A DNA stretch of 53,380 bases from a virus (lineage: Duplodnaviria > Caudoviricetes): IMG/VR virus record IMGVR_UViG_3300022074_000059, positions 1-53,380 of that record, one strand, 5' to 3'. Each line of letters opens with the position of its first letter. Position 1 is the stretch's first letter. Of this stretch, positions 1 to 53,380 are shown in pieces. The notes under the pieces were generated by a model that saw only the letters and a program-made list of their open reading frames with translations, was not told where the DNA came from and ran no database searches. The position numbers and the translations under genes are program-made.

Positions 1-1787
1 GTGATAAGATCCGTTTTAGGTCGGGGTATCCTGAAAGTATAGGTGGTTGGCAACGAGTTTCTAATAACAAATTCATAGGTACTGCTCGCAAAATATATGA
101 TTTTGTTACTTTAACTTCTCAGAATTTATTGTTTATCGGCACTGAAAAGAAAGTGTTTTTAGAAAATTCTGGCACATTTAGTGATATTACACCTATCCGT
201 TCTACCTTTAGTTTAGGTTCAAACCCTATTAATACTTCAGGGGGAGCAGGGAGCGGTGTTATTACGGTAACAACACAAACGGCTCATGGAGCGGCTACAG
301 GTGATTTTGTTACATTTGCAAGTTTAACCACAACAGATGGTATAACTGCGGCTCAATTAAATATTGAACATGAAATTACTTCTATTCCCAGCACCACTAC
401 TTTTACTGTAACAACAGCGGGAGCGGCTACATCAGGCACTACAGCAGGGGGTGGTAGTTCAGGTACAGTGGCATTCCAGATATCTATTGGTATTAATACT
501 ACTATTTTAGGTTCAGGCTGGAGTGCAGGAACATGGGGCAGATTTACATGGGGTTCTGCTTCGGGTTCTTTATCTGGTCAAACTTTAAGGTTGTGGGCGG
601 CAGATAACTTTGGGGAAGATTTAATATTTAATATTGTAGATGGTACAATTTATTATTGGGATGCAACCAATGGTACAAGCACTAGAGCTGTAGATTTAAC
701 AAGCCGAACAGGTGCTAGTGATGTACCTGTAGTAGCTCGTAAAATTTTAGTTTCTGATGTAGACAGACATTGTATAGCTTTTGGTACAAACCCTATAACT
801 GATGGTACGCAAGACCCTTTGCTTATTAGGTTTTCTAGCCAAGAATCTACTGTAGATTGGACACCCACTGCTACGAATACAGCAGGTGATTTACGACTTT
901 CTAAAGGTAGCGAAATCATTACAGCTATACAAACAAGCCGCCAGATACTTGTTTGGACAGACCAATCTCTTTACTCAATGCAGTTTATTGGTGCGCCTTT
1001 TACTTTTGGTGTTTCACTTATTGGTGATAATACTCGTATAGCTGGTCCGAATACGGCTATTGCTGTAAATGATATTGTATTTTGGATGGGTCAAGAAAAC
1101 TTCTATATATATGATGGTCGTATTCAAGCTATCCCATGTACAGTGCGCGATTATGTATTTAGTGATATGAATAACCAACAATCATTTAAATTTCATGTTG
1201 GTTCTATTGCTAGTCAAACTGAAGTATGGTGGTTTTATTGTTCTTCTAGTTCATCAGAAATTGACCGTTATGTAGTTTACAATTACGGACAACAAGTCTG
1301 GTATTATGGGACATTAGTACGCACTGCTTGGAATGACCGTGCTTCTGGGTTGCGTAGTTTCCCACAAGCTACAGGTGTAGATACTTATTTGTATAACCAT
1401 GAAGATGGTGAAGATGATTTCAGTACAGGTAGTGCTGTTGCGATAAATGCTTTTGTAGAATCATCTGATTTTGATATAGGCGATGGTCAACAATTTATGT
1501 TGGTAAACCGTATTATACCTGATTTAACTTTTGATGGTTCTAGTGCCAGTAATCCTGCCGCCAAATTTACTATAAAAAGTAGAGATTTTTCGGGGGATAG
1601 TTTTACAGAATCAGCTTCTGGTTCTGCAATACGCACTGCTACTTCTCCTGTAGAACAATATACAGATAAAATTGATTTACGCGCTCGTGGCAGACAAATG
1701 GCTATTCGGGTAGAAAAAGATGCAGTTGGTGTAAGATGGAGGTTAGGCGCACCAAGGTTAGATAGCCGTGCGGATGGCAGAAGATGA
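1..1787 (+). CDS. Tail/head-stabilisation (nozzle) protein, P22 gp10 / T7 gp12-like; 5'-truncated by window edge
   Basis: Frame is open from nt 3 (DKIRFRSGYPESIGGW...), so the ORF-track start at 129 is internal; IRFSSQE..W.P and ARGRQ..R...DGRR motifs typical of podovirus stabilisation proteins; position before internal virion genes. Confidence 0.7.
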   Translation, partial: DKIRFRSGYPESIGGWQRVSNNKFIGTARKIYDFVTLTSQNLLFIGTEKKVFLENSGTFSDITPIRSTFSLGSNPINTSGGAGSGVITVTTQTAHGAATGDFVTFASLTTTDGITAAQLNIEHEITSIPSTTTFTVTTAGAATSGTTAGGGSSGTVAFQISIGINTTILGSGWSAGTWGRFTWGSASGSLSGQTLRLWAADNFGEDLIFNIVDGTIYYWDATNGTSTRAVDLTSRTGASDVPVVARKILVSDVDRHCIAFGTNPITDGTQDPLLIRFSSQESTVDWTPTATNTAGDLRLSKGSEIITAIQTSRQILVWTDQSLYSMQFIGAPFTFGVSLIGDNTRIAGPNTAIAVNDIVFWMGQENFYIYDGRIQAIPCTVRDYVFSDMNNQQSFKFHVGSIASQTEVWWFYCSSSSSEIDRYVVYNYGQQVWYYGTLVRTAWNDRASGLRSFPQATGVDTYLYNHEDGEDDFSTGSAVAINAFVESSDFDIGDGQQFMLVNRIIPDLTFDGSSASNPAAKFTIKSRDFSGDSFTESASGSAIRTATSPVEQYTDKIDLRARGRQMAIRVEKDAVGVRWRLGAPRLDSRADGRR

Positions 1788-2071
1788 GTAAAAAAGTAAT
1801 CAGGCCGATATTGCCTATTGCGCCTAGTGAGTATGACCAATTTTATGTTCATCAACTTGCACGAACATTAGAACAATTAATAGATGAAGTTAGGTCTGCT
1901 GATATTAACTTTCAAGGAATCCCTAGTAGTGGTTCTGCTAATGTTTTAGAAAAAGGTGATTTTTATATAGCTGATGGTGGTTTTATAAAAATTGTAGAAT
2001 CAGAAGAAATTTATTCTGGCAGTGTACAAGGAACAACTTCTGTTGGGACAGTAACAATAGCTGTTTCATAA
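1784..2071 (+). CDS. Hypothetical virion-associated protein
   Basis: ATGA overlap with upstream gene; LPIAP.EYD motif seen in this position in related phages. Confidence 0.6.
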   Translation: MSKKVIRPILPIAPSEYDQFYVHQLARTLEQLIDEVRSADINFQGIPSSGSANVLEKGDFYIADGGFIKIVESEEIYSGSVQGTTSVGTVTIAVS

Positions 2072-2073
2072 GG

Positions 2074-2102
2074 TTGCATAGAGAGTAAATTACGTTTATG
2101 AT
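2074..2102 (+). promoter_or_regulatory. Putative sigma70 promoter TTGCAT-N17-TATGAT
   Basis: Near-consensus hexamers with 17-nt spacer in intergenic gap upstream of the internal virion genes. Confidence 0.55.
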
Positions 2103-2160
2103 GCAAGTAGCATAAATACAGGCATTGCTACCCTGCATCTCATTTTATAAGGAAAGTAAG

Positions 2161-3726
2161 ATGCAAGGTATAGCGGCACTCCCATACGAAGTTTATGAAC
2201 TCCCGATGGTTCCTGAAGGAGGTATTCAACAATACGAGCAAGCCGCAGATATGTTGGCTGAGTTTGGGCGTAATGGCGATACATACATTGTTCATGCCGC
2301 TGAAGGCGAAACAATGGTTCCAATGGAAGTATTGGATAATAACCCCCGCCTTAAAAAGATGCTATTCTCCCAAATGGAAGAAATGGGTATTGAACCAGAT
2401 CGTTATATTGTTGGTAATGAGCTTAACAGTATCAACCCTGTAACTGGTCAACCTGAGTTTTTCCTTAGAAAAGCATTTAGAAAAGTCAGCAGAGCAGTAA
2501 AAAAGGTTGGCAAAAAAGTAGCTAAAGTAGCTAAAAAGATAGCTCCTATTGTACTGCCTATTGTAGCTCCTTTCCTATTACCAGCTATGCCTCTAGCTTT
2601 TGCTTCAGGTATTGGTAGTTTAGCTGGCGGGTTAATAGCAGGGCAAGATTTTAAAACAGCATTAAAAGGTGCGGTAATAACTGGCGGTCTGGCTGGGCTT
2701 GGTAATATGGCTTTTGGTGGTAGTGAAGGATTTGGCAGTGGTAGCTTTTTTGGTAGCCGCGCCGCTCCTAGTCAAGGACTTGGCACATTTGGTTTTAAAG
2801 AGGCCTTTACCCCTGTAAACCCATTTAGTCAAGCAGGTCAAGCACAATTAAGTGCTTTCCAACAACAAGCGGCTCAACAAGCGGCGGGTACAGCGGCTCC
2901 TGGATCTGCGGGAGCTAATGTTGCTGGAGAAAATGTAATCAGTACAGATCAAATAAAAACCGCACAAACAGCGGGTTTAGACTCAACTACCGATAAAACA
3001 TTTTTTGGTGATTTAAAGAAATCTGTAATTCCAGGAGATGAATATGGTCCATTGGATTTATATGGTGATTATATAAGTCCTAGTCGTGCTGGTCCTGCAT
3101 TAAACGACCCTAAAGTTATACAAAATGCTCAAAATTTAGCATCTCAAACAATGGATGCTCAAAAAGCTATGGGTATAAATTTTGGTAGTACCGCTGAAAT
3201 GGAAGCGGCTAGACAAAAAATTCTACAAGATTCTTTAGCACAAGCTGCCGCAGAAGCCGCTCCTTCAGCTATAGCTAAATATGCACCGATTACTGCATTA
3301 GCCGCAACTGGAGCGGTTGCCGCTGATTATGCTACAGATGGCGCAGTGCTTGGTATGTTTACAGATGATGATGGCGATGGGTTAGATGATACAACAGGTT
3401 ACACAATGGAAGATTACAAAGTAATGTTCCCTAATGCTTTTTATGACCAAAATAAATTTTATGGTGATAATAGATACTATCAAGATCCTACTTTCCGTAC
3501 TGATGGGCAAGCTATTCAGCAATCTTATATGGGTCCAATAACAGTAGCGAGTGGTGGAGAAATCATGGGTCCTGGAACACCAACCAGTGATTCTATTCCA
3601 GCTATGTTAAGTGATGGTGAGTTTGTTATGAATGCTCGTGCAGTGCGCGGTGCAGGGGGTGGCGATAGAAAAGATGGTGCTAAAAAAATGTACGCTATGA
3701 TGCGTGATTTTGAGCGGAGGGCATAA
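2161..3726 (+). CDS. Internal virion / DNA-ejection protein
   Basis: AGGA RBS before ATG 2161; basic patch plus Gly/Ala hydrophobic segment; C-terminal GPGTPTSDSIPAMLSDGEFV motif. Confidence 0.6.
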   Translation: MQGIAALPYEVYELPMVPEGGIQQYEQAADMLAEFGRNGDTYIVHAAEGETMVPMEVLDNNPRLKKMLFSQMEEMGIEPDRYIVGNELNSINPVTGQPEFFLRKAFRKVSRAVKKVGKKVAKVAKKIAPIVLPIVAPFLLPAMPLAFASGIGSLAGGLIAGQDFKTALKGAVITGGLAGLGNMAFGGSEGFGSGSFFGSRAAPSQGLGTFGFKEAFTPVNPFSQAGQAQLSAFQQQAAQQAAGTAAPGSAGANVAGENVISTDQIKTAQTAGLDSTTDKTFFGDLKKSVIPGDEYGPLDLYGDYISPSRAGPALNDPKVIQNAQNLASQTMDAQKAMGINFGSTAEMEAARQKILQDSLAQAAAEAAPSAIAKYAPITALAATGAVAADYATDGAVLGMFTDDDGDGLDDTTGYTMEDYKVMFPNAFYDQNKFYGDNRYYQDPTFRTDGQAIQQSYMGPITVASGGEIMGPGTPTSDSIPAMLSDGEFVMNARAVRGAGGGDRKDGAKKMYAMMRDFERRA

Positions 3727-4604
3727 TGGCTACTGAAGAAATTATCCAAAGAGAAGCCCCCGAAATTGAAGCCTATAAACTTGGGCTTATGTCCCAAGCT
3801 AAAGCCTTAACCAGTGCGCCTCCTACTGGTGGGTTGCCAGCTATACAATCAGCTGGGGCAGACCCTTTACAAACACAAGCAAGCAATCTTGCACAGGCTG
3901 GTATTGGTACATACCAGCCACAATTAGCGGCGGCTCAACAGGCTTTTACAAGTGGTATTGGTAGTCTTGCTGGTTCACAGGGCATGTTTGACCCTAGCCA
4001 ACAAGTAGGCCAGTTTATGAACCCTTACCAACAGGCATTGCAAAATGAAATTACTCGTGCTTACGATATACAAAGAAATCAAGCGGCAGGGCAAGCAACT
4101 CAAGCGGGTGCTTTTGGAGGTAGTAGACAAGCTATCCAGCAAGCTGAAATCGGTCGTAATGAAGCTTCGGCGTTAGCTAAAGCACAAGCTGATAATTACT
4201 TACAAGCACAACAAGCCGCGATGGGCGCATTTGAAGCACAGCAAGGTAGGGCTTTGCAAGGCGCACAACAATTAGGTCAGTTTGGAGTGCAACAAGCCGC
4301 ACTAGGTGAGCTTGGTAGTAATTTAGGTAGAGCAGATGTACAATCATTGCAGGGCATGGGTGCAATGAACCGTGATATAGCTCAGCAACAGCTAGAAGCA
4401 CAACGACAAACAGATATGCAAACTGCTTACGAACCTTATCAACGGCTTGGTTTTTACAGTGATATATTGCGTGGCGCACCAACTACGCAATCTACTATTA
4501 CTGCTTCAAGTGCCGCTAACCCTAGCTTACTTAATCAAATAGTAGGTGGCGCGGCATCAGGACTTGGTTTATATGGTGCGGCAAATAAGACGGGGCTTAT
4601 ATAA
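3726..4604 (+). CDS. Gln/Ala-rich DNA pilot / ejection protein
   Basis: FMNPYQQ and GAFGGSRQA motifs, Q-rich helices, hydrophobic Gly-rich C-terminus. Confidence 0.6.
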   Translation: MATEEIIQREAPEIEAYKLGLMSQAKALTSAPPTGGLPAIQSAGADPLQTQASNLAQAGIGTYQPQLAAAQQAFTSGIGSLAGSQGMFDPSQQVGQFMNPYQQALQNEITRAYDIQRNQAAGQATQAGAFGGSRQAIQQAEIGRNEASALAKAQADNYLQAQQAAMGAFEAQQGRALQGAQQLGQFGVQQAALGELGSNLGRADVQSLQGMGAMNRDIAQQQLEAQRQTDMQTAYEPYQRLGFYSDILRGAPTTQSTITASSAANPSLLNQIVGGAASGLGLYGAANKTGLI

Positions 4605-7165
4605 TGTATGATCGTGTATTGCAGAGACGTATGTTTGCAAATGGTGGGATGGCTAATGCTCAACCACCTATGATGCAACCGCCTATGGCACAACCGCCTA
4701 CTTCAGTTGGGACAGGTATTACTTCTGGTTTAGTTGATCCTGCACAAGAGCAAATGGCCGCTGAACAAGGGTTTGCGGCGATGGCTGGTGGGATGCAAGA
4801 TATGCTAGGCCAAATAGATGCCGCTGAAAGTACAGAAGAAACGATTAATGCTTTGCGCGGCAATGAAGCTAGCCTTGAAGACCGTTATTCAGAATTAGCT
4901 GAGTTGGTAGGTAATGCAGATGCAAAGAAAACCCCTGAATCAGTTTTAGCTTTAGTACAGCCTACCTTTACAATGATGGATATGGTTCAGCAAGAAAGCC
5001 CCGCTGGTGGTATAGCTGATGCAATGCCAACGGCAGGGGGTGGACTTCTCACCGGAAATATAGACATGGCCTCACCTGTCCAAGCTCCGGGAATGGGTGA
5101 GGCTGTTACACGAATCAATGCTGGTGAACAACCTGTTATGCGTAATATGGGTTCTTCTCCTTATGGTGAAAACCCTTTGTTAAGTAGGCCAAACATCCGC
5201 ATCCCCGCTAATGTTACCCTTAATAGGCAACCAATAACCATGACTCTGCCTAATCTTGGGGCTACCCAATTACCTAGCCAAGCAACTTTAGATCAAGATA
5301 AAGTTAGGGGTTATGCTGGTGATTATATGGGTATGATGCGGCCTTATCTAGATCAGATGACAGGTGGGGCTGGTCCTGGAATAGATAAACGTATGGAATT
5401 GCTTGCTCCTTATCTACCCAAACAAAAAACTTCTGCTGAAATAATGGGTGAGTATGATGAGTTACTTGGCACAGATAGTATGGATGATGCTCAAACTCAA
5501 GCCTATTTAGCTCTTGTACAAGCTGGTCAAAGTATAGCGGGTTCTGACAAAACATTGTTAGGCGCGGCAATTGATGCCGCTGGAGAAGCCGCCCCAACTC
5601 TTAGCAAGATAGCCGCTAAAAAATCTGCTGATGATCGGGCAAGTAAATTAGCCGCTAGGCAGGAAAGTGTTTCTCGTGAAGATGCAATTAGGTCAGCACA
5701 ATTAGGTGTAGCCCAAACAGCTATTTCTGATGCCGCAAGAGCTAGTGGTACATTAGAAGGGGCAATACTGAACTCACAAAGAGCCGCTGTAGAGTATGGG
5801 TTAAAATTAGAAGGTGATGCTGTAAAAGCTGTTAATGAAACAGCCGTTAGAAACTGGTCAGCTAATAATCAATATGGTGTAACATCTACCGAAACATGGG
5901 GTAAGTACGACCCTGCAACTAAGAAAACCGACATTATTGGTGTAAGGCGTACAGCAGAGGGCGTGAAATATATTAAAGATGGTAAGTATGTACCTGTTCC
6001 AGAAGGTTACTCACCTTATAGTAAAGATGCGTTTGCGGCTAAACATGGTACAGGAGAAATTAACTTCTCAGGTGCTAAAAAAGTAAACCTACTTATTCCT
6101 GATACTTCTACCACAGCGGCTGATGGCACAGTGACTCCTGCAAGAGGTTCAAAAAGTGGTTATAACCAATTTGCTGGTTTCTTTGTTACAAAAGGCAATG
6201 ATGCAGGAAGTTATTGGTACTCACCAACAGGAGACCCTAAAGATGCAATTTTAGCTCCTCCAGGATTTATTGAAGGCCAAGAAAAAGATGTTTTACAAGT
6301 AGCAGAAAAAGATGCAGTTGGTCGTGTATTTGTAACAGTAAAAGCTGGTCCTCGTGCAGGGGAAACATTCCTTTCTTCAATAGAGGGTACAGGTCCTATT
6401 CCAGGAGCGGCGTATACATTAGAACCAGCTAAACGTGATGATAATAATGCGTTAATATCTGGCAACCCTCTTGTTACGACTATGCCTAATCCAGGAGTTA
6501 GCTATGCTAGAATGACTAATACTATGGTTAATAAAAACCAAGAAAAAGTCGTGGTTCTTAGCCAAGCCTTACAAGCGGCTAATGAAGTTCTACCTATTAT
6601 TGGTGATGCAGTTGGTCCATTAAATACTGTTAAAGCATGGACTTCTAATATTGTTGGTTCAGTTGCTCCTGATTCTTGGGATGGCATGGTAGAATTTGCC
6701 GCTACAAAACGTGGTAGACAACGTATGAGTTTGTTTTCTAGAAACCTTGCTCGCGCATTGTCACTTTCTGATAGATATGCTGTTAAGGAACAAGAACTTA
6801 TTGCAGAACTAAACGAAAATCCTGAAGGTTTTTGGAAAAACCCAGATATGTCTACAGTGCGTTTCCAAGAACTTATGCGTATTTTACAAAATGAGCTATC
6901 ATTTAGCCGTGGTGTGTTAAGCGACGAAACTGAAATTCCTTTGTTGAATACTATTCCAACAGGTTCTAAAAACGATCCTCTTATGTTTAGTGCTCCAGGA
7001 CAATTTGATTACTTAGCAATTAGTGCCGCAAATGCTGGTGGTATAGATAAATTAAAAGGTACATTCTTACGCATGTCAGGTGATGAAGCTCGGGCTAGGG
7101 GTATTTCAGTAGGTGCAAACCAGCCGTATATTGACCTTGAAATCGGCGTAGATATTAATTTCTAG
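4604..7165 (+). CDS. Large internal virion protein
   Basis: 853-aa ORF coupled by TAATG; R.MFANGG N-terminus; located among ejection genes. Confidence 0.55.
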   Translation: MYDRVLQRRMFANGGMANAQPPMMQPPMAQPPTSVGTGITSGLVDPAQEQMAAEQGFAAMAGGMQDMLGQIDAAESTEETINALRGNEASLEDRYSELAELVGNADAKKTPESVLALVQPTFTMMDMVQQESPAGGIADAMPTAGGGLLTGNIDMASPVQAPGMGEAVTRINAGEQPVMRNMGSSPYGENPLLSRPNIRIPANVTLNRQPITMTLPNLGATQLPSQATLDQDKVRGYAGDYMGMMRPYLDQMTGGAGPGIDKRMELLAPYLPKQKTSAEIMGEYDELLGTDSMDDAQTQAYLALVQAGQSIAGSDKTLLGAAIDAAGEAAPTLSKIAAKKSADDRASKLAARQESVSREDAIRSAQLGVAQTAISDAARASGTLEGAILNSQRAAVEYGLKLEGDAVKAVNETAVRNWSANNQYGVTSTETWGKYDPATKKTDIIGVRRTAEGVKYIKDGKYVPVPEGYSPYSKDAFAAKHGTGEINFSGAKKVNLLIPDTSTTAADGTVTPARGSKSGYNQFAGFFVTKGNDAGSYWYSPTGDPKDAILAPPGFIEGQEKDVLQVAEKDAVGRVFVTVKAGPRAGETFLSSIEGTGPIPGAAYTLEPAKRDDNNALISGNPLVTTMPNPGVSYARMTNTMVNKNQEKVVVLSQALQAANEVLPIIGDAVGPLNTVKAWTSNIVGSVAPDSWDGMVEFAATKRGRQRMSLFSRNLARALSLSDRYAVKEQELIAELNENPEGFWKNPDMSTVRFQELMRILQNELSFSRGVLSDETEIPLLNTIPTGSKNDPLMFSAPGQFDYLAISAANAGGIDKLKGTFLRMSGDEARARGISVGANQPYIDLEIGVDINF

Positions 7166-7174
7166 GAGATAATA

Positions 7175-10100
7175 ATGGCACAACCAATAAAAATTTCTCC
7201 TCCTACAGCGGCAGAAACAGAAGGGTATATTAACAGAGGTTTTTATGTAAATCCTGTAGATCCGCGTTCCGGTAGTGTAGATCCAGGAACAACCCCTGAC
7301 CAAGCCCCCTTTATGGCTTCTGCGCCTATTGAGCCAAGCCGCGTGACTGGTAAACGTGACGAGGGTGTTCCTGAAGATTACTCTGGTTTAGATCTAGGTT
7401 ATCTTGGCGATTTTGCCCGTGGTGCAAATGACTTAATCCTTGCTATCCCCGATATGGCTATTAATGCTGTAGCTGAAGGTTTAGAAGCCGCTGGGATTGT
7501 TGAACCTAATACTGTGGATAGAAGATATTTAGCACGAATATTTAACAGTTCTGATTTTGAAAGCCAGAAAGTTATTATCCCTTACTTATTGCATTATGGC
7601 ACAGGGGCTTTTGCTGGTCAATCTGAATCAGAAGGTGCGGGTAGTGCAATAGCTCGTGGTACAGGGCAAGCAGCAGTCGCCTCGTTACCTATTGTTGGTA
7701 TGGAATTAAAAGCCGCACAAATGGCAGGGGCGGCTCCTGCGGCATTATCTGCTGATGCTGGTTTAGGAACTCGGATAGCGGATACCCTTGTAGCCCCATT
7801 TAGGTCTAGTCCTGGAACGGCTACTGCTATTGAAACAACCCTTAGTGGGGCTAGTGGCGCGGGTGCAGTTGCAGAACAAGAAATATTTGGCACAAATACA
7901 GGGATAGGTGCTTTAGCTCCATTAGCCCCCGCTGGTTTGATTTATGGTGGGTTAAAAGTAGCGCAAGGTCCATTAGGGCGAGGGTTTAGTTTTATTAAAA
8001 ATAAAGTCACAGGTATAAAAGATGATGTGGATATTGCTAAAGGTGGTGATCCTGCCGCTGGAGCTAAAGGTGAAGCCGCAACAGCTGAGCTTTCTGCAGA
8101 TTTAAAAGCCGCCGCTAGTACCCCAGAAGCACAATCAAATATAGCAAGAGCTTCAGAAATAGAAGCTACCCTTGGTGGGTATGCAGATGAGCCTATTGCG
8201 CTCAGTCCAGCTGAAACAACAATGGATATGCCCTTGTTAGTTACCCAAACTAAAATTGAAGGTGGTGGCACAGCTGATTTTACTCGTGCAAATAATGCTC
8301 GTAAAAATAATGTATTAACAGCGGTACAACGGTTTATAGATGGGAAACTTACTGGAAGTCCCGTGGACGATGCTCCATTATTCATTGTTGATGAAGCAAC
8401 AGGAGCATATACAAAAACTATTGGTGTGCTAGATGATGAAGCACAAACTATTGCTAACCAGTGGGAGATGGTTACGAATGCAGAAACAGGTGTGTATCCT
8501 GCATTAGGTAGCCGCGCAGAAGTTGGTGCTTCTATACGGGATACTATTGTTAAAGCTCAAACTGCCGCAAAAGCAAGTGCAGATGAAGTGGCTAAAAAGC
8601 TAGGGGTAAATAAAGATGACCCCCTTGCTGGCCGCGATGCTACAGCAGAAGCCCAAAATGCAGTCCGTTCAGCATTAACAAGTGGTGCTGGTGATGAAGC
8701 AATAAGTTACAAAGGATTACCTGGATTAGTAAAAGAATTTATTGAGTTTAAATTTAAAGATGGGCAGATATCTTTCCAAGATTGGAAAAGGTTCCGTGAT
8801 CAAGTTAGCCAAGGTATAGGTAAAGCTATCAGCCAAGGTGCTAGCCAAGATTTACGGTCACTTGCTATCCTTGGTGAAAACCTTGATAAAATGGGTGTAG
8901 CATTTGGTAAAACTAATAAAAACTTTGAAGACTTCCGTGCATATTACGAAGCTAATGTAATCTTACCTTTTGAAAAAAGTGGTGTTGTTCGGGTTACTTC
9001 TAAAGGTAGTGGTGGTTCAAAAGAAGCTCCCTCATATTGGTTGTCAGATGAACAAGTAGCTTCGTCATTTTTAGAAGATACAAATATGGCTCGCCAGTAC
9101 ATGAGTTTATTTGCTGATGACCCTGCACAAATGCGTAATATTAAAAGTGTTGTATTAGATAAACTCAGGGCAGTAGCAGACCCTAACAGAAAAGGTGTGT
9201 TTAATCCTGATGCGGTAAATACTTACTTAAACAAAAATAGAGAAGTATTAACAGAGCTCGGTTTATTTGATGATCTTACTAATACCACTACTATGCTAGA
9301 TGATATGGTTGCGCGGCAAGCTGAGTTAGTTGCTAGGCGCAGAGTAGTAGATGGAAATATGCTAAATAAAATGATTGCTCGTTCTTTGAACAGCGATAGC
9401 CCGAATAAATTATTTGATGAAGCTATAAATAACCCAGCAAAAATGCGTGAGTTAAAAGCCGCCACTACTAAAGGTAATGATGATATATCTGCAGAAGATG
9501 CGGGTCATGCTTTCCGTGCGGCAGTTACAGAACGTATGTTGGCTAAAGCCCCTGATGTTATGTCAGACCCTGCTAAATTTAAAGAATGGATGGTTAAAAA
9601 TGAAGAGGTATTAAATGCCGCTTTTGATAAAAGCCATATTGATAATATGTACCTTATTGCAGATGCAACTGAGCGTATTTTAGCAACAGGGATTAGAGGC
9701 GGTCAGGGTGTAACTGATTCAGATATTATTAGTAAATTTACAGGGATGTTAGGAACTACCCCAGCGGGTATTTCTAACCGCTTTATTGCTGTGCAAGAGG
9801 GGCGTCTTGGTTCTAAAGCTATGGTTGGCTATATTGTCAGCCGAGCAATCAGGCAACAATCAAGTGCTCGTTCAGAGGCTTTGTTTAGAGAATCTATGTT
9901 TGACCCTAAGATTGCTAAATTACTAGCTTCAGAAGGTGGGGATGATGTAGCTGAGTTTGGTGCGAGTGAGCCAGCTAAACGAGCAATGAATGCGTATTTA
10001 TTTAATCTTGGAATCAGCTATGGTGATGGGGTTACAGGTGAGGGTGATAAACGAACATATGAGTTTACACCTAATATCACAACACAACCTGTAACAGAAA

Positions 10101-10294
10101 CCCCTCCACCAGTACAGCCAGAACCAGAACCAGTGCGTCCTTTCCAGTTTGCACCAACTCCTAAAATACAACCAGCTCCCGCCCCTACTCAAACATCGCA
10201 AGTAGGTATTGAAACATTGTTCCCTAATGATCCAACCTCTATAGCAATAGCAAAACGTAGGGGTGCTGGTCAGGGAGCAATGAGAACAGTTTAA
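7175..10294 (+). CDS. Large internal virion (ejection) protein
   Basis: 1039-aa Ala/Gly-rich helical ORF, AGGAG RBS, LFPND near the C-terminus, last of the ejection block. Confidence 0.55.
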   Translation: MAQPIKISPPTAAETEGYINRGFYVNPVDPRSGSVDPGTTPDQAPFMASAPIEPSRVTGKRDEGVPEDYSGLDLGYLGDFARGANDLILAIPDMAINAVAEGLEAAGIVEPNTVDRRYLARIFNSSDFESQKVIIPYLLHYGTGAFAGQSESEGAGSAIARGTGQAAVASLPIVGMELKAAQMAGAAPAALSADAGLGTRIADTLVAPFRSSPGTATAIETTLSGASGAGAVAEQEIFGTNTGIGALAPLAPAGLIYGGLKVAQGPLGRGFSFIKNKVTGIKDDVDIAKGGDPAAGAKGEAATAELSADLKAAASTPEAQSNIARASEIEATLGGYADEPIALSPAETTMDMPLLVTQTKIEGGGTADFTRANNARKNNVLTAVQRFIDGKLTGSPVDDAPLFIVDEATGAYTKTIGVLDDEAQTIANQWEMVTNAETGVYPALGSRAEVGASIRDTIVKAQTAAKASADEVAKKLGVNKDDPLAGRDATAEAQNAVRSALTSGAGDEAISYKGLPGLVKEFIEFKFKDGQISFQDWKRFRDQVSQGIGKAISQGASQDLRSLAILGENLDKMGVAFGKTNKNFEDFRAYYEANVILPFEKSGVVRVTSKGSGGSKEAPSYWLSDEQVASSFLEDTNMARQYMSLFADDPAQMRNIKSVVLDKLRAVADPNRKGVFNPDAVNTYLNKNREVLTELGLFDDLTNTTTMLDDMVARQAELVARRRVVDGNMLNKMIARSLNSDSPNKLFDEAINNPAKMRELKAATTKGNDDISAEDAGHAFRAAVTERMLAKAPDVMSDPAKFKEWMVKNEEVLNAAFDKSHIDNMYLIADATERILATGIRGGQGVTDSDIISKFTGMLGTTPAGISNRFIAVQEGRLGSKAMVGYIVSRAIRQQSSARSEALFRESMFDPKIAKLLASEGGDDVAEFGASEPAKRAMNAYLFNLGISYGDGVTGEGDKRTYEFTPNITTQPVTETPPPVQPEPEPVRPFQFAPTPKIQPAPAPTQTSQVGIETLFPNDPTSIAIAKRRGAGQGAMRTV

Positions 10295-10959
10295 TGGAAC
10301 CTATATCCACAGCTTTGGCTGGTATAGCACTCTTTAAAAGTGCCGTAGATGGCATTAAAGGTGCTATAAGCACAGCTAATGATGTAAGCGATATAGCTGG
10401 CTTTATAGATAACCTTTTTGAAGGTGAGAAACAGGTACAGCAGAAACGTAACCAAAAATCAGGAATAACCGTTGGTGATCAATTTGGTATTAAAAACGTA
10501 GCTTCTGAGATTATCGATGCCAAACTTGCTAAAGAACAAATGTATGAAATTTCTCAAATGGTTGATTTACGTTTTGGTAATGGGACGTGGAAATCTATTG
10601 TAGAAGAACGTGCTAGGCGTATACAGGCTGCTAAAGAAGCCGCCGCTGAAGCTAAACGTAAGAAAATACAAGAAGCCAGAGAGTTTGAAGAAAACCTAAA
10701 ACAATTTTTTATAATTGCCAGTGCCGTTGTAGCGGCGGCAGTGTTTTTTATTATAATGATGGTTATGATAGCAAGAGCAGAAACACAATTTGTAGAATGT
10801 CGTCTTGAAGAGTATGAAAAAGTAGATAAAGAATGGCATTGTTATTATTTAGGAGCTAACAAAACCCGCACTTCTATGGTCATTAGTGAGTTTTGTCCCA
10901 GAACTTATATGTGTGAGTATGACCCTAACTCAAAAAGTAAAATAACTAAATTTAGATAA
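10294..10959 (+). CDS. Hypothetical membrane protein
   Basis: Coiled coil, then TM segment FFIIASAVVAAAVFFIIMMVMIA, then Cys-rich C-terminal domain. Confidence 0.6.
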   Translation: MEPISTALAGIALFKSAVDGIKGAISTANDVSDIAGFIDNLFEGEKQVQQKRNQKSGITVGDQFGIKNVASEIIDAKLAKEQMYEISQMVDLRFGNGTWKSIVEERARRIQAAKEAAAEAKRKKIQEAREFEENLKQFFIIASAVVAAAVFFIIMMVMIARAETQFVECRLEEYEKVDKEWHCYYLGANKTRTSMVISEFCPRTYMCEYDPNSKSKITKFR

Positions 10960-12397
10960 TCCATTCTCTATACCCCTCAGCTAACACACGGCTACTAATA
11001 TCAATTTTATCCCGTAAAGCGCGGATAACTTTTTCATCTACAGTTTTTTCAGCTACAATATCTATATACGTTACTTTATTTGTTTGCCCAATGCGGTGAG
11101 CTCTATCTTCACTTTGTAACCTAACTTCAAGGTCATAACCATTACTATAATATATAACTGTTTTAGCTTCTGTAAGAGTCAGCCCATAACCTCCTGTGCG
11201 GGGTTGTCCTACAAAAAACCGTAAAGGGTTAGCGGGGTCTTGGAATCTTTCAACAATAAGCTGGCGTTCCTCTGCTGGAGTAGCACCATAGAATAATTCT
11301 ACACTGTCTTCACCATATTCTTTTGCAAGGGCTTTTTGTATAAGCTCAAGGTCATGCGTAAAGTTACCCCAAATAATAACCTTACCATCAGTTTCTTCAA
11401 GAGCAGACATTAGTTCATTGAGCTTATTTGTTGGGACTTCAACCATTCGTCCATCTTCTAATTTAGCAAAGCCAGAACAAACTTGTTGCAACCTAAGTAT
11501 TTGTGTAAGGACAGTAGGCGCAGAAATTAACCCGCCATCTTCACCTTCTACAATAGCAAGAGCCATACTTTTCATTTGTTCGTATAACTTTTTTTGCTCA
11601 GGTGTGAGCTCTACTGTTCTACGAGTGTAAACTTTATCAGGCAGGTCTAAACAATCTTCCTTACGAACACGATAACTAAATGGCTCGATAATACCATTTA
11701 ACTCATCAAGGTTTTGATAGCCTACAATCTGGTTAAAACTATGCGCTCCCATTGTACGGCGCATCATTTTAGCATACCTGTTTTGGAATGTCCAGAAACT
11801 GCCTTGCCCTAATACATAATGTTCTAAAAACTCACATTGGGTAAATAAATCTAAAGGTGATTTAGTAACAGGTGATCCTGTAAGTATCCTACGGTAAGGC
11901 GCATTTTTACCCAACTTAATCAAGTTTTTAGTACGTTGAGCAGTACGGCTTTTAATCGTAGTGCTTTCATCTACTGCAAGCATTGTTCTGTGGGTAAACA
12001 GGAATTTATCAGCTTCCTCTAAACCACGTTTCGTACTTAATGCTTCTACATTCATAAGGAATATTTGTAAGTCTTCCGTGACTTCTTTTAAGGTATCTAA
12101 CTCTTTTTTCTTTTTCTGAGTTTGCTCAGGTGACCACGAAACAATATTCATTTTTATATGGTCGGGCATATGTGTGGGCAACTCTTTGCGTTCCCAATTT
12201 CTATACACACCTTTAGGCGCAATAATCAAGGCACTATCTATTTCACCTTTATCATACAACATTGCTATTGTATCAATAAGGACTTTAGATTTGCCCGTAC
12301 CCATATCCATAAATAAAGCATAATAGGGTTTATCCCATGAACGCTTTAATGCCTCAAGCTGATGCTCGTAGGGCTTAAACTTAAATTTGTACCTCAT
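10952..12397 (-). CDS. SNF2-family (SF2) helicase
   Basis: Q motif PYEHQ, DMGTGKS, VDESTTIK, LTGSP, GGYGLTL, QSEDRAHRIGQ. Confidence 0.93.
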   Translation of the reverse strand: MRYKFKFKPYEHQLEALKRSWDKPYYALFMDMGTGKSKVLIDTIAMLYDKGEIDSALIIAPKGVYRNWERKELPTHMPDHIKMNIVSWSPEQTQKKKKELDTLKEVTEDLQIFLMNVEALSTKRGLEEADKFLFTHRTMLAVDESTTIKSRTAQRTKNLIKLGKNAPYRRILTGSPVTKSPLDLFTQCEFLEHYVLGQGSFWTFQNRYAKMMRRTMGAHSFNQIVGYQNLDELNGIIEPFSYRVRKEDCLDLPDKVYTRRTVELTPEQKKLYEQMKSMALAIVEGEDGGLISAPTVLTQILRLQQVCSGFAKLEDGRMVEVPTNKLNELMSALEETDGKVIIWGNFTHDLELIQKALAKEYGEDSVELFYGATPAEERQLIVERFQDPANPLRFFVGQPRTGGYGLTLTEAKTVIYYSNGYDLEVRLQSEDRAHRIGQTNKVTYIDIVAEKTVDEKVIRALRDKIDISSRVLAEGYREWII

Positions 12398-12425
12398 TCT
12401 TTCCTCTTTCTACTGGAAGTGTATT

Positions 12426-12454
12426 ATTCTACAAAGCCCTACTTAATATGACAA
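12426..12454 (-). promoter_or_regulatory. Putative sigma70 promoter for the SNF2 helicase (TTGTCA-N17-TAGAAT)
   Basis: Reverse complement of attcta (12426-12431) and tgacaa (12449-12454), 17-nt spacer. Confidence 0.55.
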
Positions 12455-12472
12455 GTACAGTTTTATCGGCCT

Positions 12473-12631
12473 ACTTTGCTATATAGGGGTGAAAAACAAA
12501 TTGCGATGAATTAAAATTTCAACATTTTCCGATATCATCTTTCCACTATACAAACTTTGTCTGTCCGCGCGACCACTTTTGAAAAAACTTTTGTTTACAT
12601 ACAATACGTTTTAGCCCCTACTTAGCAAAGT
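12473..12631. repeat. Long-range imperfect inverted-repeat element, copy A
   Basis: Arms actttgctatataggggtgaaaaac (12473-12497) and gttttagcccctacttagcaaagt (12608-12631); internal aactttgtctgtccgcgcg (12553-12571); homologous to 31045-31272. Confidence 0.7.
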
Positions 12632-12744
12632 TGCGTATAGCGGATATATTTAATTATTTGCTGAGCAAACTAGACAAGCATATTACAGGGATATATGTTA
12701 TACCTTTAGAATAACTACAAACCATGTGCAGAAAGGCATGTTTT

Positions 12745-13074
12745 ATGACTGTATTTATAACACAAGAAATGCGAGGCCGTGACATTACTGATGCCACCAG
12801 CTTCGGTGATATAGAAATACTACTTCCAGCAGGTGAGCAAGCCAGCTATTCTACCCAGCCCACTATAAGGCGTATGGGTAGGAAGCTCAGTAAGTTCACA
12901 GATGATGATTACTTGTTATTAGCAGGAGACCCAGCGGCTATCGCACTTGCGGCGGCTATGGCATCCCGCGCAAATAGCGGTAAATTCAAAATGCTGAAGT
13001 GGGATAGGCAAGAGGGTAAATACTTCCCACTTGCCGCAGACCTTAATTACCGTCCAGGAGGTACAGATGGCTGA
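12745..13074 (+). CDS. Conserved hypothetical protein of the replication operon
   Basis: AGAAAGG RBS before ATG 12745; DYLLLAGDPAAI and LKWDRQ motifs. Confidence 0.7.
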   Translation: MTVFITQEMRGRDITDATSFGDIEILLPAGEQASYSTQPTIRRMGRKLSKFTDDDYLLLAGDPAAIALAAAMASRANSGKFKMLKWDRQEGKYFPLAADLNYRPGGTDG

Positions 13075-13618
13075 TTTTGAAAGTGCGGCTAAAAAGCTGA
13101 GCACAGTAAACGAAACTGGCTTGAGCCAAGTCAGTAAACTTGCACATATCCAACTCAGCTTGGAAGAGCGGGTGACACAGCTTGAAGGTGAGCTAAAGCA
13201 AGCAAAGACTGATCTTAGAGCAGTGGCAGAAGACCAATTACCAGCGGCAATGGCTGAGCATAATATTTCAAAACTGGAGTTGGAAGATGGTTCTAGTATT
13301 AGCGTGAGCAAATACTACAGTGCTTCTATACCTAAAGATAGGGCAGAGGAAGCATATGACTGGCTTGTAGATAATAACTTTGGTGACCTGATTAAAAACC
13401 AAGTGGCAACTAATTTTGTCCGTGGTCAGGAAACACAAGCTGAAGAATTTGCAAGTGAGTTAGCTGATCGTGGCATGGCTGTAAATACTAAAAAGTGGGT
13501 AGAGCCAATGACACTAAAAGCATTTGTAAAAGACCAAACTGAACAAGGGCAAAATATCCCACAAGAATTGTTTGGTTTGTATATCGGTGAAAAATCTAAA
13601 ATCATGAAGAGGAAATAG
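13067..13618 (+). CDS. Conserved hypothetical replication-module protein (coiled coil plus WVEPMTLKAF domain)
   Basis: GGAGG RBS before ATG 13067; typically lies upstream of phage SSB-like genes. Confidence 0.65.
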   Translation: MADFESAAKKLSTVNETGLSQVSKLAHIQLSLEERVTQLEGELKQAKTDLRAVAEDQLPAAMAEHNISKLELEDGSSISVSKYYSASIPKDRAEEAYDWLVDNNFGDLIKNQVATNFVRGQETQAEEFASELADRGMAVNTKKWVEPMTLKAFVKDQTEQGQNIPQELFGLYIGEKSKIMKRK

Positions 13619-13620
13619 TC

Positions 13621-14439
13621 ATGGCTGAAGCAAAGAAAGAAGTTGTTGTTAAAGAAAACAACGCTCCAGTAGTTTATGCTGGTTTTGAAAAGTTTGGGAA
13701 TAAAGGTTTTAAGGAAGTTACGGCTGAAGACCTTTCTATTCCTTTTCTGCGTGTATTAGCACAATTGAGTCCACAGGTTAATAAACGTGACGGTGCTTAT
13801 GTAGAAGGTGCTGAAGCAGGAATGCTGTTTAATACAGTGCTTAATGAAGTTTACGATGGTGAGCAGGGTGTTGAAGTTATCCCGTGCCATTACAACCGCC
13901 GTTACGTTGAATGGAAACCACGCGAACAAGGTGGTGGGTATGTTAAATCATACGAAACTACTGACCCTATTGTAAATACAATCATCCGCAATGAAGTAGG
14001 CCAAGATGTATTGCCTAATGGCAATCTGCTCGCAAATACCGCGCAATTCTTTGTTTTGTTATTGCACCCAACAATGGGAGCGCAACGTGCTTTAATAACT
14101 ATGTCATCAACACAGCTTAAGAAAGCTCGTAAGTGGATGACCCAAGCACAATCGCTAACTGCTCAAGGTGATGATGGTGTATTCGTTCTACCATTGATGT
14201 CACAGGTCTACAAAGTAGGCACTGTGCAAGAACAAAACGATAAAGGCACATGGTTCGGGTTTGATGTAACTAGGGTTCGTAGCCTTGACCTTGAAAACAA
14301 GGAAGATGAGTACTTGTTTAATACTGCCTTGCAGTTTGAAGAATCCATCCAAGCGGGTGAGGTAGAAGTCAAAGAAGATAAATCCGCTAATACTGCTAAA
14401 GAAAAAGGTGATGCGCCAGACGACGATATCCCTTTCTAG
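13621..14439 (+). CDS. ssDNA-binding / annealing protein
   Basis: Acidic C-terminal tail DAPDDDIPF; IPFLRVLAQLSPQ and N.KGTWF motifs; position before primase. Confidence 0.65.
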   Translation: MAEAKKEVVVKENNAPVVYAGFEKFGNKGFKEVTAEDLSIPFLRVLAQLSPQVNKRDGAYVEGAEAGMLFNTVLNEVYDGEQGVEVIPCHYNRRYVEWKPREQGGGYVKSYETTDPIVNTIIRNEVGQDVLPNGNLLANTAQFFVLLLHPTMGAQRALITMSSTQLKKARKWMTQAQSLTAQGDDGVFVLPLMSQVYKVGTVQEQNDKGTWFGFDVTRVRSLDLENKEDEYLFNTALQFEESIQAGEVEVKEDKSANTAKEKGDAPDDDIPF

Positions 14440-14545
14440 TTCAACCGCAGGGGTTGATCGCCCTGTAGTTGCGGGGAGTAGGGTTTAATTGGCGACCAAG
14501 CCTTTCTTTACCTTACTCCCCACCCTATTTAGCAGGAGGTAGATT

Positions 14546-16069
14546 ATGTCTACAGCACAAAAATTTTATGATTTATTTAAGGGTAGCGATATAGCCCACG
14601 GTACTTATGTCGTTAACTCCAGCCGTTCTAGCGATGGCAAAAAGCAAGGTCAGGCTAAAGTTATACGCGAGCCAACCACCCTTGCTATGTGGGAAGAACA
14701 TCTAAAAGGAGGCACAGGGGTAGGTATTATTCCTATCCGCAGTGATAACCTTTGCCAGTGGGGTGCAATTGATATTGATGAATACGATGTCAGCCATAAA
14801 GAACTGGTTACTGTTTTAAGGGAAAACAAAATCCCCGCTGTAGTAGGTAGGACTAAATCAGGGGGAGCGCATGTTTGGATGTTTCTTACTGAGCCTGTAG
14901 AAGCAGAAGAAATGCAGAGGCGCATGACAGAATTAAGCGCGGCACTTGGCTATTCGGGCAGTGAGATTTTCCCCAAGCAAACAACTATTTTGATTGATCG
15001 TGGTGATACAGGCAACTTTTTAAATATGCCATATCATAATGGTGATAATTCTACACGGTATGGTTTTGATGATAATGCAGAGGCTTTGGGTACAGAAGCC
15101 TTTTTAGAATACGCTCAACAATTTGTTATAGCTCCTGCTAAATTCCGTAAACTGAATATGAGTTTTGGTACAAAAGAAGGTGTTTTAAAAGAAGGACCTC
15201 CATGCCTACAGCACTTATGCAGTAAAGGATTTGGCGAAGGTTCACGCAACAATGCCCTTTTCAATCTTGGTGTATATGCACGAATGTTTGATGAAGAAAA
15301 TTGGGAAGTGTTAGTCCAACGATACAACATGGATTACTTACACCCGCCCCTCAGCCATAATGAGGTAGGTGTGGTTATTCGCCAACTTAAAAAGAAAGAT
15401 TACTTTTACAAATGTGAAGACCAACCAATAAAACCTTTCTGCGATAAAGAAATATGTAAGGGCAGGAAGTACGGTGTTGGACCAACAGGTGTTGGCAATG
15501 ATATGTCAAGCCTTACTAAAATTGATGGTGATCCACCTATCTGGATTCTTGATGTAGATGGTGAACGGCTAGAGCTTTCTACTAATGGTTTGACTAGCCA
15601 AGCCCAATTCCAAAAGGAATGTGTAGCCCAGATAAATAAATTCCCTGTAGTTGTAAACCAAAGAGCATGGCAGACGCGGATACAAATGTTACTGGATAAT
15701 TTAACTATTGTGGAAGTGCCACCAGATGCCACTATCAAGGGAGAGTTTGAAGACCTACTCCATGCTTTTTGTTGTGAACGTGCCAAAGGTGAAGAGCGCG
15801 AAGATATACTGCAAGGTGTAGCTGTTTGGGTAGAAGGTAGGGTTTACTTCCAAGTAAAAGATATCAAAAAACACTTGTCCGTAAACGACTTTACACATTA
15901 CAGTTCTAATAAGATCACATTGCGGTTACAGAATGTACAAGCAGAAAAGATGTTCTGGCGTGTGAGAAATAAAGGTGTGCATGTTTGGTCATTACCTCAG
16001 GAGTTTTTCCAAGGGGATGATACTGATATACCGTTGCCAGAGTTACCAGTTGCTGAGGGAATTATTTAG
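14546..16069 (+). CDS. Archaeo-eukaryotic-type primase with PriCT-like domain
   Basis: WGAIDID (motif I), RTKSGGAH (motif II), GNFLNMPY, PPCL and EGSRNNALFNLG (PriCT). Confidence 0.8.
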   Translation: MSTAQKFYDLFKGSDIAHGTYVVNSSRSSDGKKQGQAKVIREPTTLAMWEEHLKGGTGVGIIPIRSDNLCQWGAIDIDEYDVSHKELVTVLRENKIPAVVGRTKSGGAHVWMFLTEPVEAEEMQRRMTELSAALGYSGSEIFPKQTTILIDRGDTGNFLNMPYHNGDNSTRYGFDDNAEALGTEAFLEYAQQFVIAPAKFRKLNMSFGTKEGVLKEGPPCLQHLCSKGFGEGSRNNALFNLGVYARMFDEENWEVLVQRYNMDYLHPPLSHNEVGVVIRQLKKKDYFYKCEDQPIKPFCDKEICKGRKYGVGPTGVGNDMSSLTKIDGDPPIWILDVDGERLELSTNGLTSQAQFQKECVAQINKFPVVVNQRAWQTRIQMLLDNLTIVEVPPDATIKGEFEDLLHAFCCERAKGEEREDILQGVAVWVEGRVYFQVKDIKKHLSVNDFTHYSSNKITLRLQNVQAEKMFWRVRNKGVHVWSLPQEFFQGDDTDIPLPELPVAEGII

Positions 16070-17586
16070 TGCAGATTGTACTCGGACCTCCAGGAACAGG
16101 TAAAACAACTAAGCTCTTAAACTTAGTTGAACAATACATGCAGTCAGGGGTTCCACCAGACCGCATCGGGTACTTTGCGTTTACCCGCAGGGCGGCGACC
16201 GAAGCCATAGACCGCGCTTGTGAAAAGTTCAACCTAAGTAAAAAAGAGTTACCGTATTTTCGTACTTTACATAGCCTCGGATTTTTAATGTCAGGGCTGA
16301 CCCATTCTCAAGTAATGACACCTGAAAAATACCAAGAGGTTGCTGATTGGTTAAAGATTGGCAAGTTCTACGGTGGGGGAACAGTTGACCAAGGACCATA
16401 TAAAGATTTCGGTTATGGTGATAAATTTCTTGAAATTATAAATGTATCCCGTATTCTGCGCCAACCATTACGCCAAGTTTACAATGAAAGCATTGTCCCC
16501 TTAAAAACAGATTGGGCAAGAGTAGAATACGTTAGCCGAGGATTACAGCATTGGAAAAAAGCATACGGCTTACAAGATTATGCTGGGATGTTAGAAACTT
16601 TTGTTGACCAAGAATTATGCCCACGATTAGAAGTAGTTTTTATTGATGAGGCACAAGATTTATCTCCCATCCAATGGGAGATGGTAAGGTTACTAGAGCA
16701 AAACAGCCAGATATGCTATGTAGCGGGAGATGATGATCAAGCCATTTTCCGTTATGCTGGCGCAGATGTAGACCATTTTGTAGGACTCCAAGGGGAAGTT
16801 ACCCTCTTGAACAAGTCCTACCGCATTCCCTCCTTGCACCATGCACTCAGCCACAAAGTTATAAAACGCATTGTAGGAAGGCGGGATAAATTCTTTGAAC
16901 CCAAAGAGGGTGAGGGTAGTGTCTTGTGGCATAGGCATTCTGAAGAAGTTGACCTTAGTACAGGTGATTGGTTACTACTGAGCCGTACTACTCGGGGAGC
17001 GCAACAAATAGAGGAAGAAGTACGCCGCCGAGGACATTTATATATTTATAATGGTTCAACCAGTATAGACAGTAAAGTATTAGAAGCAGTAAGGTTTTGG
17101 GAACATTTGCGCGAGGGCAATCGTTTAAATGCTGAACAAGTCAGGTTAGTCTACAAACATATGCTTTTGAATACACAAGTAGCCTACGGATTTAAAACTA
17201 TGCCGAATGGCGATGATTCTACTTTTTATAGTTTAGAAGAATTACAGCAAGATCACGGGTTATTGCACAGTCAACCTTGGGATATAGGGTTAGGCAAAAT
17301 AAATGAACGCGATCGCACTTATATAAAGGCTTGCTTGCGAAAAGGCGAAAGCCTTACGACAACCCCACGGTTACGAATATCCACTATTCATTCTGCTAAA
17401 GGAGCTCAGGCAACAAATGTAATGTTGTTAACTGATACTATGCGTAGACCATATAGTATGTGGCGTAAAATAGATAACCAAGCAGAAGATGAAGCACGAG
17501 TATTTTATGTAGGGTTGACCCGAGCTACAGATAATTTACATTTGATTCATCCTATGTTTAGTCAAGGGTACGGTTTACCTAGCTGA
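16069..17586 (+). CDS. UvrD/Rep-family SF1 helicase
   Basis: GPPGTGKT, FIDEAQD, AGDDDQAIF, STIHSAKG, FYVGLTRA; GTG start overlapping upstream stop. Confidence 0.93.
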   Translation: MQIVLGPPGTGKTTKLLNLVEQYMQSGVPPDRIGYFAFTRRAATEAIDRACEKFNLSKKELPYFRTLHSLGFLMSGLTHSQVMTPEKYQEVADWLKIGKFYGGGTVDQGPYKDFGYGDKFLEIINVSRILRQPLRQVYNESIVPLKTDWARVEYVSRGLQHWKKAYGLQDYAGMLETFVDQELCPRLEVVFIDEAQDLSPIQWEMVRLLEQNSQICYVAGDDDQAIFRYAGADVDHFVGLQGEVTLLNKSYRIPSLHHALSHKVIKRIVGRRDKFFEPKEGEGSVLWHRHSEEVDLSTGDWLLLSRTTRGAQQIEEEVRRRGHLYIYNGSTSIDSKVLEAVRFWEHLREGNRLNAEQVRLVYKHMLLNTQVAYGFKTMPNGDDSTFYSLEELQQDHGLLHSQPWDIGLGKINERDRTYIKACLRKGESLTTTPRLRISTIHSAKGAQATNVMLLTDTMRRPYSMWRKIDNQAEDEARVFYVGLTRATDNLHLIHPMFSQGYGLPS

Positions 17587-17587
17587 A

Positions 17588-17626
17588 AACAAAAGAGTTA
17601 TCATTTGTTATGGCTTGGGGCATTGT
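17588..17626 (+). promoter_or_regulatory. Early-type promoter family copy (AACAAAAGAGTTATC-N15-GGGCATTGT)
   Basis: Matches the repeated motif at 29406, 31837, 32226, 32875 and 33848. Confidence 0.55.
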
Positions 17627-17659
17627 TAGGTTGCTGGTAACAAACAGAAAGGAGCTACC

Positions 17660-17920
17660 ATGCAAGTGAAATACTTTAACAAAGCGTCTCTGTTAGATGC
17701 GAACAATGAAGCTATATTATCTGAGCGTAACCGTTCTATATATAATGAAAGCATTGTTGATATTGCAGATGACACCCTATTCCCCATCGTTTTTAGTATG
17801 CCACATAACGATGTGGAAATGCGGGTTGAACTTATGCTTGACCCCACAACAAAGGTTTGGTTAGATATGCCTTTTGAAGCATATGAAGCCTTACCTTCAG
17901 TAGATTACCCAACACAGTAA
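17660..17920 (+). CDS. Hypothetical protein
   Basis: AGAAAGGAG RBS; acidic 86-aa ORF behind a promoter motif. Confidence 0.7.
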   Translation: MQVKYFNKASLLDANNEAILSERNRSIYNESIVDIADDTLFPIVFSMPHNDVEMRVELMLDPTTKVWLDMPFEAYEALPSVDYPTQ

Positions 17921-17944
17921 TACTCTAGAAAGGAGTAATGTATA

Positions 17945-18973
17945 ATGGCACATTTAGTTGAGACTATGGCGTATGCAGGACAAGTCCCTTGGCACGGTTT
18001 AGGAACCGCTGTTGATGGTAATATGTCACCCCAAGAAATGTTGGTTGCGGCTGGCATTGATTGGACAGTTAGTAAGCGTCCTGCTTATACAGTTGATAAA
18101 CCTAACTGTTGGAATATTATCGACCCAACTGGTGAGGCTGGTTTTATCCGCGCACCAGATGCACATTTCCTTGTGCGGGATAGCGATAACAAAGTGCTTT
18201 CGCATTGTGGTGATGGTTATGTACCTTTCCAAAATGCTGAAGTTATGGACTTCTTTAAAAAGTTTACCGATGCTGGTCAGATGACCATGGAAACAGCGGG
18301 TAGCTTGAAAGAAGGTAAAGATATATGGGGGTTGGCAAAGCTAACTGATAAGTTCAGCCTTGGTGGTGATGATGAAGTTAAGGGTTATTTGCTTTTGAAT
18401 AACAGCCACCAAGTAGGCAAAGCGATGACTATTATGTTCACCCCTATCCGTGTTGTGTGTAACAATACTCTTACACAGGCTATGAGCATGGAGGGCAACC
18501 GCTTCCGTGTACTACATCTGCAAATGTTCGATGAAGAAATACAGAAGGCCGCTGAAGAGGCTTTAGGTATTAGTGGTCAGCAAATGACCAAGTTCAAAGA
18601 GCAGTCTGAGTTCTTAGCAAAGAAACGTGCAAAAGAGTTTGATGTTGATAACTTTATTGCAGAGTTGTTCCAACCTAACTTGTTAATAGAGCGAGCCAAG
18701 GCATCTGTAAAAGATGACCTACCGCCTCTGCGTGATGAGTTTAAACGTACTGCCGAACTTGTTGAAGAAGCATTACATACGAGTCCCGGAGCAAACATGA
18801 ACTCTGCTAAAGGTACATGGTGGGGTGCGCTCAATGCTGTGACTTATGTAGTAGATCACCAGAAACGTTCACAAGCTGAAGGTAATGCACTGCACTCTGC
18901 ATGGTTTGGGTCTGGCGCGAATACAAAACGCAAAGCTCTAGCTAAAGCACTAGAATATGCTGATGCGGCGTAA
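17945..18973 (+). CDS. DUF932 family protein
   Basis: MAH..ETMAY....PWHGLG N-terminus, ETAGSL, LLLNNSH, TPIRVVCNNTL, GTWWGALNAVT. Confidence 0.88.
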   Translation: MAHLVETMAYAGQVPWHGLGTAVDGNMSPQEMLVAAGIDWTVSKRPAYTVDKPNCWNIIDPTGEAGFIRAPDAHFLVRDSDNKVLSHCGDGYVPFQNAEVMDFFKKFTDAGQMTMETAGSLKEGKDIWGLAKLTDKFSLGGDDEVKGYLLLNNSHQVGKAMTIMFTPIRVVCNNTLTQAMSMEGNRFRVLHLQMFDEEIQKAAEEALGISGQQMTKFKEQSEFLAKKRAKEFDVDNFIAELFQPNLLIERAKASVKDDLPPLRDEFKRTAELVEEALHTSPGANMNSAKGTWWGALNAVTYVVDHQKRSQAEGNALHSAWFGSGANTKRKALAKALEYADAA

Positions 18974-18988
18974 CTGACAAAGTAGTTC

Positions 18989-19028
18989 TTGTCTTGGCAT
19001 GGTTCGTTTACTAAAATGAACCATGCCA
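18989..19028 (+). promoter_or_regulatory. Putative sigma70 promoter TTGTCT-N17-TAAAAT with overlapping 11-bp inverted repeat
   Basis: tggcatggttc (18995-19005) and gaaccatgcca (19018-19028) flank the -10. Confidence 0.55.
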
Positions 19029-19052
19029 TTTTCCATAGAAAGGGAGATTAAT

Positions 19053-19649
19053 ATGTTTTATGCAATATGTGAAGGGATTCCAGGAAGTTCTGGTCCAGCC
19101 TACGTTATCTACAAGTTCAACTCTTTGGAAAACATTAAAGAGTGTGAGGCAGTTAACGAATACAGCATTGTGTACAATGGCGAATCACCCCGACAGTTAG
19201 TAGAGTTTTGTTCTGTAGAAGAGCTACGCGAAATTGCTGTCGCAATAGGTGGGGATTTAACTTATATTTCCCACCAACAAGCGGCTGACTATGTGCATCA
19301 AGCAGTAGTTAAGAAAGCCAAAAACTGGAAACCCCAAGAGGAGCCTAATATGTCTACTGTTCACGTAGATCAGTTTAATAACAAAGCGCAAAAGCATGAG
19401 GCAACCGAAAAGAAAAAACAGGTTCGTACGCGTTTTAGAAACGATGCTAGAATCGAAGTTCTAAAGGATACACCTACTGTTCGCGAAGGCACAAATCGCT
19501 ACCGCAATATGAAGGTGATTATGGAAAGCGCAACTGTCGGCGAGGCTATGGCAAAACTCCGCGCACTTAGTCCTGCTCCCGGATGCGGTGTTGATATTAG
19601 GATAGCATGTGATGCGGGTGTTATAAAGCTGGATTGGCAAGAGGAATAA
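19053..19649 (+). CDS. Hypothetical protein heading the modification operon; basic C-terminal domain may bind DNA
   Basis: AGAAAGGGAG RBS before ATG 19053; basic C-terminal segment REGTNRYRN..ATVGEAM. Confidence 0.6.
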   Translation: MFYAICEGIPGSSGPAYVIYKFNSLENIKECEAVNEYSIVYNGESPRQLVEFCSVEELREIAVAIGGDLTYISHQQAADYVHQAVVKKAKNWKPQEEPNMSTVHVDQFNNKAQKHEATEKKKQVRTRFRNDARIEVLKDTPTVREGTNRYRNMKVIMESATVGEAMAKLRALSPAPGCGVDIRIACDAGVIKLDWQEE

Positions 19650-19652
19650 GCA

Positions 19653-20549
19653 ATGTTAACCGAAGCTATAGAAAGTTACTTCGGGTGGATAAATGAGAGA
19701 CACTCGATCTACCTACGCAGGAGGTCGGGTGCTCCCGCCCCTTGGACTACTGACCGTATCCTACAGGAATTTAAGTTTACAAACCCTTTCCGTGAAAACG
19801 ATAGGGTTACTATTTGGATGCGTGAAAACTGGACAAAGCCAAACAACAATCGCCCTCATGGTGAGATACTGTTTAATTGTTGTTTATTCCGTATGATAGG
19901 CACAAGTGAGTTTGCCGAACAGCACGGCTGGGCAGAAAAATTTAACCCTGCTCGTACAAAAGAATTAATACAAACCAGAATTGAGAATGGTTTACGAACA
20001 TTTACTGGTGCGTATATAATCACTAACCAAGGACTCAAAGCACCAAAATCAGAGGTTGTGGTTGACCATTTTCTTAAGCCTATCTGGGAAAACAAAGAAG
20101 CGATGGCGCAGATCGCCGCCGAAACGCAGTCGCTCCAAAAAGTACATGAAGCGATGGGTTCCTATCGGGGATGGGGAGGGGGAGGTTTTATGTCATATGA
20201 GGTTGTTACCGACCTCAACCACACGCCTGTATTATCATCGGCAGAAGACCGTTATAGGTGGGCGAACGCTGGTCCTGGAGCAGTTAGGGGATTAAACAGA
20301 ATCCTTGGCTTACCTCTTAAAAAAGGTATGGGTCAGCCTATGGCTAATGATCATATGATCAAGTTGTTATCCAAAGCCCCTTTTTACATTCAACCTCATG
20401 TTCCCTTAAAAGAAGTTGATATGCGTACTATTGAGCATAGCTTATGTGAGTGGGATAAATATGAAAGAGTAAGGTTAGGCCAAGGTAGACCGCGCAGTAT
20501 TTATCGCCCTACCTTATTAACAGATACACCTAAAGGAGCTGTAGAATGA
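19653..20549 (+). CDS. aGPT-Pplase1 / HMUDK_hel family DNA base-hypermodification protein
   Basis: Signature ERHSIYLRR..G...PWT.D.IL..FKFTN.FRE.DR, GAYII, GFMSYEVVTDL, GPGA.RGL, IEHSLCEWDKY. Confidence 0.85.
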   Translation: MLTEAIESYFGWINERHSIYLRRRSGAPAPWTTDRILQEFKFTNPFRENDRVTIWMRENWTKPNNNRPHGEILFNCCLFRMIGTSEFAEQHGWAEKFNPARTKELIQTRIENGLRTFTGAYIITNQGLKAPKSEVVVDHFLKPIWENKEAMAQIAAETQSLQKVHEAMGSYRGWGGGGFMSYEVVTDLNHTPVLSSAEDRYRWANAGPGAVRGLNRILGLPLKKGMGQPMANDHMIKLLSKAPFYIQPHVPLKEVDMRTIEHSLCEWDKYERVRLGQGRPRSIYRPTLLTDTPKGAVE

Positions 20550-21517
20550 AAGTAGACCTTTATTATTTAAGCCCTAATCCCTATGGGGGATGGGTTACTT
20601 ATACAAATCATTTAATGATAGCATTGAGGGCTTCTGGTATTGATTGTGAGTTATTTAAAATCCGACCTAAAAGTGAACGTAAAACACGGGATTTTGGTTA
20701 TGGAAAAAGATACCGTAATATTTCTATGCAAGAAGCCTTGAGTAGAAAAAACACAATTAAACTGATAGTAGCTGGAGCTAAACAATTTAAAGATGAAACA
20801 GAAACACTTTATCAGGCGGGTGCTTGTTTAATAATACATGATCCGACAGAGTTAAAAAACTTACCTGAAAATTTAGATTTCACTCGTTGTGTGAGTATAC
20901 GTCAGATAGGTGCTAGAACATTACAAGGCACAGAATTTATTCGTCACCCTTATAAATGTTTTTCTGGGCATGCGATTACCCCTCGCAAAAAAGCAATCAG
21001 CACTTCTAGGATTGATTTCGACAAGCACACTTCTATCTTGTTAGATGCTAACCGCCTTTTGAAAGATGAAGATAAAATTGATATCCGTGGGTTTGAAAAC
21101 AGGATTTTCACACGGTTCAAAATTGTACCTAAGTACCCTGAGTGGGTTCAATCTGTTGCACAGTACCCAAGGGAAGAATCTTACGCTTTTGAAATGATGA
21201 CTAACTACACCTATAATGTAGATATGACACAAATTAAAGGTGATGGCGGGGGTACTCAGTATACTTGGCTAGAAGCGTGGAATGCTGGTTGTATACCGAT
21301 CATCCATGAAAACTGGTTGTTAGATCAACCAGATGATATGATTCCAGATAAAAACTGTATTGTGGTTAGTGGTGCAGAAGAGCTAGCAAAAGTTTTAACC
21401 GAAGAAGAAAACCACACTGCTTTAGCAAACATGAGAAAGCATTGCTTTGAAGCATTAGAAAAGCATGCCCCTGAACTAATAGGGCAAAAATACAAAGCCT
21501 TTTTAGAACGCCTTTAA
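20546..21517 (+). CDS. GT-B fold glycosyltransferase, putative DNA-modifying
   Basis: N-terminal YGGW loop; SRIDFDKH; GGGTQYTWLEAWNAGCIPII resembles the GT4 nucleotide-binding motif; coupled to the aGPT-Pplase1 gene. Confidence 0.65.
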   Translation: MKVDLYYLSPNPYGGWVTYTNHLMIALRASGIDCELFKIRPKSERKTRDFGYGKRYRNISMQEALSRKNTIKLIVAGAKQFKDETETLYQAGACLIIHDPTELKNLPENLDFTRCVSIRQIGARTLQGTEFIRHPYKCFSGHAITPRKKAISTSRIDFDKHTSILLDANRLLKDEDKIDIRGFENRIFTRFKIVPKYPEWVQSVAQYPREESYAFEMMTNYTYNVDMTQIKGDGGGTQYTWLEAWNAGCIPIIHENWLLDQPDDMIPDKNCIVVSGAEELAKVLTEEENHTALANMRKHCFEALEKHAPELIGQKYKAFLERL

Positions 21518-21596
21518 CAGGCCGCTCGAGCGGTCTAACTATGGTGGGGGTGTAAACCCCTACCACCAACTACTAAACACGTCTAGGAGGCGTTAT

Positions 21597-22574
21597 ATGC
21601 AATCTATTTATGCTCGCGGGGTAAGTGAAGCCCTGTTTCTAGGCAGACAAGCACTGCTTTCATCTGGTGTGGCAGTTGAAACACGCAATGGTTCAGCACT
21701 TGAGTTTCCCACTCCTGTTATTACTACCTATACACATAGCCGTGAAAGAGTTTTGTTTTATCCAGAACGCGACGCTAATCCTTATTTTCATTTAATGGAA
21801 AGCCTTTGGATGTTAGCAGGACGTAATGATGTCCCTTGGATTCAAGGCTTTAATGGTAAGATGGATACATACAGTGATGATGGTAAAACTTTCCATGGTG
21901 CGTATGGATACAGGTGGCGAAACTGGTTTGGTAAGGATCAGCTACAAGAAGTAATGTTTCGGCTTGGTACTTACCATAATGACCGCAGGGCTGTACTTGG
22001 TATCTGGGATCCCCACCAAGATTTAGTGCAAACTAATGATGGCAAAGATTACCCCTGTAATACCCAGATATATTTTTGGGAACGTAATGAAGATCTAAAC
22101 ATGACTGTGACTAACCGCAGTAATGATATGATTTGGGGAGCATACGGCGCGAATGCTGTACATATGTCCGTTCTGCTAGAGTATATGGCAGGAATGTTAG
22201 GCTACGGTGTAGGGACATACTATCAATTCAGCAATAACCTCCATGCTTACACCAGTGTTTTAGATAAGCTGGAAGGTATGCAAGCTGATTATGAACCATA
22301 CCTTACAATAGCTGATAATGGATTAAGCTATACTCCCCCTGCACTTATAGATGATTCAGATACTTTTGATGAAGAGTTGTTAAAATGGTTTGAAGATGAA
22401 GATCGTACAGAATATAATAATTCTTATCTTTCTACTACTTGTGGCGAAATGAGAAAATCATGGCGTTATTGGAAAGCAAAGAATTTTCCTAGCGCATACC
22501 ATCATGCCAATAAAATAGAAGACCGTGCTTGGCGCAAGGCTTGTATAGAATGGCTGGACAGAAGGGTAAAATAA
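21597..22574 (+). CDS. Thymidylate synthase homolog, likely dUMP hydroxymethylase
   Basis: GAYGYRWR, DRRAV, catalytic PCN, RSND..WGAYGAN with Asn at the dUMP-specificity position, NLHAY. Confidence 0.8.
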   Translation: MQSIYARGVSEALFLGRQALLSSGVAVETRNGSALEFPTPVITTYTHSRERVLFYPERDANPYFHLMESLWMLAGRNDVPWIQGFNGKMDTYSDDGKTFHGAYGYRWRNWFGKDQLQEVMFRLGTYHNDRRAVLGIWDPHQDLVQTNDGKDYPCNTQIYFWERNEDLNMTVTNRSNDMIWGAYGANAVHMSVLLEYMAGMLGYGVGTYYQFSNNLHAYTSVLDKLEGMQADYEPYLTIADNGLSYTPPALIDDSDTFDEELLKWFEDEDRTEYNNSYLSTTCGEMRKSWRYWKAKNFPSAYHHANKIEDRAWRKACIEWLDRRVK

Positions 22575-22939
22575 TGGAAGGGCATGAAGAGTATATGAAA
22601 CGCATGGCTAAAGAAGTAGATCAAACCAATAGTGCTATCATTCAAAAAGTTGATGTGTTGGCTAGTTTAGATACACTAAAACTAAATGAGGCAGAGCAAT
22701 CATATGGCGATAGTTGGAAACAACGCGGCGGGGTGGGTGCTTTTATGATGTTAGCTCGCAAATGGGATAGGCTTGAAAAGCAAGTAACAGAACATAATTA
22801 CGATGTTTTCCACGCTATTGAACAGGATGCGCGGGAAGAAGGTATTATTGATGATATCCGTGATTTGCGTAGGTATCTTTTTCTTGTTGAAGCTGAGATA
22901 GCATTAAGGAAAACAGATGGATCAGGAAAGCCCAAGTAA
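22574..22939 (+). CDS. Nmad1/DUF1599-like (MazG-like helical) nucleotide-modification-associated protein
   Basis: YGDSW...G.....RK.DRL and D...DL..Y pattern; TAATG coupling to the TS homolog. Confidence 0.6.
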   Translation: MEGHEEYMKRMAKEVDQTNSAIIQKVDVLASLDTLKLNEAEQSYGDSWKQRGGVGAFMMLARKWDRLEKQVTEHNYDVFHAIEQDAREEGIIDDIRDLRRYLFLVEAEIALRKTDGSGKPK

Positions 22940-23096
22940 CCTTGACAAAAAGGTTCAGGCTGAATGTGAGTGTGGTAGGGAAAAACGAATCGTCACTTTT
23001 CGTAACCTTAAAAACAGATGGCCTATTTGTAATAAATGTAAGCAACCGATGAAGGTAAAAGGTAATGCAATACCCCCTATTTCAACCACCGACTGA
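22917..23096 (+). CDS. Small Zn-ribbon protein (59 aa, not in ORF track)
   Basis: MDQESPSNLDKKVQAECECGREKRIVTFRNLKNRWPICNKCKQPMKV...; AAGGA RBS; fills the gap before polA. Confidence 0.55.
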   Translation: MDQESPSNLDKKVQAECECGREKRIVTFRNLKNRWPICNKCKQPMKVKGNAIPPISTTD

Positions 23097-24996
23097 GTGG
23101 GTTATGCCTGATGGCTATCCTGACCTTACTGGTTATAAAGAGGTTGCTATTGACCTTGAAACACGCGACCCTAATTTGACTACGATGGGTAGTGGCTGGG
23201 CTAGAAAAGATGGTCACATAATTGGTGTGGCTGTAGCTGTGGAAGGAGACCAATGGTACTTTCCCATCAGACACGAGATTGGTCCTAACTTTGATGCAAA
23301 ACGAACATTAGGGTGGTTACAAGATGTATGCAAAATTGATAGGGATTATGTTTTCCATAATGCTCCTTACGATGTTGGCTGGATGCTCGCAGAGGGTGTG
23401 CGGGTTTACGGCAGAATCGTTGACACAATGGTCGTGGCACCTCTGCTCGATGAAAACAGATTTAGTTACGCATTAAATGCTATTGGTAGGGATTACTTAC
23501 AAGAGCGTAAAAGCGAAGTTGAGCTAAGAGAAGCGGCGGCGGCTTTTGGGATTAATGCTAAGAGTGAAATGTATAAACTCCCTGCACATCATGTAGGTAA
23601 GTATGCTGAACAAGATGCCGCGCTTACCTTAAGATTATGGAATCATTTTAAAAGTTTAATTATTAAAGAAGATATTGAAGATGTGTTTGAGTTAGAACTT
23701 AATGTTCTTAAAACAATTATCCCTATGAGGGAACGTGGTGTTTGTGTAGATGTAACTCGGTGTGAAACTATAAAGAAAGATCTGCTCTTACGCGAAAAAC
23801 GGTTATTGGATAATATAAAAAGGCAGACAGGCGTTGAAGTAGAAATATGGGCGGCTGAAAGCGTTGCTAAAGCCTTTGATGCTTTAGACTTGCCTTATAA
23901 TAAAACTGAAAAAACAGGTGCGCCGAGTTTTACAAAAGGGTTTCTAACTCACCACCCACATGAAGTAGCACAAATGATAGTGCAAGCTAGAGAATACCAA
24001 AAGGCGCGGTCTACTTTTGTGGATACAATATTAAAGCATCAGGTAAATGGGCGTATCCATGCCGAGCTACACCCGCTAAGAAGTGATGATGGTGGGACAG
24101 TAACAGGCAGATTTAGTTATAGTAACCCTAACCTCCAGCAAATCCCTGCACGGCATGGCGAAATAGGTCCAATGATCCGTAGCTTGTTTATACCAGAACA
24201 AGACTGCTTATGGGGCGCGTTCGACTACTCTAGCCAAGAACCGCGCATTGTTGTGCATTATGCTAAACTCATGGGCTTCAGAGGGGCTTCAGACTTTGCT
24301 GAACAATACAACGCAGACCCCCGCACTGATTTCCACCAAATGGCGGCTGATATTGTGGGTGTGCCACGCAAACAGGCTAAAGATATCAACCTTGGTTTGT
24401 TTTATGGGATGGGAAGTAAAAAGTTAGCGGCGAGCCTTGGCCTTGAATTTGAAGATGCACAAGATTTATTTGCTACTTACCACGATAAAGTGCCTTTTGT
24501 CCGCGAATTAAGTGAATACAGCACGAACAGAGCGAGTAATCGTGGGGTTATCCGCACATTGCTGGGGCGTAGGTGTAGATTCGATAAATGGGAGCCAAAT
24601 AAGTATGGTAGTTGGAAACCAATGACCTACCAAGAAGCCTACGCTGAGCATGGTCCTGGAATTAAACGAGCATTTACATACAAAGCTCTTAATAAACTCA
24701 TACAGGGTAGCGCGGCCGACCAAACTAAAGCCGCGATGGTTGCTCTAGCTGATGAAGGCATACTACCCATGATTCAAGTTCACGATGAGCTAGATATTTC
24801 TGTTGAAAGTGAAGCGCAGTCTAAACGTATAGCAGAAATCATGGAACATTGCGTGAACCTAGAAGTTCCTTCAATTGTAGATGCAGAGTTCGGTCCTAAT
24901 TGGGGCGAAGCAAAACAAACTTTCACAGAAAAGCCTTGGCTTAGAGGAGTAAAAGATGGCGGCACAGAAATGCGGCACAACACCAAACTTTCATGA
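23065..24996 (+). CDS. polA: Family A DNA polymerase with 3'-5' exonuclease
   Basis: Exo I DLET, Exo II HNAPYD, Exo III YAEQD; motif A DYSSQEPR, motif B RKQAKDINLGLFYG, motif C VHDE. Confidence 0.96.
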   Translation: MQYPLFQPPTEWVMPDGYPDLTGYKEVAIDLETRDPNLTTMGSGWARKDGHIIGVAVAVEGDQWYFPIRHEIGPNFDAKRTLGWLQDVCKIDRDYVFHNAPYDVGWMLAEGVRVYGRIVDTMVVAPLLDENRFSYALNAIGRDYLQERKSEVELREAAAAFGINAKSEMYKLPAHHVGKYAEQDAALTLRLWNHFKSLIIKEDIEDVFELELNVLKTIIPMRERGVCVDVTRCETIKKDLLLREKRLLDNIKRQTGVEVEIWAAESVAKAFDALDLPYNKTEKTGAPSFTKGFLTHHPHEVAQMIVQAREYQKARSTFVDTILKHQVNGRIHAELHPLRSDDGGTVTGRFSYSNPNLQQIPARHGEIGPMIRSLFIPEQDCLWGAFDYSSQEPRIVVHYAKLMGFRGASDFAEQYNADPRTDFHQMAADIVGVPRKQAKDINLGLFYGMGSKKLAASLGLEFEDAQDLFATYHDKVPFVRELSEYSTNRASNRGVIRTLLGRRCRFDKWEPNKYGSWKPMTYQEAYAEHGPGIKRAFTYKALNKLIQGSAADQTKAAMVALADEGILPMIQVHDELDISVESEAQSKRIAEIMEHCVNLEVPSIVDAEFGPNWGEAKQTFTEKPWLRGVKDGGTEMRHNTKLS

Positions 24997-25780
24997 TATA
25001 GGGATTATATCAGGAGGTTTTGACCCCCTGCACTCAGGGCATTTGGATTATATTTTATCTGCGGCAAAACAATGTCATAGACTTTACATAGGTGTGAATA
25101 GTGATGAGTGGCTCATAAAGAAAAAAGGTAAGGCTTTTATGCCCTTAGAAGAAAGAATAAACCTTTTAGAACACTTACACTTACCTTGCGAGTTTTTTGT
25201 TGTCCCTTTTGACGATAAAGACGATACCGCGAAGAGCTTAATAAAAGATGTACTAGCTTGTAATCCTAAAGATTTCATTTGTTTTATGAATGGTGGTGAT
25301 AGAGATAAACAAAACACCCCTGAGCATGAACTTCTCACAGAAATGTCTGATTCATACACACAATATCTAACATTCAACAACGACGTAGGTGGTTCTAATA
25401 AGAAAAACTCTTCCAGTGATTTATTAGATAATTGGTCAAAGGCCAAAACAACTCGTCAATGGGGGTATTACAAAGTTTTAGAACAAAAACCTACTCAAAA
25501 AGTTAAGGAGTTAGTGGTTTTTCCAGGAAAATCTTTATCTGATCAAAAACATTTTTCTAGAAGTGAACATTGGTACATACTGTCTGGTGAGTTAATTATG
25601 CACATGGAAACAGATAAAGCTAAAACTAAACAAGTATTATACCCACATCAAACAATAGTCATTCCTCGACAAACATGGCATCGCGCTGAAAACATTAATG
25701 CAGAGCCTTGCCATGTGATAGAAATACAATATGGAGATGTATGCGAAGAAGAAGATATAGAAAGAAGAAACCATGAGTAA
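24956..25780 (+). CDS. HxGH cytidylyl/adenylyltransferase fused to a mannose-6-P isomerase (type II)-like cupin
   Basis: SGGFDPLHSGH, GVNSD, NGGDR, SSS; cupin R.WG.Y..L, LS.Q.H..RSEHW, IEIQYG..EEDIER. Confidence 0.85.
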   Translation: MAAQKCGTTPNFHDIGIISGGFDPLHSGHLDYILSAAKQCHRLYIGVNSDEWLIKKKGKAFMPLEERINLLEHLHLPCEFFVVPFDDKDDTAKSLIKDVLACNPKDFICFMNGGDRDKQNTPEHELLTEMSDSYTQYLTFNNDVGGSNKKNSSSDLLDNWSKAKTTRQWGYYKVLEQKPTQKVKELVVFPGKSLSDQKHFSRSEHWYILSGELIMHMETDKAKTKQVLYPHQTIVIPRQTWHRAENINAEPCHVIEIQYGDVCEEEDIERRNHE

Positions 25781-26288
25781 TTCGTTAAATATAAAAACCC
25801 TGACAACAGCTTGGGATGCACAATTTTTATTAAGATATCATACGGTTGCAATGCAATCGGAAAGGCAAACCGTGGGAGCGCATTCATACGCAGTAAGTGT
25901 TTTAATAGACCAATTATGGCCTGACAGCACTAAACAATTAATTATGGCGGCACTGTATCATGATGTGCCAGAAATAATTTTAGGTGATATTCCTGCTACG
26001 GCTAAGTGGAATTATCCTGAAGTACAACAAGCCTTTGAAAAAGCTGAGAAAAAAGTGTTTGATGACCTTGGGTTAATATTTGTACTCAGCCCAGAAGAAA
26101 AAATACGATTGAAAATGGCTGATATGTTAGAGCTCGTTTTATACACACACCGTCATTCTCAAGGTAGCGACCAAATGAAATTGATTATGCACTCTGGTAT
26201 AAGTTACCTACATCAAAAATTCTCTTCTGAGCCAGATTTTGAGCCAGTAAAGGCAGTGTTAGCTCATTACAATTTAGGGGTAAGTTGA
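25773..26288 (+). CDS. HD-domain phosphohydrolase (YfbR-like 5'-deoxynucleotidase)
   Basis: RYH...QTVGAHSY, ALYHDVPEIILGDIP, LKMADMLE. Confidence 0.85.
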   Translation: MSNSLNIKTLTTAWDAQFLLRYHTVAMQSERQTVGAHSYAVSVLIDQLWPDSTKQLIMAALYHDVPEIILGDIPATAKWNYPEVQQAFEKAEKKVFDDLGLIFVLSPEEKIRLKMADMLELVLYTHRHSQGSDQMKLIMHSGISYLHQKFSSEPDFEPVKAVLAHYNLGVS

Positions 26289-26593
26289 TGAATTGTATTA
26301 AATGTGGTGCAAAAAGCAAAGTTTATGAAAGCAGAACTCATCCTTCGGCATTTGGAGAAACTATGATGCGTAGAAGGGAATGCACTAAATGCAAAACCCG
26401 ATACAAAACAATAGAAATCATTATGCCTGAACAATCAAAACCAGTAGCCGTGCCTAAACCTGAAAAGAAACGCAGAAAAAAGGTAAGGAAACGTAAACCG
26501 ATGCCTCTTCATCAAATTGAACCAGATTTTGATAATATGACAGATGAAGAAATCGAAGCATGGATTACTAGAGGAAAAAACTATTATGTCTAA
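26285..26593 (+). CDS. NrdR N-terminal-like Zn-ribbon protein (no ATP cone)
   Basis: C..CG..SKVYESR...RRRECTKCKTRYKTIE. Confidence 0.7.
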   Translation: MMNCIKCGAKSKVYESRTHPSAFGETMMRRRECTKCKTRYKTIEIIMPEQSKPVAVPKPEKKRRKKVRKRKPMPLHQIEPDFDNMTDEEIEAWITRGKNYYV

Positions 26594-26678
26594 TTTGCTC
26601 TTAGTTTGTACCTATTTTATCTTAGGGCATAAGTTTTGCAGTGTTTAAGGCGTTATATGTATGTAACACCTTAACCTA

Positions 26679-26870
26679 ATGGAGTGTATGATGGAAGAAG
26701 CAGTATGTTGTGAAGTAAGTGTATCTTTATTTAACCCAGTAGAGTTTAAAGATACTTTTATTGTAGAAACTTCAGATAGATATGAAGCTATGAAGTATGT
26801 TTTAGGGAGTTATTCTCAAGAAACACTTTCTTATTTAACTGATGTAAAAACCAAACTTATCATTGAGTAA
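26679..26870 (+). CDS. Hypothetical protein
   Basis: Short ORF; GGAG suggests a start at a downstream ATG. Confidence 0.4.
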   Translation: MECMMEEAVCCEVSVSLFNPVEFKDTFIVETSDRYEAMKYVLGSYSQETLSYLTDVKTKLIIE

Positions 26871-26933
26871 GTAAGAACAGTCTTCTACAATTAGCTATTG
26901 TATATTAGGGTATTCTGCAGAAAGGGAGTGCTT

Positions 26934-27446
26934 ATGAATATCTTTATAGTTAATTGGGATCACACTATTTGTGCTCAATGGCATTGCAACAAACACGTTG
27001 TTAAGATGCCACTTGAGACTACCCAAATGCTCAGCACTGTCCACCACAGGTACAGTAATGATGGACCATTTTTACCTGTTCATCAAAAACACCCCTGTAC
27101 TTTGTGGGCAGGGCAAACGATTGAGAATTACCGTTGGCTTTGGCGGTTAGGTATCGCATTATGTAAAGAGTATACTTATCGCTATGAAAAAACCCATGCT
27201 TGTGAAAGAATTCTTGCAATGCTTCGTTGTCCTCCTGTAGAATTACAAGCGAGGGGGTTTACAAAACCCGCTCAAGCAATGCCCGATGAATATAAACATT
27301 CTGATACCCTCATGGCATACCAGAATTATTACATAGGAGAGAAAGCGAGGTTAGGTGTATGGCACAAAAGGCCAGTTCCCCCCTTCATGGAGGAGATAAT
27401 GTTATCCCGTTCATCCGACGAGAAAAACAATCAGACCCCATCATAG
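26934..27446 (+). CDS. Pyrimidine-dimer DNA glycosylase (DenV-like) family protein
   Basis: MNIF....C.KHVVKM.LE..QML, HPCT.W, NY.WL, EYT.RY, AQAMPDEYK, AY..YY. Confidence 0.75.
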   Translation: MNIFIVNWDHTICAQWHCNKHVVKMPLETTQMLSTVHHRYSNDGPFLPVHQKHPCTLWAGQTIENYRWLWRLGIALCKEYTYRYEKTHACERILAMLRCPPVELQARGFTKPAQAMPDEYKHSDTLMAYQNYYIGEKARLGVWHKRPVPPFMEEIMLSRSSDEKNNQTPS

Positions 27447-27610
27447 AGGAGAAAAATTTTATCGTGACAGAACATGAAGTAGAGATTTTGCTTTGCTCGC
27501 TCTGTGGATCGGGGTCATTTCATCTAATCTCAGGTATGGGAGGACAGATAGGATGCAAAGAGTGTGGATACCTCGTGGGAGCTAAATGGACTTCTAATAT
27601 GGAAGAATAA
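27359..27610 (+). CDS. Small Zn-finger protein
   Basis: DNVIPF motif; CSLCG...CKECG. Confidence 0.55.
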   Translation: MAQKASSPLHGGDNVIPFIRREKQSDPIIEEKNFIVTEHEVEILLCSLCGSGSFHLISGMGGQIGCKECGYLVGAKWTSNMEE

Positions 27611-27697
27611 ACAAGATATTATAGGTATGGTCTATCAATAAGTCCACACCTATATTAATAAATGTAGTTAAACAACGCTCGTAGAAAGGAGCATGAT

Positions 27698-28078
27698 ATG
27701 CAAACTATTGATTTATCTGGGTTTACTGGTACTACTGATAAGTATGTCCATAGCCTACCAATGACCCCCGACCTGTTACTTACGGAGGGAGTTAAATACT
27801 TTGCCGAAGAAGCTGGAGCCTACTGGTTTATGGATATTGTGGCTACTGAGTTTGTTCCTAAACTCAGTGACGAAGATTATATTATCTTTATCCAAGTAAC
27901 TGTTGATAGCGATAATGGTGCTGTTATTATAGGTAGCGATGGTGATAAGGGTGATGGTCCTGTAATACTGCATACTCGCACTATTGAGTATACTGACCTG
28001 CCCACTAACTCTACTTTCAATTTCATATTGACGGTAGATTACCAAGGTACTACGTTGCTATTACCGAGTGAGTACTAA
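27698..28078 (+). CDS. DUF6876-like protein
   Basis: FTGT, LTEGVKY.AE..GAYW..D, IEYTD.P, LLLPSEY C-terminus; AGAAAGGAG RBS. Confidence 0.7.
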   Translation: MQTIDLSGFTGTTDKYVHSLPMTPDLLLTEGVKYFAEEAGAYWFMDIVATEFVPKLSDEDYIIFIQVTVDSDNGAVIIGSDGDKGDGPVILHTRTIEYTDLPTNSTFNFILTVDYQGTTLLLPSEY

Positions 28079-28292
28079 AATGGTTATCGGTGGTTACTCC
28101 ATGGAAGATAAGCAGTTTAACGGTGAGCGTTGTATCACCGTTAAACAGCATGAGTCTGGGTGGTCTTTCTTTTTGCAAGGTGAGACCGCACAGGATTTTT
28201 GCCGTGAATGGGAAATCTTTAAGTTGACTACTTGTGGTCTTAGCTTTGAAGATTTCTTATACGAAAACGACTATAACCTTTGGCTCCAGTAG
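28068..28292 (+). CDS. Hypothetical protein
   Basis: Overlaps upstream stop within the operon. Confidence 0.5.
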   Translation: MSTKMVIGGYSMEDKQFNGERCITVKQHESGWSFFLQGETAQDFCREWEIFKLTTCGLSFEDFLYENDYNLWLQ

Positions 28293-28302
28293 GAGGTACG
28301 AT

Positions 28303-28569
28303 ATGTACTCAGCACAAGTTTATTATAACTCGCGTGAGGGGCATTCCCTCACACCTATGTATCCTAGAATAGGATTGTTAGAAACTTATCTACATTATAC
28401 TGGTTTAGTTGATAATGTTGATGATGTTAAAGAAATTGTAATCTTAAAAGGTGGGCGTCGCAAGATGCCCACTATCCACGGTTATTATGACTGGGTTAAA
28501 GGTAAACTCAAATTAGATAAGAGTAAGCCAGTTATGATCCACAATATTTTGTATGGACTAGGGGATTAA
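28303..28569 (+). CDS. Hypothetical protein
   Basis: AGGAGG RBS before ATG 28303. Confidence 0.6.
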   Translation: MYSAQVYYNSREGHSLTPMYPRIGLLETYLHYTGLVDNVDDVKEIVILKGGRRKMPTIHGYYDWVKGKLKLDKSKPVMIHNILYGLGD

Positions 28570-28572
28570 AAT

Positions 28573-28764
28573 ATGGTTGAGTGGGTAGATCCAAGATTGA
28601 ATCTTCAAACCGTTGTACCCTATAAGGTGCAAGAAGATGGTTTTATCTATGGTGAGTTTCATCGGTTAAAGTACGCAATCGTTTTTGCCAAAGCTCTGCA
28701 AAAAGAGTTAGGTACTGATGTGAGTATACATGGACCAAATGGATGGGAGGAGTACGATGGGTAA
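28573..28764 (+). CDS. Hypothetical protein
   Basis: GGGGA RBS, tight packing. Confidence 0.55.
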   Translation: MVEWVDPRLNLQTVVPYKVQEDGFIYGEFHRLKYAIVFAKALQKELGTDVSIHGPNGWEEYDG

Positions 28765-28978
28765 AGTAAAAGAGCTTTGGATGAACGAGCTTGAAAAGTT
28801 GCAAGATGATTACTGCGAGGCTAACATTACTGAAGAAAAGTTTAGACGCAGTATGGCTAGCCTTGGAGTAGATTGTATAGATATTGATTGCTATATAATT
28901 GAAGCGCAACCATTGAGGGCGGTTAATCAAGCATTTAAACCGTTTTTTGATATAAATGGCAAATCTAAAGTGCAATAA
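28757..28978 (+). CDS. Hypothetical protein
   Basis: GGAGGAG RBS before ATG 28757 (MGKVKELWM). Confidence 0.6.
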   Translation: MGKVKELWMNELEKLQDDYCEANITEEKFRRSMASLGVDCIDIDCYIIEAQPLRAVNQAFKPFFDINGKSKVQ

Positions 28979-29147
28979 ATGTGAGCGCAAAGCAGAGGTA
29001 GAAACAAAATCTTCTCTGCTTTGTACCTCTTGTTGGTATAAAGATTATGTAACGCTCTCTAGAAAGGAGACGCAGAATTATGGAATTAGACCTCTTAACC
29101 GTGATTATGACAGTAATCAGCGTTCTAGCTCTTTTGTGAGGAATTAA
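28956..29147 (+). CDS. Small Cys-rich protein
   Basis: CNKC...CTSC. Confidence 0.45.
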   Translation: MANLKCNKCERKAEVETKSSLLCTSCWYKDYVTLSRKETQNYGIRPLNRDYDSNQRSSSFVRN

Positions 29148-29401
29148 TGGCTATTGATTATACACAACTGTTTCCTGTTGGGGATGATGTAACTCACCGC
29201 CTTTGCCCTGAATGTGCGGGTGATGGTCGCGTTGAATATGAACGTGCTGTTATAGATTATCAAAACGGTGGTTATCTACAAGGGTATATGGATGATTGCG
29301 AAACTTGTGGGGGTTGTGGCGAAATAGAAATAGATTACGAAAAACATTGTATTGTAGATGAGATAGGTAATCTATATTGGAAGCCAGATGAAAAATTTTG
29401 A
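29147..29401 (+). CDS. DnaJ-type CxxCxGxG zinc-finger protein
   Basis: CPECAGDG and CETCGGCG. Confidence 0.7.
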   Translation: MAIDYTQLFPVGDDVTHRLCPECAGDGRVEYERAVIDYQNGGYLQGYMDDCETCGGCGEIEIDYEKHCIVDEIGNLYWKPDEKF

Positions 29402-29405
29402 TGAC

Positions 29406-29444
29406 AACAAAAGACTTATCATTATAAGTCAGTTATGGCATATT
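29406..29444 (+). promoter_or_regulatory. Early-type promoter family copy (AACAAAAGACTTATC-N15-TGGCATATT)
   Basis: Repeated motif; -35 TTATCA, 17-nt spacer, extended -10. Confidence 0.6.
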
Positions 29445-29509
29445 ATACTTAATGGCAAGGGGAGGTCTCTTGTCATATAACAACTGACCACTCAAGAAAG
29501 GAGTAGGTT

Positions 29510-30082
29510 ATGAACGAGAAAGTAGTTCCCGATGATAATATGGTTGATGGTGTTTGTGCTAGTTCTGGGTTGCCTAGTGATAGCGAGGTAGATAATGCAG
29601 TATGTACTGATATTGCCGCCCGTGATGAGTTTGACCCTACTAAGCATGTTCAACATGAACAGATAAAAGCACAAGCTCAGCGTATGAGTGATGTGCGTTC
29701 TAGGTTTGAAAACCTTGGTGCTGATATGCAACATATCATGACTCTGCTTTATGGTTTGCAAGACCGTGTTTCACGGTTTGAACAACTGTTTGATGAAGTA
29801 GGGGCTCCTGTAAAAGGTATGTCTGTGCGTGAGCTAGAACAATTTGAGCCTATGTATTCAGGGCAAGAAAACATGCGAGCCGCTGGTAAAACAGTTGATG
29901 ATCTATACTGCCGCATTATCGACCTTGAAAATGAAGTTGAAAGTGTTCGTGAAGAAAGTATTAGCAGTAATGATTACGACCCTGATGAGTGGGTACGGCA
30001 AAGTGACCTTGCTGATGAAGTAACTAATGCTATCCAAGAGCGTGTTACTTTTAATGCTGAAATTACAGCTGAGGCAAATTAG
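29510..30082 (+). CDS. Acidic coiled-coil hypothetical protein
   Basis: AGAAAGGAG RBS; 190 aa. Confidence 0.7.
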   Translation: MNEKVVPDDNMVDGVCASSGLPSDSEVDNAVCTDIAARDEFDPTKHVQHEQIKAQAQRMSDVRSRFENLGADMQHIMTLLYGLQDRVSRFEQLFDEVGAPVKGMSVRELEQFEPMYSGQENMRAAGKTVDDLYCRIIDLENEVESVREESISSNDYDPDEWVRQSDLADEVTNAIQERVTFNAEITAEAN

Positions 30083-30084
30083 TC

Positions 30085-30357
30085 GTGGCTACTTACAGTG
30101 ATGTGAGGGGGGCTGTTTCACATCTACTAAAAATTGCCGCAAGAGAATGGGAACTTGAACAAATTCTCGGTAATGTCCCCCCTAAACCTTTTGGAGATGA
30201 CCGTGCTTACGGTCTTCTCGCCTACTCCCTTGCTACCGTCTGTTTCCGCAGTCCTGAAGCAAGGGTAATACTGGAAAGCATGATTGCTAACAAAGCTAGA
30301 GAAATAGCTTTAATGGAAGAAAGGACCAAAAAACATGGCAGATCCAGAGCAGTATAA
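30085..30357 (+). CDS. Hypothetical protein
   Basis: GTG start, operon packing. Confidence 0.55.
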   Translation: MATYSDVRGAVSHLLKIAAREWELEQILGNVPPKPFGDDRAYGLLAYSLATVCFRSPEARVILESMIANKAREIALMEERTKKHGRSRAV

Positions 30358-30811
30358 ATCGGTATCACTTGACCTTGATACCTACAATCTACTTAAAGCT
30401 GTGGCAGAGGCTGAGTGTCGTAGTATTGGGTTGCAGATACGATGGATGATTAAAAACGGTATGGTAAATCCAACCAGCCCTAATGTATCGCCATCTGCAC
30501 TTATCCCCGCACACCAGCCGATTCCTTCAATAAAAGCTGTGCAGCGACGTAAAGGTAACAAGAAATTATTTACCTCGGGTGCGACATGTGAGATTTTGTT
30601 GAGGTTGTTCAGTACAAATGCAACACTGACTGCGAGTGATTTCGTAGATACAGATATAGAAGACCCAAGTCATGCTTTATATAATCTGTATAAGCGTGGT
30701 GATGTGCAACGTCTTGGTGAGGGTAAACCTTATCGATATCATATTGCCGTCCAAGGTGTTGCTAAAGCTCGTGAAATTTTACGCAGGAGGGAACGAGAGG
30801 ATGCGGCGTAA
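30335..30811 (+). CDS. Putative DNA-binding regulator (ribbon-helix-helix-like N-terminus, winged-helix-like C-terminus)
   Basis: YKSVSL...Y.LLK..A..E.RSI..QI (Arc/RHH-like); LYNLYKRGDVQR....YRY wing. Confidence 0.55.
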   Translation: MADPEQYKSVSLDLDTYNLLKAVAEAECRSIGLQIRWMIKNGMVNPTSPNVSPSALIPAHQPIPSIKAVQRRKGNKKLFTSGATCEILLRLFSTNATLTASDFVDTDIEDPSHALYNLYKRGDVQRLGEGKPYRYHIAVQGVAKAREILRRREREDAA

Positions 30812-30821
30812 AAATAGGGCT

Positions 30822-30850
30822 TTGGGATAAAGTAACACTTATGCTAGAGT
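30822..30850 (+). promoter_or_regulatory. Putative sigma70 promoter TTGGGA-N17-TAGAGT with extended TG
   Basis: Directly upstream of the candidate sRNA; no ORF follows. Confidence 0.5.
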
Positions 30851-30856
30851 TTTAAA

Positions 30857-30922
30857 CGTCAGTTAATGACATATTCCTCCCTTAGACTAAACCCCCAATC
30901 AATACTGGTTGGGGGTCTTTTT
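30857..30922 (+). ncRNA. Candidate ~65-nt small RNA with anti-Shine-Dalgarno UUCCUCCCUU segment
   Basis: 5' hairpin gtca-gttaa-tgac, single-stranded ttcctccctt (30874-30883), terminator acccccaatc/ggttgggggt followed by T5. Confidence 0.5.
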
Positions 30923-31044
30923 ACCACTAAACACTATTCATGACCTAAAAAAGAGGCCGCTCAGACGCCGCTCGATGCCCTCAAAGCACATGGGTAGGGG
31001 GTAAGTAGGGGGTAAATTTTGACCAATAAACATGGTTTCTGAGC

Positions 31045-31272
31045 CACTTTGCTATATAGGACCAAAAGACGGATGCAGTAAAATCTGTTTTTTAAGGTTG
31101 GATAATATACAATATCTGACTATACACATATCTTCAATGAGTTAGCACATGAATTACGAAGATTGATCCAATATCTTGTTCAATAGACAGTAACTTTCTC
31201 TGTCCGCGCGGTTTTGATTAGAAGGAAAATTTAATTTTATGTTTTTCGTTTTTGGTCCTATTATACAAAGTG
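31045..31272. repeat. Long-range imperfect inverted-repeat element, copy B
   Basis: Arms cactttgctatataggaccaaaa (31045-31067) and cgtttttggtcctattatacaaagtg (31247-31272); internal aactttctctgtccgcgcg (31192-31210). Confidence 0.7.
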
Positions 31273-31301
31273 TCCCATGTTAGAAGAGGAGAACATGCAA
31301 A

Positions 31302-31838
31302 ATGGCTCTAGCCAAAGCTACTCACAAACCCACGATTGAAGTCGTCGCAAATCCTAGAAAAGAAAAACAGATCACGCCCAAGCAAGAAGAATTTGCACGA
31401 TTATATGTTTGCGAGGATATTTCACAAACAGAGGCCGCTGTCCGTGCTGGGTTTAGTGTGAAGTCAGCCCATGCTATTGCCTCACAATTACTCAACGGTG
31501 TGCGATACCCCCATGTGGTTGCAAGAATCCGTGAGTTAAAACAAGAGTTGTCTAAAAAATACGAGGTCAGTTTTGAAGGTCACGTCAAAAAACTTGCTGA
31601 GATCCGCGATGCCGCGATGACTGGAGGAAATTTTGCCGCCGCCGTCGCTGCCGAAAAATCACGAGGCCAAGCCGCAGGGATCTATATTGATCGTAAAGAA
31701 ATCCTGCATGGTAAAATTGACCAAATGAGTCGCGATGAAGTAATGCGTGAAATCAAACGAATTCAAGAAGAGTTCCCAGCTCTCGCGGTAGTTGCTGAGG
31801 GAAATATGATGATAGAGCATGATGAGGGTGATAAGTAA
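31302..31838 (+). CDS. terS: Terminase small subunit
   Basis: TPKQEEFARLY, TEAAVRAGFS.KSA...ASQLL, P.V...I.EL; AAV.AE..RG..AG.YIDR. Confidence 0.85.
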   Translation: MALAKATHKPTIEVVANPRKEKQITPKQEEFARLYVCEDISQTEAAVRAGFSVKSAHAIASQLLNGVRYPHVVARIRELKQELSKKYEVSFEGHVKKLAEIRDAAMTGGNFAAAVAAEKSRGQAAGIYIDRKEILHGKIDQMSRDEVMREIKRIQEEFPALAVVAEGNMMIEHDEGDK

Positions 31839-31871
31839 AGAGTTATCATAAAAACTCAAATATGCCATAAT
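31837..31871 (+). promoter_or_regulatory. Early-type promoter family copy (AAAGAGTTATC-N15-TGCCATAAT)
   Basis: Repeated motif. Confidence 0.6.
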
Positions 31872-31931
31872 AAGTATGGTAGTAAATGAGCTACCTCTAT
31901 ATGTCAAACCACTCTAGAAAGGAGCGATGAC

Positions 31932-32204
31932 ATGAACTACTTTAAACAAACTAGCGACGCCGTATTAGACGGTTGGGTTGACTACCACGCAATACAGCCG
32001 ACACACCTTGAGGTAGGTGATGACAAAGTATTGTGTTGCCTTGATGATTTGAGGGCAATAAGCATAGTTGGTTTTGAGCATGAGACGCACGTCACTATTA
32101 CTAACACTAATGCGTTAGACGGTTGTGTCACTTGTGAACACTCAACAATAGTTGCTGAGGAGCCGCACTTATTTACACTCAAGCAGTGGCTCAAACAGTA
32201 TTAA
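31932..32204 (+). CDS. Hypothetical protein
   Basis: AGAAAGGAG RBS. Confidence 0.65.
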   Translation: MNYFKQTSDAVLDGWVDYHAIQPTHLEVGDDKVLCCLDDLRAISIVGFEHETHVTITNTNALDGCVTCEHSTIVAEEPHLFTLKQWLKQY

Positions 32205-32225
32205 ATAAACCCGACAGCAAACGAA

Positions 32226-32264
32226 AACAAAAGACTTATCGTTTGCTGTCAGCCCTGCTACTTT
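32226..32264 (+). promoter_or_regulatory. Early-type promoter family copy (AACAAAAGACTTATC-N15-TGCTACTTT)
   Basis: Repeated motif; 12-bp inverted repeat gacagcaaacga/tcgtttgctgtc (32213-32250) brackets it. Confidence 0.6.
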
Positions 32265-32298
32265 ATAATTATAGCAATACTCACAGAAAGGAGCCGCT

Positions 32299-32514
32299 AT
32301 GATAAAACCTAAAGCTGAAACCCACGAGTTCAATGATGGTAAATCTCAAACCATATTGGACTTTTCCCGCGTCAATGAAGCATGGCTCGTGTGGCGTCAG
32401 GATCCCGGAAGTCAGGGTAATGTAAAAATCCACCCTAGTTATGATGAGGCCAAGCGCGATTACGATAACCGCGTTGATGCCATACAAATGATGGAGGCAC
32501 ACGATGTTGTATGA
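32299..32514 (+). CDS. Hypothetical protein
   Basis: AGAAAGGAG RBS. Confidence 0.65.
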   Translation: MIKPKAETHEFNDGKSQTILDFSRVNEAWLVWRQDPGSQGNVKIHPSYDEAKRDYDNRVDAIQMMEAHDVV

Positions 32515-32692
32515 GTGGACAAAAAAGCTAGGTCAGCAACACTGGTCTATTCCTGGATCCCATGAGGGTACTCTCTGTGGGATGCCGATGCTCGGTAACA
32601 ATTATGCAAAGCATATAGATGAGGAAGACAAAACACCTTGTCCGCAGTGTGCTCACCAAGCGCAGTTGTATCGGTTAGATGAGTCAGCTTGA
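32504..32692 (+). CDS. Small His/Cys protein
   Basis: GGAGG RBS; H...TLCG...CPQC. Confidence 0.55.
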   Translation: MLYEWTKKLGQQHWSIPGSHEGTLCGMPMLGNNYAKHIDEEDKTPCPQCAHQAQLYRLDESA

Positions 32693-32876
32693 TTACATAG
32701 TGCAGGACACCCAGACGGGCAAAAAGTTCGTCTGGGGTTTACGTCGTGTACTGAAAGAAATTAATCGAGACAGGTCGGAAGACTGGACAAACTACGATGA
32801 GACCGATTGGACAGAAGGATGGAGCCATTGGGTTGATGGTTATAAAATAGTCGGCTTTGTCAGTAAAACAAGATAA
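32679..32876 (+). CDS. Hypothetical protein
   Basis: EINRDRS.DW..YD..DW.EGW motif. Confidence 0.6.
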   Translation: MSQLDYIVQDTQTGKKFVWGLRRVLKEINRDRSEDWTNYDETDWTEGWSHWVDGYKIVGFVSKTR

Positions 32877-32913
32877 CAAAAGAGGTGTCTTCTATTGTCT
32901 GCACTGCTACTTT
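32875..32913 (+). promoter_or_regulatory. Early-type promoter family copy (AACAAAAGAGGTGTC-N15-TGCTACTTT)
   Basis: Shares ctgctactttataatta with the 32226 copy. Confidence 0.55.
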
Positions 32914-32949
32914 ATAATTACAACAACGCTCGCAGAAAGGAGCTGACTA

Positions 32950-33255
32950 ATGATACAGTTTGTAGATATGAATGAAGATGGTGATATGGTGGTTACTAAC
33001 GAAGACCCTAGCCGCCTCATGTTGTTAACGACTTTGTGGTTTACGGACACCACTATGGTTGATGGCACACCATTTACACCTGAGCCTGAGGTACACATGG
33101 TATCGTGGACAGATGAGTTAAGGCAACGTGCCGAGTTGGCAAATCGCATCAATGCTCATAACGAGTGGGCAAGTGAGCAGGATGGTAGGCCAGTTGTCAA
33201 GTTTGCCAAGCAACAAGTCGTGCTTATCACGCCAACTACGACGGAGCTTGTGTAG
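32950..33255 (+). CDS. Hypothetical protein
   Basis: AGAAAGGAG RBS. Confidence 0.6.
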   Translation: MIQFVDMNEDGDMVVTNEDPSRLMLLTTLWFTDTTMVDGTPFTPEPEVHMVSWTDELRQRAELANRINAHNEWASEQDGRPVVKFAKQQVVLITPTTTELV

Positions 33256-33698
33256 TGGCGACTAAGCCTGAGTCCACGCTGTGGAAAAATCTCCGTGAGG
33301 GGACTAAAGACCTAGGTGTGTTTTGGACACGCCTAGAGTCTTGGTCTAGTCCTGGAGTGCCTGACTTGCACGGTATACTTGATGGTCATGCTTTTTGGCT
33401 TGAATTGAAAGTCCACAGGTTAAACTCACTAAAGAAGATTACGCTTCGTCCCCACCAAATTGCGTGGCAGATAAGATATAGCGGATATTCTGGAAACGTC
33501 TGGAACTTGGTTAGTCATCCTTCGTGCCGAACTATAAATATATTTCACGGTTCGAGGGCGATGGAGATTGCTGGACAAACGGAGGATAAAGGACCCATGA
33601 TTCCGGACTGGAGTTCGGGAGTTCCTTACGATTGGACGGGAGCCATCAATCATATTCTATCATCATCTCGTCCCTTCATAAAGGAGAGAGACCTCTAG
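33255..33698 (+). CDS. PD-(D/E)xK nuclease, Holliday-junction resolvase / VRR-NUC-like
   Basis: PES.LW, RLE....GVPD, FWLELK, LRPHQIAW. Confidence 0.8.
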   Translation: MATKPESTLWKNLREGTKDLGVFWTRLESWSSPGVPDLHGILDGHAFWLELKVHRLNSLKKITLRPHQIAWQIRYSGYSGNVWNLVSHPSCRTINIFHGSRAMEIAGQTEDKGPMIPDWSSGVPYDWTGAINHILSSSRPFIKERDL

Positions 33699-33847
33699 TT
33701 TCGTCATCTTTCATCTTCTATTTAGATACCCTCGTCATCATTCTTCGTCATTCATTGTCAGTAGAAGATAAAAGACGATTCGCGAGGTACGATCTTTTGA
33801 TGATGAAAGATGATGACACCGACAATTAATGAGGTTAATTGATAATT

Positions 33848-33882
33848 AAAGACTTGTCAATAAAACTCGGCCGTGCTACTCT
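33848..33882 (+). promoter_or_regulatory. Early-type promoter family copy (AAAGACTTGTC-N15-TGCTACTCT)
   Basis: -35 TTGTCA, 17-nt spacer, extended -10. Confidence 0.6.
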
Positions 33883-33932
33883 TACATCATAAGCAATGCA
33901 GCTTATGGACTATGTCGTAGAAAGGACATATC

Positions 33933-34352
33933 ATGACAACTAAAACTGTAAAATCTTCTCCTAAGGCAAAAGCCGTCGTTAAATCTGCTGAGCTCATTGT
34001 CACTGACAAAGAGATCACCTATCCCGAAATATGGGCGTTTATCCAAGAGCATGCTGGTGGCAATGAGGCGAACGTCAAAATTGTGCCTCTTGCAAATGTG
34101 GATACCGACAGCACCACTCCTGTCCCGTTCGGCTATGGTGGCAAGGCGGGAGGCGTCAGGCAAACCATACAAGACTGGATGCTCAAAGGCGTTGATGGCG
34201 ACACATCGTTAAAGGCCGCGCTCAACAAGGCCGCGCCTCTTGGTCACTCACGCAAAAAGCCGACGTGCTTGCATGCTTTGATGCACGGTGGTTATTCACC
34301 CTCTAGCAAATACTGGATGACACCATACGTCAAGCTCGTCGTCCAAGGTTAA
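33933..34352 (+). CDS. Hypothetical protein, paralog 1 of 34800..35246
   Basis: Shares TYP..WAFI.E..GGN..NV..VPL.NV, PVPFG..GK.GGVR..IQ.W.L.GV, LGHS.K.P.CLHA...GGYSPSS, YVKLVVQ with the 34800 protein. Confidence 0.8.
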   Translation: MTTKTVKSSPKAKAVVKSAELIVTDKEITYPEIWAFIQEHAGGNEANVKIVPLANVDTDSTTPVPFGYGGKAGGVRQTIQDWMLKGVDGDTSLKAALNKAAPLGHSRKKPTCLHALMHGGYSPSSKYWMTPYVKLVVQG

Positions 34353-34361
34353 CTCACATAG

Positions 34362-34390
34362 ACGGGACGTCAGGAGGGCGTCCCGTTTTT
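34362..34390 (+). terminator. Rho-independent terminator
   Basis: acgggacgtc/ggcgtcccgt stem plus T-run after the 33933 ORF. Confidence 0.7.
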
Positions 34391-34396
34391 CTCCCA

Positions 34397-34471
34397 TCCC
34401 ATCCCTGAGGACGAGGGATGATGATTCCCATTCCTGAGGACGATCCCCATAGGTATGTACTCATACCTATG
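34397..34471. repeat. 18-bp direct repeat plus 10-bp perfect hairpin
   Basis: tcccatYcctgaggacga at 34397 and 34426; cataggtatg-tact-catacctatg at 34448-34471. Confidence 0.7.
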
Positions 34472-34631
34472 TATCATTCATCATCTATCATACTCAATCG
34501 TCGTCGTCAATCATCCTCGGTCTCGGTTGACGATAATAGACGATCCTGGGAGAACAGCGGATTAAACAAGACTGGTCCAGCTGGTGTTGCTGGTGTTAGG
34601 CAATAATTATAGCAACCGCATAAAAGGAGGC

Positions 34632-34709
34632 ATGGGTATGTGGCTATTTGTAATAGCTATAGTATTACTAGGCTTAATAGGCTTAATGGGGCTAAATAAA
34701 AATAAATAA
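34632..34709 (+). CDS. Candidate 23-25 aa hydrophobic membrane peptide
   Basis: AAAAGGAGG RBS; MGMWLFVIAIVLLGLIGLMGLNKNK. Confidence 0.45.
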   Translation: MGMWLFVIAIVLLGLIGLMGLNKNK

Positions 34710-34799
34710 AAATAACGCTTGTTATTGACATTTAGCTGTGGCATAAACTAGGTATACCCCACAAGGGGCAACGCATAAACCGTAGAAAGGGTTTACAAA

Positions 34800-35246
34800 A
34801 TGCAAAACACTAATAAAGGTAAGGCAACCAAAAATGCCGCTTCGTCAACCGCAGTAGCTACTGTAGCTGTACCTACCTTACAGCATACAGGTACTGAGGT
34901 CACCTACCCGCAGTTGTGGGCGTTTATAAACGAGCAGGGTGGCGGCAACTTGCATAACGTGCAAGTAGTGCCATTGCCTAATGTGCAACTTGACCAAGCG
35001 CAACCAGTGCCGTTTGGTTTTAACGGTAAGGTAGGCGGCGTTCGCCACCAAATACAAACATGGTTGCTAACTGGTGTTAATGGTAACACTAGCCTAGCCG
35101 CTATACTTAGTGCGGCTAGCAAGTTAGGCCACAGTGCAAAACGGCCTAACTGTTTGCATGCAATGCTAAACGGTGGCTACAGCCCTAGCAGTGCTACATG
35201 GGGTACAGGCTATGTTAAGCTAGTGGTACAGCCGCAAGCCAAGTAG
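34800..35246 (+). CDS. Hypothetical protein, paralog 2 of 33933..34352, TC/GA-depleted
   Basis: AGAAAGGG RBS; promoter-like CTTGTT-N15-TGGCAT upstream; clear paralogy. Confidence 0.8.
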   Translation: MQNTNKGKATKNAASSTAVATVAVPTLQHTGTEVTYPQLWAFINEQGGGNLHNVQVVPLPNVQLDQAQPVPFGFNGKVGGVRHQIQTWLLTGVNGNTSLAAILSAASKLGHSAKRPNCLHAMLNGGYSPSSATWGTGYVKLVVQPQAK

Positions 35247-35283
35247 CAACGCAACCTAGGGGGGCTACGGGTCCCCCGCCACC

Positions 35284-35311
35284 AAGCCCCGCCACAGTGC
35301 GGGGCTTTTTT
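35284..35311 (+). terminator. Rho-independent terminator
   Basis: aagccccgc-cacagt-gcggggctt followed by T-run. Confidence 0.75.
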
Positions 35312-35526
35312 GATGACCCCCCGCGAGACGACCCCTTTACCCATGGTAGTGGGTAAAACCAAGTTTTGGACAAATCATGTGGTCCGTAGAAAGTTTTTAT
35401 GGTATTGACTTTTACTCGACTAAAAGCCGAGACGACATACCCCTGTTTCTGTAGAATTGTCATAGGTTCATTGCCCTAGAAAAATTTTCGATATATTTTA
35501 AATATATTCGCATTAATGAGGAACCA

Positions 35527-36996
35527 TTGCCCATGGACTTTCAGCTAGTACCTGATGAGCAGTTAAAAAAGTATGCCCATTTATTAGACCGCGCTAAAGA
35601 GATTACCCAAGCGGAGGCGGCGAAGAATGATTTTATGGAGTATTGTAAAACGGTTTGGCCTGAGTTTATTAATGGACGCCACCATAAAATAATGGCTGAG
35701 AAGTTTAACCGCATAGCTAGTGGAGAGTTAAAGCGGTTAATTGTTAATATGCCGCCCCGCCATACTAAAAGTGAGTTTGGCAGTTATTTATTGCCTAGTT
35801 GGTTAATGGGTAAAAACCCTAAATTAAAGATAATGCAGACAACGCATACGGCAGAGCTTGCTTTTAGGTTTGGCCGAAAGGTGCGTAATTTGATGAATAG
35901 TGGAGAATACACTAAGGTTTTTGAGGGTGTAGAATTGCGAGCGGATAGCCAAGCGGCGGGTAGATGGGAGACGAGTAAGGGTGGAGAATATTTTGCGGCT
36001 GGTGTAGGTGGCGCGGTGACGGGTCGTGGAGCGGATTTGTTGATAATTGATGACCCCCACAGTGAGCAAGATGCTTTAAGCCCTACGGCATTAGAGCATG
36101 CTTATGAGTGGTATACATCTGGTCCGCGTCAACGTTTACAGCCCGGAGGTGCGATTGTGATAATTATGACTCGTTGGGCAGAGAATGATTTAACGGGAAA
36201 ATTATTAAAGCAACAGGGTAGAGATATATTAGCAGATAAGTGGGAGGTTGTGGAATTCCCTGCATTGATGCCTGAGAGTGATGAACCTTTATGGCCTGAG
36301 TATTGGAAAAAGGAAGATTTGTTAAGTGTTAAGGGTAGTTTGTCGGTTGGTAAGTGGGAAGCCCAATGGCAACAAAACCCGACGGGCGATGTAGCGGCGA
36401 TACTTAAACGTGATTGGTGGAATGTGTGGGAAAAGGAAGATATCCCGCCATTAGAGTATATAATGCAGAGTTATGATACGGCGTATTCTAAAAAAGAGAG
36501 TGCGGATTATAGTGCTATAACAACGTGGGGAGTTTTTTATCCTAAAGAAGGTGGACCACCAAACATTATTCTATGTGATGCAAAACGTGGTAGATGGGAT
36601 TTCCCTGATTTGCGGCGTATGGCATTGGAGGAGTATAAGTATTGGGATCCCGAATGTGTGTTAATTGAGGCAAAAGCCAGTGGTATGCCATTAACGCAAG
36701 AGTTGCGGAATATGGGGATTCCCGTTATGAATTACACACCTAGCAGGGGTAATGATAAATTTACAAGAGTGAACTCTATTGCGCCATTGTTTGAAAGTGG
36801 TTTAGTATGGGCTCCAGATACACGCTGGGCAGAAGAAGTTATTGAAGAGTGTGCGGCGTTTCCTGCGGGGGAGCATGATGATTATGTGGATACGGTCACT
36901 CAAGCATTACGCAGATTTAGAGAAGGCGGTTTTATCCAGCATCCTGAAGATTATGAGGATGAAGAATCAGTTCCTGTACAGAGGATTTATTACTAA
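35527..36996 (+). CDS. terL: Terminase large subunit
   Basis: Walker A-like MPPRHTKS, Walker B LLIIDDP, MTRW, QSYDTA and HDDYVD nuclease motifs. Confidence 0.95.
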   Translation: MPMDFQLVPDEQLKKYAHLLDRAKEITQAEAAKNDFMEYCKTVWPEFINGRHHKIMAEKFNRIASGELKRLIVNMPPRHTKSEFGSYLLPSWLMGKNPKLKIMQTTHTAELAFRFGRKVRNLMNSGEYTKVFEGVELRADSQAAGRWETSKGGEYFAAGVGGAVTGRGADLLIIDDPHSEQDALSPTALEHAYEWYTSGPRQRLQPGGAIVIIMTRWAENDLTGKLLKQQGRDILADKWEVVEFPALMPESDEPLWPEYWKKEDLLSVKGSLSVGKWEAQWQQNPTGDVAAILKRDWWNVWEKEDIPPLEYIMQSYDTAYSKKESADYSAITTWGVFYPKEGGPPNIILCDAKRGRWDFPDLRRMALEEYKYWDPECVLIEAKASGMPLTQELRNMGIPVMNYTPSRGNDKFTRVNSIAPLFESGLVWAPDTRWAEEVIEECAAFPAGEHDDYVDTVTQALRRFREGGFIQHPEDYEDEESVPVQRIYY

Positions 36997-39365
36997 TGGC
37001 AATTAACCCACGGCCTAGCAATATTGATCGCAGTTTACTACAAGCCCCTAATGATACAGTTAGCGAGTTAGAAGAGAACCTCCTTGCTGATGATATTTCT
37101 ATAGAGATAGAACCTGATGATGAAGGTGGTGCTGAGGTAGTTTTTGGTGAAGATGATGACCTTGGTGAGCCAGAAAATTTTTATGATAATTTAGCAGAAT
37201 TCGTTAGTGATGAAACATTAGCAGATGTAGCTAGTTATGTAAGCCAATCAGTAGATGATGATAAATCTAGCCGTGAAGATTGGGTAGATACATATACAAA
37301 AGGTTTAGAATTGTTGGGTTTAAAGTATGAGTCCCGCACAGAACCGTTTGATGGTGCTACAGGTGTTATCCACCCAATATTAAATGAAGCTGTAACTCAA
37401 TTTCAGGCTGGTGCGTATAAAGAGATGTTGCCAAGTGGCGGTCCTGTGCGCGGTAATATTGTAGGTATAGCTACCCCTGAAGTAGAAGCCCAAGCTCAGC
37501 GCGTCCAAGATTACATGAATTATAAAATTATGTATGAGATGGAAGAGTACGAACCTGAGTATGACCAGATGCTGTATTATTTGGGTTTAAGTGGTAGTGC
37601 ATTTAAGAAAATTTACCGCGATGATGTATTAGGTCGGCCAGTAAGTAAATTTGTACCAGCTGAAGATGTTGTTGCACCTTATACAGCAACTGACTTAGCT
37701 TCAGCAGAACGAATCACACATATACTCCGTATGTCTAGTAATGAGTTACGCAAACTCCAAGTAAATGGTTTTTACCGTGATTTAGATATTATGGAGGATA
37801 GCGAGCGTGGCGAAGATGAAGTAAAGGATGCTTATGATAAGCTAGAAGGGCGTTCTTCTACTGGTGATACAGATGAAGCTACTTTGTATGAGTGCCATTG
37901 TTATTTAGATATTGAAGAATACCCAGATGTTGGCGAAGATAATGAAGAAACAGGGATAAAACTGCCATATATTGTCACAATTAGTGCTGATAGTGAAGAA
38001 GTTTTATCTATTCGTAGAAATTATGACCAAAATGACCCGATGAAGAAGAAAATTCCTCATTTTGTTCAATATAAATTCACTCCTGGACTTGGTTTTTATG
38101 GTTTTGGCTTAATTCATCTGCTCGGAAATTTGAGCCGCACGGCTACAGCTAATTTGCGCCAGCTTATTGATTCTGGAACGCTTAGTAATATGCCAGCGGG
38201 ATTTAAAGCTCGCGGTTTACGGATAGCAGACGAACAAACACCGATTCATCCAGGAGAATTTAGGGATATTGATATTCCTGGAGGTGATATTCGCACAAGT
38301 TTGATGGCTTTACCGTATAAAGAGCCTTCTGGAACGCTTTTTCAGCTTATGGGCTTTGTTATTGAATCTGCCCAGCGGTTTATTGGCACTACAGATATAG
38401 GAGTAGGTGATGGCAGACAAGAAATGCCTGTTGGTACTACTATTGCGTTGCTGGAACGTGGCGCAAAAATCATTAGCGCGGTACATAAACGCCTCCATGC
38501 CAGTTTAAAACAAGAATTAAAGATGTTAGGGCGGCTTTTTGCTGAAGATCCTGCCCCATATCCTTACGAAGTTGGTGAAGATGCCCAGATAAAATCAGCA
38601 GATTTTGATAATAGGGTAGATATTGTCCCTGTAAGTGATCCAAACATCTTTAGTATGTCCCAAAGAGTAGTTTTAGCTCAAGAACAGTTAAAATTGGCTA
38701 CTGCCGCACCCGAAATGCACAATATGCACGAGGCTTATCGGCGGGTTTATGCGGCTTTAGGTGTAGATAATATCGAACAAATTTTAAAACCTGAGCCACA
38801 ACCTCAGCAAATGGATCCTGCAACAGAAAACCAGTTTGCTAGTCAGGCGGCAGGGGGGCAGGGTAAATTGCAATCTTTCCCCGAACAAGACCATGATGCC
38901 CATATTGCTGTGCATATGGCTTATATGAATAGTAGGGTGGCACAAATGCAACCACCTATTTTGTTGACCTTAGAAAAACATATTTATGAGCATATTGGTA
39001 TGAAAGCTCAAGTTATGTTCCAGCAACAAATGCAAGCTGACCCGAATATGCAACAACAACCACCAGAAGCTCAAGCGGCGGTAGTAGCCCAGATGCAAGC
39101 ACAGCTTATGGCTGAGTTCCAGCAAAAAATGCCACCACAACCCCAAGGTGATCCACTGGTAGAAATTAAAAAGCAAGAGTTAGCGTTGCGTGAACAAGAA
39201 ATGCAGATGGATAACCAGACTGACCAGCAAAAAATGCAGTTAGATGCACAATTCCGTCAAGAAAATGTAGATATTGCTCGTGAGCGTATAGGTTCTACAG
39301 AAGATATAGCTCAAATGCGAGCGCAAATTGCTCGTGAAAGACAACAACAGAATAGGAGTGGCTAA
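36996..39365 (+). CDS. Portal protein
   Basis: Follows TerL; HPILNEAVTQFQA, GSAFKKIY, PGLGFYGFG, PVGTTIALLE; Q-rich coiled-coil barrel at C-terminus. Confidence 0.9.
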   Translation: MAINPRPSNIDRSLLQAPNDTVSELEENLLADDISIEIEPDDEGGAEVVFGEDDDLGEPENFYDNLAEFVSDETLADVASYVSQSVDDDKSSREDWVDTYTKGLELLGLKYESRTEPFDGATGVIHPILNEAVTQFQAGAYKEMLPSGGPVRGNIVGIATPEVEAQAQRVQDYMNYKIMYEMEEYEPEYDQMLYYLGLSGSAFKKIYRDDVLGRPVSKFVPAEDVVAPYTATDLASAERITHILRMSSNELRKLQVNGFYRDLDIMEDSERGEDEVKDAYDKLEGRSSTGDTDEATLYECHCYLDIEEYPDVGEDNEETGIKLPYIVTISADSEEVLSIRRNYDQNDPMKKKIPHFVQYKFTPGLGFYGFGLIHLLGNLSRTATANLRQLIDSGTLSNMPAGFKARGLRIADEQTPIHPGEFRDIDIPGGDIRTSLMALPYKEPSGTLFQLMGFVIESAQRFIGTTDIGVGDGRQEMPVGTTIALLERGAKIISAVHKRLHASLKQELKMLGRLFAEDPAPYPYEVGEDAQIKSADFDNRVDIVPVSDPNIFSMSQRVVLAQEQLKLATAAPEMHNMHEAYRRVYAALGVDNIEQILKPEPQPQQMDPATENQFASQAAGGQGKLQSFPEQDHDAHIAVHMAYMNSRVAQMQPPILLTLEKHIYEHIGMKAQVMFQQQMQADPNMQQQPPEAQAAVVAQMQAQLMAEFQQKMPPQPQGDPLVEIKKQELALREQEMQMDNQTDQQKMQLDAQFRQENVDIARERIGSTEDIAQMRAQIARERQQQNRSG

Positions 39366-40084
39366 TGGCTGATCCTGGAGGTGGCGGTCCGGGAGGATCT
39401 GGTGGATCCTCTGGTGCTGGCGGTGGTGCTGGCGGTGGTGCTGGTGCTGGTGATGCTGGCGAAGAGGGCGGTGGCTACAGTGATGCTGATGTAGGTGTTG
39501 GCTACGGAGGGAGTAGTGGAAGCACTTCGGGTGGTCATGGGGGAACCGGACAAGGCCGACAAGATGGTCCCGGAAGTGTAACTGAAGGTAATCAATTTGG
39601 TGGAGGCCAAGGCACTGCTTCAGAAGCTGGGTTAATGGATGCTATTAACTCGGCGATTGCTCGAGGTGTAAACCCTTATTCTGACACTTTCAACAATGTT
39701 ATTGCGGCGGGGATGATAAGTGGCAAGTTTGGGAACCCTGCTAGTTTTGGTATTGGCAATGTTGATATGGAATCCCCTGAGGTTGCTGGGTTTGTAGATC
39801 AATACAGCGGGCAAAATATTGGAGAAAAAGCATTAGGTGCGTTTGGTTACAATACGAATAAAAGTATTGGGCAAAATATTTTTGATACGATTACTCCAGG
39901 AAAACAAACGCCATTAGGTATAATATCAGCAGTTCCTAGTATGCTTGGTATGAATCCCGCGACACAATTAGGGATAACAGCCGCTAATAAGGCTTTAGGG
40001 ATAATGGGTATTGGTGTTGAAAAAGATACTACAATGTCTTCCATTCAAGACACTATAAACGATATGAACAGTAAGTTATATTAG
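39365..40084 (+). CDS. Gly-rich hypothetical protein, possibly internal to the virion
   Basis: AGGAG RBS, TAATG coupling, low-complexity Gly/Ser N-terminus. Confidence 0.6.
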   Translation: MADPGGGGPGGSGGSSGAGGGAGGGAGAGDAGEEGGGYSDADVGVGYGGSSGSTSGGHGGTGQGRQDGPGSVTEGNQFGGGQGTASEAGLMDAINSAIARGVNPYSDTFNNVIAAGMISGKFGNPASFGIGNVDMESPEVAGFVDQYSGQNIGEKALGAFGYNTNKSIGQNIFDTITPGKQTPLGIISAVPSMLGMNPATQLGITAANKALGIMGIGVEKDTTMSSIQDTINDMNSKLY

Positions 40085-40093
40085 GAGAGAGTA

Positions 40094-40453
40094 ATGTCTA
40101 AAGATGAAGTAGAAGTAATTGAAGTAGATTCTGACCAAAAACTTCGTGAAATATTTTTTGAAGAAGGTTTTGACGATACAATGTCATTTGAAGAATTTAA
40201 ACAGCAAGGCCGTGGTACTCGCCGTAACCGTAAAAAAGGTTCACCTAAATCTGGTGAAGTTAAAGGGTTCCCTGATTTAACAGGTGATGGGAAAGTAACC
40301 CGCAAAGATATTTTAAAAGGCCAAGGCGTAAAAGGTTTTTCTGGTGGAGGAGAAGCACTTATGGATGCTACTAGCAACCGTGCAACAAATGGGGATATTT
40401 CCCGTGGCGGTGGTGCGGCATTGCGGGGTATTAAATTTAAAGGTGTGCGTTAG
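40094..40453 (+). CDS. Small basic virion-associated protein with EF-hand-like loop
   Basis: PDLTGDGKVTRKDI; RGGGAA.RG.KF.GV C-terminus. Confidence 0.6.
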   Translation: MSKDEVEVIEVDSDQKLREIFFEEGFDDTMSFEEFKQQGRGTRRNRKKGSPKSGEVKGFPDLTGDGKVTRKDILKGQGVKGFSGGGEALMDATSNRATNGDISRGGGAALRGIKFKGVR

Positions 40454-40794
40454 TGGCTCAAAAAAAGCTTCAAAAAGATAGTGCTTATCAGCATCTTGAT
40501 ACAAATAATGATGATACGCTTTGCGATGATGAAATTTCTATGGCTTTGGAATTTAAACGCAGAGAGTTAGAAGATGCTGATGCACGGCGCGACAGTATGC
40601 GATATATGACATGGTTTGCTTTATTTGGCACTCTAAACTACCCAGCCGCTATATTAATCACTTCAATGCTTGGTTATGAAAATGCGGCAAAAATGATTAC
40701 AGATATTGCGCCTACTTATTTTGTCGCAAACAGCGCACTCGTGGCGGCTTATTTTGGAGCAAATGCTTACGCAGATAAAAAGTCTAAAGAATGA
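40453..40794 (+). CDS. Membrane protein with EF-hand-like loop (2 TM)
   Basis: DTNNDDTLCDDE; two hydrophobic helices; AAYFG. Confidence 0.6.
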   Translation: MAQKKLQKDSAYQHLDTNNDDTLCDDEISMALEFKRRELEDADARRDSMRYMTWFALFGTLNYPAAILITSMLGYENAAKMITDIAPTYFVANSALVAAYFGANAYADKKSKE

Positions 40795-41003
40795 TCCATG
40801 CGTTTTTGTTGGTAGTTATATTGGGGGGTAAAGTGCAGAGTCAGGATATGTATTTTAGATCTGTTACAGATTGTAATTATTTTGCATCCCAGATAACTAA
40901 AAGATATGGTAATTATGGGAGTTTAAGTGGTGTCCCCGCTAAACACCGAGCAACAGCGTATTGCAAACCTGTTAAGGTAAATAAAAATACGGAACTTTAT
41001 TAG
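40791..41003 (+). CDS. Small secreted Cys-containing protein
   Basis: MIHAFLLVV signal-like start; C.YFA and AYC.P motifs. Confidence 0.55.
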   Translation: MIHAFLLVVILGGKVQSQDMYFRSVTDCNYFASQITKRYGNYGSLSGVPAKHRATAYCKPVKVNKNTELY

Positions 41004-41407
41004 TGGCGACCAAGATAAATGAGAACACTGAACTATCCATGCCCATACGCAACCTTATGGCGATGGTTATAGGGGCAGCCATCGGAACATGGGCGTATTT
41101 TGGTATTATTGAACGCCTGAATACGATTGAGAATAAATTTGTATTGATAGAAGCAGACTTAGGTCAAAACACGGAGTTTCGTATCAAATGGCCTAGAGGT
41201 GATATGGGTGTTCTGCCAGCCGATAGTGAACAGTATATGTTGATTGAGCATTTAGCAGAGCAGCTTGGAAAGCTCCAAGAACAGATTGATGAAGGCCGCG
41301 CACCACATGACCAGCAACAAAAGCTGACATTAGATTTTTATGAAAAGAGAATTACAAACATAGAAAGCCAAATAGAGAAGTTAAGGAATGGACGCAACAG
41401 TAATTAA
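41003..41407 (+). CDS. Membrane-anchored coiled-coil protein
   Basis: MPIRNL plus TM segment; NTEFRIKWPRG motif. Confidence 0.6.
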   Translation: MATKINENTELSMPIRNLMAMVIGAAIGTWAYFGIIERLNTIENKFVLIEADLGQNTEFRIKWPRGDMGVLPADSEQYMLIEHLAEQLGKLQEQIDEGRAPHDQQQKLTLDFYEKRITNIESQIEKLRNGRNSN

Positions 41408-41615
41408 AACTATGACGTTGATTTTATATATGAGCGGGGATGTCTCCGAGCATACTGCTTATGAACAGATTTCTAAATGTTTGAAAGCCAAGCGCACCAT
41501 TGAGCGTAATCTATACAAAAAGTCTACTTCCGTTCGGTATTCTTGTGAAAATAAGACAGTTGAGGTATCAAAGAACACAGATGGCACAAACTATATTGTA
41601 AGGATCATAGAATGA
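41388..41615 (+). CDS. Hypothetical protein
   Basis: EHT....S.CLK.KR...RN and Y.C motif. Confidence 0.55.
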   Translation: MDATVIKTMTLILYMSGDVSEHTAYEQISKCLKAKRTIERNLYKKSTSVRYSCENKTVEVSKNTDGTNYIVRIIE

Positions 41616-41989
41616 TACAGGCACTTATAGGACCCATAGCAAACCTAGCTGGTAGCTGGATGGAATCCAAAGTTGAGCAAACTAAAGCTAAAGGTGCGGT
41701 AGCTAAAGCTCGCGCTGAAGCAGAAGCACAGGTTATGGTTACAGCCGCGACACATGAAGCTGGCTGGGAAAAAATTATGGCACAGGCCAGTGATAATAGT
41801 TGGAAAGATGAAGCATGGACAATATTGTTTATTATTATCATAGCAATGTGTTTTATTCCATTTACGCAACCATATGTTCAAGAAGGCTTTGCGGCATTGT
41901 CTAATACACCAGAATGGTTTCAATGGGCGATGTATGCGAGTATTGGAGCATCCTTCGGTATTCGTGGATTAAAAGGGTTTAAAAAATGA
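41612..41989 (+). CDS. Putative holin
   Basis: SWKDE followed by TM helices, PEW.Q, ASFGIR; immediately upstream of lysozyme. Confidence 0.6.
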   Translation: MIQALIGPIANLAGSWMESKVEQTKAKGAVAKARAEAEAQVMVTAATHEAGWEKIMAQASDNSWKDEAWTILFIIIIAMCFIPFTQPYVQEGFAALSNTPEWFQWAMYASIGASFGIRGLKGFKK

Positions 41990-42438
41990 ATAAAGATAAA
42001 TTACGCGAAGAAATCGCAGAAGATGAGGGTTGTAAGTACGAAGTGTATTTAGACCACCTCGGTCTTCCGACTTGCGGTATAGGACATCTTATTAAAGAAA
42101 ACGACGAAGAGCATGGCAAGGCTGTTGGCACGGTTGTAGAACAAGAACGAGTAAAACAACTGTTTTCATTAGATATGGCTGTCACTGTTGATGAGTGCAA
42201 AGTATTGTACCCAGATTTTGATGAGCTACCTGAAGAATGCCAGCACATTATTGCAAATATGATGTTCAATATGGGCAGACCAAGACTCAGCAAATTTAAA
42301 GGAATGAAAGCTGGGGTAGATGCCCGTGATTGGAATAAGGCCGCAGATGAAATGGTTGATTCACGTTGGTATAAACAAGTTACTAATAGGGCTAGGCGGT
42401 TGGTAGATCGTATGAGGGAATTGTCTGATGTCGAATGA
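41986..42438 (+). CDS. Endolysin, T4-lysozyme-like (GH24)
   Basis: DEG...VY.DHLG.PT.GIGH (E-x8-D-x5-T), NM.FNMG, DSRWY.Q..RA.RL. Confidence 0.92.
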   Translation: MNKDKLREEIAEDEGCKYEVYLDHLGLPTCGIGHLIKENDEEHGKAVGTVVEQERVKQLFSLDMAVTVDECKVLYPDFDELPEECQHIIANMMFNMGRPRLSKFKGMKAGVDARDWNKAADEMVDSRWYKQVTNRARRLVDRMRELSDVE

Positions 42439-42628
42439 CCTTTACATCTATGAAAATATGCTTAAGATGATACGCGAACGGTCAAATTCAGTGCGTGAGA
42501 CTATTTGTCATGGTCCTGTGCCTGATTATACCGCCTTCAAGGAACTCCGAGCTAAACTCGGGGAGCTTGCTCAAACTGAACAGGATCTTAAAGACCTGCT
42601 AAATAAGGTATCAAAAATAGATGAGTAA
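42428..42628 (+). CDS. Conserved hypothetical protein upstream of GroES
   Basis: Short helical ORF overlapping both neighbours. Confidence 0.6.
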   Translation: MSNDLYIYENMLKMIRERSNSVRETICHGPVPDYTAFKELRAKLGELAQTEQDLKDLLNKVSKIDE

Positions 42629-43109
42629 AACACTTATAGTACCTGACTACATTGCAAAAAAGAGGGCAGAAGATAAAGCCCAGAACCCTAAAAAAGAAGG
42701 TGAACTAGAAAAAGCCTACGTTAAAAGCGAAGACCTTGTTCTAGACCCTGCAAAACTTTCTGAAAAAGCTATTGATAGATTGCCTCAACCTACAGGGTGG
42801 AGGATTTTGTTGTTGCCTTTTCAGGGTAAAAAACAAACAAAAGGAGGTATCCTCCTTGCTGATGAAACAGTTCAACGCGAAGCTGTAGGAACTGTTTGTG
42901 GATATGTTTTGCGAGTAGGTCCTTTAGCCTACCAAGATAATAATAAGTTTGGAGATGATGCAGAGCCTTGGTGTAAACAAGGTGATTGGGTTATTTTTGG
43001 ACGATACGCGGGTAGCCGTTTTAAAATCGAAGGTGGGGAAGTTCGCCTCCTCAATGATGATGAAGTATTAGCTCGTATTGCTAGCCCAGAAGATATCCTA
43101 CACATTTAA
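42621..43109 (+). CDS. groES: Co-chaperonin GroES-like
   Basis: P.GWRIL, TKGGILL, G.VL.VGP, GDWVIFGRYAG, RLLNDDEVLA. Confidence 0.88.
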   Translation: MSKTLIVPDYIAKKRAEDKAQNPKKEGELEKAYVKSEDLVLDPAKLSEKAIDRLPQPTGWRILLLPFQGKKQTKGGILLADETVQREAVGTVCGYVLRVGPLAYQDNNKFGDDAEPWCKQGDWVIFGRYAGSRFKIEGGEVRLLNDDEVLARIASPEDILHI

Positions 43110-43124
43110 CTCATGGAGTAATTC

Positions 43125-44006
43125 ATGCCTAAAGAAGCACAAAAAGAACTGTTTGAAGAAACAGAAGAGCTAGAAGTAGAGGTAGAAAATGAAACCGAAG
43201 CAGATAGCCAAGAACCCGCTGTAGAAGAACCTACAGCTCAAGAATCTTCTAGCGATGAGCTTGATAATTATAGCGATGGTGTTCAAAAACGTATTAGTAA
43301 GCTGACGGCTAAGATGCGAGAAGCTGAAAGACGTGAAAAAGCCGCTTTGGAATATGCACAGTCTGTCCAAAAACAGTTGGAAGAGTCTTCTCAACGTACT
43401 AAAGGGTTAGATGATTCTTTTGTAAATGAATTTGAAACAAGGGTCACTTACCAAGAAGAATCTCTACAGAATAAATTGCGGGATGCTATTGACAGAGGTG
43501 ATGTTGATGGTCAAGTAGAAGCTCAAAAAAATATGGCTAAATTAGCCCATGAAACAGAACGGCTAGCGTATGTTAAAAGACAACGTGAACAAGCCGCTGT
43601 AGCTCCCCAACCACAAGCAGTACAGCAACCTCAAGCCCCACAACCTACACCAGACCCTAAAGCCCAGCAATGGGCAGATAAAAATGAGTGGTTTGGCACA
43701 GATGAACCAATGACGTTGACTGCGTTTAGTATTCATAAAAAATTGGTAGAAGAAGAAGGGTTTGATCCCCAAAGTGATGAGTATTACCAAGAGCTTGATG
43801 ACCGCATTCAAAAAGATTTCCCGCATAAATTTGGCGGTAAAACAGCGCGGAGTTCTGGTCCAGCAGTAGCAGGGGCTAACAGAGGAGCTCAACGTTCTAA
43901 TAAAAAATCTGTAAAGTTAAGCGAATCTCAAGTTGCAATAGCTCGCAAACTTGGTATAACTAATGAACAGTATGCGAAGCAACTCCTTCGTATGCAGAAT
44001 TCGTGA
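43125..44006 (+). CDS. Capsid scaffolding protein
   Basis: Acidic coiled coil, VQKRISKLT, W..KNEWFG, KLSESQVAIARKLGI...YAK C-terminus. Confidence 0.7.
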   Translation: MPKEAQKELFEETEELEVEVENETEADSQEPAVEEPTAQESSSDELDNYSDGVQKRISKLTAKMREAERREKAALEYAQSVQKQLEESSQRTKGLDDSFVNEFETRVTYQEESLQNKLRDAIDRGDVDGQVEAQKNMAKLAHETERLAYVKRQREQAAVAPQPQAVQQPQAPQPTPDPKAQQWADKNEWFGTDEPMTLTAFSIHKKLVEEEGFDPQSDEYYQELDDRIQKDFPHKFGGKTARSSGPAVAGANRGAQRSNKKSVKLSESQVAIARKLGITNEQYAKQLLRMQNS

Positions 44007-44016
44007 GGAAGGTATT

Positions 44017-44475
44017 ATGACCGATAGAAGCCCACGCACTTCCCAAACAAGGGAAACAACAAGCCGCGCTAAACCGTGGCGACCCCCGTCTCAGTTAGAC
44101 GCCCCAAATCCTCCAGAAGGATTTGTTCATCGTTGGATCCGTGAATCAGTCATGGGCTACGATGATAAGAAAAACCTATCTGCTCGCCTACGCGAAGGCT
44201 TTGAATTAGTTCGCGCTGATGAGTACCCAGATTTTGAAGCACCTACAGTTCAGGATGGTAAACATGCTGGTGTGATTGGTGTAGGCGGTCTGGTGCTTGC
44301 AAGGTTCCCACTAGAAACAAAACAACAGCGCACGGACTACTATAGTCAGCAAACAGCTGATCAAATGAACGCTGTAGATAATGATCTTATGAGGGAACAA
44401 CATCCATCCATGCCTATTAGTAAACCTGATAGGCAATCTCGTGTAACCTTCGGTTCCAATAGTGGTTCCGAGTAA
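44017..44475 (+). CDS. Conserved head-module protein
   Basis: WRPPS.LDAP.PP.G..HRWIR, REG.ELVR, GVGGL.LAR. Confidence 0.7.
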   Translation: MTDRSPRTSQTRETTSRAKPWRPPSQLDAPNPPEGFVHRWIRESVMGYDDKKNLSARLREGFELVRADEYPDFEAPTVQDGKHAGVIGVGGLVLARFPLETKQQRTDYYSQQTADQMNAVDNDLMREQHPSMPISKPDRQSRVTFGSNSGSE

Positions 44476-44495
44476 TTTTTTAGGAGACTAAAATC

Positions 44496-45107
44496 ATGGC
44501 AAACATTGATTCGCCTTTTGGTTTGCGTCCTCATAACAAATTAGGGTCAGCACCGAACAGCAATGGGATGACACCTTACAAAGTACAAATCAATGGTGTA
44601 GCAGGATCTTCATCAGCCATCTATCAAGGTGATATGGTGATTCCTCTTACTAACGGTCTTGTAGACGTAAGTGCGGCAGACGGTGGTTCAGTGGCGATTC
44701 TAGGAGTTATGGCAGGGTGCGAATATATCGCTCTTGACGGTACACCTACTTTCTCTAACCATTATCCGGGAACTTCAACTTTGAAGTCTGGTACAGAAGC
44801 AACTGTATTTGTATACGATGATCCTACTCAAGTATACGAAGTACAATGTGATGCTACTTTGACTAACCTAGCTACGGCAACAGCTTTGATTCATTCAAAT
44901 GCTGAAGGCGCAGGGTTTGGTTCAGAAACGGCTAATGGAATTTCAAGTGGAGAGCTTTCTGTAGCTTCTGCTGGTGCAACTACAGCTACGGATAATTTCC
45001 GTATCATCGGCTTTAAAGATGTCGCTGATATTGATTATGCCGCCGCTGGTGTTGTTGCTCTAGTTAAGCTGAATCTTCCATTCCACCTCGCAACAACTGG
45101 TCTATAA
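44496..45107 (+). CDS. Capsid decoration / cement protein
   Basis: MAN.D.PFGLRP, I.QGD.V, V.DDP...EVQ; directly upstream of the major capsid gene. Confidence 0.6.
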   Translation: MANIDSPFGLRPHNKLGSAPNSNGMTPYKVQINGVAGSSSAIYQGDMVIPLTNGLVDVSAADGGSVAILGVMAGCEYIALDGTPTFSNHYPGTSTLKSGTEATVFVYDDPTQVYEVQCDATLTNLATATALIHSNAEGAGFGSETANGISSGELSVASAGATTATDNFRIIGFKDVADIDYAAAGVVALVKLNLPFHLATTGL

Positions 45108-45120
45108 GGAGTAATTAGAT

Positions 45121-46029
45121 ATGGCTATTGCAAGATCCCAACTCCTTAAAGAACTCGAGCCAGGACTTAATGCCCTGTTCGGATTGGAGTATGATCGGTA
45201 TGACAATGAGCATGCCGAAATCTACGAAACTGAATCTTCAGACCGTGCGTTTGAAGAAGAGGTTATGTTGTCAGGATTCGGAGCCGCACCTGTAAAAGGT
45301 GAGGGTCAGGCAGTTTCATTTGATACTGCAAACGAATCATTTACCGCTCGTTACACACACGAAACAATCGCTCTAGCGTTTGCGATTACTGAAGAGGCTG
45401 TAGAGGATAACCTTTATGACCGCTTGAGTTCTCGTTACACTCGTGCATTGGCTCGTTCTATGGCGAACACCAAGCAAGTAAAAGCGGCGGCTGTTCTAAA
45501 CAATGCGTTTAACAGTGCTGTGACTCTTGGTGATGGTAAAGAGCTTTGTGCAACTGACCACCCGACTAATGGTGGTGGTAATTTGCGTAACGAACTCAGC
45601 ACAGCGGCAGACCTTAACGAAACATCTTTGGAGCAGTCGCTAATTGATATTGCGGCCTTTATCGATGAGCGCGGTTTGAAAATTGCTCTACAGGGTCGTA
45701 AGTTGATTATTCCACCAGCACTTCAGTTTGTAGCTGAGCGTTTGATGGCTTCTAATCTTCGTCCTGGAACAGCAGATAACGACGTTAATGCAATGCGTAA
45801 TATGGGTATGCTACCTGACGGTTATGTGGTCAACCACTTCCTAACCGATACAGATGCGTTCTTCATTAAAACAGATGCACCTAACGGCTTTAAGCACTTT
45901 GAACGTGCGGCTATCAAAACTTCCATGGAAGGTGATTTTGATACAGGTAACGTCCGCTATAAAGCTCGTGAGCGTTATAGCTTTGGTGTTTCGGATCCGC
46001 GTTGTGTATTCGGTTCTCCTGGAGCCTAA
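45121..46029 (+). CDS. Major capsid protein
   Basis: MAI.R.QLLKELEPGLNALFGLEY, SDRAFEEEV, ITEEAVEDNLY, GDFDTGNVRYKARERY; strong terminator downstream. Confidence 0.92.
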   Translation: MAIARSQLLKELEPGLNALFGLEYDRYDNEHAEIYETESSDRAFEEEVMLSGFGAAPVKGEGQAVSFDTANESFTARYTHETIALAFAITEEAVEDNLYDRLSSRYTRALARSMANTKQVKAAAVLNNAFNSAVTLGDGKELCATDHPTNGGGNLRNELSTAADLNETSLEQSLIDIAAFIDERGLKIALQGRKLIIPPALQFVAERLMASNLRPGTADNDVNAMRNMGMLPDGYVVNHFLTDTDAFFIKTDAPNGFKHFERAAIKTSMEGDFDTGNVRYKARERYSFGVSDPRCVFGSPGA

Positions 46030-46043
46030 TAAATCAGATAATG

Positions 46044-46073
46044 AAAAGGGCGGCTTGCGAGCCGCCCTTTTTT
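46044..46073 (+). terminator. Rho-independent terminator after the capsid gene (A-run and T-run, possibly bidirectional)
   Basis: aaaagggcggct-tgcg-agccgcccttttt. Confidence 0.85.
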
Positions 46074-46135
46074 CGTTTATAGTTTTATAAATCCTGACAA
46101 CCACATTGGGTGGTTGACATTAGCCAAGACAGGAG
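46055..46135 (+). promoter_or_regulatory. Promoter TTGCGA-N17-TATAGT embedded in the terminator, plus structured leader
   Basis: Hexamers at 46055-46060 and 46078-46083; stems tcctg/cagga and caaccac/gtggttg enclose the AGGAG RBS. Confidence 0.5.
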
Positions 46136-46141
46136 ACTTAA

Positions 46142-46690
46142 ATGGCTACTACTACTTTTAACGGAGCGGTACGCTCTGAAAACGGCTTTAAAGTTATCAA
46201 TAAAAACGCGACAACAGGGGCAATCACTGAAACCTCATCTGTTGCTTCTACGGGTGTTTTTACCAATAAGTATATCAAACACGTTGGTTACGCTTCTGGT
46301 GTTACTGTAAACACCACAGCAGGGGATAGCCCCGCTATTGCTACATTTGTACAACCAGCGAACACGATCCTTACTAATATTAGAATCTTTTGTGATGTGG
46401 CTCCTGTTATTGGAACAGGTGATATCGGTTACGAAGTTGGTACATCTAGTTCTGGCGCACAGATTGTTGCGGCGGTTACTGATGAAATCCTTGATGGTGG
46501 TACAACCGTCGTTGTCGGTAATGTAACGACTACTACTTTGGTAGCAACGACACAAAGTGCGACTACTGCACCAGTTTCTCCGCAGTATACATCTGCCGCA
46601 AGGAATATTTTCTGCAACATCACCAATACGGTGGATGCCACAACAGCGGGTTCGTTTACCTTTATCATTGAGTATATTCAAATTGCTTAG
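46142..46690 (+). CDS. Virion structural protein (Thr-rich, beta-rich)
   Basis: MATTTF.G.VRSENGF N-terminus typical of the post-capsid gene. Confidence 0.65.
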   Translation: MATTTFNGAVRSENGFKVINKNATTGAITETSSVASTGVFTNKYIKHVGYASGVTVNTTAGDSPAIATFVQPANTILTNIRIFCDVAPVIGTGDIGYEVGTSSSGAQIVAAVTDEILDGGTTVVVGNVTTTTLVATTQSATTAPVSPQYTSAARNIFCNITNTVDATTAGSFTFIIEYIQIA

Positions 46691-46698
46691 TGTGCAAT

Positions 46699-46724
46699 AG
46701 AGAGGGGTTAGCCCCTCTCTTTTT
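46699..46724 (+). terminator. Rho-independent terminator
   Basis: agagagggg-ttag-cccctctct followed by T-run. Confidence 0.65.
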
Positions 46725-46738
46725 AAAAGGAGAATAAT

Positions 46739-47017
46739 ATGGCTGGCTCAGATGTAAAAGCTATTACACGAACTGCAACAGGTGCGTTTTTCGCTGGTCC
46801 TGCTAGGATCAGAGGTGTGTATATAAAAACCAATGCTTCAGGCAACCCTGCTTTTATTATAAAAGATGGTGCTTCGGGTGCGACTGTTTTAGATATCACT
46901 TCAACAACAGGACAAACAGATTCAATCTATGTTCCTGATGAGGGTATTAGATGTTCTAGTAGTCCAACGCTTACTACCCTAACAGCAGTTGATTCAATTA
47001 CGGTGTTTTTGTCGTAA
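46739..47017 (+). CDS. Small virion protein
   Basis: AAGGAG RBS; SDVK, GPARIRG, YVPDEGI. Confidence 0.65.
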   Translation: MAGSDVKAITRTATGAFFAGPARIRGVYIKTNASGNPAFIIKDGASGATVLDITSTTGQTDSIYVPDEGIRCSSSPTLTTLTAVDSITVFLS

Positions 47018-47301
47018 TGCCTAGCGCGAAGGATGTAAAAAGAACTCCTTCTGGTAAATTAAATTACCGAGGAGAAACTTTTCCTGGATTTAATAAGCCA
47101 AAGCGCACCCCTAAAGGTCCTAAAAAGTCAGCAGTGTTGGCTAAAAAAGGTGACCAAGTAAAATTGGTGAGATTTGGGGATCCTAATATGAGTATTAAAA
47201 AAGATATTCCTGCGAGGCGCAAATCTTTTAGGGCTCGTCATAATTGTGCTAGTGCTAAAGATAAATTTAGTGCGCGGTACTGGTCATGTAAGGCGTGGTG
47301 A
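47017..47301 (+). CDS. Highly basic conserved phage protein
   Basis: VRFGDPNM...RRKSFRARH.C...SARYWSC..W. Confidence 0.7.
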   Translation: MPSAKDVKRTPSGKLNYRGETFPGFNKPKRTPKGPKKSAVLAKKGDQVKLVRFGDPNMSIKKDIPARRKSFRARHNCASAKDKFSARYWSCKAW

Positions 47302-47302
47302 G

Positions 47303-47461
47303 ATGAAAGCAGATGATGTTTTAAAGTTGTTGGAAAAGCATGAGGCAGATTGTAGTGAGCGTTATGCCCAAATACAAAAACAACTTGATAAGTTAGATAT
47401 GAGATTGTGGGGTATTGCTATTTTAATTATTGCGGCGGCGGCAATTCCTAGGTTGTTTTAA
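47303..47461 (+). CDS. Small membrane-anchored protein
   Basis: HE..C.ERY coiled coil plus C-terminal TM segment. Confidence 0.6.
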   Translation: MKADDVLKLLEKHEADCSERYAQIQKQLDKLDMRLWGIAILIIAAAAIPRLF

Positions 47462-47667
47462 TGACTATAGCGAGAGGTAACATGGCAAAACAAACAGAAA
47501 AAGCACCTGCAAAAAAGAAAAAGAAAAAAGGTTTGTGGGACAATATAAATGCTCGTAAGAAAAAAGGCATTTCTAGATCTAAGAAAAAATCAACTATTTC
47601 TAAAGAAGCCTACGCTAATATGAAAGCGGGTTTTCCTAAAAAGAAAAAGAAAAAGTCCACGACCTGA
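47461..47667 (+). CDS. Lys-rich small protein, possible DNA-condensing role
   Basis: GLWDNINARKKKG; poly-K. Confidence 0.6.
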   Translation: MTIARGNMAKQTEKAPAKKKKKKGLWDNINARKKKGISRSKKKSTISKEAYANMKAGFPKKKKKKSTT

Positions 47668-48377
47668 TGAGTTATCTTACAAGTAACGTCCCCTACTTTA
47701 AATGTTGGGTGCGCCGAGAATATACATGCAACCATGAAAGACATCATGGTGAATTTTTACATGCAATGGTTATCGCAGTAACTACCATGCCAAATAGATG
47801 TTTGAGTTTCCAAGTTATTTTCACAGGATGTGAAGCAGATATGGAAGATGAACCAAATGTGCATGGCGGTGCGATGTGGGCAAGAATGCCTATAACTGCG
47901 TTAGTTGGCGATACGCCTTTTGATGAATGGGCAGAGCCCATGCCAGTTCATGCGGCACAACCTTGGGATTGTATGTCTCATACTCACTCTGTTTATGTTT
48001 TAAATAGGGCTACTCCTTGCCCTTGGTTAGCTAAAATTGATGGTGAATTTTTCCCTGCTAAGTATTACTTTACCGTAGATTATACAGACAGTGAAATAGC
48101 AGATGACCCCGCTCAGCACAAACAAAGCCATGTGTTAGAACTTTTAGATGCGGGTGAATGGACTGGTAATATAGTGGCTTTGCCTAATAATCGTGTAAGA
48201 GTCACACACCCAGCTTGGTTTGAAACAGGGGAAGGCGCACCTGATTTTAAACCTTCTCAACACACACACTATTCAAAATCTGATTTAGACTATACAATGG
48301 ATGTGAATCAGATATTCGACAATCTTTATGCTGAAGAGGAACAAGAAAATGGCGATGAAGAAAAAGAATTACGCTAA
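47667..48377 (+). CDS. Conserved hypothetical phage protein
   Basis: HGGAMWARMPI.AL, QPWDC, ADDPAQHKQSH, ALPNNRVR. Confidence 0.75.
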   Translation: MSYLTSNVPYFKCWVRREYTCNHERHHGEFLHAMVIAVTTMPNRCLSFQVIFTGCEADMEDEPNVHGGAMWARMPITALVGDTPFDEWAEPMPVHAAQPWDCMSHTHSVYVLNRATPCPWLAKIDGEFFPAKYYFTVDYTDSEIADDPAQHKQSHVLELLDAGEWTGNIVALPNNRVRVTHPAWFETGEGAPDFKPSQHTHYSKSDLDYTMDVNQIFDNLYAEEEQENGDEEKELR

Positions 48378-48525
48378 AGGCGGTCGTGCGATGAAGTCCA
48401 AAGGCGGTGCTATGGGCGGTAAACGCATGATGAAATCCAAAGGTGGCGCAATGGGTGGCAAACGTAAAATGATGTCTAAAGGTGGCGCGGCTGGCGGCAA
48501 AATAATTAGAGGTCCTAACTCATAG
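48349..48525 (+). CDS. Met/Lys/Gly-repeat small protein
   Basis: YAKGG, MKSKGGAMGGKR x2, MMSKGG repeats. Confidence 0.6.
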   Translation: MAMKKKNYAKGGRAMKSKGGAMGGKRMMKSKGGAMGGKRKMMSKGGAAGGKIIRGPNS

Positions 48526-48534
48526 GAGAGTTAA

Positions 48535-49221
48535 ATGGCTGTTTCAGGTTCCAACGATTTTGAGTTAGATGTAGCTGATTATGTTGAAGAGGCTTTTGAG
48601 CGTTGTGGCTTAGAGGTTAGGACAGGCTACGACCTTAGAACAGCCACTCGCTCTTTAAACCTTATGTTAGCAGATTGGGCGAACAGGGGTTTAAATCGTT
48701 GGACTATGGCACAAACTTCCACCAGTTTGACTTCTGGAACTGCTGATTACACGCTTGGCGCAGATACTATCGATATTTTGAGCGCAGTAATACGCACAGG
48801 GACAGGCACTAATCAATCTGATATATCCCTTAGTCGATTAAGCCGTGATGGGTACATCAGTATTACTAATAAAAACACAACAGGTAGACCTACTCAGTTT
48901 TATGTAGATAGACAAATTAACCCAATAGTAAAACTGTGGCCTACTCCTGATAGTGCGGATACATACACATTAGTTTACGATAGATTAGTTCGTATGGATG
49001 ATGCAGATAGTGCTACTAATACGCTAGATGTTCCATTTAGGTTTTACCCTTGTTTAGCCGCAGGGTTGGCTTATTATTTAGCTTTGAAAAAAGCTCCTGA
49101 GCGGATACAAGTTCTTAAAGCTGTTTATGAAGAAGAGTTTGAGAGAGCGGCGGCAGAAGACCGTGATCGCGCTACTTTAAGTTTAACACCTAGCAGGGAT
49201 TATTACACCTTTATCACATGA
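48535..49221 (+). CDS. Head-tail adaptor / tail tubular protein
   Basis: EEAFERCG, RSLNL..ADWANRGLN.W, GRPTQFY, LWPTPD, PFRF.PCL.AGLAYY. Confidence 0.7.
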   Translation: MAVSGSNDFELDVADYVEEAFERCGLEVRTGYDLRTATRSLNLMLADWANRGLNRWTMAQTSTSLTSGTADYTLGADTIDILSAVIRTGTGTNQSDISLSRLSRDGYISITNKNTTGRPTQFYVDRQINPIVKLWPTPDSADTYTLVYDRLVRMDDADSATNTLDVPFRFYPCLAAGLAYYLALKKAPERIQVLKAVYEEEFERAAAEDRDRATLSLTPSRDYYTFIT

Positions 49222-49532
49222 AATATGCAATCGGTAAAAAATCACTTGCAATATGCGATAGGTGCGGTCAGCGTTATCGTTATTTAGAATTACGCAAAGA
49301 ATGGACAGGTTTGAAAACTTGTCGTGATTGTTTTGAACCGAAGCACCCCCAGCTAGACCCAACTCCTCCTCCGTTTGAGCCACAAGGCTTGCATGAGCCT
49401 AGGATAGACGTTAGAGAAGATAACAATCCTTTTGTCGTTTACACAAATGTTGGTTTAGGATTAATTGGAACACAACTAAACAGTTTTGAGTTGACCGCTA
49501 GTGTCGGTACAGTTACGGTGGTTATATCATGA
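49218..49532 (+). CDS. Zn-binding conserved protein
   Basis: AICDRCG.RY....L.KEW.GL..C..CFEPKHPQL. Confidence 0.7.
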   Translation: MKYAIGKKSLAICDRCGQRYRYLELRKEWTGLKTCRDCFEPKHPQLDPTPPPFEPQGLHEPRIDVREDNNPFVVYTNVGLGLIGTQLNSFELTASVGTVTVVIS

Positions 49533-50383
49533 GTTTTACTTATACAGAGTTAAAAAAAGCTATAAAAGATTATACAGAAAATACGGAAGTGTCTTTTGTC
49601 TCTCATCTTTCTGATTTTGTAAAAGCAACGGAACAGCGTATTTTTACGACAGTAGATTTAGAAGTGTTTCGCAAAAACGCTACAGGTGTATTATCCTCTG
49701 GTAATCAATTTTTAGGTATGCCAACAGATTTTTTAGCGGCGTTTAGTGTTAGTATCACAAACAGTTCTAGCAAAGAATTTTTATTGCAAAAAGATGTTAA
49801 TTATTTGCAAGAAGCGTACCCTGATTCTTCTGTTACAGGTGTTCCTAAATATTACGCAGTTTATGATTACCAAAATTTTATTTTAGCTCCTACTCCGAAT
49901 GCAGCGTTTAGCTCAGAACTTCATTATTATTACAGACCAACTAGCCTTACCGAAAGTAAGTTTGAGCTAACGGTAAGCAGTGTGAGTGGTACTTTTCAAG
50001 CTAATGAAACAATCACAGGTGGCACGAGCGGGGCAACAACCACTATATCTTCTATAACTAGCGCGACTGTTTTAGATATTATTATACCAAGCACTGATTT
50101 TACGGTGGGTGAAACAGTGACTGGTGGTACAAGTGGCGCAACAGGAACAGTGGTTTCTGCTAGTGATGACACTACTCTTACTTATTTAAGTGAAAATGCG
50201 CCTAACACTATGCTGTATGGCTGTTTAGTAGAAGCATACACCTTTATGAAAGGTGAAAAAGATATGATGGATTTGTATAATGGTCGTTTTATAGAATCAT
50301 TAGGCAGGGTTAAAGATTTAGCAGAAGCTCGTGAAAATGCTGATGCCTATAGACAAGGATTACCTAGTCGAGCGAGAACATGA
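49529..50383 (+). CDS. Head-tail adaptor-like protein with inserted repeat domain
   Basis: TY.ELK.AI.DY.EN, LLQKD, G.PKYYA, LAPTP, LYG.LVEAY.FMKG; internal F...ET.TGGTSGA duplicated. Confidence 0.65.
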   Translation: MSFTYTELKKAIKDYTENTEVSFVSHLSDFVKATEQRIFTTVDLEVFRKNATGVLSSGNQFLGMPTDFLAAFSVSITNSSSKEFLLQKDVNYLQEAYPDSSVTGVPKYYAVYDYQNFILAPTPNAAFSSELHYYYRPTSLTESKFELTVSSVSGTFQANETITGGTSGATTTISSITSATVLDIIIPSTDFTVGETVTGGTSGATGTVVSASDDTTLTYLSENAPNTMLYGCLVEAYTFMKGEKDMMDLYNGRFIESLGRVKDLAEARENADAYRQGLPSRART

Positions 50384-51057
50384 AAATAGCTATAGTCGGT
50401 CTTGGTGGGAGCTTTTCTGATTATGCTTCTGCTAGAATAGCGTCTCAAGAATTTGACGAAATATGGGGTATAAATTGTATAGGCGGGATTATACACGTTG
50501 ATAAGACGTTTATGATGGATCCTGTTTCCAGGTTTTTAGATACTGAAAATGCAGGAACTCAAACAGGTATAGCTAGGAAATTTTTAAAAGAAAATAAAAA
50601 GCCTATTATAACTTGCCAGTTAGATAAACGAGTTAAACAGTTAGAGTTGTACCCTTTAAAAGAAATAGCAACAGAATTAAAATTCTGTTATTTCAACAAT
50701 ACTGTAGCGTACGCAGTTGCTTATGCAATTTGGTCAAAAGTTAAAACGATATGTTTATATGGTATAGATTTTACTTACAAAAATGTAAATATGGCTGAAT
50801 CAGGTAGGGCATGTGTTGAGTTTTGGTGTGCTATTGCTGTATCAAAAGGTATAAAAATAGAAATAGCTAGTAAATCTGGGTTATTGGATACTAACGTTCC
50901 AGACAATGAAAAATTGTATGGCTATCACAGACTTGATGATCCTCTAGTACAAACAGTGCAAGAAGGGGGGCTTTTGATAGCTAAACAATCTGAATTTGCA
51001 CCTCCGGAGCCCATAGAAAGTGAACCTGTTATTTTTGGGAGGCATGATAATGTTTGA
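50380..51057 (+). CDS. Rossmann-like putative glycosyltransferase (Maf/DUF115/sialyltransferase-like) in the tail module
   Basis: IAIVGLGGS, WGIN, NTVAYAVAYA, I.LYGIDF pattern. Confidence 0.45.
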   Translation: MKIAIVGLGGSFSDYASARIASQEFDEIWGINCIGGIIHVDKTFMMDPVSRFLDTENAGTQTGIARKFLKENKKPIITCQLDKRVKQLELYPLKEIATELKFCYFNNTVAYAVAYAIWSKVKTICLYGIDFTYKNVNMAESGRACVEFWCAIAVSKGIKIEIASKSGLLDTNVPDNEKLYGYHRLDDPLVQTVQEGGLLIAKQSEFAPPEPIESEPVIFGRHDNV

Positions 51058-51334
51058 ATCACTTTCTGTGATAGGCGCAGTTAATATAATCACTTCGGAC
51101 GAAGGTGGTTTATCTAACGACCAAATAGCTGATATGTTAGCTAGTAAACTTATTTACATTTCTGAGGATGCTCCAGAACCTATCCGTTTACAAGCTGAGG
51201 TCTTTAGGGATAAAGTAAGGAATCTAGCGCAATACTATATAGAGTTGGCGAAGAAAGAAGAACGTGCTAGTATTTGCGCCAAGGTTCGTGAAGCTGGTCA
51301 ATTGGAACTAGCTAAAGCTATAGGGAGACTCTAA
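51050..51334 (+). CDS. Conserved hypothetical protein
   Basis: GGAGG RBS; TS..GG, IS..AP..IR.QA..F. Confidence 0.65.
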   Translation: MFESLSVIGAVNIITSDEGGLSNDQIADMLASKLIYISEDAPEPIRLQAEVFRDKVRNLAQYYIELAKKEERASICAKVREAGQLELAKAIGRL

Positions 51335-51786
51335 TGGCTATTGCACAAGCAATGTGTACTTCGTTTAAAACAGAGCTTTTAACAGGTACACACAATTTTG
51401 CGACAAATGGTAATGCTTTTAAATTGGCATTGTATGCAGAGGGTAGCGGGGGCAAATCAAACACCACAGCTACGCTAGGCGCGACAACAACAGCTTTCAC
51501 CACTACAGGTGAAGTTGCTTCTAGTGGCACATATGCTACAGGTGGGGGAACTCTTACAAAAGTAGCCCCTTCAGCTTCTGGTACTACCGCACTTACTGAT
51601 TTTGCTGATTTGAGTTTTACCACTGCTACTATTACAGCAATGGGTGCTTTGATTTATAATGATACAAATAGTAATAAAGCAGTAGCAGTGTTAGATTTCA
51701 CCTCTAACAAAACCTCTACTTCTGGGACGTTTACTATTCAGTTTCCTACAGCAGATGCGAGTAATGCCATTATCCGTATAGCATAA
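51334..51786 (+). CDS. Tail structural protein
   Basis: A.CTSFK.ELL.G.HNF, FK.ALY, GALIYN, VLDF..K....GTFTI.FP.ADASNAIIRIA. Confidence 0.7.
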   Translation: MAIAQAMCTSFKTELLTGTHNFATNGNAFKLALYAEGSGGKSNTTATLGATTTAFTTTGEVASSGTYATGGGTLTKVAPSASGTTALTDFADLSFTTATITAMGALIYNDTNSNKAVAVLDFTSNKTSTSGTFTIQFPTADASNAIIRIA

Positions 51787-51798
51787 TGGAGTAATATT

Positions 51799-52428
51799 GT
51801 GGCTAATATCACGGGTTGGGGCAGAGGAACTTGGAATCAAGGGGCTTGGAACCAAGCAATACCCGTCGTTGTCACAGGAGTAGCTGGCACTAGCGCACTC
51901 GGTGCAGCCCTTGCTATCCCTTCTATAGAAGTAAATGTTACAGGGGTAGCGGCAACAAGCGCGGTTGGCTCAGTAGCTGTTACAGGTACATCTTTACTCG
52001 TGCCAACAGGTGTAGCAGGAACTTCTGCTCTTGGTGAAGAAACAACAAATTGTTCTGCAAATGTCGTTGGTGTTGGCGCGGTAGCCACAGCAAGTCTCGG
52101 TGAAGAAGCAATCACAGGTTCGGCTTTGGTGCTTGCTACAGGAGTAGCGGCTACAAGCGCACTTGGTTCTTTAACGGTTACAGGTACATCTTCTTTTGTT
52201 GTCACAGGAGTAGCGGCCACAAGCGCGGTTGGCTCAGTAAATGCTGTGCCTTCTATAGAAGTTGATGTTTCAGGGGTTGCAGGAACAGTAAATGTTGGTA
52301 TAGTTCAAATATACTCAGCTATCGTTCCTAGCCAGAATCCAAATTGGACAACGGTTACAGTAACGACAACTGCTTGGTCGGAGGGAACTCCTTCTCAGAC
52401 TCCAAATTGGTTAGAGATAGCGGCATAG
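51799..52428 (+). CDS. Tail/fibre-associated repeat protein
   Basis: GWGRGTW, repeated VTGVA.TSA.G units. Confidence 0.65.
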   Translation: MANITGWGRGTWNQGAWNQAIPVVVTGVAGTSALGAALAIPSIEVNVTGVAATSAVGSVAVTGTSLLVPTGVAGTSALGEETTNCSANVVGVGAVATASLGEEAITGSALVLATGVAATSALGSLTVTGTSSFVVTGVAATSAVGSVNAVPSIEVDVSGVAGTVNVGIVQIYSAIVPSQNPNWTTVTVTTTAWSEGTPSQTPNWLEIAA

Positions 52429-52437
52429 GGGCAGTAA

Positions 52438-52950
52438 ATGGCTAGTTCATTCAGTACAAACATAGGCATAGAAAAACCAGCTTCAGGTGAACTCTCTGGT
52501 ACTTGGGGTGATGTAACCAATTTTAATTTCGATATTTTTGATCGAATAACAGGTGCGTCTGATTTAACTGCTTCGGACTTAACTACAGATTTAACGATAC
52601 GAGCTGCAAGCCCTACTTCTGGACAAAGTAATGTCCAGACAGGAATGTTTTCTGTTATCAACCTTAAAGATAGCGGTTCTGATTTAGGTGGCACAAATGT
52701 CGTAACGATTGCGCCGAATACATCCAGTAAGTTTTTTATCATCCAAAACTCTTTAACAGGTGGTAGAAGTGCTACTATCCAACAAGGGTCGGGTGCAACA
52801 GTATCAATACCAAACGGGACATCAGACATTGTTTTTTGTGACGGTGCTGGGTCAGGGGGAGCAGTTACAAGTGTTGCCTCTACTTTTAATTTAGGAAGTA
52901 GTGCTGGAGTAGCTGGCACGGCAACCGCATTAGCCATAGCTTTAGGATAG
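52438..52950 (+). CDS. Tail fibre base-like protein
   Basis: G.E...GE.SGTWG..TN.N, QGSGA.V.I.NG, DGAGSG.AV; ends ALAIALG. Confidence 0.6.
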   Translation: MASSFSTNIGIEKPASGELSGTWGDVTNFNFDIFDRITGASDLTASDLTTDLTIRAASPTSGQSNVQTGMFSVINLKDSGSDLGGTNVVTIAPNTSSKFFIIQNSLTGGRSATIQQGSGATVSIPNGTSDIVFCDGAGSGGAVTSVASTFNLGSSAGVAGTATALAIALG

Positions 52951-52959
52951 GAGTTAATA

Positions 52960-53380
52960 ATGGCAGATTCAGCAAATGTATCTATTTCGGCAACATTGTT
53001 GCCAGATGAGATAGCAACAACTTTATCAGGGAGTCTAACTGTAACTCCGGCAGATGCTAATGATAAATGGTATTACAAATTAACGAGTGTTTCTAACTCT
53101 AGCACCGATTTGATCGCGGGTTATTTTCTTGATTATACAGCGGTAGATGATGATACAGCCCCTACGGCGGTAGCGACAGGCGATAAGGTAAAGTTCTTAT
53201 TTGTTCAAAATCAAAGCACTACAGCAAGTATTTATATGGTGTTTGACGCGGGTACTGCTTCTAGCTCTGCTGGTGATGGAGTTACAGTAGGTCCTTCTGA
53301 AACATTTTTTGCTAGATTGCCTAATGCCACGGTAGCTGATGTTCATGCAATATCTTCTACAGGAACTGTTACTTGTATTG
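52960..53380 (+). CDS. Tail-associated protein, 3'-truncated by window edge
   Basis: AGGAG RBS; MADSANVSISATLLPDEIA...DANDKWYYKLT; frame open to window end. Confidence 0.6.
   Translation, partial: MADSANVSISATLLPDEIATTLSGSLTVTPADANDKWYYKLTSVSNSSTDLIAGYFLDYTAVDDDTAPTAVATGDKVKFLFVQNQSTTASIYMVFDAGTASSSAGDGVTVGPSETFFARLPNATVADVHAISSTGTVTCI

What the first reader, a model, noticed from the sequence alone, without database searches (positions are those of the whole stretch)
34578..35271. ~690-nt cassette almost purged of TC and GA dinucleotides next to the presumed genome end
Seen: I count 10 TC+GA steps in 34578-35271 versus roughly 80 expected from base composition, and none in 35044-35271. Three of the 10 lie in RBS or promoter sequence (GGAGG, AGAAAGG, TTGACA). 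The 34800 protein has only three Asp/Glu (GAN codons), while its paralog at 33933 has many, so the constraint reshaped the protein. Inference: this is a modification-free expression unit (own promoter and terminator) that host RNA polymerase can read from modified virion DNA immediately after entry. Alternatively it avoids a TC-targeting host defence such as DarT or a deaminase.
Basis: partly seen in the sequence, partly recalled or inferred. Interest (0 to 1): 0.85.

Follow-up and report, generated by a model that had tools for sequence, protein, structure and literature searches.

The report
Gene cassette stripped of TC/GA dinucleotides
A marine phage that chemically decorates its thymines keeps one small gene, with its control signals, almost free of the two-letter step TC on both DNA strands, probably so that this stretch stays ordinary, readable DNA, and the constraint is strong enough to have removed nearly all acidic amino acids from the protein.

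Summary
Window 34578-35271 holds 10 TC+GA steps against a sliding-window mean of 69.6 (sd 11.1; next lowest window 41).

The trough runs 34577-35311. It covers a small membrane-peptide ORF, a weak promoter-like site, a 148-aa basic protein (para2) and two terminator hairpins.

Selection acts on DNA, on both strands:
- non-coding parts are depleted too;
- given para2's own protein sequence, 29.2±4.0 TC/GA are expected and 7 are seen;
- Asp+Glu fall from 11 in the upstream paralog para1 to 3.

The normal-plus-purged tandem pair recurs in relatives. It also recurs in three distant complete genomes, one with 0 TC/GA in 462 nt at 37% identity.

The phage carries a 5-hmdU DNA kinase cluster. A relative without that cluster has no para gene and no trough.

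No comparable trough was found in seven other phage genomes or in 1.37 Mb of kinase loci.

Best reading (about 0.5): an island that the phage's own TC-directed thymidine hypermodification cannot touch, so it stays transcribable.

Not shown: the modification context, the expression timing, and any nearby genome end. Two cluster-bearing genomes lack the purge.

The parts
19653..20549 (+). 5-hmdU DNA kinase (5-HMUDK / aGPT-Pplase1), the presumed writer whose target context the cassette avoids
   Evidence: Pfam PF18723 HMUDK_hel E 3e-50. It is 35-37% identical to the kinases of M6/YuA-like phages, Sonora and PhiJL001.
20546..21517 (+). 323-aa protein next to the kinase; the position is held by different transferases in relatives
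   Evidence: No Pfam, PHROG, PADLOC or NCBIfam family. Homologs occur in G009 and G010. G006 and G014 have a GT4/GT1 glycosyltransferase here, and G015 has a TAGT.
21597..22574 (+). Thymidylate-synthase homolog (presumed dUMP hydroxymethylase)
   Evidence: Pfam Thymidylat_synt E 7.6e-20. The hydroxymethylase activity is inferred from the pathway in PMC5889632.
33933..34352 (+). para1: the normal paralog, 139 aa, D+E 11, TC+GA 48 in 417 nt
   Evidence: 58% identical to para2. It has more TC/GA than synonymous expectation, 48 against 38.4±3.8. It lies upstream of the purged copy in every related locus that reaches that far.
34461..34576 (.). TC/GA-rich tract that abuts the trough
   Evidence: 26 TC+GA in 116 nt. 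The 120 nt upstream of the low segment lie in the top 2% of 120-nt windows in 7 of 14 genomes or loci.
34577..35311 (.). The TC/GA trough itself (735 nt, 11 sites)
   Evidence: Maximal low-density segment; statistics.
34638..34709 (+). Small hydrophobic peptide ORF (23 aa from ATG 34638, or 25 aa from ATG 34632), preceded by GGAGG
   Evidence: Conserved as a peptide with changed DNA in 7 of 7 aligned close relatives. Absent from the cassettes of G009, G010 and G014.
34719..34747 (+). Promoter-like site: TTGTTA, 17 nt, CATAAA (weak, 8 of 12 matches)
   Evidence: It aligns with TTGTGC, 16 nt, CATAAT in relatives, and G014 has a similar TTGTAT ... TATATA site. The consensus scan did not report it.
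34800..35246 (+). para2: the purged paralog, 148 aa, D+E 3, K+R 10, TC+GA 7
   Evidence: The AlphaFold2 model has pLDDT 84.8 and pTM 0.77. There is no fold match at E<=0.001 in PDB or BFVD and no family in four libraries.
35259..35311 (+). Two hairpins after the stop codon; the second is a canonical intrinsic terminator with a T-run
   Evidence: The terminator scan reports 35284-35307, 9 pairs of which 7 are G-C, followed by a T-run. The first hairpin, about 35259-35277, was read by eye.
35312..35526 (.). Intergenic region before terL, with a C-run/GAGAC block conserved in relatives
   Evidence: DNA alignment A1, and the same motif at the trough end in G009, G010 and G014. Its function is untested.
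35527..36996 (+). Terminase large subunit
   Evidence: phrog_38 E 7e-111. It is 63% identical to Pelagibacter phage HTVC027P terL.

Best explanation
The cassette is a complete small transcription unit: promoter region, 5' leader, the para2 gene and terminators. In this sub-lineage it also holds a small membrane-peptide ORF. The unit has been kept free of 5'-TC-3' on both strands.

The phage replaces T with 5-hydroxymethyl-U during replication. It then uses a 5-hmdU DNA kinase and a transferase to hypermodify a sequence-defined subset of those bases. I infer that in this lineage the subset is T followed by C.

DNA without TC on either strand cannot be hypermodified, so it ends up as ordinary DNA. 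Phosphorylated or bulky groups on thymine in the major groove depress bacterial RNA polymerase. The cassette would therefore stay fully transcribable whatever the modification state of the rest of the genome. That includes the moment the hypermodified virion DNA enters a cell.

The upstream paralog para1 is rich in TC and is readable only from less modified DNA.

Shown: strand-symmetric, DNA-level, long-maintained selection against TC/GA over one transcription unit, and its co-occurrence with the kinase cluster.

Inferred: that TC is the modified context, that modification hinders transcription in vivo, and the timing of expression.
For: Statistics and uniqueness:
- 10 against 69.6±11.1 TC+GA, and no other dinucleotide class is affected.

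The selection is at DNA level:
- TC 4 and GA 6 are both depleted.
- The non-coding 34578-34799 has 3 sites in 222 nt.
- Codon positions 1-2, 2-3 and codon junctions carry 5, 1 and 1 sites in para2, against 18, 16 and 14 in para1.
- Back-translating para2's own protein gives 29.2±4.0 sites, minimum 14 in 5000 trials; 7 are observed.
- The same test gives z -5.5 to -6.9 in the 4 purged copies tested.

The selection is ongoing:
- Only 35-61% of conserved residues keep the same codon between para2 orthologs, against 43-78% for para1, yet TC/GA stays at 2-7 per gene.

Conservation:
- 12 of 12 related loci are depleted, 0.005-0.055 against 0.10-0.13 in the rest of each locus.
- The normal paralog lies upstream wherever the locus reaches that far.
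- Distant genomes G009, G010 and G014 hold 6/432, 1/426 and 0/462 sites.
- Each of those genomes has a single genome-wide trough, of the TC/GA class only.
- On the family tree, para2-type copies form one clade with support 86/100, and the purged state needs 2 changes.

Link to the modification system:
- The kinase and a TS homolog are in the window, and the kinase in 4 of 5 relatives' records.
- HTVC027P (terL 63%, PolA 52%, portal 52% identical) has no kinase, no para gene and no trough.

Boundaries follow the transcription unit in four diverged genomes.

The protein still works:
- Net charge is kept: K+R 12.1 and D+E 2.5 in purged copies, against 19.5 and 12.1 in normal ones.

Literature:
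- Hypermodification is sequence-specific (PMC8989533 and PMC5889632, passages).
- The context is TG/TC (PMC6449724, section 10), or TG and less TC (PMC13458397, passages).
- 5-HMUDK treatment turns E. coli RNAP transcription down to 37% of natural DNA (PMC6457204, passages).
- Bulky major-groove groups block initiation (PMC4838386, abstract).
Against: - No modification data exist for this phage. TC as the target is inferred only from the trough itself.
- G006 has the kinase (72% identical), both paralogs and the same GT4-type transferase as purged G014. Its para2-type copy has normal TC/GA, 41/420, z -0.4.
- G015 also lacks the purge.
- No gene co-varies perfectly with the purge among six genomes.
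- Five other kinase-bearing phages show no such island: M6, PhiJL001, Sonora, CN1, Matapan/ViI-like and SP10 were scanned. It is therefore not a general need of hypermodifying phages, which transcribe modified DNA without one.
- The promoter is weak by consensus and was missed by the scan.
- All other genes of the phage must also be expressed from the incoming modified DNA.
- Nothing shows early expression or a nearby genome end.
Confidence: 0.5

Rival explanations
1. The cassette avoids a host enzyme that attacks DNA at TC or GA, for example a thymidine ADP-ribosyltransferase of the DarT type or a TC-specific cytosine deaminase. That would let a counter-defence gene stay intact and readable while the rest of the genome is being damaged.
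For: Both strands are purged, as expected for a DNA target. A single protected gene makes sense if its product stops the attack. The DarT motif TNTC and TC-specific deaminases are recalled from memory; no call tested them.
Against: - The trough goes with the phage's own kinase cluster and is absent from a cluster-less relative.
- Replacements show no deaminase footprint. Ile is ATA 3 of 3, Val is GTA 6, GTG 5, GTT 3, and AA/TT is not raised, 113 against a mean of 129.6.
- para2 and para1 match no PADLOC family.
- Damage elsewhere in the genome would still be lethal.
Confidence: 0.12
2. The DNA must stay unmodified for a DNA transaction rather than for transcription. Examples are terminase recognition or wrapping at a pac/cos site, an origin, or a recombination site. 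The redundant gene copy simply happened to lie there and was recoded.
For: The cassette lies between terS (31302-31838) and terL (35527). It sits beside repeats, a palindrome and a conserved non-coding block. Hypermodification is said to occur before packaging (PMC8989533, passage).
Against: - 620-780 nt is long for such a site.
- The edges coincide with promoter-like and terminator elements in four genomes.
- Inside the gene there is no DNA-level conservation beyond the protein. Codon identity is lower than in para1.
- The protein keeps its motifs and net charge, so it is under selection as a protein.
Confidence: 0.12
3. Selection acts on the mRNA. It would avoid GA-directed mRNA ADP-ribosylation (CmdT type) and a UC-cutting ribonuclease.
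For: [quoted passage not shown] The mRNA strand has only 3 GA in the coding part.
Against: - It needs two separate RNA-level pressures to explain equal loss of TC and GA.
- The purge extends about 45-60 nt upstream of the promoter-like site in G009 and G014, and past the terminators, so it reaches beyond the likely transcript.
- The GA sites that remain lie in the Shine-Dalgarno sequences, the very targets named for CmdT.
Confidence: 0.05
4. It is a by-product of protein composition, of foreign origin, or of chance.
For: The protein is poor in Asp, Glu and TCN-coded Ser, which alone lowers TC/GA.
Against: - A synonymous-level deficit remains, z -5.5 to -6.9.
- Non-coding parts are purged.
- Other dinucleotides are normal.
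- The feature is conserved over deep divergence.
- No comparable TC/GA trough occurs in 1.37 Mb of kinase loci or in seven other phage genomes.
Confidence: 0.02

Closest known systems
Dinucleotide-specific thymidine hypermodification by the 5-HMUDK pathway (phages M6, ViI, PhiW-14, SH-Ab 15599)
   Same: The same kinase family and TS homolog are present. The published target contexts are dinucleotides, TG and/or TC (PMC6449724, PMC13458397).
   Different: No modification has been measured in this lineage. TG/CA is not depleted in the cassette, 99 against a mean of 93.4. The downstream transferase differs or is unknown. No modification-free island is reported in the passages I read, and none was found in M6, Sonora, CN1, Matapan, SP10 or PhiJL001.
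Restriction-site or palindrome avoidance in phage genomes
   Same: Selection removes a short target sequence from DNA, on both strands.
   Different: Here the target is a dinucleotide. The purge is local to one roughly 0.7-kb transcription unit rather than genome-wide; the genome-wide TC/GA odds ratio is only 0.82. It is deep enough to change the protein's amino-acid composition.
CpG islands of vertebrate promoters (recalled, used as an analogy only)
   Same: A promoter-associated stretch escapes a genome-wide base modification that represses transcription.
   Different: CpG islands keep the target dinucleotide but leave it unmodified. Here the target is deleted from the sequence. The organism, the chemistry and the scale all differ.
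In vitro transcription switch by 5-HMUDK phosphorylation of 5hmU templates (PMC6457204)
   Same: The same enzyme family, acting on template DNA, lowers bacterial RNA polymerase output.
   Different: That was an artificial template, fully substituted, with E. coli polymerase. No natural case of a gene escaping this effect was described there.
HTVC023P-type pelagiphages with a TS + aGPT-Pplase1 pair (PMC9599517)
   Same: terL, PolA and portal are 63%, 52% and 52% identical to HTVC027P. The paper reports the kinase and TS pair in its clades V, VIII and IX (passages read).
   Different: The cultured members HTVC027P and HTVC023P lack the para genes. The paper's main text contains neither 'dinucleotide' nor 'codon'. 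Its supplements were not seen.

Membership tests
Thymidine-hypermodifying phage (5-HMUDK pathway) | 5-hmdU DNA kinase | tested here: met
   PF18723 E 3e-50, 171.6 bits against a cut-off of 25.
Thymidine-hypermodifying phage (5-HMUDK pathway) | dUMP hydroxymethylase (thymidylate-synthase homolog) | tested here: inconclusive
   PF00303 E 7.6e-20. The family match cannot tell a hydroxymethylase from a true thymidylate synthase.
Thymidine-hypermodifying phage (5-HMUDK pathway) | Downstream transferase (aGPT-Pplase2 or other) acting on the phosphorylated base | tested here: inconclusive
   The adjacent 323-aa protein matches no family. Relatives carry glycosyltransferases at this position.
Thymidine-hypermodifying phage (5-HMUDK pathway) | Hypermodified thymidine in virion DNA, in a defined sequence context | not testable with these tools
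   Only assembled contigs of public runs were available.
Autonomous transcription unit (moron-like: own promoter and terminator) | Intrinsic terminator after the gene | tested here: met
   35284-35307, 9 pairs of which 7 are G-C, followed by a T-run. Hairpins follow the gene in G009, G010 and G014.
Autonomous transcription unit (moron-like: own promoter and terminator) | Sigma-70-type promoter before the gene | tested here: inconclusive
   The consensus scan reports none in the cassette. A conserved site matching 8 of 12 positions was read from alignments.
Genome-wide motif avoidance (restriction avoidance) | Depletion of the target across the genome | tested here: not met
   The genome-wide TC/GA odds ratio is 0.82, and per-gene densities are 0.063-0.160 against 0.016 in para2.
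Immediate-early or first-entering gene | Position at the leading genome end and earliest transcription | not testable with these tools
   No raw reads were available. The window and its relatives are 'linear' contigs whose ends lie elsewhere.
HTVC023P-type pelagiphage | Shared core genes (PolA, primase, helicase, capsid, terL) with the cultured type phages | tested here: met
   Against HTVC027P: terL 63%, PolA 52%, portal 52%, primase 24% identical. No formal phylogeny was made, and the host is not shown.
Modified-DNA reader domain (type IV restriction sensor) | Domain fused to a nuclease, and binding to modified DNA | tested here: inconclusive
   One metagenomic 420-aa ORF joins a para-like domain (hhalign probability 98%) to HNH_2 (E 9e-11). 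It is a single case and binding is untested.

The most novel reading that the evidence does not exclude
DNA hypermodification imposes a transcriptional cost, and one widespread group of marine phages has answered it with a two-copy design.

One copy of a gene, para1, sits in heavily modifiable, TC-rich DNA and is silenced as the genome matures. The second copy, para2, has been rewritten so that neither strand can be modified. The rewriting goes as far as a protein with no acidic residues. That copy is readable from virion DNA at entry and from mature DNA late in infection.

If so, the purge itself reads out the sequence specificity (5'-TC-3') of a still uncharacterised thymidine hypermodification.

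The para domain is fused once to a type IV-like HNH nuclease. It may be a reader or shield of the modified base.
Probability: 0.3. Interest if true: 0.9.

Novelty: new variant of a known kind. Interest (0 to 1): 0.78.

Why it matters
If the reading holds, a plain sequence statistic reveals three things. It gives the target context of an unmeasured DNA hypermodification in phages related to some of the most abundant viruses of the surface ocean. It shows that such modifications carry a cost for gene expression. It also shows that a DNA-level constraint can reshape a protein family.

On the last point, 36 of 70 representative clusters of at least 120 aa have two or fewer Asp+Glu.

The reading gives simple, direct tests. 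These are the kinase's specificity on 5hmU DNA, and transcription of para1 against para2 templates.

It also suggests a general way to search phage genomes for 'unmodifiable' islands. Even if the mechanism proves different, a gene-sized purge of one dinucleotide, kept through deep divergence, needs an explanation.

Tried and rejected
Function of para2:
- No family in Pfam, PHROGs, PADLOC or NCBIfam.
- Foldseek against PDB and BFVD gave a best E of 1.3 and 2.7.
- A PDB profile search gave only E 0.2.
- The ESM Atlas returned only unnamed viral clusters.

Cultured relatives with para2: none in the phage collection, by DNA or by tblastn.

Expression and termini:
- All 24 runs listed are assembled contigs.
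- Contigs of two metatranscriptomes of one study cover the cassette: X15 34588-35136, and X17 34587-34830, 34819-35030 and 35144-35354.
- These give no level, strand or ends, and RNA libraries can hold DNA. No conclusion was drawn.

RNA elements: Rfam gave nothing below E 0.5 in 33600-35700.

Generality:
- No island in M6, PhiJL001, HTVC027P, Sonora, CN1 or Matapan.
- Half-depth TC/GA dips in Sonora and Matapan lie in tail genes.
- A TA dip in SP10 is a GAAGAT low-complexity acidic tail.

A gene that co-varies with the purge: none among six genomes.

Restriction signature: palindromes with and without TC/GA gave no clear contrast.

Context of the fusion protein P0187: the metagenome scan returned only relatives of its HNH part.

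Earlier notes of this scan: nothing found.

I first labelled 33255-33698 as HNH. Pfam and NCBIfam give no such match, so it is only a PHROG 'endonuclease' hit.

Complex prediction was not used, because the report does not claim binding.
Full report
**1. The observation**

Window 34578-35271 (694 nt) holds 4 TC and 6 GA. Base composition predicts 85-87. The mean of all 694-nt windows is 69.6 (sd 11.1), and the next lowest non-overlapping window has 41.

The 230-nt run 35042-35272 has no TC/GA. The longest such run outside the cassette is 68 nt. None of the other nine strand-symmetric dinucleotide classes shows a trough beyond z -3.6, and in the cassette the other classes are ordinary.

The maximal low-density segment is 34577-35311: 735 nt with 11 sites.

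The window is a 53,380-base 'linear' virus record, estimated 91% complete.

**2. Anatomy**

Upstream lies para1 (33933-34352, 139 aa). A hairpin with a T-run follows it (read by eye). Next come two 18-nt direct repeats and a perfect palindrome. Then comes a tract very rich in TC/GA, 26 sites in 116 nt at 34461-34576.

The trough then holds, in order:
- a 23-25-aa hydrophobic peptide ORF with a GGAGG site;
- a weak promoter-like site, TTGTTA, 17 nt, CATAAA (34719-34747);
- a leader with AGAAAGG;
- para2 (34800-35246, 148 aa);
- a G/C hairpin;
- a canonical terminator at 35284-35307.

The consensus promoter scan reports nothing inside the cassette, so the promoter rests only on conservation in alignments.

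terL starts at 35527, and terS is at 31302-31838.

**3. The selection is on DNA, on both strands, and continues**

para1 and para2 are 58% identical.

- TC/GA at codon positions 1-2, at positions 2-3 and at codon junctions number 18, 16 and 14 in para1. They number 5, 1 and 1 in para2.
- Ser uses AGY in 7 of 9 codons, Ile is ATA 3 of 3, and the stop codon is TAG.
- Asp+Glu fall from 11 to 3.
- Random back-translation of para2's own protein with the phage's codon usage gives 29.2±4.0 sites, with a minimum of 14 in 5000 trials. Seven are seen. para1 has 48 against 38.4±3.8.
- The non-coding 34578-34799 has 3 sites in 222 nt.
- Between orthologs, only 35-61% of conserved residues keep the same codon in para2, against 43-78% in para1. 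Even so, each para2 gene holds 2-7 sites.

The sequence therefore drifts freely except that it may not create TC or GA. This also argues against conserved DNA motifs inside the gene.

Replacements show no deaminase-like bias.

Purged copies lost basic residues as well, which keeps net charge. K+R is 12.1 and D+E 2.5 over 13 purged copies, against 19.5 and 12.1 over 17 normal copies. The protein is therefore still under selection as a protein.

**4. Relatives**

All 12 IMG/VR loci found with para2 are depleted over the match. Densities are 0.005-0.055, against 0.10-0.13 in the rest of each locus. Four of the twelve are only partly depleted, at 0.036-0.055.

Wherever the locus reaches upstream, a normal para1-type copy (0.097-0.137) precedes the purged copy.

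From 80 kinase loci I took ten long records and asked for para2:
- G009, G010 and G014 have a normal copy plus a purged copy with 6/432, 1/426 and 0/462 sites. The G014 purged copy is only 37% identical to para2.
- G006 has both copies, but neither is purged.
- G015 has one para2-type copy with normal TC/GA.
- G007 and G008 each have one distant, normal homolog.
- G011, G012 and G013 have none.

Whole-genome scans show a single deep trough, of the TC/GA class only, in G000, G009, G010 and G014 (minimum 8, 7, 1 and 0 per 500 nt; z -4.7 to -5.9). G006 and G015 show none.

In the four purged genomes the trough starts 45-140 nt before a promoter-like site and ends just after the terminator hairpins. 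The small peptide ORF is found only in the window's sub-lineage.

On a maximum-likelihood tree, para2-type copies form one clade with support 86/100. G006's second copy is sister to the purged ones (88/84). The purged state needs two changes; long branches make the place of G015 and G014 unsure.

G015's copy has only 2 Asp+Glu in 172 aa but no synonymous deficit (z +1.8). This looks like a protein-level fossil of a purge whose DNA-level cause has lapsed. G006's copy shows z -0.4.

**5. How widespread the family is**

A word-indexed search gave 164 homologs, of which 120 were listed. Forty of those have no Asp or Glu at all.

A profile search of 1.84 billion representatives gave 94 clusters at E<=0.001. 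Of the 70 representatives of 120 aa or more, 36 have two or fewer Asp+Glu.

**6. Link to DNA modification**

The window encodes a 5-hmdU DNA kinase (PF18723, E 3e-50) and a thymidylate-synthase homolog. Next to the kinase is a 323-aa protein of no known family. Nearby are an HD phosphohydrolase and a cytidylyltransferase-cupin fusion.

The kinase was found in 4 of 5 relatives' records. The fifth record is a 46% fragment.

The closest cultured phage, Pelagibacter phage HTVC027P, shares terL, PolA and portal at 63%, 52% and 52% identity. It has no kinase, no TS homolog, no para gene and no trough.

A 2022 study reports the TS plus kinase pair in three clades of HTVC023P-type pelagiphages (PMC9599517, passages). 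Its main text contains neither 'dinucleotide' nor 'codon'. Its supplements were not available to me.

The gene beside the kinase varies between genomes. It is the 323-aa type in G000, G009 and G010, a GT4/GT1 glycosyltransferase in G006 and G014, and a TET-associated glycosyltransferase in G015. No gene co-varies perfectly with the purge.

**7. What the literature allows**

- In these phages, 5hmU in new DNA is converted in sequence-specific contexts to the hypermodified base or to thymine (PMC8989533 and PMC5889632, passages).
- Restriction patterns point to TG/TC in M6, ViI and PhiW-14 (PMC6449724, section 10).
- They point to TG, and to a lesser extent TC, in an Acinetobacter phage (PMC13458397, passages).
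- Phosphorylation of a 5hmU template by 5-HMUDK cut E. coli RNA polymerase output to 37% of natural DNA and 10% of 5hmU DNA (PMC6457204, passages).
- Bulky major-groove groups block transcription, probably at initiation (PMC4838386, abstract).

Searches for a reported modification-free island or local dinucleotide purge in such phages found none. These cover open-access papers and bioRxiv only.

**8. Controls**

No comparable TC/GA trough, meaning a minimum at or below 30% of the mean, was found in any of these:
- 80 kinase loci of 1,374,584 bases;
- M6;
- PhiJL001;
- HTVC027P;
- Sonora, CN1, Matapan and SP10.

Half-depth TC/GA dips in Sonora and Matapan lie in tail genes. A TA dip in SP10 is a low-complexity acidic tail.

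**9. Reading**

The simplest account is an island that the phage's own TC-directed thymidine hypermodification cannot touch. It would stay canonical DNA, readable by host RNA polymerase whatever the state of the rest of the genome.

Three observations fit this account better than an RNA-level or packaging-site account:
- the strand symmetry;
- the inclusion of the promoter region and terminators;
- the tie to the kinase cluster.

The retention of a TC-rich twin suggests a pair with different sensitivity to modification. para1 copies exceed synonymous expectation in 4 of 5 genomes.

The weak points are these:
- the modified context is inferred from the trough itself;
- G006 and G015 are exceptions;
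- other hypermodifying phages manage without such an island.

**10. What para does**

This is unknown. The AlphaFold2 model is confident (pLDDT 84.8) but matches no known fold.

There is one lead. A single 420-aa metagenomic ORF joins a para-like domain (hhalign probability 98%) to an HNH_2 nuclease. It also gives a weak hit to a phosphorothioate-DNA restriction endonuclease model. That is the layout of modification-dependent restriction enzymes.

This hints that the para domain reads DNA, perhaps modified DNA. It is one case and it is untested.

**11. Verdict**

This is a real, extreme and conserved feature. It is best explained as a self-made unmodifiable transcription unit in a thymidine-hypermodifying marine phage lineage.

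It is a new variant of motif avoidance: local, at dinucleotide level, and strong enough to reshape a protein. The mechanism is inferred, not shown.

Noticed in passing
window 34461-34576; also the 120 nt upstream of the trough in G009, G010, G014 and L003-L013: A tract unusually rich in TC/GA abuts the purged cassette, with 26 sites in 116 nt in the window. The upstream 120 nt rank in the top 2% of 120-nt windows in 7 of 14 genomes or loci, and in the top 12.3% in 13 of 14. In G014 the tract is five TCAAG repeats.
   Followed up: partly
window 34397-34471: Two 18-nt direct repeats lie 29 nt apart, followed by a perfect palindrome with 10-nt arms. They sit between the para1 terminator and the cassette.
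   Followed up: no
window 35312-35380; same place in L003-L012, G009, G010, G014: A non-coding block right after the terminators (a C-run followed by GAGAC) is conserved at DNA level in relatives and marks the end of the trough. It may be a packaging or regulatory site.
   Followed up: no
window 20546-21517; G006 22058-23350; G014 8283-9596; G015 28582-29331: The gene beside the 5-hmdU DNA kinase differs between relatives. It is a 323-aa protein of no family, a GT4/GT1 glycosyltransferase, or a TET-associated glycosyltransferase. This suggests different hypermodification chemistries within one phage group.
   Followed up: partly
window 24956-25780: A fusion of a cytidylyltransferase-like domain and a mannose-6-phosphate-isomerase-type cupin lies beside PolA. 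It may supply an activated donor for the modification.
   Followed up: no
protein P0187 (metagenome, 420 aa): A para-like domain is fused to an HNH_2 nuclease, which is a type IV restriction-like layout. It is a single case.
   Followed up: partly
G015 (virus record), single para2-type gene: The protein has only 2 Asp+Glu in 172 aa, but the gene has normal TC/GA (z +1.8 against synonymous expectation). This looks like a relaxed former purge.
   Followed up: partly
whole genomes G000, G009, G010, G014 versus G006, G015, HTVC027P, M6, PhiJL001: GATC+TCGA observed/expected is 0.52-0.63 in the four genomes with a purged cassette and 0.74-1.07 in the five others. The genome-wide TC/GA odds ratio is 0.80-0.92 against 0.94-1.34. 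The sample is small.
   Followed up: partly
window 34720-34734 and 35400-35414; 34780-34795 and 35384-35399: Two short motifs recur before para2 and before terL: one 15-nt motif containing TATTGAC, and one 16-nt motif beginning CCGTAGAAAG. They may be shared regulatory sites.
   Followed up: no
window 39223-39623: Summed contig depth in four marine RNA runs is very high here (975-1764 in three of them). Loose ends show Gly-rich repeats from other organisms, so this is a low-complexity cross-match and not expression.
   Followed up: no
window 26898-27446: A 182-aa protein gives a strong PHROG 'DNA binding protein' match (E 1e-56) and a weak pyrimidine-dimer glycosylase match (E 4e-4). It lies near the modification genes and is present in G006, G010, G014 and G015.
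   Followed up: no
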